A DNA stretch of 64,000 nucleotides from Planctomycetota bacterium (GTDB lineage Bacteria > Planctomycetota > B15-G4 > JADJEK01). The stretch is from contig JBGAIQ010000009.1 of assembly GCA_044225365.1 (NCBI GenBank), forward strand, positions 96,462-160,461, in the 5' to 3' direction. Positions 1 to 64,000 of the stretch are shown piece after piece. The position numbers and the translations under genes are program-made. The notes under the pieces were generated by a model. That model ran no database searches. It had not been told where the DNA came from and saw only the letters and a list, made by a program, of their open reading frames with translations. Each line of letters begins with the position of its first letter. Positions within the stretch are counted from its first letter, which is position 1.

Positions 1-941
1 ACGTACTCGAGCTTCGACTTCGAGGGCGTCGTGACCGTGGCCGTGCGAGCCGGCGTGGAGCGCAGTTCGAAGGCGCCCGCAGCCGTCGTGACGATCGTCG
101 CGCGCGGATCCGGATGTGCGATCGTGATCGGCGCATTGCGCGTCGACGCGATCCCCGCGAGTCGACCGTCGCTTCCGTACGTGAAGTCCATCGCGAAGCT
201 CGCGTCGGACGCCGCGATCCGGACGAGTCGCCCGTTCTCCACCGTGAGGCCATAGCCGAGATCGTCCGTGACCTCGACCCGCGCGCCCGTCGGCAGCGAC
301 TTCCATACCGCGCTCGTATCGGCCCCCTCGATTCGTACGCGACGCATCTCACCGTCGGTCGTCACGACCCCCGTCGAATGCAGCGCCGATCCGAGATTGC
401 GAACGGAGCACGCCTCGAACACCGCCCCCGCCCGAAGATCTTTCAATTCGAACTCGACGACGTGATCCTTGCGGCGAGCACGAGCGAGCGGCGCGCCTTC
501 GCGCGCCCGTTCGATCGTGAGCCACCAATCACCCTCGTTCTCCTCCGCGCGGCCACGGTACACGCCTTCACCGAAAGAGGGCTCGGCGACGAACTCGACG
601 AGGCGCCCATCGTCGGTGAGCAGTCGCGGCGACTCCCCCCATTCGAGGCGTTGACCGAACGAACGCGTCCATCCCGGTCCGAGTCCCTCGGGGTCGGGAG
701 CGTCGGCGGTCGACGTGTCGTTGTAGTAGAGGACGAAGGGAGTGCGCGGAAGCTGCGTGACGAAGATCATGCCCCCCGTCGCGGGTAGGAGGCAGATCCC
801 GGAGTCCTCGATTGGGTAAGCGACGTCGCTGCCGATCGGGAGCCCGACTCCGCGCGAAGCCGAGCCGAGGTGATCGGCGCCGGACGAGGCCGGAACCGTC
901 GAGCACCACAGTGCGAGTATGCAGGTAAGGAGTGACATCAT
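1..941 (-). CDS. RHS/YD-repeat family protein, N-terminal part (gene runs off the left edge of the window)
   Basis: Not in the ORF track because it has no stop inside the window. The reverse complement from ATG at 941 (second ATG at 938) is preceded by GGAGGAG (complement of 942-950). It reads MMSLLTCILALWCSTVPASSGA (signal-like) ... DPEGLGPGWTRSFGQRLE ... FAMDFTYGSDGRLAGIAS (YD-type repeat) and stays open to position 1. Plus-strand ORFs such as 114-788 are Arg-rich antisense artefacts. Confidence 0.7.
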   Translation of the reverse strand, partial: MMSLLTCILALWCSTVPASSGADHLGSASRGVGLPIGSDVAYPIEDSGICLLPATGGMIFVTQLPRTPFVLYYNDTSTADAPDPEGLGPGWTRSFGQRLEWGESPRLLTDDGRLVEFVAEPSFGEGVYRGRAEENEGDWWLTIERAREGAPLARARRKDHVVEFELKDLRAGAVFEACSVRNLGSALHSTGVVTTDGEMRRVRIEGADTSAVWKSLPTGARVEVTDDLGYGLTVENGRLVRIAASDASFAMDFTYGSDGRLAGIASTRNAPITIAHPDPRATIVTTAAGAFELRSTPARTATVTTPSKSKLEY

Positions 942-952
942 GGCTCCTCCTC

Positions 953-1771
953 TCAGTGTCCTTGCTTCGTCCGAGTGTGTCGGCACTCGCAAGGGCTCTC
1001 GGCCATGTCGAGGAACCCCGCCAAACGGTCCGCATGTTCCTTGATGTCGTTCATTGCCTTCTGCATCGTCGGATGCTCGATGGATGTCGCAGGAATCGGT
1101 TTACCGTCTCGGCCGGGCGCTGTCGGTCCGGTCAAGGAATAACCATCTCCAATGACGGTGACCCGGGTCAGCTTTGGATCCGATGTATCCGGCACGTCGT
1201 GCGTCGGCTGACTCAGCATTCCATTGTGGACGACATCCGCCCACAGCATGATCGTGACGCTGCCGAACTGGTACTGATTCCAGATCTCGTTGATGATTCG
1301 CTTCCTCTGCAGTTCCCATTTCTCCTTCGCGTCGACATACGCCGCCATCGAATCATGCGTCATGAACGACTTGATTCCAGCGAGCGAGTTGAGCGCGTTT
1401 TGTAGGAAACGCTCCACGAAGGAGTACAAGAGCACGGCGTGGACCATTTCGTGGAAGTAGGCGGACTCCGTGATTCCTTTTCCAACCACTCTCAGCGTCT
1501 TATCAGGAGCCATGACGCTGGAATTCAGGGCTGCGATCTGCACCTTGATGCTGAAATCGGAATCTCCCGAGTGGGAGGTCCTCGCGTGATCCGTCTCGGC
1601 CGGATAGCACGGCGGATCCATCACGGGATTCACGTAGACGTACTTCTCGGAGTAGATGTCCACGCTGTCGAGCTCGGTGACGCCAAAGACCAGGCCTCCC
1701 AGCGCCTCCGAGAAGGCGACGCCAGCCAACTTCGGTCGCTGGATCTCACCGAGCACCCGACCGACCGTGCA
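953..1771 (-). other. C-terminal variable tip of the RHS protein: 272-aa putative zinc-metallopeptidase (HExxH) toxin domain
   Basis: This is the sequence after DPSGL. HEMVH is encoded at 1439-1453 (checked by reverse complement: CAC GAA ATG GTC CAC). Local GC drops: hand counts give 32/60 G+C for lines 1441-1500 and 1501-1560, against 41/60 for 3001-3060 in the repeat core. Confidence 0.6.
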
Positions 1772-4700
1772 TAGGCCACTAGGATCGACGAAATCGACCG
1801 GATCGTCGCCGACCCGGCTGTATTCCTTCTGGAGCGAGCTGGCGCGAATCGGATCCGGCTCCACGAACCGGCAATCCTCCGGATCGTACATCCGAGCGCC
1901 GTTCCAGTAGATCCCGTGGTTCGCGTCCCAGCGCATGCCCTGGAACCGGTCGACGTTCCACGTCGCGCCGCTCGTTCCGAGCGAGCCCCCGAAGGGATAG
2001 TACTCGAACCCCGCGGTCGCGAGCGTCGACTCGTCGAGCGTGCGCACCACGCTGCCCGTGATCGGATCGGCGAGCACGACGTGATCGACGCCGGATCGCT
2101 CGGACCAGATCTTCTGATCGATGCCGGTACCGAAATCCTCCTCCTCGAGTACCCAGTTGTTGTAGGAAAGAACGGGCTCGCCGTTGGGATCGAGCGTGAA
2201 GTAACGAATCGTCGAGCCCGTCACGGCACCGAGGATCGAGCCGAACGGATCGCGATAGAACTGGGTGGTGACGGCGCCGGTCGTGAGGGTCGCGATGCGG
2301 CCCCAGGCATCGTAGGTGTAGGTGCGAGTCGAAGCGCCGTTCGATCGCGAGGTCACGCGGCCCGCTGCGTCGTACGCGTACGTCGTCGTTGCGCTACCCT
2401 TCTGTGCCGTGATCAGGCGACTCGCCTGGTCGTAGCCAAAGGTCGTCGTCACGCCGGACTGCGTGGAAGTCGCGATGCGGCCGGCGGCGTCGTAAGTCAG
2501 GCTGGAGGTATACGCATTCGGTCCGGTTCGCTTGCTCGACGCCAGCGCACCGAACGATGTGTAGGTGAACGTCTCGCTGTCGCCCGCCGCGTGATCGATT
2601 TGCGAGACGCGATCTTCGCCATTGTATTTGTAAACGCGGTGCACCAGCGTCGTGCTCGATCGCGCGGCCGAGTAGTCGTTCAGTCGACCGCATCCGTCGA
2701 ATGCGAATCTCTCGTCGACGAGGCCGCGGATCCTTCGAAGCACGATGCGACCGATCGAATCGTACGTAAAGCTCGTCATCGGTTCGGTGATGCTTCCCCG
2801 TACGAGGTCGATCGATGAGATTCGACTCATCGAATCGTAGGAATACGAGAATGCATCGCCGTTCGGAACGACTCGCGCGATGAGGCGCCCTGTCGAATCG
2901 TAGTAATACGAGAACACCTCCCCGAATCCATTGGAGAACGACGTGACCCGCCCCGACGCGTCGTAAGCGTACTGATACCAGGTCGTGCCTTCCTGGATCG
3001 CGGCGAGGCGATCGTGCGCGTCGTACGTGTAACTGCGCGTCGCACCACCGATGCTCGAGCTGGATTGCGTGAGCTTGCCCGAGGCGTCGTAGGCGAAGGA
3101 ATACGTGACACCACCGGGCTCGGTCTGACTCGTGAGTCGACCGTTCGCATCATGCGTGAGGGTGAACGTCTGCGTACCGTGGACGACCGTAGCGAGGTTG
3201 CCGAGCGCGTCGTAGGAATACGACCACGCGAGATCACCGCCGTTCTTCTTGTACGTGAGGCGGCCGAGGGAGTCGTACGCGTACGTCACGGCCGGCGCGC
3301 CGTCGGGGGTCGACGTGAGGGGCTGACCCGCGAGATTGTAGGTATACGAACACCCATACCCCGTCGGATGGACCATGCGCGAAAGTCGGCCGTTCACGTC
3401 GTACGAGTAGGTCGTCGTCAGCACGGTGCTCGTCGACTGGGCAACGGGGTATTTCTTCACGGATACGAGCCGACCGCCCGAATCGTAGGTCTGGTCGATC
3501 CGAATCTCGCTCGAGGTCCCCGGAGCGAGTTTCGATACGGTGAGTCGACCGACGACGTCGTAGGCGAAGGTCGCCACCAGCACGCCGTTCTGCCGGACTT
3601 CCGTGCAGCGCCCCGCCGCATCCCGCGTGTAGGTCGTGGTCACACCGCCGCAGGTCGTGGACACGAGATCCGTGTAGAGGAATTGCGACGTGCTCGGCAT
3701 GGACCCCGAGGCGGCGTGCGACGTCTCGAGCCCTGCGAGGTTGTAGGCGCGTTGCAGTACGACGGCGGGATCGGAGTCGTTCGCGAGGCCATCGCTGTTC
3801 GAATCGATCCAGGGGCCGGTCTCGGTGACGGGGCGGCCCAGCGCATCGCGAGCGACCACGGTCGTCCGACCTCCCGAATCCACCGCGCGCGTGAGTCGGT
3901 CGGCGGCATCGTAGTCGTAGGTCGCCGTGCCGAGACCGAAGTACGTGTGCGACGTCTCCTGGTTCCGCGCTCCGAACGCGACCGACTCCTGCGGAGTCAT
4001 CGCGCCATCGAAAGTGGTCGCCTGGCGATTCAGCGCGTCGAACTGCGCCGCCTCGAGCACCGACGTCTGGTTCGCGATCATGGTCTGAACGCCGGCGAGC
4101 GAGGCGGCGGGACCATGGCGCGAAACGACGTTGCCCGACGCGTCGTAGCGGTTGCCGATCCACGTGACATTGCTCGACGTCGTGCGGATTCCCTGCGCTT
4201 CGATCCGTCCGGCGGAGTCGTACGACGTGAATTCGCTGCCGAGCGCGGTCGAGACTCCCGGGCGCGTGACTTTGATCACGCGATGCTGCGAATCGTAGTC
4301 GAAGTACGTGACGAGACCGTTGGGATCGGTCTCCGAGATCTTGTCGTGCGTCGCGTTGTAGGACCGGAACGTGATCGCGCCGGCCTCATTGCGGATCTGG
4401 ACCAGGTCGCCGTTCGAGTCGTAAGTGAATTGGCGATATTGACCCGCGGTGATCATCGCCTGAACGTCGGTCTGCGTGAACGCGGGTCCCGCGCTCTGGA
4501 TCACGCGCCCCATCGAATCGAGCGTGTCGAGGGTGATGCCCCCGCGGAAATCGGTCGTCATCGTCCGATTGCCCGCGAGATACGCGAAGGTCCAGGTGTA
4601 CGTCTCGGTGCCATTCGTCGCGGTCCGTGACGCGAGGCGACCCATCGAATCGTAGGTGTACGACTCGGTCAGCGCCCCGCCCTGGCGACTGTGGCTCGTC

Positions 4701-4978
4701 ACTCGGTACTGCGCATCCCACGTCCAGTTCTCGATCTGCCCACCGGGATGCGTCGCCTGCTGCAGGAGCGAGTAGCCGCCGGAATACGTGTACGTGTAGT
4801 TGTGCGTCTGAGCGGCGAGTTCCGCCGGATTCGGCACCGGACCGTACACCGGTCCACGGTGCTGGGTCACGTTGCCGAAGGCGTCGTACTGGAAGTCCTC
4901 GTAGAGTGATTGGGCGCTGGCAATTCCCGCCAGCGACATGGCTGCGGCGAAGAGCGAGACGGGGAGACGGAGCGACAT
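953..4978 (-). CDS. RHS/YD-repeat protein with signal peptide and C-terminal variable toxin domain
   Basis: 1341-aa ORF. The N-terminus MSLRLPVSLFAAAMSLAGIASAQS is signal-like. It has many YD-type repeats (YTYDSMGRLASR, YDALGNLATV, YAYDASGRVTS, YTYDAWGRIATL). The core ends with RMYDPEDCRFVEPDP...DFVDPSGL, the Rhs core boundary (DPSGL encoded at 1772-1786). Confidence 0.9.
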   Translation of the reverse strand: MSLRLPVSLFAAAMSLAGIASAQSLYEDFQYDAFGNVTQHRGPVYGPVPNPAELAAQTHNYTYTYSGGYSLLQQATHPGGQIENWTWDAQYRVTSHSRQGGALTESYTYDSMGRLASRTATNGTETYTWTFAYLAGNRTMTTDFRGGITLDTLDSMGRVIQSAGPAFTQTDVQAMITAGQYRQFTYDSNGDLVQIRNEAGAITFRSYNATHDKISETDPNGLVTYFDYDSQHRVIKVTRPGVSTALGSEFTSYDSAGRIEAQGIRTTSSNVTWIGNRYDASGNVVSRHGPAASLAGVQTMIANQTSVLEAAQFDALNRQATTFDGAMTPQESVAFGARNQETSHTYFGLGTATYDYDAADRLTRAVDSGGRTTVVARDALGRPVTETGPWIDSNSDGLANDSDPAVVLQRAYNLAGLETSHAASGSMPSTSQFLYTDLVSTTCGGVTTTYTRDAAGRCTEVRQNGVLVATFAYDVVGRLTVSKLAPGTSSEIRIDQTYDSGGRLVSVKKYPVAQSTSTVLTTTYSYDVNGRLSRMVHPTGYGCSYTYNLAGQPLTSTPDGAPAVTYAYDSLGRLTYKKNGGDLAWSYSYDALGNLATVVHGTQTFTLTHDANGRLTSQTEPGGVTYSFAYDASGKLTQSSSSIGGATRSYTYDAHDRLAAIQEGTTWYQYAYDASGRVTSFSNGFGEVFSYYYDSTGRLIARVVPNGDAFSYSYDSMSRISSIDLVRGSITEPMTSFTYDSIGRIVLRRIRGLVDERFAFDGCGRLNDYSAARSSTTLVHRVYKYNGEDRVSQIDHAAGDSETFTYTSFGALASSKRTGPNAYTSSLTYDAAGRIATSTQSGVTTTFGYDQASRLITAQKGSATTTYAYDAAGRVTSRSNGASTRTYTYDAWGRIATLTTGAVTTQFYRDPFGSILGAVTGSTIRYFTLDPNGEPVLSYNNWVLEEEDFGTGIDQKIWSERSGVDHVVLADPITGSVVRTLDESTLATAGFEYYPFGGSLGTSGATWNVDRFQGMRWDANHGIYWNGARMYDPEDCRFVEPDPIRASSLQKEYSRVGDDPVDFVDPSGLCTVGRVLGEIQRPKLAGVAFSEALGGLVFGVTELDSVDIYSEKYVYVNPVMDPPCYPAETDHARTSHSGDSDFSIKVQIAALNSSVMAPDKTLRVVGKGITESAYFHEMVHAVLLYSFVERFLQNALNSLAGIKSFMTHDSMAAYVDAKEKWELQRKRIINEIWNQYQFGSVTIMLWADVVHNGMLSQPTHDVPDTSDPKLTRVTVIGDGYSLTGPTAPGRDGKPIPATSIEHPTMQKAMNDIKEHADRLAGFLDMAESPCECRHTRTKQGH

Positions 4979-5096
4979 CGGGAATCCTCGAAGCGGTGGC
5001 GATGGTCGGGACCACCTGGGACGAGCGAGGATGCCGCGGCGACGTCACGCGGGATTCACGACTTTTTTTCCGTCCGTGGACGCCGCGGCGAACCGA

Positions 5097-8000
5097 TCAG
5101 GAGCGAAGAACGCGATCGGCCTCGCGCACGACGGCTGCGTTGAACAGATCGCTGGTCAGGAACGCCTCGCGCCGCTGGGCGTCCTCGATTCCCGTACTGC
5201 GCTCGAGCACGAGGTCGCGTGCCCGCACGAGGAACTCGCGAGCCTCGTCCTCACGATCGATCGCCTTCAGGCAGCGATAGTGGATGAACGACAGCTCGGC
5301 CTGGCGCTTCCTCGCGGCCTGGTGCGTCTCCAGGAACTTCATGCCCTTCTTGCTGACGGCGAGGGCGAACTTGGACTTGCCCTGCGCGAGGTAGGCGACG
5401 GCGAGCGCGGCGTAGGCGTAGGCCTCCTGTCGCGCAAGCTCGTACTTCTGCGCGATCGCCACGCCCGAGGCGGCATACGTCGCGGCGACGGCGGGGTCGC
5501 GCTCCGGATTCTGATTCGCGATGAAGAGGAGGGCGAGGGCGACGTGCGTGTACACCTCGAACGGCGCATCCGAGGTCATCTTGAACAGATCGAGCGCGCG
5601 TTCGAGGCGGGCCCTTGCTTCGGCATGGCGACGCGCTCGCATCGCGAGTTCGCCAGAGACGTACAGCGCGCGAGCCTTCAACGCCTGATCGGAGTTGGCC
5701 TCGGCGATCGTGAGCGCCGCGTCCGCGGACTTCTCGGCGCGTTCGAGGTCGCCGAGCTCGCGATAGGTCCTTGCGAGCTGAAAGAACGCGCGGCCCCGAC
5801 CGCGTTGATCCTCGAGTCGCTCGAAGAGCGCGAGGGCCTGCTTCTGCGTCTCGAGGGCGAGCTCGAGACGATCCGTCGCGAGATAGAGCTGGCCGAAGAT
5901 GAGGAAGCCGTAGGCGCGTCCCAGCTCGTCCCCCGCCGCAGCGGCGAGTTCGTCGGCACGCTTCAATTCGTCGTCATAATCGGTCTGACCGAGCGTCTCG
6001 AGCACGGCGGCCTCGACGCGGAGCGAGCGCGCCTCGAGCGCGAGATCACCCGCACGTCGCGCCGCCTCGCGCGAACGCTCGCAATGCTGCAGCGCCGCGA
6101 ACACGCGGCCGGTGGACGAGTCGTACGCAGCGAGTTCGACCTCGACCTGCGCGATGCGTCGATCGTCGTTGGCCGTGAGCGCTACGCGGGCGGCGGAGCG
6201 CAGCAATTCGCCCTGCCGCGCGCGCTGTCCCAGATGACCGTAGACCGAAGCCGCGCCGAGGAAGAGGGCCACGCGATCCGAGGCGACGATCGTGGCATCG
6301 TCGTCGGAAACCTGCGACAGGTGGTCGAGCGCCTTGTCGGCGAGCCGCTGCGCTCGCTCGTGGAGGTTGCGGTCCTCGCAGAAGTCCACGGCACCGATCA
6401 GATACCTGGCGGCGCGCGAGTGCGCCTCCGCGAAGGAGAAGTGGATGCCGGCTTCGTAGTTCGCGCGCGTCGCGGCGTGCGGGTCGGTGGACGACCGCGC
6501 GTGGATCTGCGCGACCGTCAGGTGATATTCGCGACGCAGGGCGGGATCGATCCCGAGGTACACCCGTTCACGCAGCAAGTGATGATCGAAGCGGTAGGCG
6601 TCGTCGAACGATCGAACGAGGTGATAGCGCTGGGTCAGTCGCGAGAGAACCTCGGAGGCCTTGAGGAGGTCGAGCCCGAGTCCCTCGATGACCGGCTCGG
6701 GTTTGAATCGCGCGCCGAACACCGACGCGAATTCGAGGAAGCGCTTCGCTTCGGCATCGATGTCCTCGAGCCTTCGCGCGAGCAGGTCGAGCACCGATTT
6801 CGGCAACGGCAGGCGCTTCAGCTCGGCGGGCTTGATCGAGCGCAGCTTGCCGCGCCGTTCCAGGTCGTCGATCAGCGCGAACAGGAAGCCGGGATTGCCT
6901 TCGCTCGCTTCGTGGAGGCGCTTGCCGAGAGATTTCAGGAGCGCCGGCGGAACGCCGACGTCCCGCAGCACGGAGCGGACGGCGGTGTCGTCGAGCCGCT
7001 CGAGCGTGACGTGGAGCGCTTCCTTCAGCTCGAACAGCTTCTTGAAGAACGGCGCCGACGGCGGCTCGCCCGGCATCGTCTCGGCGAGTGCGCTCTCGCG
7101 GGCCGTGAGCACGATGGCGATCGGGAACACCGCGAGCGTCGAGGCGAGTGCGAGCAAGGCGCGGAGCGAACCGCGATCGGCCCACTGGATCTCCTCGATC
7201 ACGAGGAAGATCGGCGAGCGCACCGACAGCGTGCGCAGGACCTCCGCGTACAGCGCGGGGACGGCTTCCGGCGGCAGTTGCTTCGCTGCCGAAGAACCGG
7301 CGAGCGCGCTCGCGCCCGGCGCATTCGTCCCGCCGGATGCGACGCCCGCGCCGCCTTCACCGAGAACGAGGGAAGCGAAAGCGTCGGCGAAGACGCGGCG
7401 CTCGGGCAGGTTCTCGCGCAACTTCTCGGCGAGCACGCGCGTGCGATCGGCGCGCGGGACCGCGTCGACGCCGAGGGCCATCAGCAGCGCCTCGTTCAGT
7501 GCGTAGTACGGCGTCGCTGCCGCTTGATCGAGGAAGCGCGAGACGAGGACCTGCGCGCCGAGCGGCTCGATCTCCTCGGACTCGAGTGCGCTATCGATGA
7601 GGCGCGATTTGCCGATCCCGGTCTCGCCGGTGACGACGACGACCCGTCCGCTCCGCGCGACGGCGGCCGTGCGCAATGCGTCGACGAGCGCGCCGCGCGC
7701 GGCGTCCCGTCCGTAGACCCGAGTCGCACGACGCACGCGCAATCGTCGCCGCGAACGCGACAGGTGCGCCTCCATGGCTTCGCCCTCGACGTAGGCCTTC
7801 CACCAGTCCGATTCCTCGCGTTCCTCGAGGATGCGAAGGAGGCGCGATGCCGGCTGGAGACGCCGCGCCGGGTCTTTCTCGAGCGCCTGCGCGACCACCC
7901 GCTCGAAGAAGTACGAAACGTCGGGCGCGAACGCCGAGACGGGACGCGGGACGAGCCTCGTCTGATTCGCCATCGTCGACGGCAGATCGGGACCGTGGAA

Positions 8001-8762
8001 CGGATTGAATCCCGTGAGGCACTCGTAGGCGGTGACGCCGAGCGAGTAGAGGTCGGTCGCCTTGCCGATCGGCCCGCTCGCGATCTGCTCGGGCGACGAA
8101 TACGCGGCGCTGCCGACGAACGTGCCGGGCAGCGAGATCTCCGTCCCCGGCTCCACGAGCCGCGAGAGTCCGAGATCGACGATGTGGAGATGGTCCTCGG
8201 CGTCGAGGAACAGGTTCCCGGGTTTGATGTCCCGGTGCAGGATGTCGTGCTCGTGGAGCGCCGCGAGCGCCGCGACGCCCTGTCGATAGACGTGGAACGC
8301 TCGGCTCTCGCTCATCCTCCCGTCGTCGTCGAGGACCTTCGAGAGCGTGCGCCCTCGCAGATACTCCATGACGATGAAGTGGAGCGTCTCGCCGCCCACC
8401 TTCTCGCTGCCGACGTCGTAGGTCGCGACCACGTTCTCGTGCTTGATCGCGAGGCCGACCCCGGCTTCGCGTTTGAATCGCCGGAGGATGTCCTCGTCGG
8501 CCGCGAGGTGCGGATGCAGGATCTTGAGCGCGACCTCGACGCCCACGCGCAGACCCTTCTTCGCCTTCACCACCTCGGCGAGGAAGACCGTTCCCATGCC
8601 GCCCGCGCCAAGGCGCTTGACGACGCGGTAGTTCTTGATGGTCTTGCCCTCGAGATCGTTCACGCACGTACTTTCGTTGTCAGGATCGAAGCTGGCGATT
8701 ATAGTCCGTGGCAGCGTAGGGCAAGCGTAAGCGATTGCGAGCGCGCTTTTAACGCACAGCAA
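5097..8762 (-). CDS. Ser/Thr protein kinase fused to a P-loop NTPase (STAND-like) and TPR repeats
   Basis: Kinase motifs are LGAGGMGTVFLAEV, ALKIL, HRDIKPGNLFLD, DLGLSR and GSAAYSSPEQ. A P-loop (VVVTGETGIGKSRL) follows, then a long helical-repeat C-terminal half. The true start may be GTG at 8663 (VNDLEGKTIKNYRV), which leaves a 112-nt divergent intergenic region with cysS. Confidence 0.85.
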   Translation of the reverse strand: MLCVKSALAIAYACPTLPRTIIASFDPDNESTCVNDLEGKTIKNYRVVKRLGAGGMGTVFLAEVVKAKKGLRVGVEVALKILHPHLAADEDILRRFKREAGVGLAIKHENVVATYDVGSEKVGGETLHFIVMEYLRGRTLSKVLDDDGRMSESRAFHVYRQGVAALAALHEHDILHRDIKPGNLFLDAEDHLHIVDLGLSRLVEPGTEISLPGTFVGSAAYSSPEQIASGPIGKATDLYSLGVTAYECLTGFNPFHGPDLPSTMANQTRLVPRPVSAFAPDVSYFFERVVAQALEKDPARRLQPASRLLRILEEREESDWWKAYVEGEAMEAHLSRSRRRLRVRRATRVYGRDAARGALVDALRTAAVARSGRVVVVTGETGIGKSRLIDSALESEEIEPLGAQVLVSRFLDQAAATPYYALNEALLMALGVDAVPRADRTRVLAEKLRENLPERRVFADAFASLVLGEGGAGVASGGTNAPGASALAGSSAAKQLPPEAVPALYAEVLRTLSVRSPIFLVIEEIQWADRGSLRALLALASTLAVFPIAIVLTARESALAETMPGEPPSAPFFKKLFELKEALHVTLERLDDTAVRSVLRDVGVPPALLKSLGKRLHEASEGNPGFLFALIDDLERRGKLRSIKPAELKRLPLPKSVLDLLARRLEDIDAEAKRFLEFASVFGARFKPEPVIEGLGLDLLKASEVLSRLTQRYHLVRSFDDAYRFDHHLLRERVYLGIDPALRREYHLTVAQIHARSSTDPHAATRANYEAGIHFSFAEAHSRAARYLIGAVDFCEDRNLHERAQRLADKALDHLSQVSDDDATIVASDRVALFLGAASVYGHLGQRARQGELLRSAARVALTANDDRRIAQVEVELAAYDSSTGRVFAALQHCERSREAARRAGDLALEARSLRVEAAVLETLGQTDYDDELKRADELAAAAGDELGRAYGFLIFGQLYLATDRLELALETQKQALALFERLEDQRGRGRAFFQLARTYRELGDLERAEKSADAALTIAEANSDQALKARALYVSGELAMRARRHAEARARLERALDLFKMTSDAPFEVYTHVALALLFIANQNPERDPAVAATYAASGVAIAQKYELARQEAYAYAALAVAYLAQGKSKFALAVSKKGMKFLETHQAARKRQAELSFIHYRCLKAIDREDEAREFLVRARDLVLERSTGIEDAQRREAFLTSDLFNAAVVREADRVLRS

Positions 8763-8775
8763 ACGGCAAAACCCA

Positions 8776-10203
8776 GTGATCCGCTTCTACAACACACTTT
8801 CGCGTCAGATCGAGGAGTTCGTCCCGCAGGAGAAGGGCAAGGTCCGCATGTACAACTGCGGCCCGACCGTCTACTCCAACCCCCACATCGGGAACTACCG
8901 CGCCTATGCGTTCTGCGATCTCCTGCGCCGCGTGCTCGAGATGGCGGGTTACTCCGTCACCCAGATCATGAACATCACGGACGTCGGGCACCTGCGCGAC
9001 GAGCGCAACGACGCCGGCGACGACCGGATGGAAGCGGCCGCGCGCGCGGAGCGGGTCGATCCGCAAACGATCGCGAAGCGCTACACCGATGAGTTCTTCG
9101 CCGGTCTCGAACTGCTCGGCATTCGCCGAGCGCACGAGCATCCGCGCGCTTCCGACAACGTGAAGCAGATGATCGAGATCATCGAATCGTTGATCGCGAA
9201 GGGCTTCGCCTACGTCGTCGATCACGAGGTCTACTTCGACGTGCCGAAGTTCCACGGCTACGGCAAGCTCTCCGGCAACGTCGGCGAAGAGGTCGAAGCC
9301 GGCGCTGGCGAGCGCGTCGCCGCCTCGGTCCTCGCGAAGAAACACGACAAGCGCGACTTCGCGCTGTGGAAGCACGATCCCGCGCATCTCCAGCAATGGG
9401 ATTCACCGTGGGGCCGCGGATTCCCGGGCTGGCACATCGAATGCTCGGCGATGGCGCGCCGCTATCTCGGCGACACGCTCGACATCCACACCGGCGGCAT
9501 CGACAACATGTTCCCGCACCACGAGTGCGAGATCGCGCAGAGCGAGGCATTCACGGGCAAGCCGTTCGTGCGCTACTGGCTCCACGCGGCGCACCTCGTG
9601 CTCGAAGGCGAGAAGATGTCGAAGTCGCTCGGCAACGTCCTGTTGCCGAGCGACCTCGTGAAGGACGGCGTGCCGGCGCGCGCGATCCGGTTCTACTTGC
9701 AGTCGGTGCACTACCGGCAGCCGATGAACTTCACGCGCGAAGAGTTGAAAGCGAAGTCCGCCGCGCTCGAGCGACTCCTCAACTTCTACGACGACATGCG
9801 GCATCGCGAGAAGAGCGGGAGCGACGCGCCGGTCACGGATTCGTTCCGCGCGCTCGTCGACACGGCCGCCGCACGCTTCCGCGATTGCCTCTACGACGAC
9901 CTCAATTCGTCCGGCGCGCTCGGTGCGATCTTCGAGATGATGAACGCCGTGAACGCGGCGTCGCCCGGAAAGGTCGGCGCCGCCCTCGTCACGAAGTTCC
10001 TGCGCGAGGCCGACTCGATCCTCGGCGTGCTGCCAATGGACACGCTCGATCTCGAATCGGAGATCGAAGCGAAGATCGCGCAGCGCGAAGCGGCGCGGAA
10101 GGCTCGCGATTTCAAGCTCTCCGACTCGATCCGCGACGAACTGCTCGCGCGCGGCATCACGCTGCTCGACACACCGCAAGGCGTGCGTTGGCGCAAATCT
10201 TGA
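8776..10203 (+). CDS. cysS: cysteine--tRNA ligase
   Basis: GTG start. Motifs are [18 protein letters not shown] (HIGH-type) and KMSKSLGN (KMSKS), with the expected overall class I CysRS layout. Confidence 0.95.
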
Positions 10204-10215
10204 GCGTCGTGCGCC

Positions 10216-11007
10216 TCACGGCGCGCGGCGTCTCAGCTCCGACTCGAACGCGGCGCGGTGACTTCGACTGAGCGTCACCTGTTCGCCCGATGAGAGTTCG
10301 ATGCGAGCATCGCCCGCCGGCATCTTGGTGATCGTGACCACCGCGCCAACGCGGACGAGCGCCGAACGGTGCACGCGGACGAATCCAGAGGCGGCGAGCT
10401 CGCGTTCGGCTTGCGCGAGCGTCCGTCGCTCGAGGAGCGCTTCTCCCTTGCGATGCACCATCACGTAGTTCGAACGAGCCTCGATCCACTCGATCTCTTC
10501 GAGCGGGACGAGCACGATTCGACCGCGTTGCCGCACGATGAAGTTCGTTCGCCTGCGCGTCGCGGTCGCGTCGACGAGACGCTTCAGGTCCTGCTCGCGC
10601 GAGTGCGCTTCGTCACCGCCATCGCCGAACGCCGGTAGGGCACGCTTTGCGCGATCGAGCGCTCGCAGGAGTCGCTCACGATCGAACGGCTTCAGCAGGT
10701 AATCGAGCGCGTGGACGTCGAACGCCTTGAGCGCGTACCGATCGTACGCCGTCACGAAGATCACGACAGGAGGAGTGCCCTCGATTCGCGACAGCACCTC
10801 GAATCCATCGATTCCGGGCATCTGGACGTCCAGCAGTACCAGGTCCGGTCGTCTTTCCTCGATCCACTCCAGTGCCTCGATCCCGTCCTTTGCCTCCCCC
10901 ACGAGCTCGAATTCGGGCAGCGTCGCCAGGTCGTCGACGAGTCCGCGGCGTGCGATCGGCTCGTCCTCCGCGATGAGCACGGTGATGCGACGCCGCGCCG
11001 TCGTCAT
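10216..11007 (-). CDS. LytTR-family two-component response regulator
   Basis: The start MTTARRRITVLIAEDEP at 11007 was verified as CAT at 11005-11007. Receiver motif LLDVQMPGIDG, and a C-terminal LytTR region (IEARSNYVMVH ... GFVRVHRSALV). The 627-aa ORF in the track is an upstream read-through. The start overlaps the kinase stop by 4 nt. Confidence 0.9.
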   Translation of the reverse strand: MTTARRRITVLIAEDEPIARRGLVDDLATLPEFELVGEAKDGIEALEWIEERRPDLVLLDVQMPGIDGFEVLSRIEGTPPVVIFVTAYDRYALKAFDVHALDYLLKPFDRERLLRALDRAKRALPAFGDGGDEAHSREQDLKRLVDATATRRRTNFIVRQRGRIVLVPLEEIEWIEARSNYVMVHRKGEALLERRTLAQAERELAASGFVRVHRSALVRVGAVVTITKMPAGDARIELSSGEQVTLSRSHRAAFESELRRRAP

Positions 11008-12083
11008 TCGCTCGTGCCTTCTTCGATTTGGGCGAATGGGATCTTGAGGCGCACGCTCGCGCCGCCCCCCTGCCGACGCTCGAGCGTCAATTCCCCGGCT
11101 GTGCCATAGAGCGCGTCGATCCGCCGCCGCGTATTGCCGATTCCGATGCCTTCGACGAGATCGGCCGCCGCGGGCGGATCCTCGCCGTCGTCGTCCACGC
11201 CGAGAGTCAACCGATCGCCGTCGCGGCGCGCCCGTATCTCGATCCGCCGAGTTCCAGGACAGCGCTCGATGCCGTGGCGGATCGCGTTCTCGACGAGCGG
11301 GAGCAACGCCTGACTCGGAACGCGTGCGCCTCGCACGCCGGCCTCGATGTCGACGTCGATCACGATGCGATCGCCGAACCGGATCTTCTGGATCTCGAGG
11401 TAGGGATCGAGGCGCGCCACTTCGTGCTCGAGCGCGACCTCCTGCGTGTCTCGTTCGTCGAGATGCGATCGCAGGAGGTCGCCGAGGAGCGTCGTCATCC
11501 TCGTCGCGGACGTGGGATCGGTTCGCGCCGCGATGCCGACGGCATGCAATGTGTTGAACAGGAAGTGCGGTTCGAGCTGGCTCTTCAGCGCGGAGAGGCG
11601 GGCCGCGATCAGGTCGGTTCGCATGCGCTCGGCGAGCACGGCTTCGCGACGCTCCCTCCGCCGATGCGCAGCGAGCAAGGCGACGCCGACGATGGCGAGG
11701 GCATGCAGGCTCGTGAACGGGATCGATCGCCCGAGGTGATCGAGCGCCCCTTCGACGAGCGGCGTCTCGTCGAGGCGTTGCGGCGCGACGAAGCCGTACG
11801 CGATGAGCGTCCGCTGCACCCCGAACGAAGCGAGCGTGAAGAGCGTCGCGACCGCGCCGACGAGGAGCGCGACGAGCACGCTCCTCATGGGTTCCGTGAC
11901 CCGCAGGACGCGCGCGGAGACGTGGAACACGAACGGCGTCAGCGGCGCGAAGGGCAACCATTGCGTCGCCGTCGAGGTGGCGATCCCGGGCCAGATCGGT
12001 GCGTCGGGGGTCCAGAACGCATGCTCGTGGAGGAAGAGCAGGGAACCGAATGCGCAGAAGAACGCGAACGAGCCGATCCACAT
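11004..12083 (-). CDS. membrane sensor histidine kinase (LytS/YehU-type His_kinase + HATPase)
   Basis: Start MWIGSF at 12083 (CAT at 12081-12083); a GTG about 60 nt upstream is also possible. It has several N-terminal hydrophobic helices, an H-box LEPHFLFNTLH, an N-box LLPLVENAIRHG and GIGIGNTRRRI. Confidence 0.8.
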   Translation of the reverse strand: MWIGSFAFFCAFGSLLFLHEHAFWTPDAPIWPGIATSTATQWLPFAPLTPFVFHVSARVLRVTEPMRSVLVALLVGAVATLFTLASFGVQRTLIAYGFVAPQRLDETPLVEGALDHLGRSIPFTSLHALAIVGVALLAAHRRRERREAVLAERMRTDLIAARLSALKSQLEPHFLFNTLHAVGIAARTDPTSATRMTTLLGDLLRSHLDERDTQEVALEHEVARLDPYLEIQKIRFGDRIVIDVDIEAGVRGARVPSQALLPLVENAIRHGIERCPGTRRIEIRARRDGDRLTLGVDDDGEDPPAAADLVEGIGIGNTRRRIDALYGTAGELTLERRQGGGASVRLKIPFAQIEEGTSE

Positions 12084-12208
12084 GCTCAGCCTCCGCCACG
12101 AAGCCGGATCCTCGGCAGCGGGTTCACCCGGCTCGATCTCACTCACAAGACGCACTCGGCTCGACAATCGACCCCTCACGACTCCTGTGTTCGCATTCGA
12201 TCCGGCGA

Positions 12209-13396
12209 TCAGCGCGCGCCCGTCGGACCCGATTTCGAAGCGCTCCGCACCGAGTTCGCCGGCGACTCCGAGCCCGACGCCGGCGGCCAAGGATACTCCA
12301 TCCCGCGGGCGGTCCTCTCGGCGACGTCCTTTCCGAGATCGCGCTCGACGAGATGGAGCGCCGCGTCGATCCCTGCGGAAACGCCCGCCGCGGTCACCAC
12401 CTTGCCATGGTCGACGTAGCGAACGCCCCTCACCACGTCCACCTTCGGGAAGTCGCGGGCGAGTCCGCCAAGAGCCGAGTGATGCGTCGTCGCCGACTTG
12501 CCGTCGAGCAGGCCGGTCTTCGCGAGCACGAAGGCGCCGGTGCACACGGAGAGGATCTGCGTCGAGGGCGTCGCGGCGGCCGCGAACCACTTCATGAAAG
12601 CCGTGTCTTCGAGGAGTCGTGGCGTATCGCCACCCGGCACGACGATCACGTCGGGAACGGGGCAGTTCTCGATCGTGTACGTCGGGACGATCGTCGCGTC
12701 GATTCCGTTTGGATGCACGGGAGTCGACGTCGAAGCCACGTAGAAGACCTGGTAGCACGGACCCTCGATGCGCCGGATCGCCGCTCCGAAGACTTCGGAC
12801 GGACCCGCGAAGTCGAGCATCTCGACGCCCTCGTGGATCACGATCGCCACCTTCGACGCATGACTCACGATCGAATCCATGGCGCGCTCGAAGCGCGGGT
12901 CGGCGCGCAGCTTCTTCAGGTCGGGATCATGACGGATGAGTCCCTCATTGCCGAGGCCCGCTGCGATCGCGCGCGAGAGACTCTCGAACGCGACGTCCGA
13001 TCGATCGAGCATCGCCTGCGCGCAGGCGATGTCGTACAGACTGAGGACGTGGACTTCGTGTTGCGATGGAGTCGCCGCATTCTCGGTGAGTTTCGCCGCG
13101 CGTTCGTGCGCGGGGAGCGCGTCGGTGAACCGCCCGAGTGAATGCAATGCGAACCCCAGGCGATGCCAGGCGACGGCATCGTCGTCGTGCGACGCGACGA
13201 GTCGCTGATAGGCCTCGGCAGCGGCCACCCAGTCGCCGGCATCGAAGGCCTGCGACGCTCGTTGCGCGAGATTCTCGTCCGCGGGTTTCGCCGCCTCACC
13301 GACGCCCGTCGGCGCGCTCCCTTGCGCATGGGCAGTACCGACGGCAAGCATGAGAATCGCGGGAATCAGCGCAAATCGGGTCCGTTCGAAATCCAT
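12209..13396 (-). CDS. secreted TPR-like + DJ-1/PfpI (class I glutamine-amidotransferase-like) fusion protein
   Basis: Start MDFERTRFALIPAILMLAVGTAHAQ (signal-like) at 13396, or MVM at 13402. The N-terminal helical-repeat region includes WVAAAEAYQRLV and AVAWHRLGFALHSLGRF. The C-terminal DJ-1/PfpI region includes VAIVIHEGVEMLDFAGP and ILSVCTGAFVLAKTGLLDGK (nucleophile-elbow Cys). Confidence 0.7.
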   Translation of the reverse strand: MDFERTRFALIPAILMLAVGTAHAQGSAPTGVGEAAKPADENLAQRASQAFDAGDWVAAAEAYQRLVASHDDDAVAWHRLGFALHSLGRFTDALPAHERAAKLTENAATPSQHEVHVLSLYDIACAQAMLDRSDVAFESLSRAIAAGLGNEGLIRHDPDLKKLRADPRFERAMDSIVSHASKVAIVIHEGVEMLDFAGPSEVFGAAIRRIEGPCYQVFYVASTSTPVHPNGIDATIVPTYTIENCPVPDVIVVPGGDTPRLLEDTAFMKWFAAAATPSTQILSVCTGAFVLAKTGLLDGKSATTHHSALGGLARDFPKVDVVRGVRYVDHGKVVTAAGVSAGIDAALHLVERDLGKDVAERTARGMEYPWPPASGSESPANSVRSASKSGPTGAR

Positions 13397-13696
13397 GACC
13401 ATCCTCTCGTATTCGAGCTCGCTTCGTCTTTGGGCGGCAGGGCGCGCTCGGCCAGCTCGATGACCGGCGCGCCTTGAATGGAACCGAGGCCAACGCCGGA
13501 TGCGTCCCTGCTGGGACCAACCGTTCTCTCCTTGTCGCGAGGGACGGCCGACGGGTCGATCTCGGGCGATTTCTCCCAAGTGCGCAGAATTTGGCGGAGC
13601 GACGGCGCCCGACTCCACCGTTTTGCCCACTGCTCGCGCCGATTCGTGCGGCACCTCGTTCGCTCTTCGAGCGAGCGAGCTTTCCGGAGGTGTTCC

Positions 13697-14509
13697 ATGC
13701 GTGTGATCGACATCATGACGAAGAACTGCGTCACCATCGAGCCGATGGCGTCGCTGAAGCAGGCGATGGACGAGATGGAACGGCACGACGTGCGACATCT
13801 CGTCGTCGTCGACGCGGATGGACGGCTCGAGGGCATCGTCTCCGATCGCGATCTGCTCGCGGCGACGGGATGGGTCGATGATCCGACCGATTCCCGGCGT
13901 GTCATGGATGTGATGCATCGCGACGTGAAGACGACGAATCGCCAGGCGGAGGTCGTCGCGATCGCGACCGAGATGATCGTCGATGCGATCGGCTGCTTCC
14001 CGGTCGTCGAGGACGACCACGTCGTCGGCATCGTCACGGAGACCGATCTCGTCGGGGCGTTCCTGAAAGCGCTGGAGCAGGGCATCCTCCCCCGCGACGC
14101 GGATCCGTTGATCGCGACGAAGATGACGCGCGATCCGCTCTGCATCTCACCCTCGGATACCTTGCTGGAAGCGCGACTCATCCTGCGAGCGCGCAAGATC
14201 CGCCATCTCCCAGTGATCGACGGGGATCGCGTGCTCGGCGTGCTGTCCGACCGCGATACGCGGCGCGTCGAAGGACGCCATCAACTTCGCGAGCCGGTGC
14301 TCGCGGAAGCGATCAAGCGTCACGTCGTCATCATCGCTCCCGATCAACGCCTCTCGACCGCCGCCGTGCTGATGTTGGATCGCAAGATCAGCTGCCTGCC
14401 CGTGGTCACGCCGGACACGAACAAGCTCGTCGGCATCCTGACCCTCGCCGATCTGCTCGACCATTGCGCCGCGACGCTCTGGCAACCGACGAGATTCGTG
14501 ACGGCGTAA
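13697..14509 (+). CDS. CBS-domain protein (four CBS repeats)
   Basis: ATG at 13697 with GGAGG at 13686-13690. Repeated CBS-type units are MRVIDIMTKNCVTIEP, VMDVMHRDVKTT, IATKMTRDPLCISP and EAIKRHVVIIAP, each followed by (R)HLPV/VVD-type strands. Confidence 0.85.
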   Translation: MRVIDIMTKNCVTIEPMASLKQAMDEMERHDVRHLVVVDADGRLEGIVSDRDLLAATGWVDDPTDSRRVMDVMHRDVKTTNRQAEVVAIATEMIVDAIGCFPVVEDDHVVGIVTETDLVGAFLKALEQGILPRDADPLIATKMTRDPLCISPSDTLLEARLILRARKIRHLPVIDGDRVLGVLSDRDTRRVEGRHQLREPVLAEAIKRHVVIIAPDQRLSTAAVLMLDRKISCLPVVTPDTNKLVGILTLADLLDHCAATLWQPTRFVTA

Positions 14510-14511
14510 AC

Positions 14512-14536
14512 GCGCGGCCGCGCACCCGGTTTTTTT
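14512..14536 (+). terminator. putative intrinsic terminator after the CBS gene
   Basis: GC palindrome GCGCGGCCGCGC (14512-14523), then ACCCGG and a T7 run (14530-14536), starting 3 nt after the TAA stop. The stem geometry is poor (short stem, tiny loop), so the call is weak. Confidence 0.4.
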
Positions 14537-14596
14537 GAACGCAACGGCGGGCGTAGGGGCGCACGGATTGTGCGCGCGAGTCTCACCCCGCCGACC

Positions 14597-14965
14597 CTAG
14601 AACGGCCGGTGGCGCGATTCGACGGCGTAGAGCTTCGAGTAGGCCTCGAGGAGTTGCCGCGAGCGCTCGTACGATTCCGATTCGTCGGCGGCGTCCGCCT
14701 CGGGCTTCAGCTTCGCGTCGTTGCGGAAGATCTCGAGCAAGGCCTCGTAACGCTCATGAGCGGCGAGCATCGAGCTGATGTTCGTGGCCTGATCGTGGCG
14801 GGCGACGTCGTCGAGGACGTTGATCGCTTCCTCGGCGGCGATATCGAGCGCCTCTTCCAGGCGATTCCAGCGCTTGTGACCTTCGGTCTGCGTATCGATC
14901 CGCTTCCGAGTCTCCTCGACTCGCGCAGCCACTTCGGAAGCGATCGCCTTCGGGTCGAACATCAC
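14597..14965 (-). CDS. hypothetical helical protein, translationally coupled to rbfA
   Basis: 122-aa ORF (MMFDPKAIASEVAARVEETRKRID...). Its start overlaps the rbfA stop by 4 nt. It has normal acidic/helical composition and no motif I recognise. Confidence 0.6.
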   Translation of the reverse strand: MMFDPKAIASEVAARVEETRKRIDTQTEGHKRWNRLEEALDIAAEEAINVLDDVARHDQATNISSMLAAHERYEALLEIFRNDAKLKPEADAADESESYERSRQLLEAYSKLYAVESRHRPF

Positions 14966-15411
14966 TCGTCCTCGTCCGGCTCCGATTCGTGCGGGGCCGC
15001 TTTATCCTCGGTCGGCTCGGGCGTCGCCTCGGGAGCTTCGGACTCGGGCAACTCTCCGCGGGCGCGGCGCTCCGCGTCGAGGTCCTTCAGGAGGTGGTCG
15101 ACGCGCATCGAGCCATCGATCGAATCGTCGTACTGGAAGATCAGGTGCGGAACGGTGCGGGTGCGCAGGACCTTTCCGAGCGTGTGCTGGATGAACCCGC
15201 GGGCTTCGTCGAGAGCGTGCTTCGTCTTGCTCTTGTCGCCCTCGCTGCCGAGCACGGAGTAGAAGACCTCGCAGCGCGACAGATCGCGCGCGAGCTTCAC
15301 GCGCGTGATCGTCGTGAACGCGATGCGCGGATCCTGCAATTCGAAGAGCACGATCTGCGCGACGCGCTCGCGGATCCGCTCTGCCAGTTTCGAGTCAGCG
15401 TTCCAGCCCAC
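14962..15411 (-). CDS. rbfA: ribosome-binding factor A
   Basis: RIRERVAQIVLFELQDPRIAFTTITRVKLARDLSRCEVFYSVLG ... TRTVPHLIFQYDDS matches RbfA. Its position after infB and a DUF503 gene fits known synteny. Confidence 0.85.
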   Translation of the reverse strand: MGWNADSKLAERIRERVAQIVLFELQDPRIAFTTITRVKLARDLSRCEVFYSVLGSEGDKSKTKHALDEARGFIQHTLGKVLRTRTVPHLIFQYDDSIDGSMRVDHLLKDLDAERRARGELPESEAPEATPEPTEDKAAPHESEPDEDE

Positions 15412-15420
15412 GTCGCGCCT

Positions 15421-15711
15421 TCATTCGATCGATTGAATGTTCCAGTCGAGCAGCTCCGCCTCGGGATGTACCCGAAGCTGCTGCAGGATCGCGTCGAGTT
15501 CGCCGCGAACGTATCCGCTGTCGGAGCCGACCGCCGCGAACCCCAGGACGATCGACTGCCAGAGATCCTGGTCGTCGACCTCCGCCACCGACACGTTGAA
15601 GCGCGCGCGGATGCGGTCCTTGATGCTCCGCAGCACCTTGCGCTTCTCCTTCAAGGAGTGCGAGGACCGCAGCCGCATTCTCACTTCGAGAACGGAGGCT
15701 TCGAGCGCCAC
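15421..15711 (-). CDS. DUF503 (YlxP-like) protein
   Basis: 96 aa. LRSSHSLKEKRKVLRSIKDRIRARFNVSVAEVDDQDLWQ is typical of the small DUF503 gene found between infB and rbfA. Confidence 0.8.
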   Translation of the reverse strand: MALEASVLEVRMRLRSSHSLKEKRKVLRSIKDRIRARFNVSVAEVDDQDLWQSIVLGFAAVGSDSGYVRGELDAILQQLRVHPEAELLDWNIQSIE

Positions 15712-15723
15712 GAGTACCTTCGA

Positions 15724-18700
15724 TCAGCTCGCACCCGCCGAGAAGTCGAGCGTGCGCTTCTCTTCTGCGACCTCGAAGGCCTCGACGATGTCGCCGACCT
15801 TGATGTCGTCGTAGCCATCGACCTTGAGACCGCACTCGAGGCCTTCCTTGACCTCGCGCACGTCGTCCTTGAATCGCTTGAGCGAGGCGAGTTTGCCGGT
15901 GTGGACGATGCGACCATCGCGCGTGAGGCGAATCTTCGCGTTGCGCTTGACGATGCCGTCCTTGACGATACAGCCAGCGATCGTGCCGACCTTCGAGACC
16001 TTGAAGATCTCGCGGATCTCGACGTGACCGATGACCGCCTCCTTCTGGATCGGCGACAGCTTGCCTTCCATCGCGGCCTTCACGTCGTCCACCAGCTGGT
16101 AGATGATCTCGTAGGTCCGGATATCGACGCCGCGCTGATCGGCGAGGGATCGCGCCTTGTCGTCGGCGACCACGTTGAAGCCGATGATCGTCGCTTCGGA
16201 AGCGATCGCGAGCAGCACGTCGTCCTCGGTGATGCCACCGAGCGCGTCGCGGATGATCTTGATCTTCACTTCCTTCTTCGACAGCGACTCGAGCTCCTTC
16301 TTCACGACTTCGAGCGAGCCCTTCACGTCGCAGCGGACGATGAGGAGCACTTCCTCGGCCTTGCCGGCTTCGAGGTTCGCGAACAGGTTCTCGAGCGTGA
16401 TGTTGTTGCGCGACGGACCCGTGACGCGGTCCTTGTTCTTCGAATGCAATCGCTCCTCGGCGACCTCGCGAGCCTGCTTCAAGCTCTCGAGAACGAAGAA
16501 CGGCGCCGAAGCGTCCGGCGGGTCGTTGAGGCCGAGCACGTTGACCGGAGTGGATGGCGCCGCTTCGGTGATGCTCGTGCCGTCGTCCGCGATGAGCTTT
16601 CGGATGCGACCGTAGCTCGTGCCCGAGAGCATCACGTCGCCGACGCGGAACGTGCCCTCCTGCACCAGCACCGTCGCGATCGCGCCGAGCTGATCGTCCT
16701 TGCGCGCCTCGATCACGGTGCCGCGCGCCTCGCGCGTCGGGTCGGCCTTGAGGTCCATGACCTCGGCCTGCAACGTGATCTTCTCGAGCAATTCGTCGAT
16801 CCCGCGGCCGGTCGTCGCCGAGGTCTTCGCGACCTGGACGTCGCCGCCCCATGCCTCGACGAGCACGCCCGCGGTGGCGAGTTGCTGCATGACACGGTCG
16901 GCGTTCGCTTCGCCGCGGTCGATCTTGTTGAGTGCCACCACGATCGGGCACTTCGCGGCCTTCGCGTGCTGGATCGCCTCCTCGGTCTGCGGCATGACGC
17001 CGTCGTCGGCGGCGACGACGAGCACGACGATATCGGTCACGTTCGCGCCGCGGGCGCGCATCTCCGTGAACGCCTTGTGACCCGGCGTGTCGAGGAGCGT
17101 GATCTTGTGGCCGGTCGGCGACGTCACGCTGTACGCGCGCATCGACTGCGTGATGCCGCCGGCCTCACCCGCTGCGACGTTCGAGTTGCGAATGCGGTCG
17201 AGCAGCGAGGTCTTGCCATGGTCGACGTGGCCGAGGAACGCGACGACGGGCGGGCGCGGTTGCAGCCGACCGGTTTCCTCGCGGGCCGCGAGCTTCTTGT
17301 CCATCGCATCGACCTTGGCCATCAGCGTCTGTTCGAGGTTCTGCTTCGCGACGATGTTCACTTCGCGATTGCGAGCCGCCGCGACTTCGAGCACGGCCAT
17401 TTCGTTCAACGCGCTGTTCACACCGGCTTCGTGACCGCCGCCGAGAAGGATGCGCAAGATCTCGGAAACCTTTGCGCCGAGCAACGACGAGAGATCGCGC
17501 ACACTGATCGGAACCGCGACTTCGAGCGGACCGGTGGGGACCGGCGGAGCCTGGGGCTTCTTCGCTTTGCGCGGACCGACGCGGCGCGGCGGTCGCCGCA
17601 GACTGTTCGCCGCCTGCCGCAGGCGGATGCTCTGCAGCAGCGGATCGTCCTCGTCGTCCGGATTCCATGCCGCGGAGTCGGAACGTCCGCGGATCCCGCG
17701 TTTCTTCGCGTTCTCCGCTTCGGTGATCGGATCGAGGATCGGACCCCGTCCGGGACCGCGCGCCGCGGCAGCGCCCGCATCGGGGCTCGCGCCCGGCGCG
17801 TTCGTCGTCGTCGGACCCGGAGCGGTCCGCATCTGCCGCTGCCGCTCGAGTTCCTCGCGAGGCAGCTCGATACGACCGAGGATCTTCGCGCCACCCGCCG
17901 GGCGAGAAGGACGCTTGATCGGACTCTGCGGCGCCGCGCCCGTGGCGGCGGTGCCCGCTCCACCCTGCCCGCCCGGCGCGCCGTGCTGGCTGGAAGGATC
18001 GTTCGTGCGAGGCGGCGGCGGAGCCACCGGCCCACCGCGAACGGTGCGCCCGCCCGGGAGATTCGCGCCCGACATCGAACCGAGGGATCCGATCGGTCCG
18101 CGAGCTGCGATCGAAGGCCGCGCCGGCGGCGCGGAGTGACTGGGAGACGGCGGCGCCGTCGAAGGCGATGGCGTACGCGGCGGCGCGGGCGGCACGGGCG
18201 CAGCGGGCGTCACCGCGGCCGCGGCCGGCCGCACGGGCTCGGATGGATGACTCTCCTTCGGCTTCGCCGCGGGCACGTGCGCGGGCGCTACCGCGGGCTT
18301 CTCCGCTTCGGGGGCCACGCTCGCGGGAGCCGCCGGCGGCTCGACGCGCGCGACCGGAGGGGCGGCGCTCTGGGGTGCGGGCGACGGAGGAGCCGTCGGA
18401 GCCGCAGCGACCGGTGCCACGGGCTCGGGGGCACTCACGCTCGAGCTCTCGCTCTCGCTCGAACCTTCGAAGCCACTCTCACCGGGCACGGACTCGTAGG
18501 AGTCGCCATCGCCCTCGGTCGCTTCGCCTTCGTTCTCGGAGGTGCGCACGCGCATGCGGCGCTTGCGCGGCTCCGCCTTCGCGGCGTCGGCAGGAGCGAC
18601 TTCCACGGCCGCGACCGGCGGCGGCGTCGAATCGCCGTGTTCTTCGCGGTAGGCCGCCTTGAGCAGAGCGATCTCGCCGACCGTCAAGGTCGCCGAGTGA

Positions 18701-18789
18701 TTGCGCGCCTTGAGGCCGAGCTCCTTCGCGAGAGCGAGCAGGAGCTTGCTCTCGGCGCCGATTTCCTTGGCCAATTCGTGAAGTCTCAT
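15724..18789 (-). CDS. infB: translation initiation factor IF-2
   Basis: The likely start [11 protein letters not shown] at 18789 was verified as CAT at 18787-18789. There is a long Pro/Ala-rich N-terminal region. G-domain motifs are [17 protein letters not shown] and NKID. Confidence 0.95.
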
Positions 18790-18833
18790 CGTGTGATCAC
18801 CGCGTACGTCGCGACCTCGGAGGTCGGCGACGC

Positions 18834-20090
18834 TCACGCGCCTCCTGTCGAGGCGTCGCCAGCGCTTGCGTTCGCGTCCGGTTTGGCCGGGGATTCCGCG
18901 GACGCCGAACCGCTCGTCGCGGAATCGGGCGCCTCGGACTTCGATTCCTTGTCCTCACCGCGCGCGGCGGAGAGTTCAGCGCGGAGCCGGCGTTCGAACT
19001 CGTCGGCGCCGACGGGGCTCGCGGGGGTCGTCGAGGACGACGACTCCGGCGAAGCGTTGCCCGGCGCGACGCCGCCGGTGAGCAGCGCTTCGCGCGCCTT
19101 CTCGACCTCGGCATCGGCCGCACTGCCACGCGGCTCGTCGTACGCAGCCTGCGTCGGGCTCTTGATCTTGATGTCGTAGCCGGTGAGACGCGAGGCGAGT
19201 CGCACGTTCTGGCCCTTGCGACCGATCGCGAGCGAGAGCTGGTCGTCGTTCACGAGCACGTGAGCGATCTGGTTGGCGTCGTCGAGCTCGATCGAGTTGA
19301 TCGTCGCTGGCTTGAGCGCCTGCTGGATGAACTCTTCGGTGTCGTCGCTCCAACGGATGATGTCGATCTTCTCGCCGTTCAACTCGTCGGTGATCGCCTT
19401 GATGCGACTGCCGCGAATGCCGACGCAGGCGCCGATGCAGTCGACGCGCGAATCGATCGAATTGACCGCGATCTTGGTGCGGAAGCCCGGCTCGCGTGCC
19501 ACCGCTCGGATCTCGATCACGCGATCGGAGATCTCCGGCACTTCGAGCTCGAAGAGCTTGAGGACGAGCTCCGGTGCCGCGCGCGAGAGCATGATCTTGA
19601 CCTTCGGGCCGACCTTCTTGACGTCGTACACGATGGCCTTGATGCGGTCGCCCGGGTTGTAGTTCTCGGTGCGCACCTTCTCGTGCTTCGGGACGATGCC
19701 CTCGGCACGACCCAGGTTGACGATGATGTTGCCGAGCTCGATGCGCTGTACCGCACCGGACACGATCGTGTTGACCTTGTGCTCGTAGTCGCCGTAGATG
19801 ACGTCGCGTTCGGCGTCGCGGATTCGCTGGATGATGACCTGCTTCGCCGTCTGCGCGGCGATGCGGCCAAGCTCGGTCATGTTGATGCCTTCGGCTTCGA
19901 ACTCGCCGTCCCAGACATCGACCTTGCCGGATTCACGATCGATCTCGACGGCAAGGCCTTCGCGCTCGCCGTAGCGCTTCTTGACGGCGGTCAGCAACGC
20001 GCTCTCGATCGCTTCGAACAGGATCTCTTTGTCGATATCCTTGTCGCGATGGATGGCGTCGACCAGTCGAATGAGCTCTTCGCCGTTCAT
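18834..20090 (-). CDS. nusA: transcription termination/antitermination factor NusA
   Basis: Start MNGEELIRLVDAIHRDKDIDKEILFEAIESAL at 20090 (CAT at 20088-20090). There is an S1-like region, and KH motifs GACVGIRGSRIKAI and AIGRKGQNVRLAS. The C-terminal tail is low-complexity Ser/Ala/acidic. Confidence 0.9.
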   Translation of the reverse strand: MNGEELIRLVDAIHRDKDIDKEILFEAIESALLTAVKKRYGEREGLAVEIDRESGKVDVWDGEFEAEGINMTELGRIAAQTAKQVIIQRIRDAERDVIYGDYEHKVNTIVSGAVQRIELGNIIVNLGRAEGIVPKHEKVRTENYNPGDRIKAIVYDVKKVGPKVKIMLSRAAPELVLKLFELEVPEISDRVIEIRAVAREPGFRTKIAVNSIDSRVDCIGACVGIRGSRIKAITDELNGEKIDIIRWSDDTEEFIQQALKPATINSIELDDANQIAHVLVNDDQLSLAIGRKGQNVRLASRLTGYDIKIKSPTQAAYDEPRGSAADAEVEKAREALLTGGVAPGNASPESSSSTTPASPVGADEFERRLRAELSAARGEDKESKSEAPDSATSGSASAESPAKPDANASAGDASTGGA

Positions 20091-20310
20091 GGCCTCGGTA
20101 CCGTCCGATCCGTTCGAATCGGCGGCGCTGTCCTTTGGATCAGGTGATGAAAATCCGTCGCTCGCGTCTTCGGATCGCGAAACGACCGTTCGGTGAATGA
20201 CCGAGCGAGCGCACCCTCGGGCTTTCGCCTCGAAGGCCGCTACCCCGCGATTCACCGACCTGCACCCCCGACTCCGGACCACCAGAAACACGACGTACGA
20301 GGCGACCTCC

Positions 20311-20340
20311 AAAAAAAGAAAGTGGGCAGAGCCCACTTTG
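20311..20340 (-). terminator. rho-independent terminator-like hairpin in the nusA upstream region
   Basis: The minus strand reads CAAAGTGGGC-TCT-GCCCACTTT-CTTTTTTT. It has a 9-bp stem (20319-20327 / 20331-20339), a 3-nt loop and a T7 tract (A7 on the plus strand at 20311-20317). A T-run this long is rare in this window. Confidence 0.65.
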
Positions 20341-20523
20341 CGGGGGTACACCTCGTGGTGCAGGCGGCGCTATCGTAAGCCGAGTCGTGAGGCCTTTCAA
20401 TTGCTTTCGCCCTACCGCCCACGCGGCCCGGTAAATAACCGTGAGACCGGGCTGCGTCGAATCGACCGCGATCCAGACTCCCCAAATGCCCAGTCGAAAG
20501 ACCTCTCGAGGCCAAGAACGTAC

Positions 20524-22506
20524 ATGACTGCCCGTTCCAAGCTGTTTCTCGGCCGCGTGGCGCTCGCGGTGTTCGGCCTCGGCACGCTGGGCCCGAGCCC
20601 ACGGGCAGCCGCTCGACAGCACGAAACAGAAACGCCCGTTCCCCCGCCAGCCCAGAAGCCGACGACCCCGGGCCAGGAAAATCCTCGCCGCGCATCCCGA
20701 GACGCGACGATCGAAAGCTTGATCTTCGGACCGAGCGGACTCGTGTCCGATGGCCCCCCCGGTGCCGCGGCCGTCGCGCTCGAAGAGGCTCTCACGGCGA
20801 GCGCACACCGCCTGCGGGCGATCACCGAAGCCTGCCCCCGCCCGCTCGGGGCGATCGGTCTCGACTTCGCGAGGGCTGCAGCGACCCGTCTCGACCCCAC
20901 TGCGCGACGCATCGCGACGGAACTTGCGGCGCGGGTGACTCCCTCCGACGCCGAGGACTGGCTGCTCGCGGGAGTCTCTCCCTGGCCTCCCGACGCGGGC
21001 GCCGCGACTCCCGTTCCGAGTCTGCCGCTCCCCGTGACGGACGTCCTCGACGCACTCGGTCGCGTCGGCAGCGAACACTCGAGCCACGCGATCGCCCGCT
21101 TCCTCGCCGCGAAGGACCCGCAGGTCGCGTACGCGGCGAAGAGCGCCGCCCTGCGCATCACGCCGCGCCTGCTCGCCCTCGGAAAGTCCGAGGAGGCCGC
21201 GCTCGCGCTGCGCGCCTTCGTCACCGGCGATCCGCGCGATCTCGTCCTGCGCGAGAATCTCGCCGTCGTGCTCGGCGTCTACCTCGAGCAGCCCGACGAG
21301 GGCCGCGCCGTCCTCGCGGCGTACCCCGAGACGGACGCGAGCCGCGGCCCGCTTTCGCACGACTTCGCCGAACTCGAAGTCGCACGCGCGATGATCGATT
21401 TCTTCGAAGGAGCGTCGGAGGGTGAACGCCACGCACTCGAACGACTGACGAGCGCCCGCGCGCGCGTGCTCGCCGCTCCGCCAGCGGTGGAAGCCGCGGC
21501 CGAGACTTTCGTGCGCGTCGAACTGTGTCGCGCGATCGTCCTGCTCGCGCAAGCGCAGCCCGATGTCGAAGCCGCCGCAAGAGCGATCGCGCTCGCCGTG
21601 GAGCACGCACCGCACGAGAACTCGCGCTACCGCTGCGACGACGCGCTCCATGGGCCGGCAGGACCGCGTGCCTGGCTCGAACGATTGCGGCGAATCGGTC
21701 GCCCCGAGATCCGTCGCGCGTTCTATCACGCGATGGCGAAGGCCGCGCACGCCGCGGATCCCGCCGCTTCTCCCGACGCCGAGATCCCGGCGCGCAGTTG
21801 GTCCGCGCTCTTCGCCGCGTCCGCCGCTCTCGACGACGGCGATCTCGACAGCGCGATCGAGAACGCGAGCGAACTCATCACGCGGATGCAGGGCTCGTCG
21901 GCGTGGTACGACCGCACGATGCTCGGAGAGGCCGAGTACGTGAAGGGAATGGCAACGCTCTTCCGGGGCGATGCGAAGGCAGCGTCCACGCTGCTCGAAT
22001 CCGCCTTCGCGCGGATCGAGGAGCTCGCGCGCGAGGAGGTCGACTCGTGGGCGCAGGACCGCATCGAACGCAACGCGCTCGTCGAAGCGGGCGCGGCGCC
22101 GATGCGCACGTCGCTCGCCTCGACCGAGGCGAGGATGGCACGCAGCGTCGTCGAAGCGGCGCTCGCGGCGAAGGATCGCAAGACGGCCCTGCGCTACGCC
22201 GCCGCCGCGGTCGCGGCCGATCCTTTCGATGACGCGTCGGTCGCACTCGAACTCGCCCTCGCCACGCCTGCCGAATCGAACCCGCGCGGCACGCGGGAGC
22301 GCGGCATGCGCGCCCTTTCGACCTTGCCCCGGTCGTCGGGGACGCTGCTCGATCTCGCTCGGCTCGCTGTCGCGCTGGGGGATGCGAGAGACGCTCAGAC
22401 GCTCTTCGAGCGACACGTCGAATGGAATGCCCTCACGCCTGCGCGCAAGGCGATCGAAGAGGGCCGCCGCGCCCGCGACCCTCTGCTCGCCACGATCGGG
22501 CGCTGA
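20524..22506 (+). CDS. secreted Ala-rich helical-repeat protein (hypothetical)
   Basis: ATG at 20524 gives [23 protein letters not shown] (signal-like). Third codon positions are G/C-rich on this strand, while the opposite-strand 852-aa ORF is Arg-rich. It has HEAT/TPR-like helical segments and no catalytic motif that I recognise. Confidence 0.6.
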
Positions 22507-22582
22507 GCTGCGGAAAACGCGACGAGTGGCGCGGGCGAACCGTCGCGGGATAGAATGCGCGGTCGTTCCCAGGAGCCGAGAC

Positions 22583-22789
22583 GTGAAGATTCGAATCGTC
22601 CTCAACGGACGCGTAAGAGAGATCGACGACACGACGACGATCGCGCAGCTCCTGCTCACCCTCGAGCAGAAGCCCGCGCTGCTCGCGGTCGAGCGCAATC
22701 AGCGCATCGTGCCGAAGGCGCTCCATGCGACGACCTGCCTCGCCGATGGCGACCAGATCGAGATCGTCACGTTCGTGGGCGGAGGCTGA
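22583..22789 (+). CDS. thiS: sulfur-carrier protein ThiS
   Basis: 68 aa from GTG 22583, with AGGAG at 22571-22575. It ends ...[10 protein letters not shown] (C-terminal Gly-Gly) and sits immediately upstream of thiG. Confidence 0.8.
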
Positions 22790-22790
22790 G

Positions 22791-23606
22791 ATGACGACGC
22801 AGGACGCAGCGACCGAATTCGCGATCGAACCGCTCGTGGTCGGTCCGTACACGATGAAGTCTCGACTCATCGTCGGCACCGGGAAGTACCGAGATTTCGA
22901 ACAGATGGAGCAGGCGATCGAGGCGTCGGGCGCCGATTGCGTGACCGTGGCGCTGCGCCGCGTCGACCTCTCCCAGAAGGAGACGATCCTCGATCATCTC
23001 GATCGGAAGAAGATCGTCCTCTTGCCGAACACCGCGGGCTGCTACACGGTCGAGGACGCGCTGCGCATCTCCCGCCTCGCGCGCGAGATGCTCGACACCA
23101 CGCTCGTGAAACTCGAAGTGATCGCAGACCCGGTGACGCTCCTGCCCGATCCCATCGCGACGCTCGAAGCCACCGCGGTGCTCGTGAAGGAAGGCTTCAC
23201 GGTGATGGCGTACACCAGCGACGATCCCGTGCTCGCGCGGCGGCTCGAGGCCGCGGGCGCGGCCGCCGTGATGCCGCTCGGATCCGCGATCGGTTCGGGG
23301 ATGGGCATTCTCAATCGCCACAACATTCGCCTGATCCGCGACACTTTGAAGTGCCCGGTGATCGTCGATGCCGGAGTGGGCACGGCGTCGGACGTGACGG
23401 TCGCGTTCGAACTCGGCGTCGCCGGTGTGCTGTTGAACACCGCGATCGCGCACGCGCAGGATCCCGTCCGCATGGCGCGGGCGATGCGGCTCGCGACCGA
23501 AGCCGGCATCCAGGCCTTCCGCGCAGGACGCATGCCGGCGAAGGCGTACGCGAGTCCGTCGTCGCCGACCGAGGGTCTCATCACGGGCGGGAGCAAGACG
23601 GCGTGA
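22791..23606 (+). CDS. thiG: thiazole synthase ThiG
   Basis: ATG at 22791, 1 nt after the thiS stop. Motifs are [41 protein letters not shown] and [10 protein letters not shown]. Confidence 0.95.
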
Positions 23607-24457
23607 CGGGCGTGGAAGACGAACTCGATTCCGGGGCCGCGGCGGATCTCGACGCGAAGGAAGCGCGACTGCGTAGAGCGGTGCGGGAGCTCGAAGGCGG
23701 CGTCGTCGTCGCGTTCTCTGGCGGCGTCGATTCGGCGCTCCTGCTCCTCGTCTGCGCGGACGAGCTGAAGGGCCGGGTGCTCGCGGTCACCGCCGAGTCG
23801 CCGTCGTTCCCGCAGCAGGATCGCCGCGACGCCGCACTCGTCGCGAAGCAGCTCGAGGTCGCTCACGTCAGCGTCTCGACGCACGAGATGAACGATCCGC
23901 AGTACGTCCAGAACGACGCCTCGCGCTGCTACTTCTGCAAGCACTCGTTGTTCGAGACCCTAGAGCCGATCGCGCGCTCCTCCGGCCTTCGCCATCTCGC
24001 GTTCGGCGCCAACCTCGACGACGAAGGCGATTATCGACCGGGCCATCGCGCCGCGGCGGAGTTCGCCGTCAAGGCGCCGCTGCTCGATGCGGGATTGCGA
24101 AAGGCCGACGTCCGCGCGCTCGCGAAGAAGCTCGGACTCTCGATCTGGAACAAGCCCGGCTCGGCGTGCCTCGCCTCGCGGATCCCCTACGGAACGGCGA
24201 TCGATCCCGCCGTCCTGGCGCGCGTCGACGCCGCGGAGAATGCGCTGCGGGAGCTCGGATTCCCGCAACTGCGCGTGCGGCATCATGGCGACGTCGCGCG
24301 TCTCGAGCTCGATCCAAGCGACATCGCGCGTGCGGCGGAATCGCGCGAGGCGATCCACGCGGTGTTGCGCGCACAGGGCTGGCGCTATGCGACGCTCGAT
24401 CTGCTCGGCTATCGCACGGGCAGTCTCAACGAAGCGCTGCCGCGACGCGAGACCTGA
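23603..24457 (+). CDS. LarE-like PP-loop ATP pyrophosphatase (putative sulfur transferase)
   Basis: GTG 23603 overlaps the thiG stop (GTGA). It has the PP-loop [14 protein letters not shown] and three Cys in RCYFCK (CxxC) and [12 protein letters not shown]. The C-terminus reads [13 protein letters not shown]. Confidence 0.8.
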
Positions 24458-24481
24458 ACGATCGGCGACCCGCGTCGCCCA

Positions 24482-25765
24482 TCAGCCGCGGGTGCGGCGC
24501 AGGACGTCCGCGAGCGAGCGTGCCGAACGATAGCCGACGAGCTTCTCGACGATGCTTCCGTCCTTGTCGATGAAGACCATCGTCGGCACGATGGCCGCGT
24601 TGTGCCGCGCGGCGAGCGCGCGTTCGAGCGCCGGATTCAGTCGCACGCAGACGAAACGAGACCGCAAGAGCTCCGACACTTCGGCGTCCTGCAGAGTTCG
24701 CTGATCGAGATCACGCGCGATCTTCGACCAATCGGCGGTATAGAGCACGCAGAGCGTCTTCTTGTCCCTCTTCGCGAGCTCCTCGCCCTTGCCGATGTCG
24801 GTGAGCCATTCCACCGGCTTGTCGGTGCGGGGGCGCGGTGGCTCGAGCTGGAGCGGGTCGGAGTCGAGCAAGGCCTGCTGCGCGGAATCGACGCTCTCCT
24901 CGCCGACGTCGACCCGCCGCGCCTCCGGCATGAGACTCGTGATTCGATACGGAATGCCGCCGAACTGGATCGGAACGGTGCATGGAACGAGTTCGAGGCC
25001 CTGCGGGAGTGGCGCGCCTGGCGCGAGTTCGATCAGTGCCCAGCGTGCCGAGCCGACGGCGTACATCGCCGTACCGCTGTCGTCATAGAGCACGACCCGC
25101 GCGTCCTTGCCGAGCAGCTTCGCGGTTCCTTCGCGCCAGTTCGCATCGATCACGAAGAGCTTCGTCATCTCCGACGGATCGTTGGAGCGCGGGAGCCAGG
25201 AATAGAACGTGAATCGGCACGCGTCCTCGATCCGGTCCGAACCGCCGGACGTCTCAACCCTCGCGCCGAAGTAGACGGTGACGGGGACCGCGGTGAATTC
25301 GACGTAGTCGGTCTCGCGCTGCGGATCCTTCACGACGACACCCTTCACGGGCTCTTGTTCATCGCTCCCGGAGAAGGATTGATCGCGATCGCGATCGATC
25401 CACAGCAGGTCGTAGCGATGCGTCGAGGGATTCGATTGGTCGAGGATGATCGTCTGGCGCCCACCGCGGCCGAAGCGCACGATTCCGTAGAGCGGCGTGT
25501 CGCACCGGAGCTGCGGGAGTTGCTTGATCTCGAGCATCGGTTTCTGAGCGAGCGCGATGGCGGTCGGCGAGCGCGAGACGAACGGACGCTCAGCCGGGTT
25601 CCCGGCCACGAGTTCGAGGGGGAACGACGTCTTCTTGACGAGGTTTCCGGCCGTGATGCCAACCTGGTTCGGATCGTCCTGCTGCGGGTCGGGTTGTTGG
25701 GCGAACGCGCGGCTGAAGCACAGCGCGCCGAAGGCCACGGCGAAGGCGAACGGGAAACGAAGCAT
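24482..25765 (-). CDS. secreted protein with C-terminal thioredoxin-fold domain lacking CxxC
   Basis: Start MLRFPFAFAVAFGALCFSRAFAQ at 25765 (CAT at 25763-25765). The C-terminus KTLCVLYTADWSKIARDL...IVPTMVFIDKDGSIVEKLVGY is thioredoxin-like, but YTADWSK replaces the usual WCxxC. Confidence 0.6.
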   Translation of the reverse strand: MLRFPFAFAVAFGALCFSRAFAQQPDPQQDDPNQVGITAGNLVKKTSFPLELVAGNPAERPFVSRSPTAIALAQKPMLEIKQLPQLRCDTPLYGIVRFGRGGRQTIILDQSNPSTHRYDLLWIDRDRDQSFSGSDEQEPVKGVVVKDPQRETDYVEFTAVPVTVYFGARVETSGGSDRIEDACRFTFYSWLPRSNDPSEMTKLFVIDANWREGTAKLLGKDARVVLYDDSGTAMYAVGSARWALIELAPGAPLPQGLELVPCTVPIQFGGIPYRITSLMPEARRVDVGEESVDSAQQALLDSDPLQLEPPRPRTDKPVEWLTDIGKGEELAKRDKKTLCVLYTADWSKIARDLDQRTLQDAEVSELLRSRFVCVRLNPALERALAARHNAAIVPTMVFIDKDGSIVEKLVGYRSARSLADVLRRTRG

Positions 25766-25829
25766 TCTCGAACTCTCTCTTCGAAGGAAGATCAGATTCT
25801 TCGGCGATCGACGGGCTCGCGCAAGAGCC

Positions 25830-27032
25830 CTACTTCTGGAAGATCGGCAAGTACTGCTGCGGCATGAGGAGGATGAGGCACGCGGACGCCGTGGAATAGA
25901 CTCGACCGTAGTCGCTCTCACCGATCGAGCCCTTCGGATCCTGGCTCTCCGCGAACTCGTCGACGATCGCCGTCTGCCACGCGCGGAACAGACTGGGATC
26001 ACGGTACAGGTAGTAGGCCTCTGCCGCATAGAGCCGCGCGTAGAAGGGATGAGTATCGCCGAGAGTGCGCAGGCTGGGATTCAGAACCGGATCCTTGATC
26101 TGCATGTACTCGATGCCGCGGTCGATCACGTCGCTGGCATAGTCGCCCGTGGCGTTGAGGGTCGCGATGGCGGCAGCCGTGAGTCCGTAACTCACCTGCT
26201 CCTTCATCATCTTGCTGTAGCAGAAGGCCCCGCTCGGCCGCTGGAGCTCCCTCACGTACTTCACGGCGTCGTCGATGCATTGCTTGTTGACGTAGATTCC
26301 GACGTCGCGTGCCGCTCGCAGGGCCTGGATCATCGTGATGGTGACCGACCCCTCGTGCTCGGCGTCTCCGGGCTCGTAATACCAGCCGCCATCCTTCGTC
26401 TGCGACCATTCGATGAGCTGGACGGCGTCGACGAGGATCCGGCGCAGCTCGGCCATCTCGCCGCGCACGCGCTTCACCGAGCCGTCCCCGTAGGCATCGT
26501 CGATGCGGTAGGTGCCATAGGCCTCGGCGAGGGCGAGGGTCGCGTACCCGTGGCCGTGCATCTTCGACGTCCCGTCACCGGGGAACGAGAAGTAGATGTG
26601 GTTGACGTCGATGTCCTCGGCCTTGTCCTCACCCAGAATCCGATGCGCGGTGAACGTCGTGGCGTTGCCGCACTTCATGAGGAACTGGATCGCCTTCTGC
26701 ACGTTCTCGCGATACGGCCCGCGGCCGAGCGTCGAGCCACCCGCCATGAACGCGAGCGCACTGAGGGCGGTCACGGCGACGGGAGCCGACGTCACTCCGG
26801 TATCGGACTTCGCCTTGTTGAACTGACCATCCTCGGCCTGTTGCTTCGCGAGCCACTCGAGCCCGCGCTGGCCGATCTCGAACGCGCGATCCTCGACCTC
26901 GCGCGTGGCGTGCTGGGAATTCCCGTCCGATCCGAAACCGGCGCCGCTCGGGCGGCACATCGCCTTCGCCGCGACGAGGATTGCCGCGACAGCGAGGACA
27001 GTGCTTACCGGGATGGCGCGGGCCGGGATCAT
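25830..27032 (-). CDS. prenyltransferase/squalene-cyclase-like alpha/alpha-toroid (QW-repeat) protein, paralogue 2
   Basis: The N-terminus is hydrophobic. QW-type motifs are LAKQQAEDGQF, WSQTKDGGWYYEP and ELQRPSGAFCY. It ends QQYLPIFQK, like the paralogue at 32941-34092. The start overlaps the upstream stop by 1 nt. Confidence 0.65.
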   Translation of the reverse strand: MIPARAIPVSTVLAVAAILVAAKAMCRPSGAGFGSDGNSQHATREVEDRAFEIGQRGLEWLAKQQAEDGQFNKAKSDTGVTSAPVAVTALSALAFMAGGSTLGRGPYRENVQKAIQFLMKCGNATTFTAHRILGEDKAEDIDVNHIYFSFPGDGTSKMHGHGYATLALAEAYGTYRIDDAYGDGSVKRVRGEMAELRRILVDAVQLIEWSQTKDGGWYYEPGDAEHEGSVTITMIQALRAARDVGIYVNKQCIDDAVKYVRELQRPSGAFCYSKMMKEQVSYGLTAAAIATLNATGDYASDVIDRGIEYMQIKDPVLNPSLRTLGDTHPFYARLYAAEAYYLYRDPSLFRAWQTAIVDEFAESQDPKGSIGESDYGRVYSTASACLILLMPQQYLPIFQK

Positions 27033-27742
27033 CAGGGCTGCTTGCTCTTGTTCCGCGTCCGGTAGTACTGCAACAGGAGCTCTCGATAGCGGTCCGGGAA
27101 CTCGTTCTGCGAGAGCTTCTGGAACATCTCCTGGACCTTCGGCGGCAGGACGCCCCAGCGGCCGGCGACGTTCTCGCGCTGGTACTTCTCCTTCTCCGAC
27201 GGCGGATCGACGCCATCCGCCTTCTGCTGATCCGGCTTGCTCTTGTCCGGCCCACCATCCTTCGGCTGGCCCGATTTCTCCTCGGGCTTCTGCTTGCCCT
27301 CGCCCTTGTCCTTCTCGCCTTGCTGCTTCAGCTTGTCGACCTCGGGATCCTTGCCCCGCTCGTCCTGCTGTTTCTGCTGGGGAGAGTTCTTGGGATCGGG
27401 CTCGCCCGACCCCTTGCCGCCGCTGTTGGACTGCCGCTTCGCCATGCGGACGAGTTCCTCGATGTCCGTCACGGCCTGCGACTGCTTGGATTGGATGTCC
27501 TTCAGCAGCTTGTCGAGATCGGCTTTCACCTGCTCGATCCTCGCGGCGGCATCCTTGGGCGCATCCTTCGCAGCCTGCAACAGCAGCTCGTCGATCTCGC
27601 CCATCTCCTTACGGATCTTGGCTTGGAGCTCCTTCGCCTTGATCTCGTCGGCTTGTCCCCCGTCCTGCGCGACCGCGCGCTGCGCGCTCACGCCCGTGAG
27701 GATCGCCGCGACGCAGAGGAATCGCTGGATGCGCGTGTTCAT
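27032..27742 (-). CDS. secreted Lys/Gln/Glu-rich protein with conserved-looking C-terminal WGxLPP...YRELLLQYYR motif
   Basis: MNTRIQRFLCVAAILTGVSAQRAVAQ is signal-like. The middle is low-complexity KQ-rich. The C-terminus reads RWGVLPPKVQEMFQKLSQNEFPDRYRELLLQYYR. An ATGA overlap links it to the upstream gene. Confidence 0.6.
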   Translation of the reverse strand: MNTRIQRFLCVAAILTGVSAQRAVAQDGGQADEIKAKELQAKIRKEMGEIDELLLQAAKDAPKDAAARIEQVKADLDKLLKDIQSKQSQAVTDIEELVRMAKRQSNSGGKGSGEPDPKNSPQQKQQDERGKDPEVDKLKQQGEKDKGEGKQKPEEKSGQPKDGGPDKSKPDQQKADGVDPPSEKEKYQRENVAGRWGVLPPKVQEMFQKLSQNEFPDRYRELLLQYYRTRNKSKQP

Positions 27743-30525
27743 TTGCCACCCGGGCCCTTCTCGTCCTTCACTTCGACCGGCGGCCCCTGCGAGTCGTCGA
27801 TCATGCCGCGGAAGAGTTTCGTGATCTCGGAGTGCTGTAGTCCGAGGCGGGTCAGGCGGTCACGCGAAATCGCGTCGAGACCACCCTCCGCATTGGCGCC
27901 CTGGAGCCGCATGAAGACGTCGAGACGCTTCATCATGCTCTCCTCCATTCGCTTCAACATGAGCAACTCGGCGACGGGCGGGATCAAGGGCTGCTTCTGT
28001 TGCTGCTGCGGCGAATTCCCGTTCTGGCCGTCCGGCGGCTGGCCCTCCTCGCCCTCCTTCGGCTTGAGCTTCGCCTGCTTGCGGCGCTCGACTTCTTCAT
28101 CGAGGGTCGCGAGAAGCGTGTCGTAGCGATCGAGGATGTCGCGCGCGATCGACTGCGTGAAGTCGTCGGTGCGGTAGGGAGCGGTCCCGAGCAGTTCGGT
28201 CACTCGATCGAAATCGCCGTCGTTCTGCTCGAGCGCGAACGTGAAGACCGTCGCTCCATCCTCGCGCAGCTTCGACACGACCTCCTGATTCTGCACCTTC
28301 AGTTCTCGCGACTTCTGCGCGAGCTTCTTCGACGTATTCTGTCCGACTCGCGACAGCTTGCCCTTGCTCTGGCGCTCGAGTTCGAGCTCCTCGGTCTTGG
28401 CTACGACCTCACCCTGGCCCGTACGAAGGAGGGTCAACTGCTCCTTCACCTTGAAGAGCAACTCCTCCTGGCGAAGGTTCTGGTACTTGTCCTTCTCCTG
28501 CTTCAGTTCCTGCTCGGCCTTCTTCAAGAACTTCTCGGCTTCTTCCTGGCGCGGGGTTGCTTCCTCGCCCTGCTCCTTCTTGAGGCTCGATGCCGCCTGA
28601 TCCATCTTCGATGCGGCGGCGGAGAGCGACTGCTCGCGTTCGGGCTTCTTCTCGTCGCGGATACGATCCATCAGCTCTTTCAGCTTCTTCTCGAGCTCCC
28701 GCTGACGGCTCTCGAGGTCGTCGTACTTCTGCTGCTGATCCGCGGCCGAAGGGGAGTCCTTCGCGGACTGCTCGGCTTCCGACTGCTGCTGGTCGAGCTC
28801 CTGCGAGGCCTTCTCGAGTTGTTCACCCGCCTCGCTCTGGCTCTTCGCTGCTTTCTCCTGCTGGCCGCTGCGCATCGATTGCGCCGCCTGCTGCATCGAC
28901 TGCGCCGCCGACTCCACGGCCTTCGAGGCTCCCGACGGCGAATCCTTCTTCATGGCCGCGTCGAGGCGGGAGAGCGTCTTCGCGAGAGCCTCGGCCTGCT
29001 GGCTCGCGTACTCCTGCTTCGCGGCGAGGGAGTCGCTCCGTTCCTGCGCAGCCTTCTCGGCACCGTCGATCGCGTTGCGCGCCTCCTTCATCTTCTCGAG
29101 CGCATCGCGTTGCGCCGCGGCCGCGCCTTCGAGGTCGGGCTTCTCCATCTCGGAACCGGCTTCGTTCGCCGCTTGCGCGCTCTGCTCGAGCGCCGCCGCC
29201 GCGTCGCTCGCTCGCTTCTGCGCCGCTTGGTTTCGTTCGGCGGCCTGCGGATCGCCCGCACTCTTCGAATCGCGTGAGTCCTGCGTCGGCAACTTCTCCA
29301 CCCGGGAAGCAGCTTCTGCGAGCTTCTTCGCTTCGTCACCGAGTTCGCGTTGCTGGTCGGCCGCCTTCGCGTCGGTCGCCGACTTCGAGAGCGCCTTGTC
29401 GAGCTGCGCCTTCGCGGCATCGACGTTCTCGTTCTCGGCGTTCGCGAGCTGCGCCGCCGTGGACGCGTCGCCGTTCTTCTCGGCGTCGCGCGCCGCCTTC
29501 ATCCGCTCCGAAGCACTCGCGAGTGCTTTGGCGAGGGCTTCGCGGGCGGTTGCGATCTCGGCGGCGTTCGCCGGATCCTTCGCGCCGTTCTCGCCGTTCT
29601 TTGCGTCGGCCGCGGTCGCCTCCTGTGACAACGCGTCCTTCGCCGCCGCGAGTTGTTCGGCAACCTTCTTCATCGCGTCGGCGTCGCCCGCGGCCTTCGA
29701 GTCGTCAGATGCGTCGGCCTTGGACTTCGGGGAGCCGTCGGCGGAGGCTGCCTCGGCCTTCTTGGCAAGGTCCTTCGCGAGAGCCTTCTGGGCTTCGATC
29801 GCGGCCTGTGCAGCGAGGAATCCGGGAGCCGCCCGCTCGAGCGAGTTCTCGGTCGCTGCGAGCGCGGCATTCTGCTTCGCGATCAGGTTCTCCAACTGGT
29901 GCTTCAGAGCGGCGAGTGCCGAGTCCTTCGACTGCGACTCGCTCGTGTTCTCCTTCGCCAGCTTCTGTTCGTTCTCCTTCAGGTCCTTCAACTGACTCTT
30001 CGCCTGCTCGGCGAGAGCCTTCGGATTCGTCGCCAGAACGGTCGTCTCGTTCGTCAGCTTCTGCTGCTCGCTCCGCACCTGCGCAATGTCGCGGACCGCT
30101 TGTTCGAGCTTCTTGGCTTCGGCGTCGAGCGAATCGAAGTCCGTTCGATCGAGGAGGATCGCGTACACGGACTCGAGATCCTTGAGCAGGTCCTCCTGCT
30201 CCTTCACCGAGGCGAACTCCTGGCGGTCGAGACTCGACCCGATCTTCTCGATCGTTCGGGTCAGCTCGCGCTTCTTGATCTCGGCGATCGCATTGTCGAG
30301 CAGGTCGGCGCTGTGCTGCTTTCCCTCCGCCCGCAGCCGCTTCGACAGCGACTCCATGTTCTTCTTCGTCGACTCGATGCGGCTCTTGAGGTTCTGCTGC
30401 TCCTGCGAGATGCGTTTGACGTCGGTCGCGGCGTCGGTCTCATCGCTCGCCCACGAGCGTGCGAACGGCAGTGCACAGAGCGACAGCGAGAGGAGACACG
30501 GAGCGAAGTGGAATCGGCTTCTCAT
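27739..30525 (-). CDS. 928-aa secreted Ala/Lys/Glu/Gln-rich coiled-coil protein
   Basis: Start MRSRFHFAPCLLSLSLCALPFARSWA at 30525 (CAT at 30523-30525). Nearly the entire length has heptad-like AKE/Q-rich composition. The C-terminus has LIPPVAELLMLKRMEESMMKRLDVF. Confidence 0.65.
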   Translation of the reverse strand: MRSRFHFAPCLLSLSLCALPFARSWASDETDAATDVKRISQEQQNLKSRIESTKKNMESLSKRLRAEGKQHSADLLDNAIAEIKKRELTRTIEKIGSSLDRQEFASVKEQEDLLKDLESVYAILLDRTDFDSLDAEAKKLEQAVRDIAQVRSEQQKLTNETTVLATNPKALAEQAKSQLKDLKENEQKLAKENTSESQSKDSALAALKHQLENLIAKQNAALAATENSLERAAPGFLAAQAAIEAQKALAKDLAKKAEAASADGSPKSKADASDDSKAAGDADAMKKVAEQLAAAKDALSQEATAADAKNGENGAKDPANAAEIATAREALAKALASASERMKAARDAEKNGDASTAAQLANAENENVDAAKAQLDKALSKSATDAKAADQQRELGDEAKKLAEAASRVEKLPTQDSRDSKSAGDPQAAERNQAAQKRASDAAAALEQSAQAANEAGSEMEKPDLEGAAAAQRDALEKMKEARNAIDGAEKAAQERSDSLAAKQEYASQQAEALAKTLSRLDAAMKKDSPSGASKAVESAAQSMQQAAQSMRSGQQEKAAKSQSEAGEQLEKASQELDQQQSEAEQSAKDSPSAADQQQKYDDLESRQRELEKKLKELMDRIRDEKKPEREQSLSAAASKMDQAASSLKKEQGEEATPRQEEAEKFLKKAEQELKQEKDKYQNLRQEELLFKVKEQLTLLRTGQGEVVAKTEELELERQSKGKLSRVGQNTSKKLAQKSRELKVQNQEVVSKLREDGATVFTFALEQNDGDFDRVTELLGTAPYRTDDFTQSIARDILDRYDTLLATLDEEVERRKQAKLKPKEGEEGQPPDGQNGNSPQQQQKQPLIPPVAELLMLKRMEESMMKRLDVFMRLQGANAEGGLDAISRDRLTRLGLQHSEITKLFRGMIDDSQGPPVEVKDEKGPGGK

Positions 30526-30569
30526 GGTGTGCCTTACGACCGATTGCGCGCGGCGGGGTTCCATCGTTG

Positions 30570-32906
30570 TCATTCTCTCTTCAGCGACTGCTTGGTGCGC
30601 TGATTGAGCGACCGTTGATCCTCGACCAGATTGCGAAACGTCGCAACGATCTCTTGAAAACTCTCCCACTCATCGAGGCGGGCGATCAAGGCGTCGAGCC
30701 GTTCGAGCGCCCGTTTCTCCTCCTCGAGGGCTTGCCGCAAGGCCAAGGGCCGCTGCGCAGGATCGACGGCGAGCCGTGCATCGGACAGCGCTTTCGCGGC
30801 CGCCGGCGAATGCAGCTCGGCGACGTCGATCACGCAATGGATCATCTCGAAGATGCGACCGAGGATCTCGAGTCGACCGTACGCACTCGCGGCGTTCGCT
30901 TCGACGAGCGGTCGCCACAGCTTCGGATCGAACCCGTCCAATTGGGAGCTGCCGCGCTTCTTCTCGAGCATCACCGCGATCAATCCTTCGACGCCCGAAC
31001 TCGTGTCGAGCCGATTGAAGAGGTACTCCTCGAAGATCTCCGCGAACTCTCGGCACTGCTTCAGCGACCGTGCGGTCACCTGGTTCTGGCCCACCTCGAG
31101 CGTGGCGACGTCATCGGCCGTCGCGCCGGTCACCCCTTCGGCCTGGTCGAACTCCTTCAGGATCACTTCGAGTCGCTCGATCTTCTCCTGCTGGAGAGCG
31201 CGCAAGGAGCCGACCTCCTCCTTGGTGCGAGTCTGACGCTCCGCCAGGAGTCGCTGTTTCTCGCCGGGCGCGACGATGTCGACGCGCCGCTCCTCGATCG
31301 CCGTCTCGTTGCCGCCGGTCGAGGGCTTGCCGTCCTTGCCAAGGACGATGCCGTCGAAATTGTCCTTGGCCGCGACGCGATAGACGAGCGACTCCCCCGC
31401 CGCCATCGCGCGCGGCCCGCCTTCGTGCTCGAACACCTTCTGCTTGAGGTCGAGGTGCTCGTAGACGAGGACGCGACGCGATTCGTCCGGACCCTTGCCG
31501 ATCGGGAAGTCGATCTTCAGCGGGGTCGCACCGCCAAACGGCTTCATCTCGATCGCGAGGCTCGTGAGTCCGTAATCGTCGTCGGCGGCGATCCGCAACG
31601 GAACGATGCCGTTCGGTGTCACGTCGACGTCGGCGCGGCCGGGCTCGAGGACTCGCACGGTCGGACCGCGATCCTTGACGGCGAGGACCGAGTAGGTCGG
31701 GGGTTCGAGATTCTTGAACCCGATGTCCGAGACCAGCTCGATGGAATAGGCGCACGACTGCGTGATGTCGAACGACGCTCGCAGCTTCCGCGAATTCGAA
31801 TCGGCGACGAGTAGAAGCGGCAGTGCCGCGATCCCGCTGTCGAAGACGAGGCGACCGGCGGCCACCGCATCGGCGGTCTGGACGTCGATCGTGACGTGTG
31901 TCCCGACGAGTCCTTCCACGTCGCCTCGTGGTTCGACCCGCGGTCCGAGACCGGTGTAGGCCGGGAACTGGAGCTGCGACGTGACGCTCGCGACCGCGGG
32001 CGGCGTGAAGATCTCGACTTCGACTTCGCGGCCGCCGCCATCATCGTCGCCGCCGACCGGTCGGAACGTGAAGGGCGCGCGCACCGATCGGAACCGGCCC
32101 GCCCACTCACCATTGCCCGTCGACGACAGGGCGATCTTCGAATCCCCGCTCTCGCGCGACTCGGTCCGGACCTCGACGAGCTCGGGGTTCTCGCCGTTCG
32201 CCGTCACTGCGACCGGCAGACTCGCGCCACGAGCGATGCGGACGCGAATCGGGCGCTTCTCGTTCGAGGAGTCCTTCGCGTCGTATTCCACGACGTAGTG
32301 CGTGCCGTGCTCGGGGAACTTCACCGCGAGCATCGTGCGTTGCGGCCATCGTGCGCTCCCGCCGAGTAGGCGGCGGAAGAAGACGTCGGCGAGCGACGAC
32401 TGCGTCGCCACGAACGTGATGACGCCGAGGACGAGCACGGCCGCCGCCGCGCCGAGGCGCTGCAGGTGCCGATACTCGAAGATCGTCGAAAGGGGCAGGG
32501 TGGCCCGGATCGCCGAAGTCTCGCGCCGCAAGTCGGCGACGAGCTCGGGCGACACGTTGCGCTGCGGATCGATCGCCTCGCCCTCGAGTTCGAGGACCGC
32601 GAGCAGACGGCCGTCGAACTGCGGGAAGCGCCGCTCGATCGCACACGCGACATCGCGCTCGGTCGGCCGCTTCTTCAGGGGGTAGACGATGCCGCGATAT
32701 ACCTGCACGGCGAGGCCGGCGACGACGACGAGCAGCAGCACGATGCGAACCGGCGCGGGCAGGGCGAGCGACCGATCGAGGACGTAGAGGGCGGCGAGCC
32801 CGCAGCATACGAAGGCGACGACGCGCGCGATTCCATACAGCAGCGCGAGCTTGAGCCAGCGGCCCGCGAGACGCGAGAATTCGGCGCGCAGTTCGTTCAG
32901 GTCCAT
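30570..32906 (-). CDS. 778-aa membrane protein (N-terminal TM hairpins, large ectodomain, C-terminal helical region); DUF4175-like by recollection
   Basis: Hydrophobic segments are WLKLALLYGIARVVAFVCCGLAALYVL, VRIVLLLVVVAGLAVQVY and LGAAAAVLVLGVITFVAT. A beta-rich middle and a helical C-terminus follow. The family name comes from memory of similar architectures and was not searched. Confidence 0.55.
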   Translation of the reverse strand: MDLNELRAEFSRLAGRWLKLALLYGIARVVAFVCCGLAALYVLDRSLALPAPVRIVLLLVVVAGLAVQVYRGIVYPLKKRPTERDVACAIERRFPQFDGRLLAVLELEGEAIDPQRNVSPELVADLRRETSAIRATLPLSTIFEYRHLQRLGAAAAVLVLGVITFVATQSSLADVFFRRLLGGSARWPQRTMLAVKFPEHGTHYVVEYDAKDSSNEKRPIRVRIARGASLPVAVTANGENPELVEVRTESRESGDSKIALSSTGNGEWAGRFRSVRAPFTFRPVGGDDDGGGREVEVEIFTPPAVASVTSQLQFPAYTGLGPRVEPRGDVEGLVGTHVTIDVQTADAVAAGRLVFDSGIAALPLLLVADSNSRKLRASFDITQSCAYSIELVSDIGFKNLEPPTYSVLAVKDRGPTVRVLEPGRADVDVTPNGIVPLRIAADDDYGLTSLAIEMKPFGGATPLKIDFPIGKGPDESRRVLVYEHLDLKQKVFEHEGGPRAMAAGESLVYRVAAKDNFDGIVLGKDGKPSTGGNETAIEERRVDIVAPGEKQRLLAERQTRTKEEVGSLRALQQEKIERLEVILKEFDQAEGVTGATADDVATLEVGQNQVTARSLKQCREFAEIFEEYLFNRLDTSSGVEGLIAVMLEKKRGSSQLDGFDPKLWRPLVEANAASAYGRLEILGRIFEMIHCVIDVAELHSPAAAKALSDARLAVDPAQRPLALRQALEEEKRALERLDALIARLDEWESFQEIVATFRNLVEDQRSLNQRTKQSLKRE

Positions 32907-32940
32907 CGGTTGATCGGGTCCGTCTCGTGGTCCATCGGGC

Positions 32941-34092
32941 TCAGCGCTGCAGGATCGGCAAGTACCGGTAAGGGACCTGCAGGATGATCGACGCTACGGC
33001 GGTCGAGAAGGCGTCGCCGGGACCCTCCTTGTTGCGCCAGAAACCGTCGCGCGTCTGCACGTTCAACAGGTCCGCCTTGATGCTTTTATAGTACCGACTC
33101 CACCACGGGTCGCCCGCGACAAAGAACGCCTGCACCGCGTAGTAGTGGCCGTACCAGAAGAAGAAGTGTTCGTAGCGACTCCGCATCTGGTCGTACTCGC
33201 GCTCGAGGAGATCGAGCGACTCGCGAAGGGTTTCGTTCGAGTACACGCCTGCGTTGTAGAGCGATGCGATCCCCGCCGCCGTGAGCGCGAACGAACTGCG
33301 CGTGTTGTCCTGCTTCTGATACTTGAACGAGCCGCGCTTCAAGAAGTAGTAGTCGTTCGAGTCGCCGTATCCCGCGTAGGGGTCGTCCTCCGGCTGATAG
33401 GAGTCGATGACGTACTTCACGGCGTTGTCGATCGTGGTCTTCGGGACCTTGATCCCGATGTTGCGAGCCGAGCGCAGCGCCATGATCTGGCAGACCGTGA
33501 TCGACATGTCGGACTCGATCGCGAACGGCTCGTAGCGCCACGAACCGTAGCTGTTCTGCGATTCGACGATGAGGTCGACGGCGCGCTGCAGTTTCTCGCG
33601 CAGGTCGTTGCGATGCGTCATCCCGACGACTTCGGACAGGAAGAGCGTCGCGAACGCGTGGCTGTACATGCGCGTTCCGTCGCGCGAGATGTAACCGTGC
33701 TCGTCGACCGAGGTGAGGATGAAGTCGATCGCCTTCGTCAGCGTCTCGCCGTAGCGGCCGCGACCCGGCAGATTGCCGCCCGCGAGGTACGCCATGCCCG
33801 CGAGCGCCGTCACCCCGACGTGATGGACCTTCTCGTGCTCGACCATGTAACTCTGATTCAGCTTGAAGCCGACATCCCCGGTCCACGAGCCGTCGGCGTT
33901 CTGCTGCTTCTGGAGCCAGCGCAGCGCCTTGTCGACCGCGGTCGCCACCGCGGGATCGGGATCATCGGCACCCACGTTCGAATCGTCGCTCGCAGTGACG
34001 GGGACGGGTGCGATGGGCGACACCCCGAACGACACGAGCGGCGCGAGGAGGACGAAGCCCACGCCGAGTCCGAGCGACCGAAACATTCTCAT
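32941..34092 (-). CDS. prenyltransferase/squalene-cyclase-like alpha/alpha-toroid (QW-repeat) protein, paralogue 1
   Basis: Start MRMFRSLGLGVGFVLLAPLVSFG at 34092 (or 34086). QW-type motifs are LQKQQNADGSWTGD, ESQNSYGSWRYEP and NVQTRDGFWRNK. It ends YRYLPILQR. Confidence 0.65.
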   Translation of the reverse strand: MRMFRSLGLGVGFVLLAPLVSFGVSPIAPVPVTASDDSNVGADDPDPAVATAVDKALRWLQKQQNADGSWTGDVGFKLNQSYMVEHEKVHHVGVTALAGMAYLAGGNLPGRGRYGETLTKAIDFILTSVDEHGYISRDGTRMYSHAFATLFLSEVVGMTHRNDLREKLQRAVDLIVESQNSYGSWRYEPFAIESDMSITVCQIMALRSARNIGIKVPKTTIDNAVKYVIDSYQPEDDPYAGYGDSNDYYFLKRGSFKYQKQDNTRSSFALTAAGIASLYNAGVYSNETLRESLDLLEREYDQMRSRYEHFFFWYGHYYAVQAFFVAGDPWWSRYYKSIKADLLNVQTRDGFWRNKEGPGDAFSTAVASIILQVPYRYLPILQR

Positions 34093-34145
34093 GGATTCGA
34101 TTCCTTCAAGCGTTCGCGCGGGGTCCATCGACTTTCCTTTGCCGC

Positions 34146-37100
34146 TCACTTCGAAGTCTCGTAGACGGCGAGAGCCGTTCCGGACAGGACCGCGAAGTGG
34201 CGCGGGGTTGCAACGCTCTGCACCGGCGCGCGTTCCGAGGTCAGCGGGATCTCGACCGCGGCGAACGTGCCGGCATCGGGCGCGAACGTGAATAGGTACG
34301 TGCGCCGGGGATTGCCCGACGCACGCCGGATCTCCGCGAGACCGTAGACGTCACCGGTTCGGGTGAGCGACGCGCGGAACGTCGGACTCCCGGGGGGCAG
34401 GGCCGTCATGTCGACCGTTCGTTCGATCGCTTTCTTGTCGAGGTCGATCACGACGAGGCGATCCCGCTTCGCCGCTCCCGACCCCGTGCCCGCGCCGACG
34501 AGCACGAAGCGGCGCTTGGACGTGCCGCTTCCCGTGTCGAAGGCTCGCAGGTTCTCGAGGCCCATGACACACTGTTCGACCGTTCCCGTCCGCGGCTCAA
34601 GTCGGCTGACCGAAACGATCCCGCGCGGGGATCGCGTGTAGGTCGGCGAGGTTCCCTTGGGCAACAGGAATCCGTTCGTGGTCGGAACGAGCCACTCGAA
34701 CGACATCGGGAACGGCACTTCCTTCACGTAGGCGAGCGGCCGACCGTCCTCGAGGTCGAACGACGCGAGCGACTTCGTCTCGGCGTTCTCGCGACCGAGC
34801 GTCAACACGACGCCGAACTCCTCGTAAGCGCGCGCTTCGAACCGCTTGTTCATCGCGAGGTTCGAGATCGCGAAACGCTTCACGCCCGTGAGCGCATCGA
34901 GCGACACGACCGTCGGCTGCTCGCTCGCGCCGATCGCCAGCACGGCATCGCGGACGGCTTGGATTTCGAGGCACTCGAAATCGAGCGGCGTCGACCACAG
35001 CACCATGCCGGTCGCGGTCTCGACGGCGACGATCATCGAAGCGCCTTGCGTCGGTGGCGTGAGCAGCGCGAAGATCAGGCTGCCCGCGGAATCGACCGCC
35101 CCCACCGAGGCCCCGGAACTCCCGGCGAGGCTCGTATCGAAGCGGGTGATACCGCTCTTCTTGTCGATCCCGAACAGCCGATCCCGCTGCCGAAAGACGA
35201 TGCGATCTCCGATCGAGAACGCTCGCAGCGGGTCGAGGTCCGACGCATAGGCCGGCACGCGAACGTGCCAGATCTCCGACAACGTCGCGAGGTCGATGCG
35301 ACGCAAGACGGCGTCGGGCGCTCCGAGTTGCTCCTCCTCGTACACCAGGATCGCATCCTCGGAGTCGAATTCGACGGGGACGAGCACGCTGCGCGTCACC
35401 TGGAGTTCGAGCGTCTTCGCCGCAGGATCGGGGAGTCGCTCGAGGCGCGCCCTCTCCGCGACCGCGGCCGGCTCGGCCCCGAGGGCTTCGAGATCACGGG
35501 TTGCGACGCTGCGCACGTCCGAGGCCGGCTCGACGACGCTCGCGGCCGCCGAACCCGTCGCGACGATGCGCTTCAGCATGAGGCGAGCGAGCGCGGAATC
35601 GCCAGCGAGCGCGGCGCCGCGCGCAGCGAGGAGGAGAGCGTTCTGCCGATCGCCGTCGTCGTTCGCGGAAGTGAGCAGCGGCGCGACGACGCGGAACACC
35701 TCGGAGTACTCCTTGCGTTCGAGGCGGATCATCGCGAGGTCGAGACGCGCCCGCGGCGCCGCGGCGGCGTTCGGGAATCGCATCACGATCTCGAGGAGGG
35801 CCGCCGCATTGCGCGACGCGCTCGCCGCGCTGCGGGCGTCGCTCGCGGCGGCGTCGAATTCGGCGTAGATCGATCGGCCGTACTTTGCGATGGCATCCGC
35901 GATGAGTCGCTCGGCGTGCTTGCCCGCAGTTCCACCCGGGAAAGGGGTGTCGCGATACAGATCGATGATCCGCTGCCAACTCGAAACCGCCGCCTTGGCG
36001 TCGCGGCGGCCGAGCGCATACACGGCGCGCCGATCGAGGGTGTAGAGACCCGCGGGGATCGGAGTGCCGTAGGCGTTCGCCGCGAAGGCGTACTGCGCAT
36101 TCGGACAGCGCTCGTCGATCCAGTCGAGGACCGCCGGGATCCGCGAAGGATCCGCAGCCTCGAGCGAGTGGATCAACTGTTCGCAGGCGCGGAGGAAGTC
36201 GGCGTCGTCGAGGGAATGCTCCGCCTCCGCGAATCGGTGCTGCGCGGCCACCGCTGCGAGCCCGGACTTGTCGGCGCGTTCTGCGAGTTGATGATGCGCC
36301 ACCGCGAGTCGCTCGTGTGCGCGACGAACCAGGCTCGCATCGGTCGCGGGGGACGAGATCGATGGATCGGCCAGTACGCCCTCGAACTCCGTGATCGCAC
36401 GCTCGACGTTACCGCGCAGTGCCAGCAACTCTCCGAGATCGACGTGATCGGCGAGCGTGCCCTTGCCGCTGCCGATCCGCGTCTCGACGCGCTGGATCAG
36501 GTTCTCGAGATCGTAGAACACCGTCATCTGGCTCGCGGAGACGACGATCTGGAAGTCGCGATGCACCAGGAGATTCCCGGGCAATCCCGCCGAGTCCGAG
36601 AAACCCCAGTCGAGCGTGCGATCGCGCAGATCCATTCCCGCCTTGGTCCGCTGGTACCGCAATTCGAGCAGGCCTTCGGCGAGCGGTTGGAAGAGGACAC
36701 CGTCGCCGAGGCAGCCGCGGCCCGCGTACGACCGCGCCTGGCGGAAGCGATAGGCCCCGAGGAGTCGACCGTTGCGAAGATCGTGGAAACCGATCCCGCT
36801 CGGCCCGGAGAAGATCACGGCCCCCTGATCCACACCGAGCACGGTGCAGTAGTCGAAGGGATGGTTCTTGTCCTGATTGCACTCGACCGACCAGAGGATC
36901 TTGCCCGTCGACGCCTCGTACGCGTAGGCCGAATCCGAGTCGAGCGGAGTGACGATGCAGACTCCCTCGCGCACGATGGCCGGATCGTTGATCCAGAACC
37001 GCGGCCGCTCGAAGGTGCGTCGATAGTGACGCGTCGCCTTGATGGGAATCGCTTCGTACTGCGCGAGCCAGCGAGGATTGCCGGTGAGACCGTCGAGGCA

Positions 37101-38780
37101 GCCGGAGAGCCCGAGATTCGTCGACAGGAAGATCGAGCCGTCCTTCTCCGCGACCATCTGGGTCGTGAATTCCTTGAACGGCTTGTTGAACATCGTCAGC
37201 TCCTGCTGACCGATGACGAGCGGCGTCTTCCACAGGAGCGAGCCGTCCTGCAGCGAGAGGCACATCGCGTAGACGTTGATCGCGCCCTCGAGCAGCGAAC
37301 CCGTCACGTAGATCCGATCCCCCACCGCGACGGGCGCCGAGAGGATCGAGACACGATTGATGAAATCGTGGAGCGGGCGATCATCGCGCCGCATGCGCCA
37401 CAGCAGCCTGCCGTTCTCGACGTCGACCGCGTAGAGCCCGCGCCGCGGAACGGTCTGGGTGATGCGCGTCTGATCGAACTCCACGTCCCGGCCGTGGGGC
37501 GCGGGTTCGAGGAGGGCGCCGAGAACCACGTGATCGGAGATCGTCGCGACGAGCGGCAAGGAGCGGGCCAGGGTCCCGAAATCGTTGTCCATTCCGGGCA
37601 TCGGGCTGTCCCAGAGCAGACTGTTGAAGTCGTAGAGCTGGGGCGCGACGGAGCCCGAGAGCGGCCCGATGTACTTCCACTTCGGCGTGGCCGAGTAGAA
37701 CGACCAGGCGCGGATCGAGAGACCATCGCAGAGGACGATGACATCGGAGGCGACGACCGGATGGAACGGACTCGATTCCCGGATCTCGCGAACCCGACGC
37801 CACGGATTCTCGTCACCACTGAAGGAGTCCGTCGTCCAGCGCGACGCGAACGTCAGCGCCTCGGGATCGAACTGGACGAGTCCATCGTGGGCGCCATTGC
37901 CGCCGACCACCGGCCACGCGGCGTCCCTCGGGGGCATCATCGAGCCGAACTCCGGCAGGATCCCACGGGCTTTCGCCGGCGAGCCGGAGACCGTGACGGA
38001 GGGATCGCCGAATCGCTCGATCCAGCGCGACGCCGGCGAGTCCGAACGGCCGAACGCCGCCGACGCGGCCGCGAGGAATGCATCCCCGGATGCCTTCTCC
38101 GCTGTGCTCGATACGGATTCGAATGCCAGCTTGCGGCCGTAGAAACGCTCGGATGCTTCGAAATCACCGCGCTCGAGGGCGAGGCGACCGAGACGATCGA
38201 GCGCGCGTTGCCCTTCGGGAGTGAGTTCCCAGAAGCGCACGAACTCGATCAGCTTCGAAGGATCCTGGGTCTCGGCGATCGCCCGCCAGAGCGACTCGGA
38301 TCGCAGGCGAGCGAACTCGGTGTAGGCGGCGCGACCCTCGGCCGGGAACGACGCGATGAGGTACTTTGCGTACTCCGCGGCCCCGACGTAGCGCGGCGGG
38401 TCGTTCGCCACTTGGTAGACGTGTGTCGGGTAGAGAGTGATCAACTCCTGGAGCGAGTCACACGCGACGCGGTATTCGCCGCGCCGCATCGCATCGCGCG
38501 CCGACTCGAACAGCACGCGGACCCGCGCCGTCGTCTGCACCGCGAACGTCGCGACGGCGCTGTGATCCGGGTCGTACTTGAAGTTCGGGTCCTGGATCGA
38601 CTCCCATCCGCCGAACGGCAAGAACGGTTCGTCCTGGGCCCGCAGGACCGAAGTCGTCAGGAGGCCAACGACGACCGCGGCCACCGCCGCGCCGGAGGCA
38701 GTGGAGATGCGAGCGGCCGGAACGGCGGCCGTTGCTCGCGGCGCGCCCTCGTCCGTGCGGTGTTTCGAAGCGAGCTTCAC
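34146..38780 (-). CDS. 1544-aa secreted TPR + PQQ-like beta-propeller repeat protein
   Basis: GTG start at 38780. The N-terminus has a hydrophobic segment AAVAAVVVGLLTTSVLRAQ. Propeller-type repeats include GRLLWRMRR, DGSLLWKTPL, GKILWSVE and GMVLWSTPL. TPR-like helical blocks sit between them. Confidence 0.65.
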   Translation of the reverse strand: MKLASKHRTDEGAPRATAAVPAARISTASGAAVAAVVVGLLTTSVLRAQDEPFLPFGGWESIQDPNFKYDPDHSAVATFAVQTTARVRVLFESARDAMRRGEYRVACDSLQELITLYPTHVYQVANDPPRYVGAAEYAKYLIASFPAEGRAAYTEFARLRSESLWRAIAETQDPSKLIEFVRFWELTPEGQRALDRLGRLALERGDFEASERFYGRKLAFESVSSTAEKASGDAFLAAASAAFGRSDSPASRWIERFGDPSVTVSGSPAKARGILPEFGSMMPPRDAAWPVVGGNGAHDGLVQFDPEALTFASRWTTDSFSGDENPWRRVREIRESSPFHPVVASDVIVLCDGLSIRAWSFYSATPKWKYIGPLSGSVAPQLYDFNSLLWDSPMPGMDNDFGTLARSLPLVATISDHVVLGALLEPAPHGRDVEFDQTRITQTVPRRGLYAVDVENGRLLWRMRRDDRPLHDFINRVSILSAPVAVGDRIYVTGSLLEGAINVYAMCLSLQDGSLLWKTPLVIGQQELTMFNKPFKEFTTQMVAEKDGSIFLSTNLGLSGCLDGLTGNPRWLAQYEAIPIKATRHYRRTFERPRFWINDPAIVREGVCIVTPLDSDSAYAYEASTGKILWSVECNQDKNHPFDYCTVLGVDQGAVIFSGPSGIGFHDLRNGRLLGAYRFRQARSYAGRGCLGDGVLFQPLAEGLLELRYQRTKAGMDLRDRTLDWGFSDSAGLPGNLLVHRDFQIVVSASQMTVFYDLENLIQRVETRIGSGKGTLADHVDLGELLALRGNVERAITEFEGVLADPSISSPATDASLVRRAHERLAVAHHQLAERADKSGLAAVAAQHRFAEAEHSLDDADFLRACEQLIHSLEAADPSRIPAVLDWIDERCPNAQYAFAANAYGTPIPAGLYTLDRRAVYALGRRDAKAAVSSWQRIIDLYRDTPFPGGTAGKHAERLIADAIAKYGRSIYAEFDAAASDARSAASASRNAAALLEIVMRFPNAAAAPRARLDLAMIRLERKEYSEVFRVVAPLLTSANDDGDRQNALLLAARGAALAGDSALARLMLKRIVATGSAAASVVEPASDVRSVATRDLEALGAEPAAVAERARLERLPDPAAKTLELQVTRSVLVPVEFDSEDAILVYEEEQLGAPDAVLRRIDLATLSEIWHVRVPAYASDLDPLRAFSIGDRIVFRQRDRLFGIDKKSGITRFDTSLAGSSGASVGAVDSAGSLIFALLTPPTQGASMIVAVETATGMVLWSTPLDFECLEIQAVRDAVLAIGASEQPTVVSLDALTGVKRFAISNLAMNKRFEARAYEEFGVVLTLGRENAETKSLASFDLEDGRPLAYVKEVPFPMSFEWLVPTTNGFLLPKGTSPTYTRSPRGIVSVSRLEPRTGTVEQCVMGLENLRAFDTGSGTSKRRFVLVGAGTGSGAAKRDRLVVIDLDKKAIERTVDMTALPPGSPTFRASLTRTGDVYGLAEIRRASGNPRRTYLFTFAPDAGTFAAVEIPLTSERAPVQSVATPRHFAVLSGTALAVYETSK

Positions 38781-38951
38781 GTCGATTACCCCGCTAACGC
38801 GGAGACGATCGGGCGCAGCCTCCCCTCGGAACCGGCAAGGTTGCGAGGCGTCGCGGCAATCGTCTCCGTAAGTCCAATCAATGTATCGTCTTCTTTGCCC
38901 GGATGATCCAGTGTTCGGAGTTCGTGAGCGGCCGGGTCCGAGTCGTCGCCG

Positions 38952-40907
38952 TCAGTGCGGGTGGGAGACCTGGGAATCGTCGCTCGGACCGCGCGCCAGC
39001 TTCTCGAGCCGCAGGCGATAGGTACGAAGGATCTGCTCGCGTGACAGCAGCCCAATCAATTTCCAGCGATCGCCATCGGGAACCACGATCGGTACCTCGT
39101 CGCACTCCTCCTCGGAGAGCTTCTGGAGGGCCGTGAGCAGCGGGTCGTCCGGGCGGACGATCGGGTAGGCATCGCTCATCATCTCCGAGACCAGGACGAG
39201 TCGGTGGACGCTGGTGTCGAGCAAGAGGTCGCGAACGTCCTCGATCGTGACGATGCCGAGCACGAATCCGGCTTCGTCGAGCACCGGAAAGCACTGCTGC
39301 CGCGTCCGTCGCAGCATCTGGACCATGTCGGCGATCGTCTGACCCGGCTTCAGTGTCGCAACCTTCGAATGTTGAGCCGTGGCGTTCTCGACGGTGAGTG
39401 GCGCGAGCACGTCGACGCTGTACGAACCGAGGTGTGCCGGCGACTCGAAGCGCGATCCAACCTGGGCCGTGTAGACCGACGCGCGACCGGTGAACACGTA
39501 GGCGAGCGCGCAGACCAGCACGAGCGGCAGGAGCAGTCCGTACGAGCCGGTGATCTCGCACACCATGACGAGTCCCGCGATCGGCACCTTGGTGATACCG
39601 GCGAACACACCGCTCATGCCGACCAGGACGTAGGCCCCCGGATCGGTGACGACGTCGGGGAACAGGAGATGCGCGAGCTGTCCGTAGCCCGCACCCACCA
39701 TCGCGCCGATGTAGAACGCAGGGCCGAACACGCCTTCACCCCCGCGCGTCGCGAAGGTGATGCCCGTCGCGAGCGATTTGGCGAGCGCGAGTCCGAGCAG
39801 GAAGAGCACGCCGCGCATTCCGGGGCCCGCGAGGCTGCCATCGATCGCTTGCTGCACCCAGCCGTAGCCGGTGCCCCACACCTCTGGAACCGCGAGAACG
39901 AGCACGCCGAGGAGGAGCCCGCCGATCGCCGGCCGAGCGAACGACGGCAGCGTGAAGCGCGCGAAGATCTTGTCGAAGACGCCCACGCGCAGCGTTTTCA
40001 GCGCCATGACGTAGACGATGCCGGCGAGCGCGCAAACGAGTCCGAAGACAGCGTAGATCGGCAGCTCGAGCGGCGACATCAGTTTGAACGCCGTCGCATG
40101 GAAGACCGGTGTCCAGCCGTAGACACAACCGAAGGTCGCGTACGCCGAGAGCGACCCGATGATCGCGGGTACGAACGCCGTGTACTCGAACTCCGGATTG
40201 CGATACGGCGACTCGATGGCGAAGATCGCGCCCGAGAGCGGTGCGCGGAAGATCGCCGCGAACCCGGCCGCCGCGCCGACGAGTAGCGAGATCCGCCGAT
40301 CCGCAGAGCGCAGCTTGAACGTATCGGCGATCTTCGAACCGATCGCCGCTCCGAGTCCGACCGCCGGCCCTTCGCGACCGACCGACCCACCGGAGCCGAT
40401 GACGACGAGCGAACTGAGCGCTCGCAGGACTGGATCCTTCAATCCGAATTTCCCGCGTCGCTGATGGAACGCATCGAGCACGCCGTCGGTTCCGCCGCGG
40501 GTGGGATCGGGCCGTGCGATCGTGAAGAGCAGGCCCGCGAGGAGTCCACCGAGGCCGGGCACCAGGACGAGCATCCAGCGAATCGGTTCCGCGACCGCGC
40601 TGCCCGTGGGCTCGGGCGGATCGCCGCCGGGCACCGGCGGATGGAACGACGCGAGGCGATGCGTGAAGAACGCGACCGCGAGCCGCAGCGCCTCGAAGAA
40701 CACGATCGACACCGCGCCCGCGAGGACACCGATCAGCACCGCGAGGAAGAACCACTTCGCCGCGTGGCGGATGTCGGGCAGCGACGTGAACGAGGCCGGA
40801 CGCGACGCGTCCCGGCCGACAGGATGGAACGGCGCGATACGAGTCGTCGCGCTCGCCGCCGGATCGGGCCGTTTCAGATCAGATTGAATCTCTTGCGTAG
40901 GATCCAC
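38952..40907 (-). CDS. ClC-family chloride channel/antiporter with C-terminal CBS pair
   Basis: Motifs are GSGGSVGREGP and GFAAIFRAPLSGAIFAIE, with about 10 hydrophobic helices. The C-terminal CBS region includes TIADMVQML...CFPVLDE and MMSDAYPIVRP...VPIVV. The start is uncertain. The only in-frame ATG/GTG/TTG before the first helix and near the upstream stop is GTG at 40907, giving a 34-nt overlap. Confidence 0.85.
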   Translation of the reverse strand: MDPTQEIQSDLKRPDPAASATTRIAPFHPVGRDASRPASFTSLPDIRHAAKWFFLAVLIGVLAGAVSIVFFEALRLAVAFFTHRLASFHPPVPGGDPPEPTGSAVAEPIRWMLVLVPGLGGLLAGLLFTIARPDPTRGGTDGVLDAFHQRRGKFGLKDPVLRALSSLVVIGSGGSVGREGPAVGLGAAIGSKIADTFKLRSADRRISLLVGAAAGFAAIFRAPLSGAIFAIESPYRNPEFEYTAFVPAIIGSLSAYATFGCVYGWTPVFHATAFKLMSPLELPIYAVFGLVCALAGIVYVMALKTLRVGVFDKIFARFTLPSFARPAIGGLLLGVLVLAVPEVWGTGYGWVQQAIDGSLAGPGMRGVLFLLGLALAKSLATGITFATRGGEGVFGPAFYIGAMVGAGYGQLAHLLFPDVVTDPGAYVLVGMSGVFAGITKVPIAGLVMVCEITGSYGLLLPLVLVCALAYVFTGRASVYTAQVGSRFESPAHLGSYSVDVLAPLTVENATAQHSKVATLKPGQTIADMVQMLRRTRQQCFPVLDEAGFVLGIVTIEDVRDLLLDTSVHRLVLVSEMMSDAYPIVRPDDPLLTALQKLSEEECDEVPIVVPDGDRWKLIGLLSREQILRTYRLRLEKLARGPSDDSQVSHPH

Positions 40908-43333
40908 TCGGCGGAGAGAAGGGCGAGGAACAGGAGCAACGTGCTCCAAGACGACCACAGTTCGCGGCGCCGTGGCTCGCCGGTCAAGCGCTCGCGCACG
41001 TCGCCTTCGATCGTCGCGAGTGCGTCCTTGATCTCGTGGACCCCAAAGTAGCGTCCGCGAGTCGCCGCTGCGACCTGTTCGAGTGCATCTCGCGCAAGTA
41101 CCGGATTCTCCCACTCGCGCTTCGGCACTTCGACGGTGAACGACTTCGGCGACAGATGTCCCGCGTCGCGACCGGCGGCATCCTCGAGCCATGCCTGGTA
41201 CGAACCCGGGAGCGCAAGTCGGATCGTACCCTGGAAACGACCCTCGGCGGGATCGACGTTCGTGAGTTCGAGTTGCGTGACCACACCTCGCGGATCGGCC
41301 AGGTGCGCGACGTACTTCGCGTCCGTGAGCGGACCGAAGTCGACGTTGCGGATGCGCGCGTTCAATCGGATCGGCTCATGGATGTCGTAGACCGACTTGT
41401 CGGTCGTGAGCTCGAAGCGCTTGTTGGTGCGGCGCAACTTGTTGAGCGCCACATAGCGAACGACGGCTCGCCAGAACCGTTCCGGATACCGGTTCCCGTA
41501 GTACTTGCGCCACAGCCACGTCGAGTCGAACCCGACGAACATCGTGCGCCCCGCCGGATAGAACGACGAAGCGAGCAGGACGTGCTTGCCGAAGGAGTTG
41601 CCGTTCTCCGGATGCCGGAGCATGACCTCGGCGCCGCCCTTCGCCTTGCGCGCCGCGAAGTACCACTCCTGCGGGGGAAGGCCGACAGCCGGGTCCTCCC
41701 ACAACTTGCGGTTCATCGCGAGATCCTTCTCGAGCCGCACCGGCTCCGGCGGATCGAGCGGGTTCTCGAGCATCGGGCGAAACGGCTTCTTCGCCGAATC
41801 GAGGCGCGCCCGCTGGTCCTCGGCGTCGTTACCGACGACGACCGGAAGGAGATCCTCGAGCGGCGTTCCGATGTAGGAGACGGGATCGTCGAGTTCGCCC
41901 GCGAGGAAAACCAAGCCGCCGCCGAGTTCGACGAACTGGCGGAGGTTCTTCAAGGCGTCGTCCGCCGCCTGCGTCGACGTCGGCACGATGAGGTACGGGT
42001 TCACGTCGCCCAGGATCACCACGTCGTACGTGAGCAGCGCTTCCTTGGTCGGGGGGAACGCCGTGAGCGCGGGGACGTTGTCGGACGACTCCTGGATGAA
42101 GTCCTTGTCCGCGTCGAGCAACAGGCACTGCACCTTGAAGTTCTTCGAGCGCAGCAGGATGTTCATCAGGAAACGGTATTCCCAGCGAGCGTAGCCCTCG
42201 ACGTAGAGGACCTTCACCTGCTCGGGATCGACGCGGAGATGGTGGTTGCGGACGTTGTCGTCCTGGAACTGCTCGCCCTGGAGCGGCGCCACCTGGATCT
42301 CGAGATCGAACTCCCCTTCGCGTTCCGGGCGCCAGTAGAGGGTCTCGAGTTGCTCGCGCCCGCTCTGCTGCGCGAGCGTGATCTCCTTGCTCGACAGGAC
42401 TTCGCCGCTCTCGCGCGACTTCAGCACGAGGCTCGTCGTGCGGCCTTCGTAGCCCTTGCTCGAGATCGTGACGTCGAACGCGACGTCGTCGTTCACGAGC
42501 GCGACGTCGGGTGCGCGCACGGCCTGGATCGCGATGTTGCGCGGTTCGTTCGGGTCGCCCACGCCGATGCAGTGGACTCGCACGCCGTCGAGCGACGCCT
42601 GACTCGCGGCTTGCGCGAGATCGAGCCCAGCGTTCGATCGTCCGTCGGAGATGACGATCATCTCTTGCACGCGATCGCCACGATTCTCGATGTCGGTCAA
42701 CGCATCGGCGATCGCCGACCCGAGCCGCGTGGAGTTGGACGATGCCGACCAATCGTCGAGCGAATCGAGGCTGCGCAATTCGTCGCCGAACGCCATGAGC
42801 CGCACGTCGTTCTTGACCTTCAAGGCGTCGAGCAGCGTGGACTGATTCTTCAGGATCGCCTTCACCAGATCGACACGCGGCGTCGTCGCGAGCGCGTCCT
42901 TCGAAGGCAGCTTGGCGAGGTCGGTGAGGGCGTCCGCGGCGTCCTTGTCGTTGTACGAGTCGGCCCGTGTCATCGATGCGCTCGCGTCGAACAGGATCGG
43001 CAAGACCGATTTCTCGATCTCGACCTGCTGCGTCTCGAGCACCGGACGGAATAGAACGACGAACAGAACCGCGAACGCGAGCGCGCGCAGACCGGCGAGC
43101 AGACCGCGCTGGCGCGCAGTCAGTGGCGCGCGTTCCTTTCGGTAGGCGTACACCGAGGCCGCGATCACTCCCGGGACGATCAACAGCGCGATGATCCAGC
43201 CGGCGGGCGCCTCGAGGAACTTGAAGGTCGTGATGTCGTGCGAAACGTTCGGCAACACGGAGTTCGGTGCGTTGGAAGACGTACCCTGCGGAATCGCAGC
43301 GAGCCAGAGTGCGACCAGGCGATCCTGAATCAC
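40874..43333 (-). CDS. membrane-anchored VWA-domain protein with C-terminal GATase1-like (DUF1355-like) region
   Basis: GTG at 43333 overlaps the upstream stop (GTGA). It has a TM segment GWIIALLIVPGVIAASVYAY and the MIDAS-type motif ILFDASASM. Later come VKVLYVEGYARWEYRF and YDVVILGDV. Confidence 0.7.
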   Translation of the reverse strand: MIQDRLVALWLAAIPQGTSSNAPNSVLPNVSHDITTFKFLEAPAGWIIALLIVPGVIAASVYAYRKERAPLTARQRGLLAGLRALAFAVLFVVLFRPVLETQQVEIEKSVLPILFDASASMTRADSYNDKDAADALTDLAKLPSKDALATTPRVDLVKAILKNQSTLLDALKVKNDVRLMAFGDELRSLDSLDDWSASSNSTRLGSAIADALTDIENRGDRVQEMIVISDGRSNAGLDLAQAASQASLDGVRVHCIGVGDPNEPRNIAIQAVRAPDVALVNDDVAFDVTISSKGYEGRTTSLVLKSRESGEVLSSKEITLAQQSGREQLETLYWRPEREGEFDLEIQVAPLQGEQFQDDNVRNHHLRVDPEQVKVLYVEGYARWEYRFLMNILLRSKNFKVQCLLLDADKDFIQESSDNVPALTAFPPTKEALLTYDVVILGDVNPYLIVPTSTQAADDALKNLRQFVELGGGLVFLAGELDDPVSYIGTPLEDLLPVVVGNDAEDQRARLDSAKKPFRPMLENPLDPPEPVRLEKDLAMNRKLWEDPAVGLPPQEWYFAARKAKGGAEVMLRHPENGNSFGKHVLLASSFYPAGRTMFVGFDSTWLWRKYYGNRYPERFWRAVVRYVALNKLRRTNKRFELTTDKSVYDIHEPIRLNARIRNVDFGPLTDAKYVAHLADPRGVVTQLELTNVDPAEGRFQGTIRLALPGSYQAWLEDAAGRDAGHLSPKSFTVEVPKREWENPVLARDALEQVAAATRGRYFGVHEIKDALATIEGDVRERLTGEPRRRELWSSWSTLLLFLALLSAEWILRKRFNLI

Positions 43334-45648
43334 GGGCGGCCTCCGAGCGAGCGACGACCGAACCAGGCGGCGAGCGCCATCTCCGCGGCGAGCAGAGCGA
43401 TGATCACGTAGAGCATCGGCTTCCACAGCTCACCCTCGTGCGACGCGACCGATTCCTGCTTCTTCACTTCGATGCGATCGAGGATCGTCAGCGGGACGTT
43501 CGGGTAGATCGAAGCGAGAGACTTCGCATCGATGCGTTCGGGGTCGCTCTCGACGGGATCGAGATTCACGGCGTACGGAATGGTCTTCTTCTCGCCCGCG
43601 CTCGATGCAGCCGCGAGCGGGAACTCGAGGTCGAGGGAGTAGATGCCGGGCTCGTACGTCCGACTGAAGACGGGCAGGACGAATCGGCCGTGTTCCTTCT
43701 CGTCGAAGTTGGCCTCGAGCGCCACGCGCTCGTTGTTCGGTAGGACGATCGCGATCGACGAGGGGATCGCGCGCTCGGTGCGGCGCAAGCGATCGGAGAT
43801 GCCGATGTTGAATTGATCGAGGTCCGGCATCGTGAGGAACGCCGCGATCTCGTGGATCAGCGAAAGGTATCCCATCACGTTGTCGCCGTCGGCGAAGGAC
43901 GCCCAGCTCGAATCGATGCTCGTGCCGAAGAGGACGACGCGACCGTGCCCCGCGGGCTTCTCGAGGATGAGCGGGCTCGGCGATGCCGCGTCATCGTCGA
44001 GCGAGAGGACCGTGGCCGTCGCCGCATCCTTGTTCCCGACCACCACGCGAACGTAGCGCATCACGGGGATGCGGAGCTCCGAAGTGAGTCGCGGATCGCG
44101 GAACAGTTCGAGCAAAGGGTGCGAGAGGTCCTCGACTCGCGGGAGCACCGCGCGCGACTTGTCGGCAGCGGCGTCCCCTCGGAATTCGACGAGGCGGGCG
44201 GGCAATAGACCGGTCCCGTCCTCCCGATACAGGCGTTCGTTCCAGGCCCGCAGATCGAGATCGTCGCCGGCGAAGATCAGGAGGCCGGCACCATTGCGCA
44301 CCGTATCCTCGAGTTCGCGCGCGATCTTCTCGTCGATCCTTCCGACGTCCGCGAGCACGATCATGTCGTAGTCGGAGAGCGTCTCGGCCCCGAGATTGAA
44401 TCGCCGATCGTCCATCGTCTTCACGAGGTACGGCGAGAGGCTCGGCTGGTCGTCGACGCCCGGATTCAGCATCGCGGCGAACTCGGAGGTCGATCGCAGG
44501 TCGTCGCCCTTGTCGTACTGGCCGTCGACGACGAGGACGTTCACGCGATCGCGAACCGGGAACGCGAGGAAGCGGCGGTCGTCCCCGGGAATCTCGTCCT
44601 CAGCGATCTCGAACTCGACGCTCGCGAACCCCTCGTCCTTCATGCTCGCCGCGAACTCGACGCTCGCCGTTCCGTGCGCGGGGACGTCGAACGCCACGGT
44701 CCGCGCCTGCTCGCGCCGTCCATTCAGGACGAACGACCCTCGCACGCCGTGCTCCGCCGTCGCGCCCTGGTTCTTCACCGTCGCGGTGAACGAGACGACG
44801 TTGTCCTTCACCACGTTCTTCGGCGAGGAAACGAGATCCTCCACCGTCAAGTTGTGGGACGGCTCGGAGTCGCCGACGTCGACGATGACGAACGAGGCAT
44901 CTCGCGACGTCGCGCGACGAAGCGCTGCGGCGGGCAGCGCTTCGTTTCGACCCTCGTGCGTCGGCGGTGACGCCGGTTCCTTGCCCTTGCCGAGGTCAGC
45001 GGTGCTCGGATCGTCGGGATCGAAAGTCAGTCGCTGGAGATCGCTGAAGAGGAAGACCTCGTGATGCGAAGTCGCGGGAGCGAGCACGAGTTCGTCGACC
45101 AGTTCGACTCCGCGAACGAGATCGCAACCGCGCCACTCCGGCTTCAACCGCGAGATCGCGTCGCGCACGAGATCGAGGCGGGTGGACTCCTGGACGAGGA
45201 TCTGCGGAGCCGCGGAGAGCGAGACGAGGGTGACGCGATCGCCACGCTCGGCGGACAATTGATCGATGAGCTGCCGCGCCTGCTCCTTCGCGCGATCGAG
45301 CGCGCTGTCGCCGCCCCGGGTCGTCCGCGTCATCGAGTACGAAGTGTCGATCATCACGACGAGATTGCGCTGCGAATTCGTGAGCATCGACAGCGGATTC
45401 GACAGCGGCACGAACGGCCGCGCGAGCGCGAGCGCGAGCAGCACGATCAACGCGCAGCGCACGAGCAGGAGCAGGAGTGACTCGAGCGTGAGGCGACGAC
45501 GCGTCTTGCGATAGGCCTCGAGCAGGAACTCCTGCGCCGCCCACTTCACGGGCGTGAATCGCCGCCGATTCAGCAGATGGATGATCAGCGGCACCGCGAA
45601 GAGGAGCGCTCCGGCGGCGAGCGCTGGGCTCGCGAAGGAGAAGTTCAT
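43330..45648 (-). CDS. BatA-type N-terminal double-TM domain + VWA protein
   Basis: MNFSFASPALAAGALLFAVPLIIHLLNRRRF...WAAQEFLLEA is the aerotolerance-regulator N-terminal motif. It also has the MIDAS motif VVMIDTSYSMT. An ATGA overlap links it to DUF58. Confidence 0.75.
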   Translation of the reverse strand: MNFSFASPALAAGALLFAVPLIIHLLNRRRFTPVKWAAQEFLLEAYRKTRRRLTLESLLLLLVRCALIVLLALALARPFVPLSNPLSMLTNSQRNLVVMIDTSYSMTRTTRGGDSALDRAKEQARQLIDQLSAERGDRVTLVSLSAAPQILVQESTRLDLVRDAISRLKPEWRGCDLVRGVELVDELVLAPATSHHEVFLFSDLQRLTFDPDDPSTADLGKGKEPASPPTHEGRNEALPAAALRRATSRDASFVIVDVGDSEPSHNLTVEDLVSSPKNVVKDNVVSFTATVKNQGATAEHGVRGSFVLNGRREQARTVAFDVPAHGTASVEFAASMKDEGFASVEFEIAEDEIPGDDRRFLAFPVRDRVNVLVVDGQYDKGDDLRSTSEFAAMLNPGVDDQPSLSPYLVKTMDDRRFNLGAETLSDYDMIVLADVGRIDEKIARELEDTVRNGAGLLIFAGDDLDLRAWNERLYREDGTGLLPARLVEFRGDAAADKSRAVLPRVEDLSHPLLELFRDPRLTSELRIPVMRYVRVVVGNKDAATATVLSLDDDAASPSPLILEKPAGHGRVVLFGTSIDSSWASFADGDNVMGYLSLIHEIAAFLTMPDLDQFNIGISDRLRRTERAIPSSIAIVLPNNERVALEANFDEKEHGRFVLPVFSRTYEPGIYSLDLEFPLAAASSAGEKKTIPYAVNLDPVESDPERIDAKSLASIYPNVPLTILDRIEVKKQESVASHEGELWKPMLYVIIALLAAEMALAAWFGRRSLGGRP

Positions 45649-46562
45649 CGCCGCGAACCTCGCCGTTCGCGCAGCGCGAGGTACGAAGTGAGTGCGACGT
45701 CGAGCGGCGTGTCGGTGAGGAGCACGCGGAAGTCGACTCCGTTGTTGAGACAGCCCTTCTTCAACTTGGCCTGATGCGCGTTGAAGACCTCAAGGTACGC
45801 GGCGCGCAGGGCCTGAGGATCGGCGATCAGGTCGCCCATCCCCTCGAGGCCCTCGAACTTCATCATGCGGTCGAACGCGAAGTCGACTTCGTCACGATCG
45901 AGCACCTGGAAGACCATGACGTCTTGCCGCTTGGTCTTGAGGGCGCGGATCCCCGCGAGCACTTTCTCGGGCGGCGCGAAGAAGTCCGAGATGACGGCGA
46001 CGATCGATCGCGGCGGGAGTCGCGTAGCGAGTTCACGCAGTGCGAGCCCAGGGTCGGTCTTCTTCACGAGCTTCACGCGCTCGATCGCGTCCGTGATCTT
46101 GAGCAGGTGCGAGGGCCGCGTCGCCGCGGGAACCCATTTGTCGACGTCCTCGCTCGTGAGCGCGAGCGCGGCGGCATCGCGGTGATCGAGGACGAGGAAC
46201 GACAAGGTCGCCGCGACGAATGCGCCGTAACGGAACTTGCTGACCCGATCGACGCCCGCGTAGCTCATGGACTCCGAGCAGTCGAGGACGATCGACAGCG
46301 TGAGGTTCGTCTCTTCCTCGTAGCGCTTGATGTAGTAGCGATCGGATCGTCCGAAGATCCGCCAGTCGAGATGGCGCAGGTCGTCGCCGGGCACGTATTC
46401 GCGATGCTCCGCGAACTCGACGGAGGCCCCGCGATGCGGGCTCTTGTGCATCCCGGCCATGAATCCTTCGACGGCCTGGCGCGCCTTCAGTTCGAGGCGC
46501 CCCAGCTTGTCGAGGACCTTAGGATCCAACCACTGGCGGTAGTCGTGTGTCGCTGAGGACAT
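45645..46562 (-). CDS. DUF58 family protein
   Basis: HRGASVEFAEHREYVPGDDLRHLDWRIFGRSDRYYIKRYEEETN is the DUF58 signature. It also has LDCSESM. Confidence 0.85.
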   Translation of the reverse strand: MSSATHDYRQWLDPKVLDKLGRLELKARQAVEGFMAGMHKSPHRGASVEFAEHREYVPGDDLRHLDWRIFGRSDRYYIKRYEEETNLTLSIVLDCSESMSYAGVDRVSKFRYGAFVAATLSFLVLDHRDAAALALTSEDVDKWVPAATRPSHLLKITDAIERVKLVKKTDPGLALRELATRLPPRSIVAVISDFFAPPEKVLAGIRALKTKRQDVMVFQVLDRDEVDFAFDRMMKFEGLEGMGDLIADPQALRAAYLEVFNAHQAKLKKGCLNNGVDFRVLLTDTPLDVALTSYLALRERRGSRR

Positions 46563-47562
46563 CGGATTCAGCGCGCGGAACGCTTTCGAGGATGCGCTTC
46601 ACGAGGTCGTCGGACGTGATGCCCTCCGCCTCAGCGCTGAAATTGGGAAGGATGCGATGGCGCAGCACGGGCTGCGCGACGGACCGAACATCGTCGCCGA
46701 GGACGTTCGCATGTCCCTTGAGGAGGGCGCGCGCCTTGGCAGCGAGGACGAGGAATTGCGATGCGCGCGGACCAGCGCCCCATGCCACCGACTCCCGGAT
46801 GAAGCCGGGCGAATCGGGTTGGGTCGGGCGCGAGACGCGCGCGAGGCTCATGGCGTAGCGGATCATCGAGTCGTGGATCGGGACCCGTCGCACGAGTTGC
46901 TGCAGCTTCAGGATCTCCTCGGCGGAGAGAACGGGGAGCGGCTCGGCGGATTCGCGCGCCGTCGTCCGACGAACGATCTCGAGTTCCTCGACATCGCTCG
47001 GATAGTCGATCCGGATGTTGAACATGAAGCGATCGAGCTGCGCTTCGGGCAGGGGATAGGTGCCTTCCTGTTCGATGGGGTTCTGCGTCGCGAGGACGAA
47101 GAACGGCTGACCGAGCGAGTGCTTCTTGCCCGCCACGGTGACCTGGTACTCCTGCATCGCCTCGAGCAACGCCGCCTGGGTCTTCGGGGGCGTACGGTTG
47201 ATCTCGTCGGCGAGGATCACGTTGGCGAACAGAGGCCCGGGGATGAATCGCATCTCGCGCTCGCCTGTGCTCTTGTTCTCCTGGATGACCTCCGTGCCCG
47301 TGATGTCCGACGGCATGAGGTCCGGCGTGAACTGAACGCGGTTGAAGGAGAGAGACAGGGTCCGCGCGAGGGTCGAGATGAGCAACGTCTTCGCGAGACC
47401 GGGGACTCCCGTCAGGATGCAGTGGCCGCGCGCGAAGAGCGCGATCAGGAGCTGATCGACGACTTCGTCCTGCCCGACGATGACCTTCTGGATCTCGGTC
47501 TTCAGGCTCGTGTACGCCGCGCGGATCTGCTCCACCGCGGCGAGGTCTTGCGACTCGGTCAT
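46519..47562 (-). CDS. MoxR-family AAA+ ATPase
   Basis: Start MTESQDLAAVEQIR at 47562 (CAT at 47560-47562). Motifs are VIVGQDEVVDQLLIALF, GVPGLAKT (Walker A), ILADEINRTPPKTQAALLEAMQE and ATQNPIEQEGTYPLPEAQLDRF. Confidence 0.9.
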   Translation of the reverse strand: MTESQDLAAVEQIRAAYTSLKTEIQKVIVGQDEVVDQLLIALFARGHCILTGVPGLAKTLLISTLARTLSLSFNRVQFTPDLMPSDITGTEVIQENKSTGEREMRFIPGPLFANVILADEINRTPPKTQAALLEAMQEYQVTVAGKKHSLGQPFFVLATQNPIEQEGTYPLPEAQLDRFMFNIRIDYPSDVEELEIVRRTTARESAEPLPVLSAEEILKLQQLVRRVPIHDSMIRYAMSLARVSRPTQPDSPGFIRESVAWGAGPRASQFLVLAAKARALLKGHANVLGDDVRSVAQPVLRHRILPNFSAEAEGITSDDLVKRILESVPRAESDVLSDTRLPPVVGS

Positions 47563-47677
47563 TGCGAAACTCCAGGTACGGCCGTGATTCCGCGGGACGT
47601 GAGGCCCCGCAGATCCAACCATCTAGGATACGATCGGCAAACGAGAGGCGAGAGACGAAATCGTTCGTGAGATCTCG

Positions 47678-49945
47678 TCACCGGCGCTGAACGACCGCGG
47701 TGAACTCCGGTGACGCGGACAGGATCGTCCCGCCGCTCGCCGTCAGATTTCCGAAGTACGAAGAATCCTGGTTCTCGTACGCCGTCGGCGGCGGCGCGAC
47801 GGCGCCGATCCACTTCAGCTCCGCACCGAGATCGAGCACCAGTAGCCGCCGATTCGTCGGCACGAACATGAGGTCACCCACGAATGCGACCTTGCCGAAG
47901 CGCTGCTCCTGCAGATCGAGAGGCGGAGTGATCCACGAACTCTTGTCGTTGCCATCGAGATCCGTGGCTTCGAAGAATACGCTGTCGACGTTCGCGCCGC
48001 TGACGTGCGCCGATTCGAAGATCAAACGGCCGTGCTCCTCGTCGAATCCGAGTAGCGTCGTACGCTCGCTCTTGAACAGCGGATCGTTCAGGAGGACGTC
48101 GCCGCGCTGCGACGGCGAGCGAGCGAGGACATAGAGGTATCGCGAGTCGGAGGGCGTGACGACGATTCGATCGCCGGTCACGATCGGGGGCGCCGTTGTC
48201 CACCCGCCCGTGATGTAGATCTGTTCGGGGGTGTACTTCCCCCGGTCCGTCGGCGTGATCCGATGGTACTTCACGATCCAGTCGATCGCGCCCGTTTGCG
48301 CGTCGACGGCCGCGAAGACTCCCACGTTGGTCTGAACGTAGGCAAGACCGTCGGCGACGACGACCGGCGAAGGTCGCGAGCGCCGTGCTTCGGTCGGCTG
48401 ATTGCGCATCTCGTACTCGGAGACGTCGGCCGCCGAGGCGATGAATCGGCTGTACACGAGCGCGCCACTCTTCCGATCGAATGCGAACAGGGCGCACTCG
48501 GAAGCGGTCGTGAGACGCGTCGCGGTGTAGAGGACGAGATCCCCCGCGATGGCGGGTGGAGTCTCGAACGCATAGCCCTCGAGCGCGTCATCGCGCTGTT
48601 CGGGTCCGGCATAGCGCCATGCGAGTTTGGGTGGAAGCGATGCGTCGCGGCCGATCGTGACGGCGCACGCGGCGCTGCGCGTACCGGCCGCCCCGACGGT
48701 CACGGCGAAATAGAGACGCTCGCCATCGAACACTCCGCCGACGCTCCGTGCCGTACGATCGATGGCCTCGGTCGTGGTCGAGAGGACCTTGGAGTACGGG
48801 AACTCCGCAGCGATCGGATCCCGCGGGTTGCCCGGCTGCGAAGCGTTGTGCTTGCCGCCCGCGAGGACGTGACGATGGAGATAGAGGCCACATCGCCCGA
48901 GAACAGCGAGACTGTCGCCGATGGGAATCACGGTCGTCGCCGGAATGGCTTCGAATTCGACGTCCGACAGCAGGTTCGTGCTGTTCCGGTTGAACGCCCT
49001 CTGCTCGGAGAGTTCCTTGACCGACTGACGCCCGACCTGGAAGGACTCGAACTTGCCGAGGTCGGCGCCGCTGGAGTCGGGCTCTTCGAATTCCGCATCG
49101 AACGATCGAACAAACTCGGAGAGCGGCATCGACTTGCCGGCGACCGTCACGGGTTCCGCCGCGAGCGAGTTCGCCCGCTCACGAATCGCGTCGAATTCCG
49201 AACGATCCCGCCGCGCCGCGGCCATGGCGAGGGCGCGTGCGAGATCGATCGTGCGCAATGCCGTGGAGTCGATCGCCTGTAGCTCGAGCAGCGCGTCGAA
49301 CGCGCGGTGACCGTTGTCGAAGTCGCCCTGTTCGACGGCGAGCGCGAGACTCTCGCGCAGCGCCGCTACCGCCGTGGCCGCGAGCGGAAAGCGGAGGCCG
49401 ACGTCGAGGAGTCGACGCGGCGAGTGCGAAGGGCGGGTCTGGGCGAGAGCGGCCGCGGCGGCGGATCCGAAGAGCTCTGTGTATCGCGCGCGCGCTTCGG
49501 GACCGAGGGCCAGGAGGCGCCGGCGCGCCGCGCCGGACGCCGAGAGCCAGGTCCGCGCGCCGAATTCGACGACGCCGTCCGAACTCTCGATCATCCGTTG
49601 ATAGCGCTGGACCGCTTCCGCCCAGTCCTTGCGCTTTGCCGCATCGTCGGCACCGAACAAATCGGCCTTCGCATTGTTGCTGACGACGACGAACGCGCCG
49701 TTCGTGAAGTTCTCGTCCTCACGCGGCATCACCTGCGCGCGAGCCAACGTGGCGAACACGACGAGGGCCGCGACGCAAGCGGTCGTCTTGCTTCGGAGAG
49801 AGGACGAGAACGCGCAGCGACGAGCGATCAGTCGTCGCGTGACGCTTCGTCGATACCGACCTTGCCTTGTGTCCACCGGGCCTGCACCACTCGCGACAGC
49901 GTCGTCGGGTCGCGGGTCTCGAGAGCTTGCTTCTGGAGTCCCCAT
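47678..49945 (-). CDS. secreted TPR-like + PQQ-like beta-propeller protein (shorter paralogue of the 1544-aa protein)
   Basis: It has a hydrophobic segment TTACVAALVVFATLARAQ, a helical N-terminal third and propeller-type repeats (SGALVYSRF, TGAIDWIVKY). The start is uncertain: ATG 49945 or GTG 49876. Both overlap the upstream ftsB-like gene. Confidence 0.6.
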   Translation of the reverse strand: MGTPEASSRDPRPDDAVASGAGPVDTRQGRYRRSVTRRLIARRCAFSSSLRSKTTACVAALVVFATLARAQVMPREDENFTNGAFVVVSNNAKADLFGADDAAKRKDWAEAVQRYQRMIESSDGVVEFGARTWLSASGAARRRLLALGPEARARYTELFGSAAAAALAQTRPSHSPRRLLDVGLRFPLAATAVAALRESLALAVEQGDFDNGHRAFDALLELQAIDSTALRTIDLARALAMAAARRDRSEFDAIRERANSLAAEPVTVAGKSMPLSEFVRSFDAEFEEPDSSGADLGKFESFQVGRQSVKELSEQRAFNRNSTNLLSDVEFEAIPATTVIPIGDSLAVLGRCGLYLHRHVLAGGKHNASQPGNPRDPIAAEFPYSKVLSTTTEAIDRTARSVGGVFDGERLYFAVTVGAAGTRSAACAVTIGRDASLPPKLAWRYAGPEQRDDALEGYAFETPPAIAGDLVLYTATRLTTASECALFAFDRKSGALVYSRFIASAADVSEYEMRNQPTEARRSRPSPVVVADGLAYVQTNVGVFAAVDAQTGAIDWIVKYHRITPTDRGKYTPEQIYITGGWTTAPPIVTGDRIVVTPSDSRYLYVLARSPSQRGDVLLNDPLFKSERTTLLGFDEEHGRLIFESAHVSGANVDSVFFEATDLDGNDKSSWITPPLDLQEQRFGKVAFVGDLMFVPTNRRLLVLDLGAELKWIGAVAPPPTAYENQDSSYFGNLTASGGTILSASPEFTAVVQRR

Positions 49946-50109
49946 CGCTCGGCTTCGTCGCGCAGCTTCACGAGCTCCTGTTCGGAGTGCTTCTCCGCGT
50001 CGAGGAGCGCGCGCCGTCGGAACTCCGCGGGAATCGTTCGCCCGAAGTAGACGGCGACCATCAACCCGAGAAGGAGGAACAGGGCACCATTGCGTTGAAC
50101 TGCGATCAT
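49828..50109 (-). CDS. FtsB/DivIC-like septum-formation initiator (small bitopic coiled-coil protein)
   Basis: Start MIAVQRNGALFLLLGLMVAVYFG at 50109 (CAT at 50107-50109). It has a single TM segment followed by EKHSEQELVKLRDEAERWGLQKQALE. It lies directly downstream of eno, a common eno-ftsB arrangement. Confidence 0.5.
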   Translation of the reverse strand: MIAVQRNGALFLLLGLMVAVYFGRTIPAEFRRRALLDAEKHSEQELVKLRDEAERWGLQKQALETRDPTTLSRVVQARWTQGKVGIDEASRDD

Positions 50110-50194
50110 CAAGCGGGACACGAAAGACCCTCCACCGTTGCCGCGCGGATTCTCGCGGTCACGGGGAGACAAGTCAAAGCGAACACCAACTTCT

Positions 50195-52166
<1,972 letters not shown>

Positions 52167-52167
<1 letters not shown>

Positions 52168-52754
52168 TACGACAGCGCGGGCCGCGAGAGGATCCCGGCC
52201 TCGATCTCGGCGACGAGCGCCGACGAACGCAAGCGCGTCACGATCGCGTAGGCGAATTCGAACGCCGTTCCCGGCGCCTGGCTGGTCAGGACATCGCCGT
52301 CGCAGACGACGCGTTCGCCCGCGTCGACCGCAACGCCAGCCGCCCTCAATTCATCCCGCACCGCGGGATGGCTCGTCACCCGGCGTCCGTGAAGGAGACC
52401 GGCGCGGAGGAGGACGATCGGCGCGGCGCAGATGGCGGCGACGAGCTTGCCGGCCGCCGCATGGTTGCGCAGCAGAGCGAGCACACGCTCGTCCTCGCGC
52501 ATCGCCTTCGCACCCGGAGCGCCGCCCGGCACCACGACGGCGTCGAAGAGCGGCGTGGCGTCCACTGTGCGGGCCAGGAGTTCGTCGAGCGTGATGTCGG
52601 GAACGAGGACGACGCCGCGCGAAGCGCGAACCGCGCCGGGATGGAGCCCTGCCACTGTGACGTCGATCGTCGCGCGACGCAATACGTCGATCACGGTGAC
52701 GGCTTCGATCTCCTCGGAGCCGTCTGCGATCAGAACGAGGGCGCGCGGATTCAC
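52167..52754 (-). CDS. DJ-1/PfpI/YajL family protein
   Basis: Motifs are ALVLIADGSEEIEAVTVIDVLRRA, DAVVVPGGAPGA and KLVAAICAAPIVLLRAGLL (nucleophile Cys), with TSQAPGTAFEFA. Confidence 0.85.
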
Positions 52755-52767
52755 GCGAAGGACGCGA

Positions 52768-54633
52768 TCAGAACGGCAGCGTGAGCTCGAGCATCAGCGC
52801 CGTTCGATTCTCCGGCGCCAATCCGCGCGCGCCGCCCAGGGCGTTCGCCGCGTTCGACCGTGTCGCACCCTCGCCGCTGCGCACCATCTTCTCGAGCGCA
52901 CGGAGCGTATCCGGGTTGCCCGCGTTCTTCGCGAGGATGCCCCGCAGGGCGTACGCCGCGGCGACGTGCGCCTCGGGGGACGCCGCCGCATCGCGCAAGA
53001 GCGCGAGCGCCGGGGCTTCGCCGTCGGCATGCCCGAGCTTGGAGAGCGCCACCATGGCCGGAACGCGGACCACGTCGTCGCGCTCGATCGCGGCGATCAA
53101 TGCGCGGCCCGCGGGCGCCAACGCGCCGCCGTCCATCGCCGCGAGAGCGAGCGCCGCCCGCCGCGAGAATTGCTCGGCCTCCATGCGTTCATCGTTGAGC
53201 GCGGCCTTCTCGAAGGCGGCGTCGTAGGCAGGCTTCAGGATCGCCCCGGACTTGATCGGTGCGGGCACGATCGCCGCGACCTTGTCGCCGAACAGGCTCT
53301 GCATGCGATCGCGATCGGCTTCGTCGACGACGAGGATGACGGGCAACGTCGCGGTGCGGACGTCGCGCTTCAGACTCGCGATGATCTGGTCGGCCTTCAC
53401 GTCGGAGACCGTCGAGCGAATCACGACGGCGTCCTTGATCGGCGGCTCCTTCGCGCGGACGAGCCCCATCGCGCCGGTCTCGGCCGTGATGGCGACGACG
53501 CGAAGCGACTGCGTCGCCGCGACGATCGAGTTGCGCTCAGCGGCATCGGGATCGATCACGAGCACCTGGCGCGTCGCGCTCTCGGACACCGCGTCACCGA
53601 GCGTCGCGACGATCTGCGGCGTCGGCTGGCCGGCGAGAGACAGGGCCGCGAGATAGCGCAGTCGCTTGTCGCCGCTGTTCTGCGCGAGGTCACTCGCACC
53701 ATTCACGTTCTCGGCCTTCGGCGCTTCGACTGCGGGAACATCGATCTGCGCGCCACCGAGGCGGAGCAGATCCTCGAGACGCGGCAGCGCCTTGTCCCAG
53801 CCGGCCGGGCCGACGACATCGCCGCCGCCCCGAATCACCTTGTTCAGCGCTTCGTAGGCCTGCGTCAGCGTCGCCTGCGCGGCGAGATTGGCCGGATCGA
53901 GTCGGAGGGCCCACTCGGCGTACATCTTGGCGTTCGCGGCGTTCGCCAGATTCGGCGTCGCCTCGCGATCCATCACCCGATGACCATTCCAGAAGTAGAC
54001 GTGGACCTTGCCATCGGCGCCCGCCGGCTGAGCGCGGCCACCCGCAAGGCACTCGTTGGCGGCGGTGAGCAGAGCCCCCGCGGCGGAACCCCCGGCTCCG
54101 GGCGCCATCGCGGCGAGCGCCTTGCTGGCCTCGGAGCGGGCGATCGGGTCGGAGTCGTGCTGCGCGATCGCGCCGAGCGCGGCCGCGGCTTCGACCGCGT
54201 TGACCTGCCCGAGCGTGATCACGAGGTTGCGCCGCACCATCGCGTCCTTCGATTGCAGCCCAGCGATCATCGCCGCGACCGAGTCGCTGCCGAGTCGCTT
54301 GAGGGCCATCACCGCTTGAGCGCGGGCGTCGTTGTCGGCGTTCGAACCGATCCAGCGCAGGAGCGCAGCGACGCCGCGTCCTCCATACTGCTTGCCCAAG
54401 GTCTCGAGGGCCGCGCGACGCGCGTTCCATTGACCCGTCGCAGCGTCTTCCGCGAGTTTCGCGAGGTCGCCGTCGATCGGGGCATCCGTCCAGGAAATCG
54501 CCGCGACCGGCGCGGCGTCGCCGCCCTTCTTGTCCGCAGCATCCGCGGCAGCATCCTGCGCGAAGGCATTCGCCCCGGCGAGAAGTGCGACGGCGATCAG
54601 GGACGACAAAGCCTTGCGGGTGATCGGAACCAT
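52768..54633 (-). CDS. secreted HEAT-repeat protein
   Basis: Start MVPITRKALSSLIAVALLAGANAFAQ at 54633 (CAT at 54631-54633). HEAT/PBS-lyase-like units include DARAQAVMALKRLG, DAMVRRNLVITLGQV, DPIARSEASKALAAM and ATRSNAANALGGA. Confidence 0.65.
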   Translation of the reverse strand: MVPITRKALSSLIAVALLAGANAFAQDAAADAADKKGGDAAPVAAISWTDAPIDGDLAKLAEDAATGQWNARRAALETLGKQYGGRGVAALLRWIGSNADNDARAQAVMALKRLGSDSVAAMIAGLQSKDAMVRRNLVITLGQVNAVEAAAALGAIAQHDSDPIARSEASKALAAMAPGAGGSAAGALLTAANECLAGGRAQPAGADGKVHVYFWNGHRVMDREATPNLANAANAKMYAEWALRLDPANLAAQATLTQAYEALNKVIRGGGDVVGPAGWDKALPRLEDLLRLGGAQIDVPAVEAPKAENVNGASDLAQNSGDKRLRYLAALSLAGQPTPQIVATLGDAVSESATRQVLVIDPDAAERNSIVAATQSLRVVAITAETGAMGLVRAKEPPIKDAVVIRSTVSDVKADQIIASLKRDVRTATLPVILVVDEADRDRMQSLFGDKVAAIVPAPIKSGAILKPAYDAAFEKAALNDERMEAEQFSRRAALALAAMDGGALAPAGRALIAAIERDDVVRVPAMVALSKLGHADGEAPALALLRDAAASPEAHVAAAYALRGILAKNAGNPDTLRALEKMVRSGEGATRSNAANALGGARGLAPENRTALMLELTLPF

Positions 54634-54932
54634 CCTGCGGACCTCCCAGACTGCGAAGTTCTGGACTGGCGTGGACCTCGCACGCGCGTTCGCAGCGAAC
54701 CCGGCACTTCCCGGATCCATCCGCCACGACTGCGCACGATGCGCGACATCGAATTCCGCACTCCAAATCACGATACGTGTTTCGGCGAATGCGGAAAGCG
54801 CGCGATTAGAGCGGTGACCTTGGAAACGATCAAGCGAAACCTCCTCGTGTCCGCCGTTTGGCGTGCGAGGCGACGCGCGCGTCGTCGTTTACCGTCCGGA
54901 TCGGCAGCGGCAACGAGGTGAACTCGGATTCT

Positions 54933-54990
54933 GGACCGCCGGGCTCTACCCGACATCGTATGGGAAATGCCGGGCAGAGCCCGGCGGTCC
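54933..54990 (-). repeat. 24-bp-stem GC-rich hairpin (REP-like element) in the sodC 3' region
   Basis: The arms are 54933-54956 and 54967-54990 with a 10-nt loop. On the minus-strand RNA all 24 positions pair, two of them as G-U wobbles. On the plus-strand RNA those two would be A-C mismatches. It begins 25 nt after the sodC stop. One arm is identical to 60282-60305. Confidence 0.75.
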
Positions 54991-55015
54991 AATTGCCCGG
55001 CGGCCCGACTTCCCC

Positions 55016-55573
55016 TCACTTCGCAGGATTCGCGATTCCGATCACGCCGGCCGCGATGCGTGCACCGGCGTTACCCGTCGGCTGCGTCTTGAAGTCGTCG
55101 GCGTCGGCGTGGACGATCATGCCGCGGCCGTAGATCGAGTTCGGGCCGGTGAGGCGAAGTTGCTTGTCGACGCGCGAGTACTTCGCCGTGCCATCGGCGC
55201 CCGCCTCGAGATTGCCGAGATCACCGGCGTGGCGCACGGCATCCTCGGGCGCGCCGTGATTCTGGGCGCCGGGATTGAAGTGGCCGCCGGTGCACTTGCC
55301 GTCGGCGCAATCGAGGTCGCCCCATTCGTGGACGTGGAACCCGTGCTTGCCGGGCTTCAGACCATGGATCTCGGCTTCGATGAGAACGCCAGCCTCGCCG
55401 GGTTGCTCGGTGAAGTGGATCGTTCCCGTGACTTCGCTCCCAGAGCGCGGCGACAACACGCAGATCGCGCGGGCAGCCGGCTTGCTGTCCTTCGTATCGG
55501 TTTGCGTCATCGCGATACCTGCAGCGAGGGCGAAACCGGCGACGAGACCGAAGAGCATCGACTTCGAATGCAT
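55016..55573 (-). CDS. sodC: Cu/Zn superoxide dismutase (periplasmic)
   Basis: Start MHSKSMLFGLVAGFALAAGIA at 55573 (CAT at 55571-55573). Motifs are HGFHVHEWGDLDCADGKCTGGHFNP, HAGDLGNLEA and GMIVHADADD. Confidence 0.9.
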   Translation of the reverse strand: MHSKSMLFGLVAGFALAAGIAMTQTDTKDSKPAARAICVLSPRSGSEVTGTIHFTEQPGEAGVLIEAEIHGLKPGKHGFHVHEWGDLDCADGKCTGGHFNPGAQNHGAPEDAVRHAGDLGNLEAGADGTAKYSRVDKQLRLTGPNSIYGRGMIVHADADDFKTQPTGNAGARIAAGVIGIANPAK

Positions 55574-55775
55574 GATCCTGATTCCTCTGTAGAGCGCGGC
55601 GAGCGCCGCGAATCGCGGAGCGTGCCCAAAAGTGTAGGAAGATCGCGGACGAATCGCGCTACAAGATGTCGCTCGGTCGCCCAATCGCTTCGATCGCGAA
55701 ACCGAGCCTCATCGCGGCGCGACGACTCGTCACGATAGCGCGGAAATCCAACCCTGACTCCACGGGAGATCCTCG

Positions 55776-57161
55776 ATGGCACCGGTCCTCCAGTTCCTCG
55801 GCGCCGCCGGTTGCGTGACGGGATCGAAGTACCTGCTGTACGCGAATGGTCAGGAGGTGCTCGTCGACGCCGGGCTCTTCCAGGGCGAGCGCGAGTTGCG
55901 CGAGCGCAACTGGGACCGCATGCCGCTCGATCCGAAGAAGATCGATGCGATCGTCCTCACCCATGGTCACATCGACCACGTGGGGTACCTGCCGCGCCTC
56001 GTGAAGTTCGGCTACCGGGGGCCCGTGATCTGCACCGAAGCGACGCGCGCGCTGCTCCAGATCCTGCTCCCCGACTCGGCGCGGATCCAGGAGGAAGAGG
56101 CCGAGTACGCCAACAAGAAAGGTTACTCGCGCCACAAGCCCGCACTGCCGCTGTACACCGAGGACGATGCGAACCGCGCGCTCGGCCTCGTTCGCACGAT
56201 GGACTATGGGAAGTCGTTCGAGGCAGCGCCTGGGATCACGGCGATCTTCCATCCCGCTGGACACATCGTCGGCTCAGCCTTCGTCGAGATGCGTGCAGAA
56301 GAGCGCACGATCCTCTTCTCCGGCGACATCGGCGGCTACGACTCCGAGTTCATGAAGCCACCCGCGCCGCTCCCCGCGGCGTTCGACTACTTGTTGGTCG
56401 AATCGACGTACGGCGGGCGCATCGAGGAGGAGCCGCCGATTGGCGATCAACTGGAGAAGCTCCTCGGTCCCGTCCTCCGCGCGGGCGGAGTCGTCGTGAT
56501 CCCTGCATTCGCCGTCGGCCGTACCACGATCGTGCTCTACCACCTGCGCAAACTGATGGAATGCGGCAAGCTTCCGAACGTGAAGGTCTTCGTCGACAGC
56601 CCGATGGCGACCGATGCCGTCGAGATCTACCAGAAGTTCTCGTCCGAGCTCAATCTGCGCCCCGAAGAGCTCCGCGACGACGACCGCTGCGCGATCCGCA
56701 CCCAGCAGGTGCGTCTCGTCCGCGATCGGGAGGGCTCGAAACTCATCAACAAGGAGCCCGGTCCCGCGATCATCGTCTCGGCGAACGGCATGGCGTCCGC
56801 CGGCCGCGTGCTCCATCATCTGCGGCATCGTCTTCCCGATCCGAAGAACCTCGTCCTCCTGGTCGGGTATCAGGCCGAAGGAACGCGTGGACGTCAGCTC
56901 GCGCAGGGCGCGAAGGAAGTGAAGTTGCTCGGCGACTACATTCCCGTTCGCGCGAAAGTCGCGTCGATCCGTGGGCTCTCCGCGCATGGCGACTGCGGCG
57001 AGATCGTGCGGTGGCTGAAGACGGCGCAGAGCCGTCCGCGGATGACGTTCCTCGTCCACGGCGAAACCGACGCCCTGAGAGCGATGGGCAAGAGCCTCGG
57101 GGACGAACTCGGCTGGGCGAGCCACGCCCCGCAATATCTAGAGAAGGTTCCCCTGGATTGA
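55776..57161 (+). CDS. metallo-beta-lactamase fold / beta-CASP family hydrolase (RNA-metabolising type)
   Basis: Motifs are LQFLGAAGCVTGSKYLL, LTHGHIDHVGYLP and ESTYGGR. Late motifs are SAHGD and LVHGE. Confidence 0.8.
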   Translation: MAPVLQFLGAAGCVTGSKYLLYANGQEVLVDAGLFQGERELRERNWDRMPLDPKKIDAIVLTHGHIDHVGYLPRLVKFGYRGPVICTEATRALLQILLPDSARIQEEEAEYANKKGYSRHKPALPLYTEDDANRALGLVRTMDYGKSFEAAPGITAIFHPAGHIVGSAFVEMRAEERTILFSGDIGGYDSEFMKPPAPLPAAFDYLLVESTYGGRIEEEPPIGDQLEKLLGPVLRAGGVVVIPAFAVGRTTIVLYHLRKLMECGKLPNVKVFVDSPMATDAVEIYQKFSSELNLRPEELRDDDRCAIRTQQVRLVRDREGSKLINKEPGPAIIVSANGMASAGRVLHHLRHRLPDPKNLVLLVGYQAEGTRGRQLAQGAKEVKLLGDYIPVRAKVASIRGLSAHGDCGEIVRWLKTAQSRPRMTFLVHGETDALRAMGKSLGDELGWASHAPQYLEKVPLD

Positions 57162-57171
57162 TCGCGCGCGT

Positions 57172-57218
57172 CGAAAACGAAACCGGCCGGTCCGCGCTTC
57201 TTGCGAACCGGCCGGTTC
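57172..57218 (-). terminator. hairpin terminator between convergent genes (best fit for the minus-strand dehydrogenase gene)
   Basis: An 11-bp stem AACCGGCCGGT (57182-57192) / ACCGGCCGGTT (57208-57218). On the minus strand it is followed by TCGTTTTCG (57172-57180). Confidence 0.5.
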
Positions 57219-57243
57219 CTCGTCTCACGTCACAGCTCTTCGA

Positions 57244-58809
57244 TCAGGGCTGCAGATCGACGCGGATGCCGTTGGACAATCCGACTCCGCCGGACGCGCC
57301 GGGATCGTCGATCGCCCACTGGCTGTAGAACGACACCGGGCCGCCGCCGCCCGCGACGGCGGGGATGTTGATCTCACCGTTCGCGTCGGTGAAGAGCGGA
57401 ACCGTGAGCACGATCGGGAAGCCGACCGTCAGCGTGCCGCCGAAGAACGGCGTCGCGCCCTGAGTGAACGAGAGGAAGAGCAGCGTCGGACGGCTCGGGG
57501 GACCATAGAGGAGCTGGTAGTCCGCCGTCTGACCCGTGCCCATCTGACCGCATGCGAACCAGTACGGCGTGCGACCGTTGCCGCCCACCTTGCCGCCGCC
57601 GAGATCCGCCATCGCCGTGACGGTCGGAACGATCTTGTAGAGTTCGCCACCCGTCTGATCGACGATCAGGATCTCGCCGCAGGCGTCGCGCCCGAAGCTC
57701 ACCGGATTGTTGATCGCGAGTGCGCCAGCGGGATCGAGTTCCGCCGTGCGATCGGTGAGGTTGCTCACCGCGCCGCCGACGATCTTGAATGACTGGATCT
57801 TGCCCGTGCAGTAGTCCGCGAAGAAGTACGTTCCGGCGAGATCCGGGATCGCGCAGCCGCGGTACACGACGCCGCCCGTGATCGAGCACGCGCCGCCGGT
57901 GTGCGAGTAGGTCAGGACAGGATACGTGAAGCTGGGGTCATTGCACAGGGGCGCCGACTGACAGGCCGCGAGGCCCGTGCAGTTGTTGCCTTCCATCACG
58001 CGCCAGCCGAAGTTGCGACCGCCCGTCGTACCCGACGCGACCCAGTCGACTTCCTCGATCAGGTTCTGGCCGACGTCCGCGATGAAGAGATCACCCGTCG
58101 CCGGATCGAAGTCCCAGCGCCACGGATTGCGCAGGCCGTAGTTGTAGATCAGCGGGTTGAAGGCCGTGTTGCCGACGAACGGATTCGTCGCTGGCGCCGA
58201 GGCTGGAACCGTGCTGACGTCGAGTCGCAGCATCTTGCCGAGCAGCGACATCTTGTTCTGCGCATTGCACGGCGGATCGTTGCCCGAACCGCCGTCGCCC
58301 TGACCCGAGTACAGGTAGCCATCGGGTCCGAACTGGAGGAGGCCACCGTTGTGGTTGGTGTTCGTCGGGTGCGGGATCGTCAGCATCGTCGTCGCGGAAC
58401 TGGCGTCCGCGACGTCGTTGACCATCGGATCGCCATTCACGTGATACCGGCGGATGTTGATCGTTCCGCCGGTGGCCGTGAAGTAGACGTAGAAGAGACC
58501 ACTCACTTCGTAGTTCGGGTCGAACGCCATCGAGAGCAGACCCTGCTCATTGCCACCTGCCATGCCCGACACGGTGACGAACGGCGCCGCGAGGAGCACG
58601 CCATCCTTAAGGATCTCGATGCGGCCCGTGTGCTGTTCGATCACGAAGATGCGATGCTTGTCACCTGGGGGCGAGCCCGCCCACACCGGCGCGGTGAATC
58701 CGCCTTGCAGCAGCACCGTCTTGAGAGGGGTCTGGGAGTGAAGGGTCGTGGCCATGAGCGCGCTGAGCGCGATGGCCGCGGTCAACGGACCGCGTTTCTG
58801 AGACAGCAT
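57244..58809 (-). CDS. PQQ-dependent sugar (glucose/sorbosone) dehydrogenase-like beta-propeller protein
   Basis: The N-terminus is signal-like. It has LLSMAFDPNY and HNGGLLQFGPDGYLYSGQGDGGSGNDP. There is a C-terminal extension of about 100 aa. Confidence 0.75.
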   Translation of the reverse strand: MLSQKRGPLTAAIALSALMATTLHSQTPLKTVLLQGGFTAPVWAGSPPGDKHRIFVIEQHTGRIEILKDGVLLAAPFVTVSGMAGGNEQGLLSMAFDPNYEVSGLFYVYFTATGGTINIRRYHVNGDPMVNDVADASSATTMLTIPHPTNTNHNGGLLQFGPDGYLYSGQGDGGSGNDPPCNAQNKMSLLGKMLRLDVSTVPASAPATNPFVGNTAFNPLIYNYGLRNPWRWDFDPATGDLFIADVGQNLIEEVDWVASGTTGGRNFGWRVMEGNNCTGLAACQSAPLCNDPSFTYPVLTYSHTGGACSITGGVVYRGCAIPDLAGTYFFADYCTGKIQSFKIVGGAVSNLTDRTAELDPAGALAINNPVSFGRDACGEILIVDQTGGELYKIVPTVTAMADLGGGKVGGNGRTPYWFACGQMGTGQTADYQLLYGPPSRPTLLFLSFTQGATPFFGGTLTVGFPIVLTVPLFTDANGEINIPAVAGGGGPVSFYSQWAIDDPGASGGVGLSNGIRVDLQP

Positions 58810-58981
58810 TCTTCTGTGCTCCTGGGATTCTGGTGGGGCTTCCGGGAATCGAGTTTCGTGGCTTGGCGTGAACCGTGAACGACTCGGGGCAGGTTCGCGC
58901 TGGAGAGAGGCTTGACTCGACCGGAGAGTCTACGTCGCCGCAGCTCTTCGGTCAACGTGACGTGGTACGCGCGCAGCTCGC

Positions 58982-60271
58982 GTGGGAAACGCAAGAATTC
59001 CGCATGACGGCGCGGCTCCAACCGCCGATGGCCAACCGCCGATCGCTCCTTATGATGCTCTCCCCCTAACGGAGCCCCGCGTGGACGATCTGCTGCGCTA
59101 TCGCGCCGAATTCCCCATCCTCGAGAAGTGCACCCATTTGATCTCGCATTCGCTCGGCGCGATGCCACGCGGCGTGTTCGATCGCATGCGCGACTACGCC
59201 GAGCTGTGGAACACCCGCGGGATCCGCGCCTGGGAAGAAGGCTGGTGGGACATGCCGCTCGCGGTCGGCGACCTGCTCGCGCCGATCCTCGGCCTCGGAT
59301 CCGACAAGGGTTCGATCGTGATGCATCAGAACGTCTCGGTCGCGATGTCCCTCATCCTCTCGTGCTTCGACATCGGCAAGCCACGGAACAAGATCGTCTA
59401 CTCCGACATGAATTTCCCGTCCGTGATGTACGTGAACGAAGCGCACAAGCGCCTCGGCGCGGAGATCCAGATGGTGAAGTCGGACGACGGCATCGGCGTC
59501 GACCTCGAGAAGCTGCTCGCCGCGATCGACGAACGCACATTGCTCGTGCCGATCTCCCACGTGCTGTTCCGTTCGGCGTTCATCCAGGACGCCGCAGCGA
59601 TCACGAAGCGCGCCCACGAAGTCGGCGCGATGGTCGTGCTCGACTGTTATCAATCGGCCGGCTGCGTCCCGATCGAGCTGAAGAAATGGAACGTCGACTT
59701 CGCCGTCGGCGGCAGCGTGAAGTGGCTCTGCGGCGGGCCGGGCGCGGGCTACCTCTACGTCCGCGAGGATCTGCGCGCGAAGCTCGAGCCGAAGATGACG
59801 GGCTGGGCCGCGCACGAGTCGCCGTTCGCGTTCGAGATCGGGCCGATCCACTACGCCTCGAGCATGCGCAGGTTCCTCCATGGCTCCCCCGCCATCCCGG
59901 CGCTCTACGCCGCGAAGACCGGCTACGAGATCGTCGGCAAGATCGGGATCGAGAAGATCCGTGCCAACTCGATGCGCCAGACCGCGCGCATGATCGCCAA
60001 GGCCGAAGACCTCGGGTTCACGGTGAAGTCCCCGAAGGATCCCGCACGCCGCGGCGGCGCGATCGTCGTCGACGTCCCGCACGGCAAGGCCGTCTGCCGC
60101 GAACTGAATCGCCGCGAGATCCTTTGTGACTACCGTCCGGGCGCTGGGATCCGCATGTCCGCGCACTTCTACAACACCGACGAAGAGATCGACCGCGCGA
60201 TCGCGGAGTGCCGCGCCATCCTCGAGTCGAAGGCTTACGAGAAGTTCCTGGACGCGAAAACCACCTATTGA
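58982..60271 (+). CDS. kynureninase-like PLP-dependent (class V aminotransferase fold) enzyme
   Basis: Motifs are HSLGAMP, FAVGGSVKWLCGGPGAGYLYV (Lys-containing PLP region), MTGWAAHESPFAF and RRGGAIVVD. The start is uncertain: GTG 58982, or a GTG near 59081. Confidence 0.65.
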   Translation: MGNARIPHDGAAPTADGQPPIAPYDALPLTEPRVDDLLRYRAEFPILEKCTHLISHSLGAMPRGVFDRMRDYAELWNTRGIRAWEEGWWDMPLAVGDLLAPILGLGSDKGSIVMHQNVSVAMSLILSCFDIGKPRNKIVYSDMNFPSVMYVNEAHKRLGAEIQMVKSDDGIGVDLEKLLAAIDERTLLVPISHVLFRSAFIQDAAAITKRAHEVGAMVVLDCYQSAGCVPIELKKWNVDFAVGGSVKWLCGGPGAGYLYVREDLRAKLEPKMTGWAAHESPFAFEIGPIHYASSMRRFLHGSPAIPALYAAKTGYEIVGKIGIEKIRANSMRQTARMIAKAEDLGFTVKSPKDPARRGGAIVVDVPHGKAVCRELNRREILCDYRPGAGIRMSAHFYNTDEEIDRAIAECRAILESKAYEKFLDAKTTY

Positions 60272-60281
60272 CCGCTCTGTC

Positions 60282-60336
60282 GGACCGCCGGGCTCTGCCC
60301 GGCATCTCGTGAAGGAACGGCGGGCGGATGCCGGCG
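60282..60336 (+). repeat. second copy of the 24-nt GC-rich repeat, with a truncated partner arm
   Basis: 60282-60305 (GGACCGCCGGGCTCTGCCCGGCAT) is identical to the reverse complement of 54967-54990. It starts 10 nt after the kynureninase-like stop. Only ATGCCGG of the expected partner arm remains (from 60328). After that the sequence becomes the leader of the Rpn-like repeat. Confidence 0.7.
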
Positions 60337-60389
60337 TTTCGATCGAGGCAGATCTTCCGTCACCACCTCGCGCGAAACGCGTCTCGACC

Positions 60390-61309
60390 ATGGAGAGAAC
60401 CATGGCGAGCGACGCGACGACCGACCACGATTTCGACGGCTTCTGGAAGGAACTCCTCGATGAGTTCCTGCCGGAGTTCCTCGCGTTCTTCGTGCCGGAT
60501 CTGCTTGGCGTGATCGACCTCTCACAGCCGATCGTCTCGCTCGAGAAGGAACTCCATGAACTGTTCCCCGAGGACCGCTCGGGCCGTGGGTTCGTCGACA
60601 AGCTGTTCAAGGTTGGATTACGCGATGGCGGGTCCGCCCGACTCCTCCTGCACATCGATGCACAAGGCGATCCCGAGGCGAGTTTCCCCGAGCGCATGTT
60701 TCGCTATCGCTATCGCCTGATCGACAAGTACCACCTGCCGATCTACTCCATCGCCGTCCTCGCCGATCGTGATCCGAACTGTTCCGGTTTCGGACGATCA
60801 AGCTGCTCGACTTCGCGGACCGCGTCGCCGAGCTCGAACGCAGCGAGAATCCCGTCGCGCTCTTGGCTCTCGCTCACCTGCGAACGCAGGCGACCCGCCC
60901 CGACCGTCGGCGGTTAGAATGGAAGAAGACGCTCCTTCGACTCGTGGTCGAGCGCGGCTTCCCGCGCCAGCGCATGATCCGAATGCTGCGGCTCGTCGAC
61001 TGGCTGATGACCCTGCCGCCCGACTTGAAACTGGAGTTCCGAAACGCCGTGAAAGAGATCGCCGAGGAGAAGACGATGCCGATCCTGATGGACATTGAGA
61101 TCGAGGCCATGGCCAGGGGTGCTCTGGGCGCGAAGCGGCACGACATCCGGCAGGTCCTTCGTGCACGGTTCGGCGAGTTGCCGCAGCGGATCGATCTCGC
61201 GCTCGAGGCGTGTGTCGAAGTCTCCGTGCTCGATCGCCTCGTCGTCGCCGCGGCCCTCGCGAAGGATCTCGCGGACTTCGAGCGCCAACTCGCGATCAGT
61301 TCGATGTGA
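60390..61309 (+). pseudogene. Rpn/DUF4351-type PD-(D/E)xK nuclease / putative transposase, copy 1 (frameshifted by internal deletion)
   Basis: The N-terminal frame reads (MERT)MASDATTDHDFDGFWKELLDEFLPEFLAFFVPDLL...LLLHIDAQGD...YSIAVLADRDPN. Relative to copy 2 a 46-nt segment is missing after 60781, which shifts the frame. The C-terminal DUF4351-like part (60863-61309, ...MPILMDIEIEAMARGALG...) is intact in another frame. Confidence 0.7.
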
Positions 61310-61664
61310 GGCTTCGCCCGAAATTGCAATCAGGGTGACCTGGATGAGAGTCCACGATTGCCCCCGTTGGGAATACGGGCTTGAAGATTGCGCCGATCAC
61401 CCGCGATCCGCGATCCATGAGGCGGCTTCGTGATGGGACACGGGCGGCCGGCGCGCACGCTCGCGGAAACGTCGCCTCCCGAATTCTCGATCCACCTCCA
61501 CGATCGACGCCACACGCCTGCAATTGCGGCAATCGACCGTAGGTGCACGATCATCGGTGATCGGCGCGGTGTGCGGCTTGCACCCTCCGACACGCGCCCT
61601 TTCATTTCTCGATGCCTCTCCTTCACCGCTGCGCCTTTTCTGCGTCACGTCCCTGGAGAAAACC

Positions 61665-62650
61665 ATGGCGAGCGACGCGACGACCGACCACGACTTCGAC
61701 GGCTTCTGGAAGGAACTGCTCGATGAGTTCCTGCCGGAGTTCCTCGCGTTCTTCGTGCCGGATCTGCTCGAACTCATCGATCTCTCGCAGCCAATCGAGT
61801 CGCTCGACAAAGAGCTTCATGAGTTGTTCCCCGAGGACCGCTCGGGCCGTGGGTTCGTGGACAAGCTCTTCAAGGTTGGACTACGCGATGGAGGGTCCGC
61901 ACGACTCCTTCTGCACATCGACGCGCAAGGCGATCCCGAGGCGAGTTTTCCCGAGCGCATGTTTCGCTATCGCTATCGCCTGATCGACAAGTACCACCTG
62001 CCGATCTACTCCATCGCCGTCCTCGCCGATCGCGATCCGAACTGGCGTCCCGATCGTTTCGAGCTGCGCTTCCACGACGATCTCGTTCTCTTCCGGTTTC
62101 GGACGATCAAGCTGCTCGACTTCGCGGACCGCGTCGCCGAGCTCGAACGCAGCGAGAATCCCGTCGCGCTCTTGGCTCTCGCTCACCTGCGAACGCAGGC
62201 GACCCGCCCCGACCGTCGGCGGTTAGAATGGAAGACGGCCTGTTCGTCTCGCAGGGTCGAGCGCGGCTTCCCGCGGCAACGCACGATCCGAATGCTGCGG
62301 CCTGCCGACTGGCTGATGACCCGCCGCCTGACCTGAAACTGGAGTTCCGAAACGCCGGGAAGAGCTCGCTGAGGAGAAGACGATGCCGACCCCGCGACAC
62401 GAGATCGAGGCCATGCCGCAAGGGCGAGGCCAAGGGCAATTGCTTGGCGAGGCCAGGGGTGCTTTGGGCGCGAAGCGGCACGACGATCCGGCAGGTCCTT
62501 CAGGCACGGTTCGGTGAGCGCCGTAGTGATCGATCTCGGTACCGGACTCGTGTGTCGAATCTCGGTGCTCGATCGCCTCGTCGTCGCCGCAGCCCTCGCG
62601 AAGGATCTCGCGGACTTCTGGAGCGCCAACTGTTGATCACCTCGATGTGA
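61665..62650 (+). pseudogene. Rpn/DUF4351-type PD-(D/E)xK nuclease / putative transposase, copy 2 (C-terminal part decayed)
   Basis: The N-terminal two-thirds is intact through ...RPDRRRLEWK. After that there are indels, a premature stop at 62334-62336 and an insertion of about 36 nt relative to copy 1. It shares the terminal sequence GATGTGAGGCTTCGCCC with copy 1. Confidence 0.7.
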
Positions 62651-62836
62651 GGCTTCGCCCATTACGATGTGGCGAGCGCGCGCGCTCTTTGCTTCCAGCT
62701 TCCTGTTTCTACTTTCCATCACCCACGCTTCGATAGACTTCCGCGTCTTCATCGACGGGGTCGAACCGATGCCGGACTCGAATCGCGCAGAGACATTGTT
62801 CCTCGGTTGGCTGAACTGCGTCGACGCCAGTATTGC

Positions 62837-64000
62837 ATGGACATCGAACATGTCGCCGCGCGAATCCCGGAATGCGCCGAAGAACTGCGCCGACTGCACG
62901 CCAACTGGGTTCTCAACAAGGTCCTCGAGCAGCGGCTCGGCGTGCGCAACATCTCGTCGTTCTCCGATAGGTTGCGCGAAGTTCGGCTCCGGCGCCGACC
63001 CGGGCGTTGCGGCTCGACGACGACGCCACGACGACGGAAAGCGCGCTCCGCTTCGAGCGACGACTCCAGCTCGCCGAACTCCGCTCGCGCGGCCCCTCGT
63101 CTGGGCGCTACCGCCCTCGAGGGCGAAATCGCGCAAGGCGGCATGGGCATCCGTGACGCACGTGTTCGACAAGGACCTGCGCCACAACCTCGCCGATGAA
63201 GGTGATGCTCCACGAACACGAGGCGAAGCAGGGCAGGCTCTCGCTTCCTCGAAGAAGCGCAGGTCACGGCCAGCTCGATGCCCGGCATCGTTCCGGTGCA
63301 CGAACTCGGCATCGACGAGCACGGCAAGGTCGTCTTCACGATGAAACTGGTGAAGGGGAAGAACTCGCCGACGTGTTCGAGATGACGGTGACCGGTGAAG
63401 AAGGTTGAACGTCACCGGCGCGCTGGATGTGCTCCAGCGGGTCGCAGGCGATGGCCTCGCACGAGAAAAAGGTGATCCACCGCGACATCAAGCCCGCGAA
63501 CATCATGGTCGGCCGGCACGGCGAGTGTACGTCATGGATTGGAAACCGTCGCGAGTCCTCGAAGAAGGACTTGAAGGACGTGCGCCTACGGACCGCGCAA
63601 TCGATCGTCGACACCGAGCGCCGCGAGAAAGGCCGGCGATGCGCCGGACTCGCCGCTGCTCACGTGGACGGCGACGCGGTCGGCACGCCGTCCTACATGC
63701 CGCTCGAGCAGGCCGAAGGCGATCTCGATTCGATCGGGCCGCAGTCGGACGTGTATGCGGTCGTGCGATGCTCTACCACCTGCTCGCGGGCATTCCGCCC
63801 TACGTCGAGCCGGGGACGTCGCCGAGCGGCGCGGATCCTCGATCGAGTGAAGCGAGCGCCGCCCGCCGCGATCCGCTCGCTGGCGAAGTCCGCGCCCATC
63901 GAGCTGATCATGATCTGCAGGAAGGCAATGGGCAGGAAAGCCGGAGAGCCTACGCCTCGATGGTCGATCTCGGCGACGACCTGCGTGCCTACCTCGAGCG
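62837..64000 (+). pseudogene. Ser/Thr protein kinase pseudogene (multiple frameshifts; runs off the right edge)
   Basis: Kinase motifs are scattered over different frames: LEGEIAQGGMG (about 63115), MKVMLH, PVHELGIDEHGKVVFTMKLVKG, VIHRDIKPANIMVG (HRDIKPAN at 63478-63501), VYVMDW, GTPSYMPLEQAEG (from 63682) and LYHLLAGIPPYVEPG. The 5' limit is uncertain. The confident part is 63100-64000. Confidence 0.7.

Follow-up and report, generated by a model that had tools for sequence, protein, structure and literature searches.

TorA and TorB, two single-domain (alpha/alpha)6 toroid proteins with predicted export signals, are encoded by conserved accessory genes within a large MoxR/von Willebrand/DUF4175 cell-envelope operon in a deep lineage of the Planctomycetota, and belong to a very large, already annotated protein family. 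The explanation favoured here, which is held with as much doubt as confidence, is that they are an ancient exported pair serving as non-catalytic periplasmic binding subunits of an elaborated Bat-like system. All coordinates are positions within the 64,000 nt stretch of DNA analysed, referred to as the window.

Both open reading frames named in a preliminary description of this DNA exist, on the minus strand. TorA (25830-27032) starts at an ATG, encodes 400 aa and is the last conserved gene of the operon. TorB (32941-34149) is 383 to 402 aa long, depending on which of three candidate starts is chosen: a GTG at 34149, which overlaps the stop codon of the upstream gene as GTGA; an ATG at 34128, giving the 395 aa protein recorded at NCBI; or an ATG at 34092, giving the 383 aa form described previously. 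QW-type motifs are found in TorA (QQAEDGQF and QTKDGGW) and in TorB (QQNADGSW, QTRDGFW and GSWRY), and the two proteins score 33.1 and 41.8 bits against Pfam SQHop_cyclase_C (PF13243), both above the gathering cut-off of 26.1. An N-terminal hydrophobic segment, judged from hydropathy to be a signal peptide, is present in both and in 111/120 and 113/120 of their homologues (224/240 overall), while a lipobox occurs in merely 1/120 and 2/120. These signals support the export of both toroids that had been claimed earlier, and suggest the periplasm as their probable location.

The operon, also encoded entirely on the minus strand, includes a MoxR-type AAA+ ATPase containing AAA_3 and AAA_lid_2 domains (46519-47622; 211.8 bits), followed by a DUF58 protein (45645-46562; 134 bits), a BatA-type protein with an N-terminal double-TM domain and a VWA domain (43330-45648; 67.9 bits to TIGR02226) and a membrane protein (40874-43426) that combines VWA and GATase1-like domains with two predicted TM segments and matches MG2 weakly. 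A CLC chloride channel with CBS domains (38952-41192) interrupts the operon; this insertion was otherwise seen in the closest relative alone. Next come a secreted giant of 1544 aa with TPR and PQQ_2/BamB-like beta-propeller repeats (34146-38780), whose stop codon is the one overlapping the TorB GTG, and then TorB itself. TorB and TorA bracket three genes: 30570-32906 encodes a 778 aa membrane protein with approximately four predicted TM segments, 27739-30573 a secreted coiled-coil protein and 27032-27742 a 236 aa KQ-rich secreted protein with a signal peptide. The coiled-coil protein matches the C-terminal part of DUF4175 at 31.4 bits, against a cut-off of 27.3, and the membrane protein matches the N-terminal part at 26.2 bits, just below it. 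With DUF4175 counted, the components of a Bat-like operon core (MoxR AAA_3, DUF58, BatA N-terminal domain, VWA and DUF4175) are co-directional between 27739 and 47622. The KQ-rich protein was considered as a detached C-terminal end of DUF4175, an idea set aside because no Pfam family was matched, even at an E value of 10; its position is conserved in related loci.

The junctions between these genes are tight. The coiled-coil reading frame is open to 30669, with its likely start at the ATG at 30573 overlapping the upstream stop codon as ATGA, and the stop of the KQ-rich gene overlaps the TorA start by 1 nt; the set as a whole comprises one GTGA, two ATGA, the 1 nt overlap and a single gap of 34 nt. 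Conserved order and overlapping stop and start codons support co-expression of these genes, and perhaps co-assembly of their products, while carrying no information on geometry.

The level of conservation of this arrangement was studied in 80 species-level Planctomycetota genomes, including that of the cultured Rohdeia mirabilis (Pla163). The order DUF58, BatA, VWA, PQQ giant, TorB, membrane protein, coiled coil, KQ-rich protein and TorA is conserved across these loci: the membrane protein gene adjoins TorB in 70/70 loci, the giant lies upstream of TorB in 56/56, and TorA is present in 39 of the 42 loci of sufficient length. Six loci contain two TorB genes and one TorA. The recurrence of paired toroids around DUF4175-like genes, which the preliminary description had proposed surveying, is therefore observed, though it is lineage-specific. 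A reverse survey starting from DUF4175 was confined to three distant MoxR-DUF58-BatA-DUF4175 operons, two of them from Gemmatimonadota-type loci, because the word-indexed search for homologues of the membrane protein reached just 31 proteins; none of the three contained a toroid gene detectable at an HMM E value below 0.01. Judged by these three loci, the toroids are lineage-specific additions rather than a general component of Bat-like operons.

Structure prediction supports the (alpha/alpha)6 toroid fold originally suggested for both proteins, each comprising one toroid of about 330 residues after the N-terminal hydrophobic segment. Their paralogy, likewise proposed at the outset, is borne out by an end-to-end alignment at 31% identity (E = 1e-42) and a profile-profile match with an E value of 3e-84; no third copy is present in the window. 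Mean identity is 62% within TorB and 48% within TorA, as against 35% between them, placing the two in separate clades. Because toroid pairs are widespread around DUF4175-like genes, a recent tandem duplication can be ruled out; the pair is ancient.

A further feature of the pair is their nearly identical C-terminal ending. The heptapeptides YLPIFQK of TorA (25833-25853) and YLPILQR of TorB (32944-32964) directly precede the stop codons, such that the proteins end in PQQYLPIFQK and PYRYLPILQR. The ending is indeed present in both, yet it is not special to the pair: a C-terminus of the form LP-x-(F/L/Y/H/V)-(Q/E/R/H/A)-(R/K), with leucine and proline invariant, closes 240/240 close homologues, and related endings such as LEVYYRYLPMY terminate toroid domains across a superfamily that numbers 17,000 clusters or more. 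Such a distribution marks a hallmark of the end of the domain, and the peptide common to TorA and TorB is inherited rather than the product of chance. The tail is modelled with a pLDDT of about 92-93 in both proteins, and would most likely fold back onto the toroid as a latch.

Free-standing members of the family also occur outside such operons, so that the family is not confined to Bat-like systems. TorB-like toroids also form the C-terminal domains of BlaR1/Peptidase_M56 proteins, one of which has an overlapping BlaI gene upstream, and of ECF sigma factor fusions, while a Ser/Thr kinase carries two copies in its C-terminal part. These fused toroids score 250-300 bits against the TorB profile, and the hairpin motif GYKF..Y.V....H.GVTAL specific to TorB is also found in the M56 fusions. 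In these signalling proteins the toroid domains are presumably extracytoplasmic and sensory; a non-catalytic periplasmic binding role is therefore the most likely one for TorA and TorB.

Both proteins are members of the superfamily of squalene cyclases, prenyltransferases and TED domains that lack the catalytic motifs of all three, these having been lost or never present. In the proposed explanation, each would bind a ligand or a partner protein in a polar, conserved pocket formed where its six inner helices begin at their N-termini. In TorB the invariant polar residues H91, R141/Y143/H145, D195/S197, R265 and Y314/Y317/Y318 (383 aa numbering) fall where the six predicted inner helices start; C201, Q202 and R207 are invariant as well. 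Both pocket and latch were placed from sequence position and secondary structure. The operon to which the toroids belong elaborates, in a lineage-specific way, the widespread MoxR-DUF58-BatA-VWA-DUF4175 envelope system. In this Saltatorellus-type lineage of Planctomycetota, DUF4175 is divided between a membrane anchor and an extended secreted coiled coil, and three kinds of accessory gene have joined: the beta-propeller giant, TorB ahead of the anchor and TorA behind the KQ-rich protein.

The same conservation would also fit an enzyme. TorB is the slowest-evolving gene of the operon, with a median identity of 52% against 25-38% for the others, and many of its invariant residues are His, Asp, Arg or Tyr. 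TorB, and perhaps TorA, might then be a periplasmic hydrolase, epimerase, lyase or aldolase-like enzyme whose pocket acts on peptidoglycan, on a glycan of the envelope or on the polar head group of an isoprenoid. The clustering of dozens of invariant polar residues at the N-termini of inner helices, and the presence of AprG, an SHC-like toroid acting on sugars, among the top Foldseek matches, are in keeping with such an activity. However, identity to glycoside hydrolases and epimerases is just 6-15%, and sequence homology points instead to the cyclase superfamily; no known catalytic motif is conserved; several of the invariant TorB residues are lost in TorA; and the same type of domain recurs in the BlaR1, ECF sigma and kinase proteins. 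An enzymatic role is possible but rather unlikely.

In the preliminary description the bracketing was taken to suggest that the two toroids work at opposite ends of the rod-like proteins between them; TorB could, for instance, cap the membrane-anchor end and TorA the distal end with the coiled coil and KQ-rich protein. The conserved order of the five genes, the overlaps suggestive of translational coupling between the giant and TorB and between the KQ-rich protein and TorA, and the divergence of the two clades with different insertions, as would fit different partners, can all be accommodated. Nevertheless, gene order does not report geometry, and the six loci with two TorB genes and one TorA also count against this reading; the arrangement seems improbable as stated. 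It is a more specific version of the binding explanation and compatible with it.

A bolder extension of the binding role, and a slightly longer shot again, would have TorB and TorA recognise ligands at the head of a coiled-coil apparatus that is powered by MoxR, spans the periplasm and is peculiar to the Saltatorellus-type Planctomycetota, bacteria for which shape change has been reported. The ligand of TorB would be a conserved molecule of the envelope (isoprenoid lipid, glycan or muropeptide), and that of TorA would vary. Were this true, the operon would encode a trans-envelope tether, sensor or transporter of a new kind, with a receptor domain derived from cyclases.

It is very doubtful that the toroids are class II terpene cyclase-like or prenyltransferase-like enzymes with hopanoids, squalene, polyprenols or other isoprenoids of the envelope as substrates, even though their best structural and sequence matches are cyclases and the matches in the PDB include single-domain cyclases of similar size (8paj, 6sbb MstE and 6ij1). 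The DxDD motif is absent from both proteins and occurs anywhere in the sequence in only 5/120 TorA-type and 2/120 TorB-type homologues, DDxxD is not conserved among the toroid homologues, and D-x-C, resembling the zinc ligands of prenyltransferases, is found in just 21/120 and 5/120. DxDD and the two-domain body, both features of catalytic class II terpene cyclases, are missing from TorA and TorB. Against PF00432, the protein prenyltransferase beta subunit, TorA scores 25.7 bits, below the cut-off of 26.5, and TorB has no match; no gene resembling a prenyltransferase alpha subunit is present in the operon. Pfam also detects no isoprenoid-pathway gene in the operon, in agreement with the lack of isoprenoid context already remarked upon, and the export signals of the toroids further argue against this reading.

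Least credible is a thioester-domain-like mode, in which the toroids would bind covalently and, together with the MG2-like region of the VWA/GATase1 protein, make up a split adhesin or protease trap: the TED_complement (PF07678) match in TorA (16.7 bits, E = 0.004) falls below the cut-off of 22 and the MG2 match, on which a split alpha-2-macroglobulin was considered and rejected, below its own (22.8 against 32.8 bits), and although a distant superfamily member, P0261, does exceed the TED_complement cut-off at 48.9 bits, TED matches rank behind cyclases and glycosidases, a CGEQ-like motif is found in 0/240 homologues, and the CxxQ present in about half of the TorA family is rejected as a thioester because its cysteine occupies a buried helix position that T, C, A or L may fill.

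Literature searches turned up no account of these toroid proteins or their operon, and DUF4175 too is nearly absent from published work. Squalene-hopene and oxidosqualene cyclases and single-domain class II terpene cyclases (PF13243/PF13249; 1w6k, 1sqc, 8paj and 6sbb) share the fold, but TorA and TorB consist of one domain, as opposed to the two-domain (beta-gamma) cyclase body of about 630-730 aa, and do not conserve DxDD. SHC and OSC are cytoplasmic monotopic membrane enzymes in an isoprenoid biosynthesis context, whereas the toroids carry export signals and lie in an envelope operon. Thousands of Planctomycetota proteins labelled as 'terpene cyclase/mutase' or 'squalene cyclase' likewise have export signals and no cyclase acid motif, some of them being the C-terminal, presumably sensory, parts of BlaR1, ECF sigma and kinase proteins, and metabolic surveys would be mistaken to tally them as hopanoid or sterol cyclases. 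With the TED of alpha-2-macroglobulin and complement C3-C5 the differences are the absence of a thioester motif and of flanking MG and CUB domains, and TorA and TorB are structurally nearer to cyclases. The putative exported protein YPO2471 of Yersinia pestis (PDB 7TEM), for which no paper was found, shows no sequence relationship detectable in profile searches.

The BlaR1/M56, ECF sigma/anti-sigma and Ser/Thr kinase sensors contain the same domain family as TorB, but there a transducer is attached to the toroid, and the YLPIFQR tail is mostly lacking; by contrast, TorA and TorB stand alone as proteins, and no transcription factor is obvious in their operon. The closest parallel to the operon as a whole is with those of the Bat (Bacteroides aerotolerance) type, with which it has in common MoxR AAA_3, DUF58, a BatA double-TM protein, VWA, a GATase1-like domain and DUF4175. 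The MoxR-DUF58-BatA-vWA-DUF4175 system is present in many phyla. The toroid operon differs in that DUF4175 is split and the 1544 aa TPR/beta-propeller giant and two toroids are added. Hence this lineage has an expanded version of the Bat-like system, with two extra well-folded, highly conserved modules of a binding type, and the cultured carrier R. mirabilis Pla163 provides a concrete handle on the whole of it.

The two exported toroid paralogues, TorA and TorB, are an ancient pair tied to a conserved operon of approximately ten genes. In the window, which has a G+C content of about 65%, an unbroken run of minus strand genes extends from MoxR to TorA (25830-47622). The first gene encodes a MoxR AAA+ ATPase (AAA_3, 211.8 bits) and is followed by those for a DUF58 protein (134 bits), a BatA-type protein with an N-terminal double-TM domain and a VWA domain, another VWA-containing membrane protein that also has a GATase1-like domain, a CBS-domain CLC chloride channel (38952-41192), a secreted TPR/PQQ_2 beta-propeller protein of 1544 aa (the PQQ giant), TorB (32941-34149), a 778 aa TM protein with approximately four predicted TM segments, a secreted coiled-coil protein of around 945 aa, a secreted KQ-rich protein of 236 aa and, at the end of the run, TorA (25830-27032). 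The TM and coiled-coil proteins match the N-terminal and C-terminal parts of DUF4175, respectively. The PQQ giant and TorB genes share a GTGA overlap, ATGA overlaps are found at the coiled coil/KQ junction and, provided the coiled-coil start is the ATG at 30573, at the TM/coiled coil junction, and the KQ and TorA genes overlap by one base. The coordinates and features in the preliminary description therefore stand, with 34149, 34128 and 34092 as candidate starts of TorB. The CLC gene looks like a recent insertion, as it is present at only one of 80 related loci, L010, which is the closest of the relatives whose sequence reaches far enough upstream. The strong plus strand AT skew at 28001-30000 (-0.42) is accounted for by the coiled-coil gene, which lies on the minus strand and encodes a K/E/Q/A-rich protein. 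Elsewhere in the window, a minus strand gene for an RHS-repeat protein (953-4978; 1341 aa, 243 bits) adjoins an oppositely oriented ORF of 1384 aa, for which Pfam gave no match.

TorA and TorB align over their full length (31% identity, E = 1e-42), confirming the proposed paralogy, and their family profiles align with an E value of 3e-84; no third toroid copy was found in the window. Both contain QW-type motifs and score above Pfam's gathering cut-off for SQHop_cyclase_C. AlphaFold2 models of the two proteins, built from 78-sequence alignments, are confident (pLDDT 92.1, pTM 0.88 and pLDDT 89.2, pTM 0.86), and each comprises twelve main helices and one long beta-hairpin. The original structural reading as toroids was correct. 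The hairpins are confidently modelled in different inter-helix loops, at residues 122-148 in TorA and 71-90 in TorB (383 aa numbering), and that of TorB (GFKLNQ.Y.V....H) is nearly invariant. N-terminal hydrophobic segments are found in both proteins and in 224 of 240 homologues, among which a lipobox is almost absent; from these segments, it is reasonable to predict that TorA and TorB are exported or N-terminally anchored in the periplasm.

The conservation of this arrangement was studied by scanning one genome per GTDB species, which yielded more than 593 TorB relatives. The best 80 loci, onto which the window proteins were mapped, are all labelled Planctomycetota or unclassified bacteria, except for one short contig labelled Paracoccaceae. 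The order DUF58-BatA-VWA-PQQ giant-TorB-TM-coiled coil-KQ-TorA is near-universal, with the PQQ giant ahead of TorB at 56 of 56 loci and the TM protein directly after it at 70 of 70; gene calls on metagenomic contigs give the same pattern. The suggested recurrence of paired toroids around DUF4175-like genes is likewise observed, with a TorA-type gene downstream at 39 of the 42 loci whose sequence runs on for 9 kb or more in that direction. As the gene beyond TorA differs by locus (thioredoxin-like, Asn-synthase-like or FG-GAP), TorA is the conserved last gene. Six loci (L026, L029, L035, L039, L065 and L070) carry tandem TorB pairs and, where the contig is long enough, a TorA-type gene then follows, giving three toroids per operon. 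The TorA-type and TorB-type proteins form two clades, with mean identities of 48% within TorA, 62% within TorB and 35% between them; judged from these sequences, the duplication is old, and the pair is not a recent tandem duplicate. The complete operon is present in the cultured Rohdeia mirabilis Pla163 (L063, NZ_CP036290.1 2274781-2295863), a member of the Saltatorellus clade, whose bacteria are called shape-shifting in a study that makes no mention of these genes (bioRxiv 10.1101/817700). Literature searches also returned no description of the TorA and TorB proteins or their operon.

The shared C-terminal ending had been taken as a feature of the pair. It is indeed present on both proteins, and in the window and at 87 related loci it is confined to TorA and TorB genes, yet it is a family trait: the C-terminus reads ...P-(F/Y)-x-(Y/F)-L-P-(I)-(F/L)-Q-(R/K) in every one of the 240 close homologues, with the L and P invariant and the last residue always basic. 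Searching the TorB profile against 1.84 billion cluster representatives matched, at E <= 1e-3, at least 17,000 clusters, of which 3,529 reach E <= 1e-30, and the exact ending occurs in 69 of the best 150 matches, with close variants in many more. The toroids belong to a very large family that is already annotated, and mis-named. The toroid domain of large multidomain relatives closes with ...LEVYYRYLP(M/L)Y, after which the protein continues into further residues, and toroids in BlaR1-type fusions lack any tail; hence the tail is an end-of-domain element that is dispensable for the fold. It has a pLDDT of approximately 92-93 in the monomer models, and would pack back onto the toroid as a latch.

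The most informative functional evidence comes from fusions to signalling proteins. TorB-like toroids, with scores of 250-300 bits against the TorB profile, make up the C-terminal domain in BlaR1/Peptidase_M56 proteins, which retain the TorB hairpin motif and in one case (the P0380 contig) have an overlapping BlaI repressor gene upstream, and in ECF sigma-factor fusions, while two lie in the C-terminal part of a Ser/Thr kinase. Examples of these signalling fusions are P0380, P0313, P0359, P0268, P0353, P0373 and P0303. Other contexts include tandem copies and PD40-repeat giants. In signalling proteins of these types, the C-terminal position is that of an extracytoplasmic ligand-binding domain, and these fusions presumably represent an undescribed class of sensor domain. 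Furthermore, invariant His, Arg, Asp and Tyr residues cluster at the starts of six predicted inner helices, the canonical functional face in the toroid superfamily. The fusions and these residues, together with the export signals and the loss of all known catalytic motifs, suggest with about an even chance of being right that TorA and TorB would serve as binding rather than catalytic subunits of an assembly that the operon builds in the periplasm. The main alternative, an enzyme whose substrate would be a glycan, a muropeptide or the polar head group of a lipid, is consistent with the existence of sugar-active enzymes sharing the fold (e.g. AprG, GH76 and epimerases) and with the exceptional conservation of TorB, which evolves far more slowly than any other gene of the operon (its median identity to orthologues is 52%, compared with 25-38% for BatA, VWA, PQQ, TM, coiled coil, KQ and TorA), but appears unlikely given the same loss of motifs. 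The original proposal of one toroid at each end of a rod-like protein is a narrower form of the binding-subunit model, and is more doubtful still. Although TorA and TorB belong to the structural superfamily of cyclases, prenyltransferases and thioester domains, they are not assigned to any of these, because DxDD, CGEQ and DDxxD are absent from both and, like the prenyltransferase-type D-x-C, only sporadic across 120 + 120 homologues, and the CxxQ found in around half of the TorA family falls at a site occupied variously by T, C, A or L. The pair is real, ancient and tied to its operon, yet the family was already annotated, and the binding-subunit mechanism is at the stage of a proposal.

The association does not extend to all DUF4175 systems. 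Searching three distant MoxR-DUF58-BatA-DUF4175 operons (L089, L090 and L091), two of them from Gemmatimonadota-type loci, with both family HMMs identified no toroid gene. Unlike the operon in the window, in which DUF4175 is split in two, these encode it as one protein of 1,100-1,234 aa, lack the PQQ giant and start with a DUF4159 gene, ahead of which L090 and L091 have a Peptidase_MA_2/TPR gene. Conversely, a free-standing family member with a YLPIFQR ending (L088) is found in an unrelated gene neighbourhood. Hence the Bat-like core of the operon is older, and the toroids and the beta-propeller giant were added to it in this lineage.

Follow-up and report, generated by a model that had tools for sequence, protein, structure and literature searches.

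Disruption of both long forms in an old, converting tandem pair of Rpn-like nuclease genes from a Planctomycetota bacterium

In E. coli, the YhgA-like proteins RpnA-RpnE (PF04754, COG5464) were described as recombination-promoting nucleases (Kingston et al. 2017, PMC5350276), and the catalytic residues D11, D63, E82-x-Q84 and R94 of RpnA have been tested by mutagenesis (PMC5350276). The long product of these genes, RpnL, is now regarded as a toxin and antiphage effector, and RpnS as its intragenic antitoxin; arrays of rpn genes formed by tandem direct duplication have also been described (Zhong et al. 2023, PMC10400941). In Rpn proteins, the RpnS Met is followed after 8-20 residues by four-amino-acid (12-nt) repeats, whose number varies among close relatives (PMC10400941).

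The 64-kb stretch of DNA analysed here (the window) carries two rpn-like genes on its + strand, arranged head-to-tail with a period of 1263 nt and starting at ATG 60402 (copy 1) and ATG 61665 (copy 2). This arrangement, already proposed in the initial annotation, is borne out by the repeat alignment, in which the direct repeats 60379-60678 and 61642-61941 share 90% identity at a spacing of 1263 nt; the copies differ at 90 of 901 aligned columns. The duplicated unit starts at ~60340-60379, the repeat family being recognizable from 60379 and a weaker similarity reaching ~65 nt upstream in a four-way alignment. A Shine-Dalgarno-like GGAG (60392-60395) lies 6 nt 5′ of the copy 1 ATG, while the leader and Shine-Dalgarno sequence of copy 2 are contained in the inter-copy spacer (61310-61664). 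The N-terminal regions have diverged, and the peptides LLGVIDLSQPIVSLEKE and LLELIDLSQPIESLDKE, which had been quoted to illustrate this, were reproduced on translation. Positions 60782-60926 are nevertheless identical to 62091-62235, as previously claimed, and this 145-nt identity cannot be extended at either end. No further rpn-like copy or remnant was found in the window beyond copies 1 and 2, and promoter/terminator and Rfam scans returned nothing informative. We consider that the locus as a whole is best explained, with a probability of roughly 0.7, as an old rpn tandem pair that underwent repeated gene conversion and in which both long forms were disrupted. All the sequence-level statements of the initial annotation held, and its interpretation did so in part, several corrections being needed.

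The assignment to the Rpn/YhgA-like family, with a DUF4351-type C-terminus, is supported indirectly by homologues, catalytic residues and fold. Neither the reconstructed 317-aa protein nor the intact relative P0001 gave a Pfam match even at E<=10, and the reconstructed protein matched no NCBIfam or PADLOC model. A profile search against the sequences of solved structures gave no match, including none to the solved RpnAS chain, and a Foldseek search of the model against the PDB gave nothing significant. PF14261 (DUF4351) had no direct match in the C-terminus encoded in the window or in the 77-aa frame described below. The earlier call of an Rpn protein, with a probable DUF4351 C-terminus, thus rests on homologues that match PF04754 and PF14261, and not on a direct Pfam match. 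Among the 214 full-length homologues found, P0009, P0026, P0029, P0055 and P0065 were matched by phmmer with E values of 1e-50 to 1e-63 over 90-97% of the query. PF04754 (YhgA/Rpn; Transposase_31) was matched by 38 of 65 aligned homologues, and PF14261 by 17 of the 65 aligned full-length homologues. P0055, P0065 and P0107 exceed the Pfam gathering scores (for PF04754, 26-29.5 bits against a cutoff of 21), their DUF4351 match covering residues ~247-311, which is the equivalent C-terminal region. Genome and metagenome contig scans recovered relatives only at 47% identity or less.

Both copies present the catalytic signature D12, D66, D86-x-Q88 and R98, corresponding to D11, D63, E82-x-Q84 and R94 of RpnA. 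All 65 homologues have D66, Q88 and R98, and almost all conserve D12 and position 86. The pairs D66/D63, D86/E82, Q88/Q84 and R98/R94 are also aligned by hhalign, in a weak match (E 0.043) to RpnA as a single-sequence target. The AF2 model has a pLDDT of 91 (88 for the N-terminus), and its N-terminal domain has a predicted PD-(D/E)xK (restriction-endonuclease-like) fold which, together with the aligned RpnA residues, agrees with the fold initially suspected. Regarding the former label of nuclease-transposase, the nuclease family is retained, while "transposase" is a historical name for what are now considered toxin-antitoxin/antiphage nucleases, a transposase role having been rejected in the literature (PMC10400941). 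An insertion sequence or transposon was also considered for the locus and discarded: positions 58000-64000 contain only scattered, weak (70-77%) inverted repeats, none of which flanks either copy.

Copy 1 (60402-61309, stop at 61307-61309) is frameshifted by a 46-nt deletion after position 60781, as alignment and translation confirm. The missing sequence, GCGTCCCGATCGTTTCGAGCTGCGCTTCCACGACGATCTCGTTCTC, is present in copy 2 at 62045-62090, and an intact 317-aa protein results when the 46 nt are put back. The deletion junction (60781/60782) removes the codons from W127 to ~L142, including a nearly invariant W-R-P, and leaves a 171-aa N-terminal ORF (60402-60917), which is annotated as a CDS in the source record (P0245). 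Residues 1-126 of this fragment are native and hold D12, D66, D86, Q88 and R98; the remainder is out of frame. No microhomology was found at the junction, nor any repeated k-mer flanking the 46-nt deletion. The lesion is too recent to have left a signature in the substitution pattern.

The C-terminus of copy 1 is intact, as stated in the initial annotation, and a 77-codon frame at 61076-61309 is open and untouched by the upstream frameshift. Its translation gives a DUF4351-type, RpnS-like product that we regard as a putative antitoxin. The frame is preceded by an internal Shine-Dalgarno sequence, GAGGAG (61064-61069), 6 nt before the internal ATG (GAGGAG-N6-ATG, 61064-61078). Of 59 related loci, 41 have an ATG at the corresponding codon of the alignment, and in 24 of these a GGAG, GAGG or AGGA core lies upstream. 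Judged from these sequence features, the C-terminal domain would begin at an internal start with its own ribosome-binding site, at the place where E. coli Rpn proteins have their internal start sites (PMC10400941). Thirteen residues after the internal Met (M241), copy 1 has a single four-amino-acid repeat unit, ARGA (61112-61123). Units beginning at this distance vary in number among close relatives, as in other Rpn proteins: one in copy 1, two (AKGE-AKGA) in copy 1 of L001, a related metagenome contig, three (AKGE-ALGE-AKGA) in P0242, and about four in the DNA of copy 2.

Copy 2 presents a different picture. Its ORF (61665-62336) encodes 223 aa, of which residues 1-190 are native, forming a complete PD-(D/E)xK core read in frame to 62235, and the last 33 are aberrant, ending at the TGA 62334-62336. 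This N-terminal part has no indels in 571 nt, and its comparison with L001 copy 2 gave a dN/dS of 0.015 (dS 0.23; Sd 17, Nd 1), which on sequence evidence indicates strong purifying selection; the lack of neutral decay makes the region a poor fit to a long-dead gene. The C-terminal part (62236-62650, with the equivalent of the stop, TGA, at 62648-62650) differs from copy 1 by 38 substitutions and 15 gap events, and its internal RpnS-like frame (62383-62517) is frameshifted. Nonsynonymous changes make up 12 of 26 in this part versus 4 of 28 in the N-terminus (Fisher P 0.016), and this proportion, together with the many indels, marks the C-terminus as apparently relaxed. The contrast initially described between an intact N-terminus and a C-terminus decayed by indels and by the stop is thus upheld, except for the 36 extra nucleotides at 62415-62450. 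These had been read as an insertion belonging to the decay and are instead a case of repeat-number variation: they comprise three further 12-nt AKGE-type units, now with +/-1 shifts, of the hypervariable four-amino-acid Rpn repeat (PMC10400941), comparable to AKGEAKGA in P0001 and AKGEALGEAKGA in P0242. Fold-back template switching, considered as the origin of the scrambled 27 nt that follow 62235, was rejected as unsupported, given that the hairpin did not exceed shuffled sequences (z -0.79) and no inverted repeat was detected. Downstream of copy 2 lies a kinase pseudogene with at least 10 frame changes, and from 62236 onwards the sequence is decayed without a break up to the window end.

The L001 contig, which comes from an independent JGI assembly (3300035183), contains the same tandem pair with copy-specific variants. 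Its copy 1 orthologue is intact (321 aa). At the protein level, the intact relatives are P0001 (321 aa) and P0242 (331 aa), the latter encoded on a 257-kb NCBI contig. The spacer of the window is orthologous to that of L001, with 77% identity, many indels and conserved blocks at 61340-61354 and 61407-61427. Both L001 copies have a 23-nt insertion in the leader that neither window copy has. The near-identity between the window copies exceeds the 145-nt patch: copy 1 has copy-2-type sequence over a tract of ~60687-60926 that includes the exact patch, with one mismatch at 60770 and the 46-nt gap inside. Between 60701 and 60910, copy 1 agrees with copy 2 against L001 copy 1 at 23 sites, has one state of its own, and at no site agrees with L001 copy 1; at 60755-60779, L001 copy 2 agrees with the state common to both window copies. 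A run of 17 consecutive variable sites at which copy 1 equals copy 2 was not reached in any of 200,000 permutations (P < 5e-6), and an identical run of at least 145 nt in none of 100,000. Within the patch, dS is 0 between copies 1 and 2 and 0.41 between copy 1 and L001 copy 1.

These three- and four-sequence site patterns, together with the permutation test, support gene conversion between the copies. The duplicates themselves are old, because dS between the window copies reaches 0.68 in codons 35-95 and the same pair occurs in the independent contig, so that conversion between old duplicates, as proposed in the initial annotation, accords with site patterns, permutations, dS and the L001 pair alike. 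Copy 2 (62091-62235) would be the donor, based on exact identity and site patterns, and the event would be recent; its direction and its timing are both judged from a single outgroup contig, which stops short of the 145-nt patch. It had also been suggested that one crossover within the patch would be enough to restore an intact gene. Joining 61665-62235 to 60927-61309 in silico does give an open 317-codon frame without interruption, but this is the reciprocal product, i.e., an excised 1309-bp circle or a triplication from unequal sister exchange. The loop-out chromosome would instead keep the copy 1 N-terminus and the copy 2 C-terminus and be doubly defective. Copy 1 would be repaired most simply if its 46-nt gap were filled by conversion with copy 2 as donor.

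Based on these data, the following history may be proposed. The tandem rpn duplication would predate the split from the organism represented by L001, and the copies would have exchanged sequence repeatedly by gene conversion, the latest detectable event probably having transferred ~240-290 nt of copy 2 sequence to copy 1 (60687-60926). The 46-nt deletion would then have arisen inside this tract, frameshifting the long form of copy 1. By that time, the long form of copy 2 would already have lost its C-terminal third, whether through decay in situ or through fusion with an older array member that had itself decayed. The intact protein was presumably an N-terminal PD-(D/E)xK DNA endonuclease with a variable helical C-terminal domain, the latter also produced separately as the small RpnS; by homology to E. 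coli Rpn, the two products may act as toxin and antitoxin. As a net result, no full-length RpnL would be made, leaving the RpnS-like frame 61076-61309 and the truncated nuclease ORF 61665-62336. The former label of pseudogenes fits both long forms, which are disrupted in comparison with P0001 and P0242, but may be too strong for a locus in which the RpnS-like frame and its Shine-Dalgarno sequence are intact and the copy 2 N-terminus has the dN/dS given above.

The fusion just mentioned is also the core of the alternative that survives best, although we judge it rather unlikely. Copy 2 would be a recent chimera, generated by unequal crossover or deletion in a longer array, that joins a functional N-terminus to an older, decayed C-terminus at breakpoint 62235/62236, the decayed block running on into the downstream kinase pseudogene. 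The switch at this point is indeed abrupt, from a perfect frame to 27 nt that are more scrambled than any others in the locus; the selection signature of the copy 2 N-terminus and the contiguous decay down to the window end, kinase included, are in line with it, and rpn arrays are reported to undergo fusions and losses (PMC10400941). Against this, the window contains no third copy or other remnant, and at 19 sites the C-terminus of copy 2 has the state of copy 1 where L001 copy 1 differs, which implies a long exchange; decay in place fits equally well.

Another explanation, which we find improbable, is that the function has been re-partitioned into two genes, copy 2 being a selected nuclease-only gene and copy 1 a stand-alone RpnS-type (DUF4351) gene. 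The 190 indel-free and selected N-terminal codons of copy 2, adjoining a C-terminus with 15 gap events, and the intact RpnS-like frame, Shine-Dalgarno sequence and ATG of copy 1 would be expected from it, and stand-alone RpnS/DUF4351 genes are documented (PMC10400941). Truncation of the RpnD tail yields a weakened, not a dead, protein; however, 45 residues were removed from RpnD, whereas copy 2 loses 127. E. coli RpnS works via the C-terminal domain that it has in common with RpnL (PMC10400941), and this domain is lacking in the copy 2 product. Moreover, the freshness of the N-terminus is equally explained by recent fusion or conversion, and the intact relative P0242 indicates that copy-2-type genes are normally full length. 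The fuller version, a working system made up of a selected truncated nuclease (61665-62336) and an orphan RpnS (61076-61309), plus an occasional full-length toxin through conversion of the 46-nt gap, we regard as more doubtful still.

There is little reason to attribute the lesions to assembly or sequencing artefacts, such as mis-joined strain variants, poor repeat consensus, or a collapsed or expanded repeat. The locus is repetitive, its indel-rich sequence reaches the window end, and no independent assembly of it was found, the Logan contig from SRR28480385 ending at 59115 and exact-product look-ups for the flanking gene, both copy ORFs, NusA (P0121) and P0242 giving no record. That contig is, however, 100.000% identical over the 7746 bp adjoining the locus, and the remaining 60 kb of the window has intact ORFs of up to 1600 codons. 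The indels are not of homopolymer type, and no repeated k-mer occurs at the 46-nt deletion. A tandem pair with variants specific to each copy is also found in the independent L001 assembly, and in the neutrally diverging spacer the ratio of indels to substitutions between the two assemblies is similar. In addition, the source contig is 161 kb long, and the window may thus stop short of its end. Finally, a programmed recombination-reset switch, in which complementary defective copies would form a silent reservoir that at low frequency gives rise again to an intact toxic nuclease gene, is hardly credible: an intact 317-codon gene can be reconstructed from the two halves, the 46-nt gap lies between identical flanks (to its left 95 nt, one of them mismatched, and to its right 145 nt) and conversion is demonstrable, but the lesions show no sign of design, being ordinary in type and unequal in age, the simple loop-out yields a defective chimera, relatives have plain intact genes, and the locus has neither a site-specific recombinase nor an invertible structure.

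Returning to the reading of an old, converting pair with both long forms disrupted, the locus adds to the Rpn toxin-antitoxin nucleases a divergent, Planctomycetota-associated subfamily that lies below Pfam detection and keeps the E. coli hallmarks of catalytic signature, internal start with ribosome-binding site, and variable 12-nt repeats. It clearly captures, in one natural locus, stages in the evolution of tandem rpn genes: duplication, repeat-number divergence, patchwise conversion in each of two lineages, and inactivation step by step. The selected N-terminus of copy 2, set against its decayed C-terminus, and the RpnS-like frame of copy 1 provide a small lead on the retention of antitoxin-only or nuclease-only remnants. 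The current understanding of the Rpn family is left unchanged.

Compared with E. coli RpnA-RpnE, the genes described here have the same architecture of ~300 aa, with an N-terminal PD-(D/E)xK core in which D...D...(E/D)-x-Q...R occurs at the same spacing, a conserved helical middle part and a variable helical C-terminal domain. They also have in common the conserved internal ATG and Shine-Dalgarno sequence at the start of that domain, the 12-nt repeats 8-20 residues after the Met, and the multi-copy and tandem occurrence. Unlike the E. coli proteins, they belong to a very divergent subfamily, as the absence of Pfam matches and the hhalign E value to RpnA indicate. The second acidic position (86) is D and not E as in RpnA, the C-terminal domain has 77 aa versus ~50 aa in RpnAS, whose solved chain gave no sequence match, and both long forms are disrupted. 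Local duplication of a whole or partial rpn gene is likewise found in rpnC-rpnCSs, rpnE-ypaA (rpnESs) and the rpn arrays (Zhong et al. 2023), in which stand-alone DUF4351-type small genes lie beside rpn genes and loss and fusion of neighbouring copies are reported. In E. coli, however, the small extra gene is downstream of an intact rpn gene, whereas here the surviving RpnS-like frame is upstream, within a frameshifted copy, and the downstream copy is without a C-terminal domain of its own. Concerted evolution by gene conversion is a general phenomenon among tandem or dispersed bacterial paralogues, and the locus resembles it in the near-identical tracts that form a mosaic in diverged paralogues, in the lineage-specific changes shared by both copies, and in the tracts that end where homology drops. 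Two differently broken, sequence-swapping Rpn copies are typical of this gene family and do not constitute a new kind of system. Nothing in the exchange is unusual in comparison with concerted evolution in general; since one partner is partly decayed, conversion may here either repair lesions or spread them.

In the Planctomycetota contig, two rpn-like genes are arranged head to tail on the + strand. A direct repeat (60379-60678 vs 61642-61941) with 90% identity is spaced by 1263 nt, and downstream of it the matching segments lie 1309 and then 1339-1341 nt apart. Based on pairwise alignment and direct string tests, copy 1 extends from the ATG at 60402 to the stop codon at 61307-61309, while copy 2 starts at the ATG at 61665, with a frame that is clean to 62235, and terminates at the TGA at 62334-62336. 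Following 60781, 46 nt that copy 2 has at 62045-62090 are missing from copy 1. The segment 60782-60926 is exactly identical to 62091-62235 and cannot be extended at either end; none of 100,000 permutations of the 90 mismatches over 901 aligned columns produced an identical run of at least 145 nt. An uninterrupted 317-codon frame is obtained when 61665-62235 is joined to 60927-61309, and likewise when the 46 nt are put back into copy 1. On the source contig, copy 2 is called as a 223-aa ORF and copy 1 as two fragments of 171 and 121 aa. The coordinates and sequence details of the initial annotation were accurate by the same alignment and string tests.

The reconstructed protein had no match in Pfam (even at E≤10), NCBIfam or PADLOC; thus, its family assignment was not to be assumed. 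A database search retrieved 214 homologues, almost all of 300-340 aa and with more than 90% of the query aligned. PF04754 (Transposase_31, YhgA-like) was matched by 38 and PF14261 (DUF4351) by 17 of 65 aligned homologues, and three full-length proteins (P0055, P0065 and P0107) matched both above the curated cutoffs, with PF04754 at residues ~50-110 and DUF4351 at ~247-311. Using mutagenesis, Kingston et al. (PMC5350276) showed that D11, D63, E82, Q84 and R94 of RpnA are required. In our homologue alignment, D66, Q88 and R98 are invariant and D12 and E86 nearly so; position 86 of the window protein is D. The profile comparison with E. coli RpnA was statistically weak (E 0.043) but still paired D66/D63, D86/E82, Q88/Q84 and R98/R94. 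The AlphaFold model of P0001, a close intact relative, was confident (pLDDT 91, pTM 0.80). Based on the domain matches of the homologues, the catalytic residues, their RpnA pairing and this model, we accepted the Rpn/DUF4351 assignment proposed initially, as a divergent subfamily of the Rpn/YhgA-like plus DUF4351 type.

P0001 (321 aa, intact, 93% identity) is encoded on L001, a 1723-bp JGI metagenome contig with the same head-to-tail order, in which a complete copy 1 is followed after 300 nt by copy 2, itself cut off by the contig end. Thus, the tandem structure of the window is real and predates the split of the two organisms. The alignment of the two window and two L001 copies showed mosaic site patterns. 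At 60518-60596, copy-specific variants pair each window copy with its L001 counterpart. At 60605-60662, window copy 2 is the only one to differ, L001 copy 2 having the same states as the copy 1 of either contig. Across 60701-60910, the window copies are identical and L001 copy 1 differs at 23 variable sites, one site is copy-1-specific and none has the orthologous pattern; L001 copy 2, which covers only 60755-60779 of this stretch, matches the window copies there. In the simplest reading of these patterns, window copy 1 would have acquired copy-2-type sequence across ~60687-60926. A run of 17 consecutive concordant sites was not reached in any of 200,000 permutations. In the patch, the dS of window copy 1 is 0 against window copy 2 and 0.41 against its L001 orthologue; between the window copies, the dS of codons 35-95 is 0.68. 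The proposed gene conversion between old duplicates is therefore supported by site patterns, permutations and dS alike. The 46 nt are present in the donor and absent from the recipient, which indicates that the deletion arose after or during conversion. Additionally, a 23-nt leader insertion common to both L001 copies (L001 20-46 and 1286-1312) and absent from both window copies directly duplicates GGAGAAATCCCGG immediately before the start codon, doubling the Shine-Dalgarno motif, and is further evidence of concerted evolution, independent of the first.

The deletion shifts the frame of copy 1 and removes the nearly invariant W127-R128-P129 together with three strands of the nuclease fold, leaving the RpnS-like frame untouched; because the orthologue is intact, this lesion is recent. 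Aligned with copy 1, the C-terminal part of copy 2 shows 38 substitutions and 15 gap events, and its internal small frame is broken. Among well-aligned substitutions, 12/26 are nonsynonymous in the C-terminus vs 4/28 in the N-terminus (Fisher P 0.016). The first 190 codons of copy 2 contain no indels and differ from L001 copy 2 by 17 synonymous and one nonsynonymous substitutions (dN/dS 0.015); thus, the N-terminus has not been drifting as long as the C-terminus. Three explanations remain: continued selection on the truncated nuclease ORF, a recent fusion at 62235/62236 that joined a functional N-terminus to an older, decayed member of the array, or recent replacement of the N-terminal sequence by that of an unseen paralogue. 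The sharp transition at the breakpoint and the heavily frameshifted Ser/Thr kinase gene downstream would fit a fusion to decayed sequence. Within 62186-62258, the scrambled 27 nt directly past the identical patch can pair with sequence ~40 nt upstream (CCTGCGAACGCAGGC / GCCTGTTCGTCTCGCAGG), which hinted at a fold-back template switch; this candidate was rejected, as the fold was not better than shuffled controls (z -0.79). That the lesions are assembly or sequencing artefacts is very improbable, given the long intact genes in the remaining 60 kb of the window, the 100.000% identity to Logan contig L002 (SRR28480385) across 7746 bp, the non-homopolymer type of the indels, the deletion without a flanking repeated word, the recurrence of the pair in L001 and a similar indel/substitution ratio in the neutral spacer compared between the two assemblies. 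L002 matches 51370-59115; it ends 1.3 kb short of the rpn pair, inside the start of a kynureninase-like gene, perhaps because coverage drops, the strain differs or the assembly graph branches there.

It had also been proposed that a single crossover in the patch rebuilds one intact gene. The good C-terminus belongs to the upstream copy 1 and the good N-terminus to the downstream copy 2. Intramolecular recombination leaves on the chromosome a chimera of copy-1 N-terminus and copy-2 C-terminus with both defects, and the intact gene is on the excised 1309-bp circle; alternatively, unequal sister exchange gives a triplication whose middle copy is intact. The proposal thus holds for the circle and the triplication but not for the loop-out product. 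The 46-nt gap, flanked by 95 nt (one mismatch) and 145 nt (no mismatch) of homology, would be repaired most directly through conversion with copy 2 as the donor.

The spacer between the copies is indel-rich, with 77% overall identity between the window and L001. Two spacer blocks, 61340-61354 (CTGGATGAGAGTCCA) and 61407-61427 (CGCGATCCATGAGGCGGCTTC), are identical in L001, the latter opening a short frame (MRRL...GT...AHAR) in both; they may have a regulatory role for copy 2, mark a small ORF or be fortuitous. Downstream lies a Ser/Thr protein kinase pseudogene (62800-64000, + strand, continuing past the window end). Its GxGGMG, VAMKVM, HRDIKPANIM, GTPSYMPLEQ and other motifs are distributed among all three frames, the frame changing at least 10 times, and a score against Pkinase was obtained for a single stretch of 22 residues only. 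Together with the C-terminus of copy 2, the pseudogene makes up one unbroken block of decayed sequence. On the - strand, an intact 1363-aa RHS-repeat/YD-shell protein (953-5044) adjoins an intact 1229-aa Ser/Thr kinase with AAA_16 ATPase and TPR domains (5097-8786). Elsewhere, other subfamily members are distributed across two or three reading frames in L012 (10001-10748), L019 (10001-10850; Gemmataceae MAG) and the JGI contigs L074 and L083, which could be pseudogenes or long-read errors, and tandem pairs ~2.1 kb apart occur in a Heyndrickxia genome (L034) and a metagenome contig (L089). Disruption and tandem duplication thus seem common in the family.

Zhong et al. (2023, PMC10400941) reported that Rpn proteins are toxin-antitoxin/antiphage systems, not transposases, in which the full-length nuclease RpnL is toxic and RpnS, the variable C-terminal domain produced from an internal translation start, binds and blocks it. 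Four-amino-acid repeats in their common domain, from 8-20 residues past the RpnS Met, differ in number among strains and determine RpnL-RpnS specificity; a separate DUF4351 gene is another possible form of RpnS, and rpn arrays originate by tandem direct duplication (PMC10400941). In copy 1, an ATG at 61076, preceded by GAGGAG at a distance of 6 nt, begins a 77-codon frame that is intact up to the stop codon. This internal ATG is kept at the aligned codon in 41/59 related loci, 24 of which have an upstream Shine-Dalgarno core, often GAGGAGGTGA. An A(K/R)G(E/A) unit lies 13 residues past the internal Met; copy 1 has one unit, its L001 orthologue two, the intact full-length relative P0242 three and copy 2 ~4. 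Given this variation, the "36-nt insertion" initially taken as decay of copy 2 instead consists of three additional 12-nt repeat units and is the kind of polymorphism that is normal for the Rpn family.

The finding is real, and its initial interpretation was largely right. What is new here is a divergent member of an already known Rpn type, only mildly unusual in that the truncated copy 2 bears an apparent signature of selection and a putative antitoxin-like frame survives in copy 1. The locus fits known Rpn biology, i.e., tandem duplication, repeat-number variation and loss or fusion, plus ordinary gene conversion, and all sequence-level hallmarks of the Rpn systems of Zhong et al. (2023) are also present in it.
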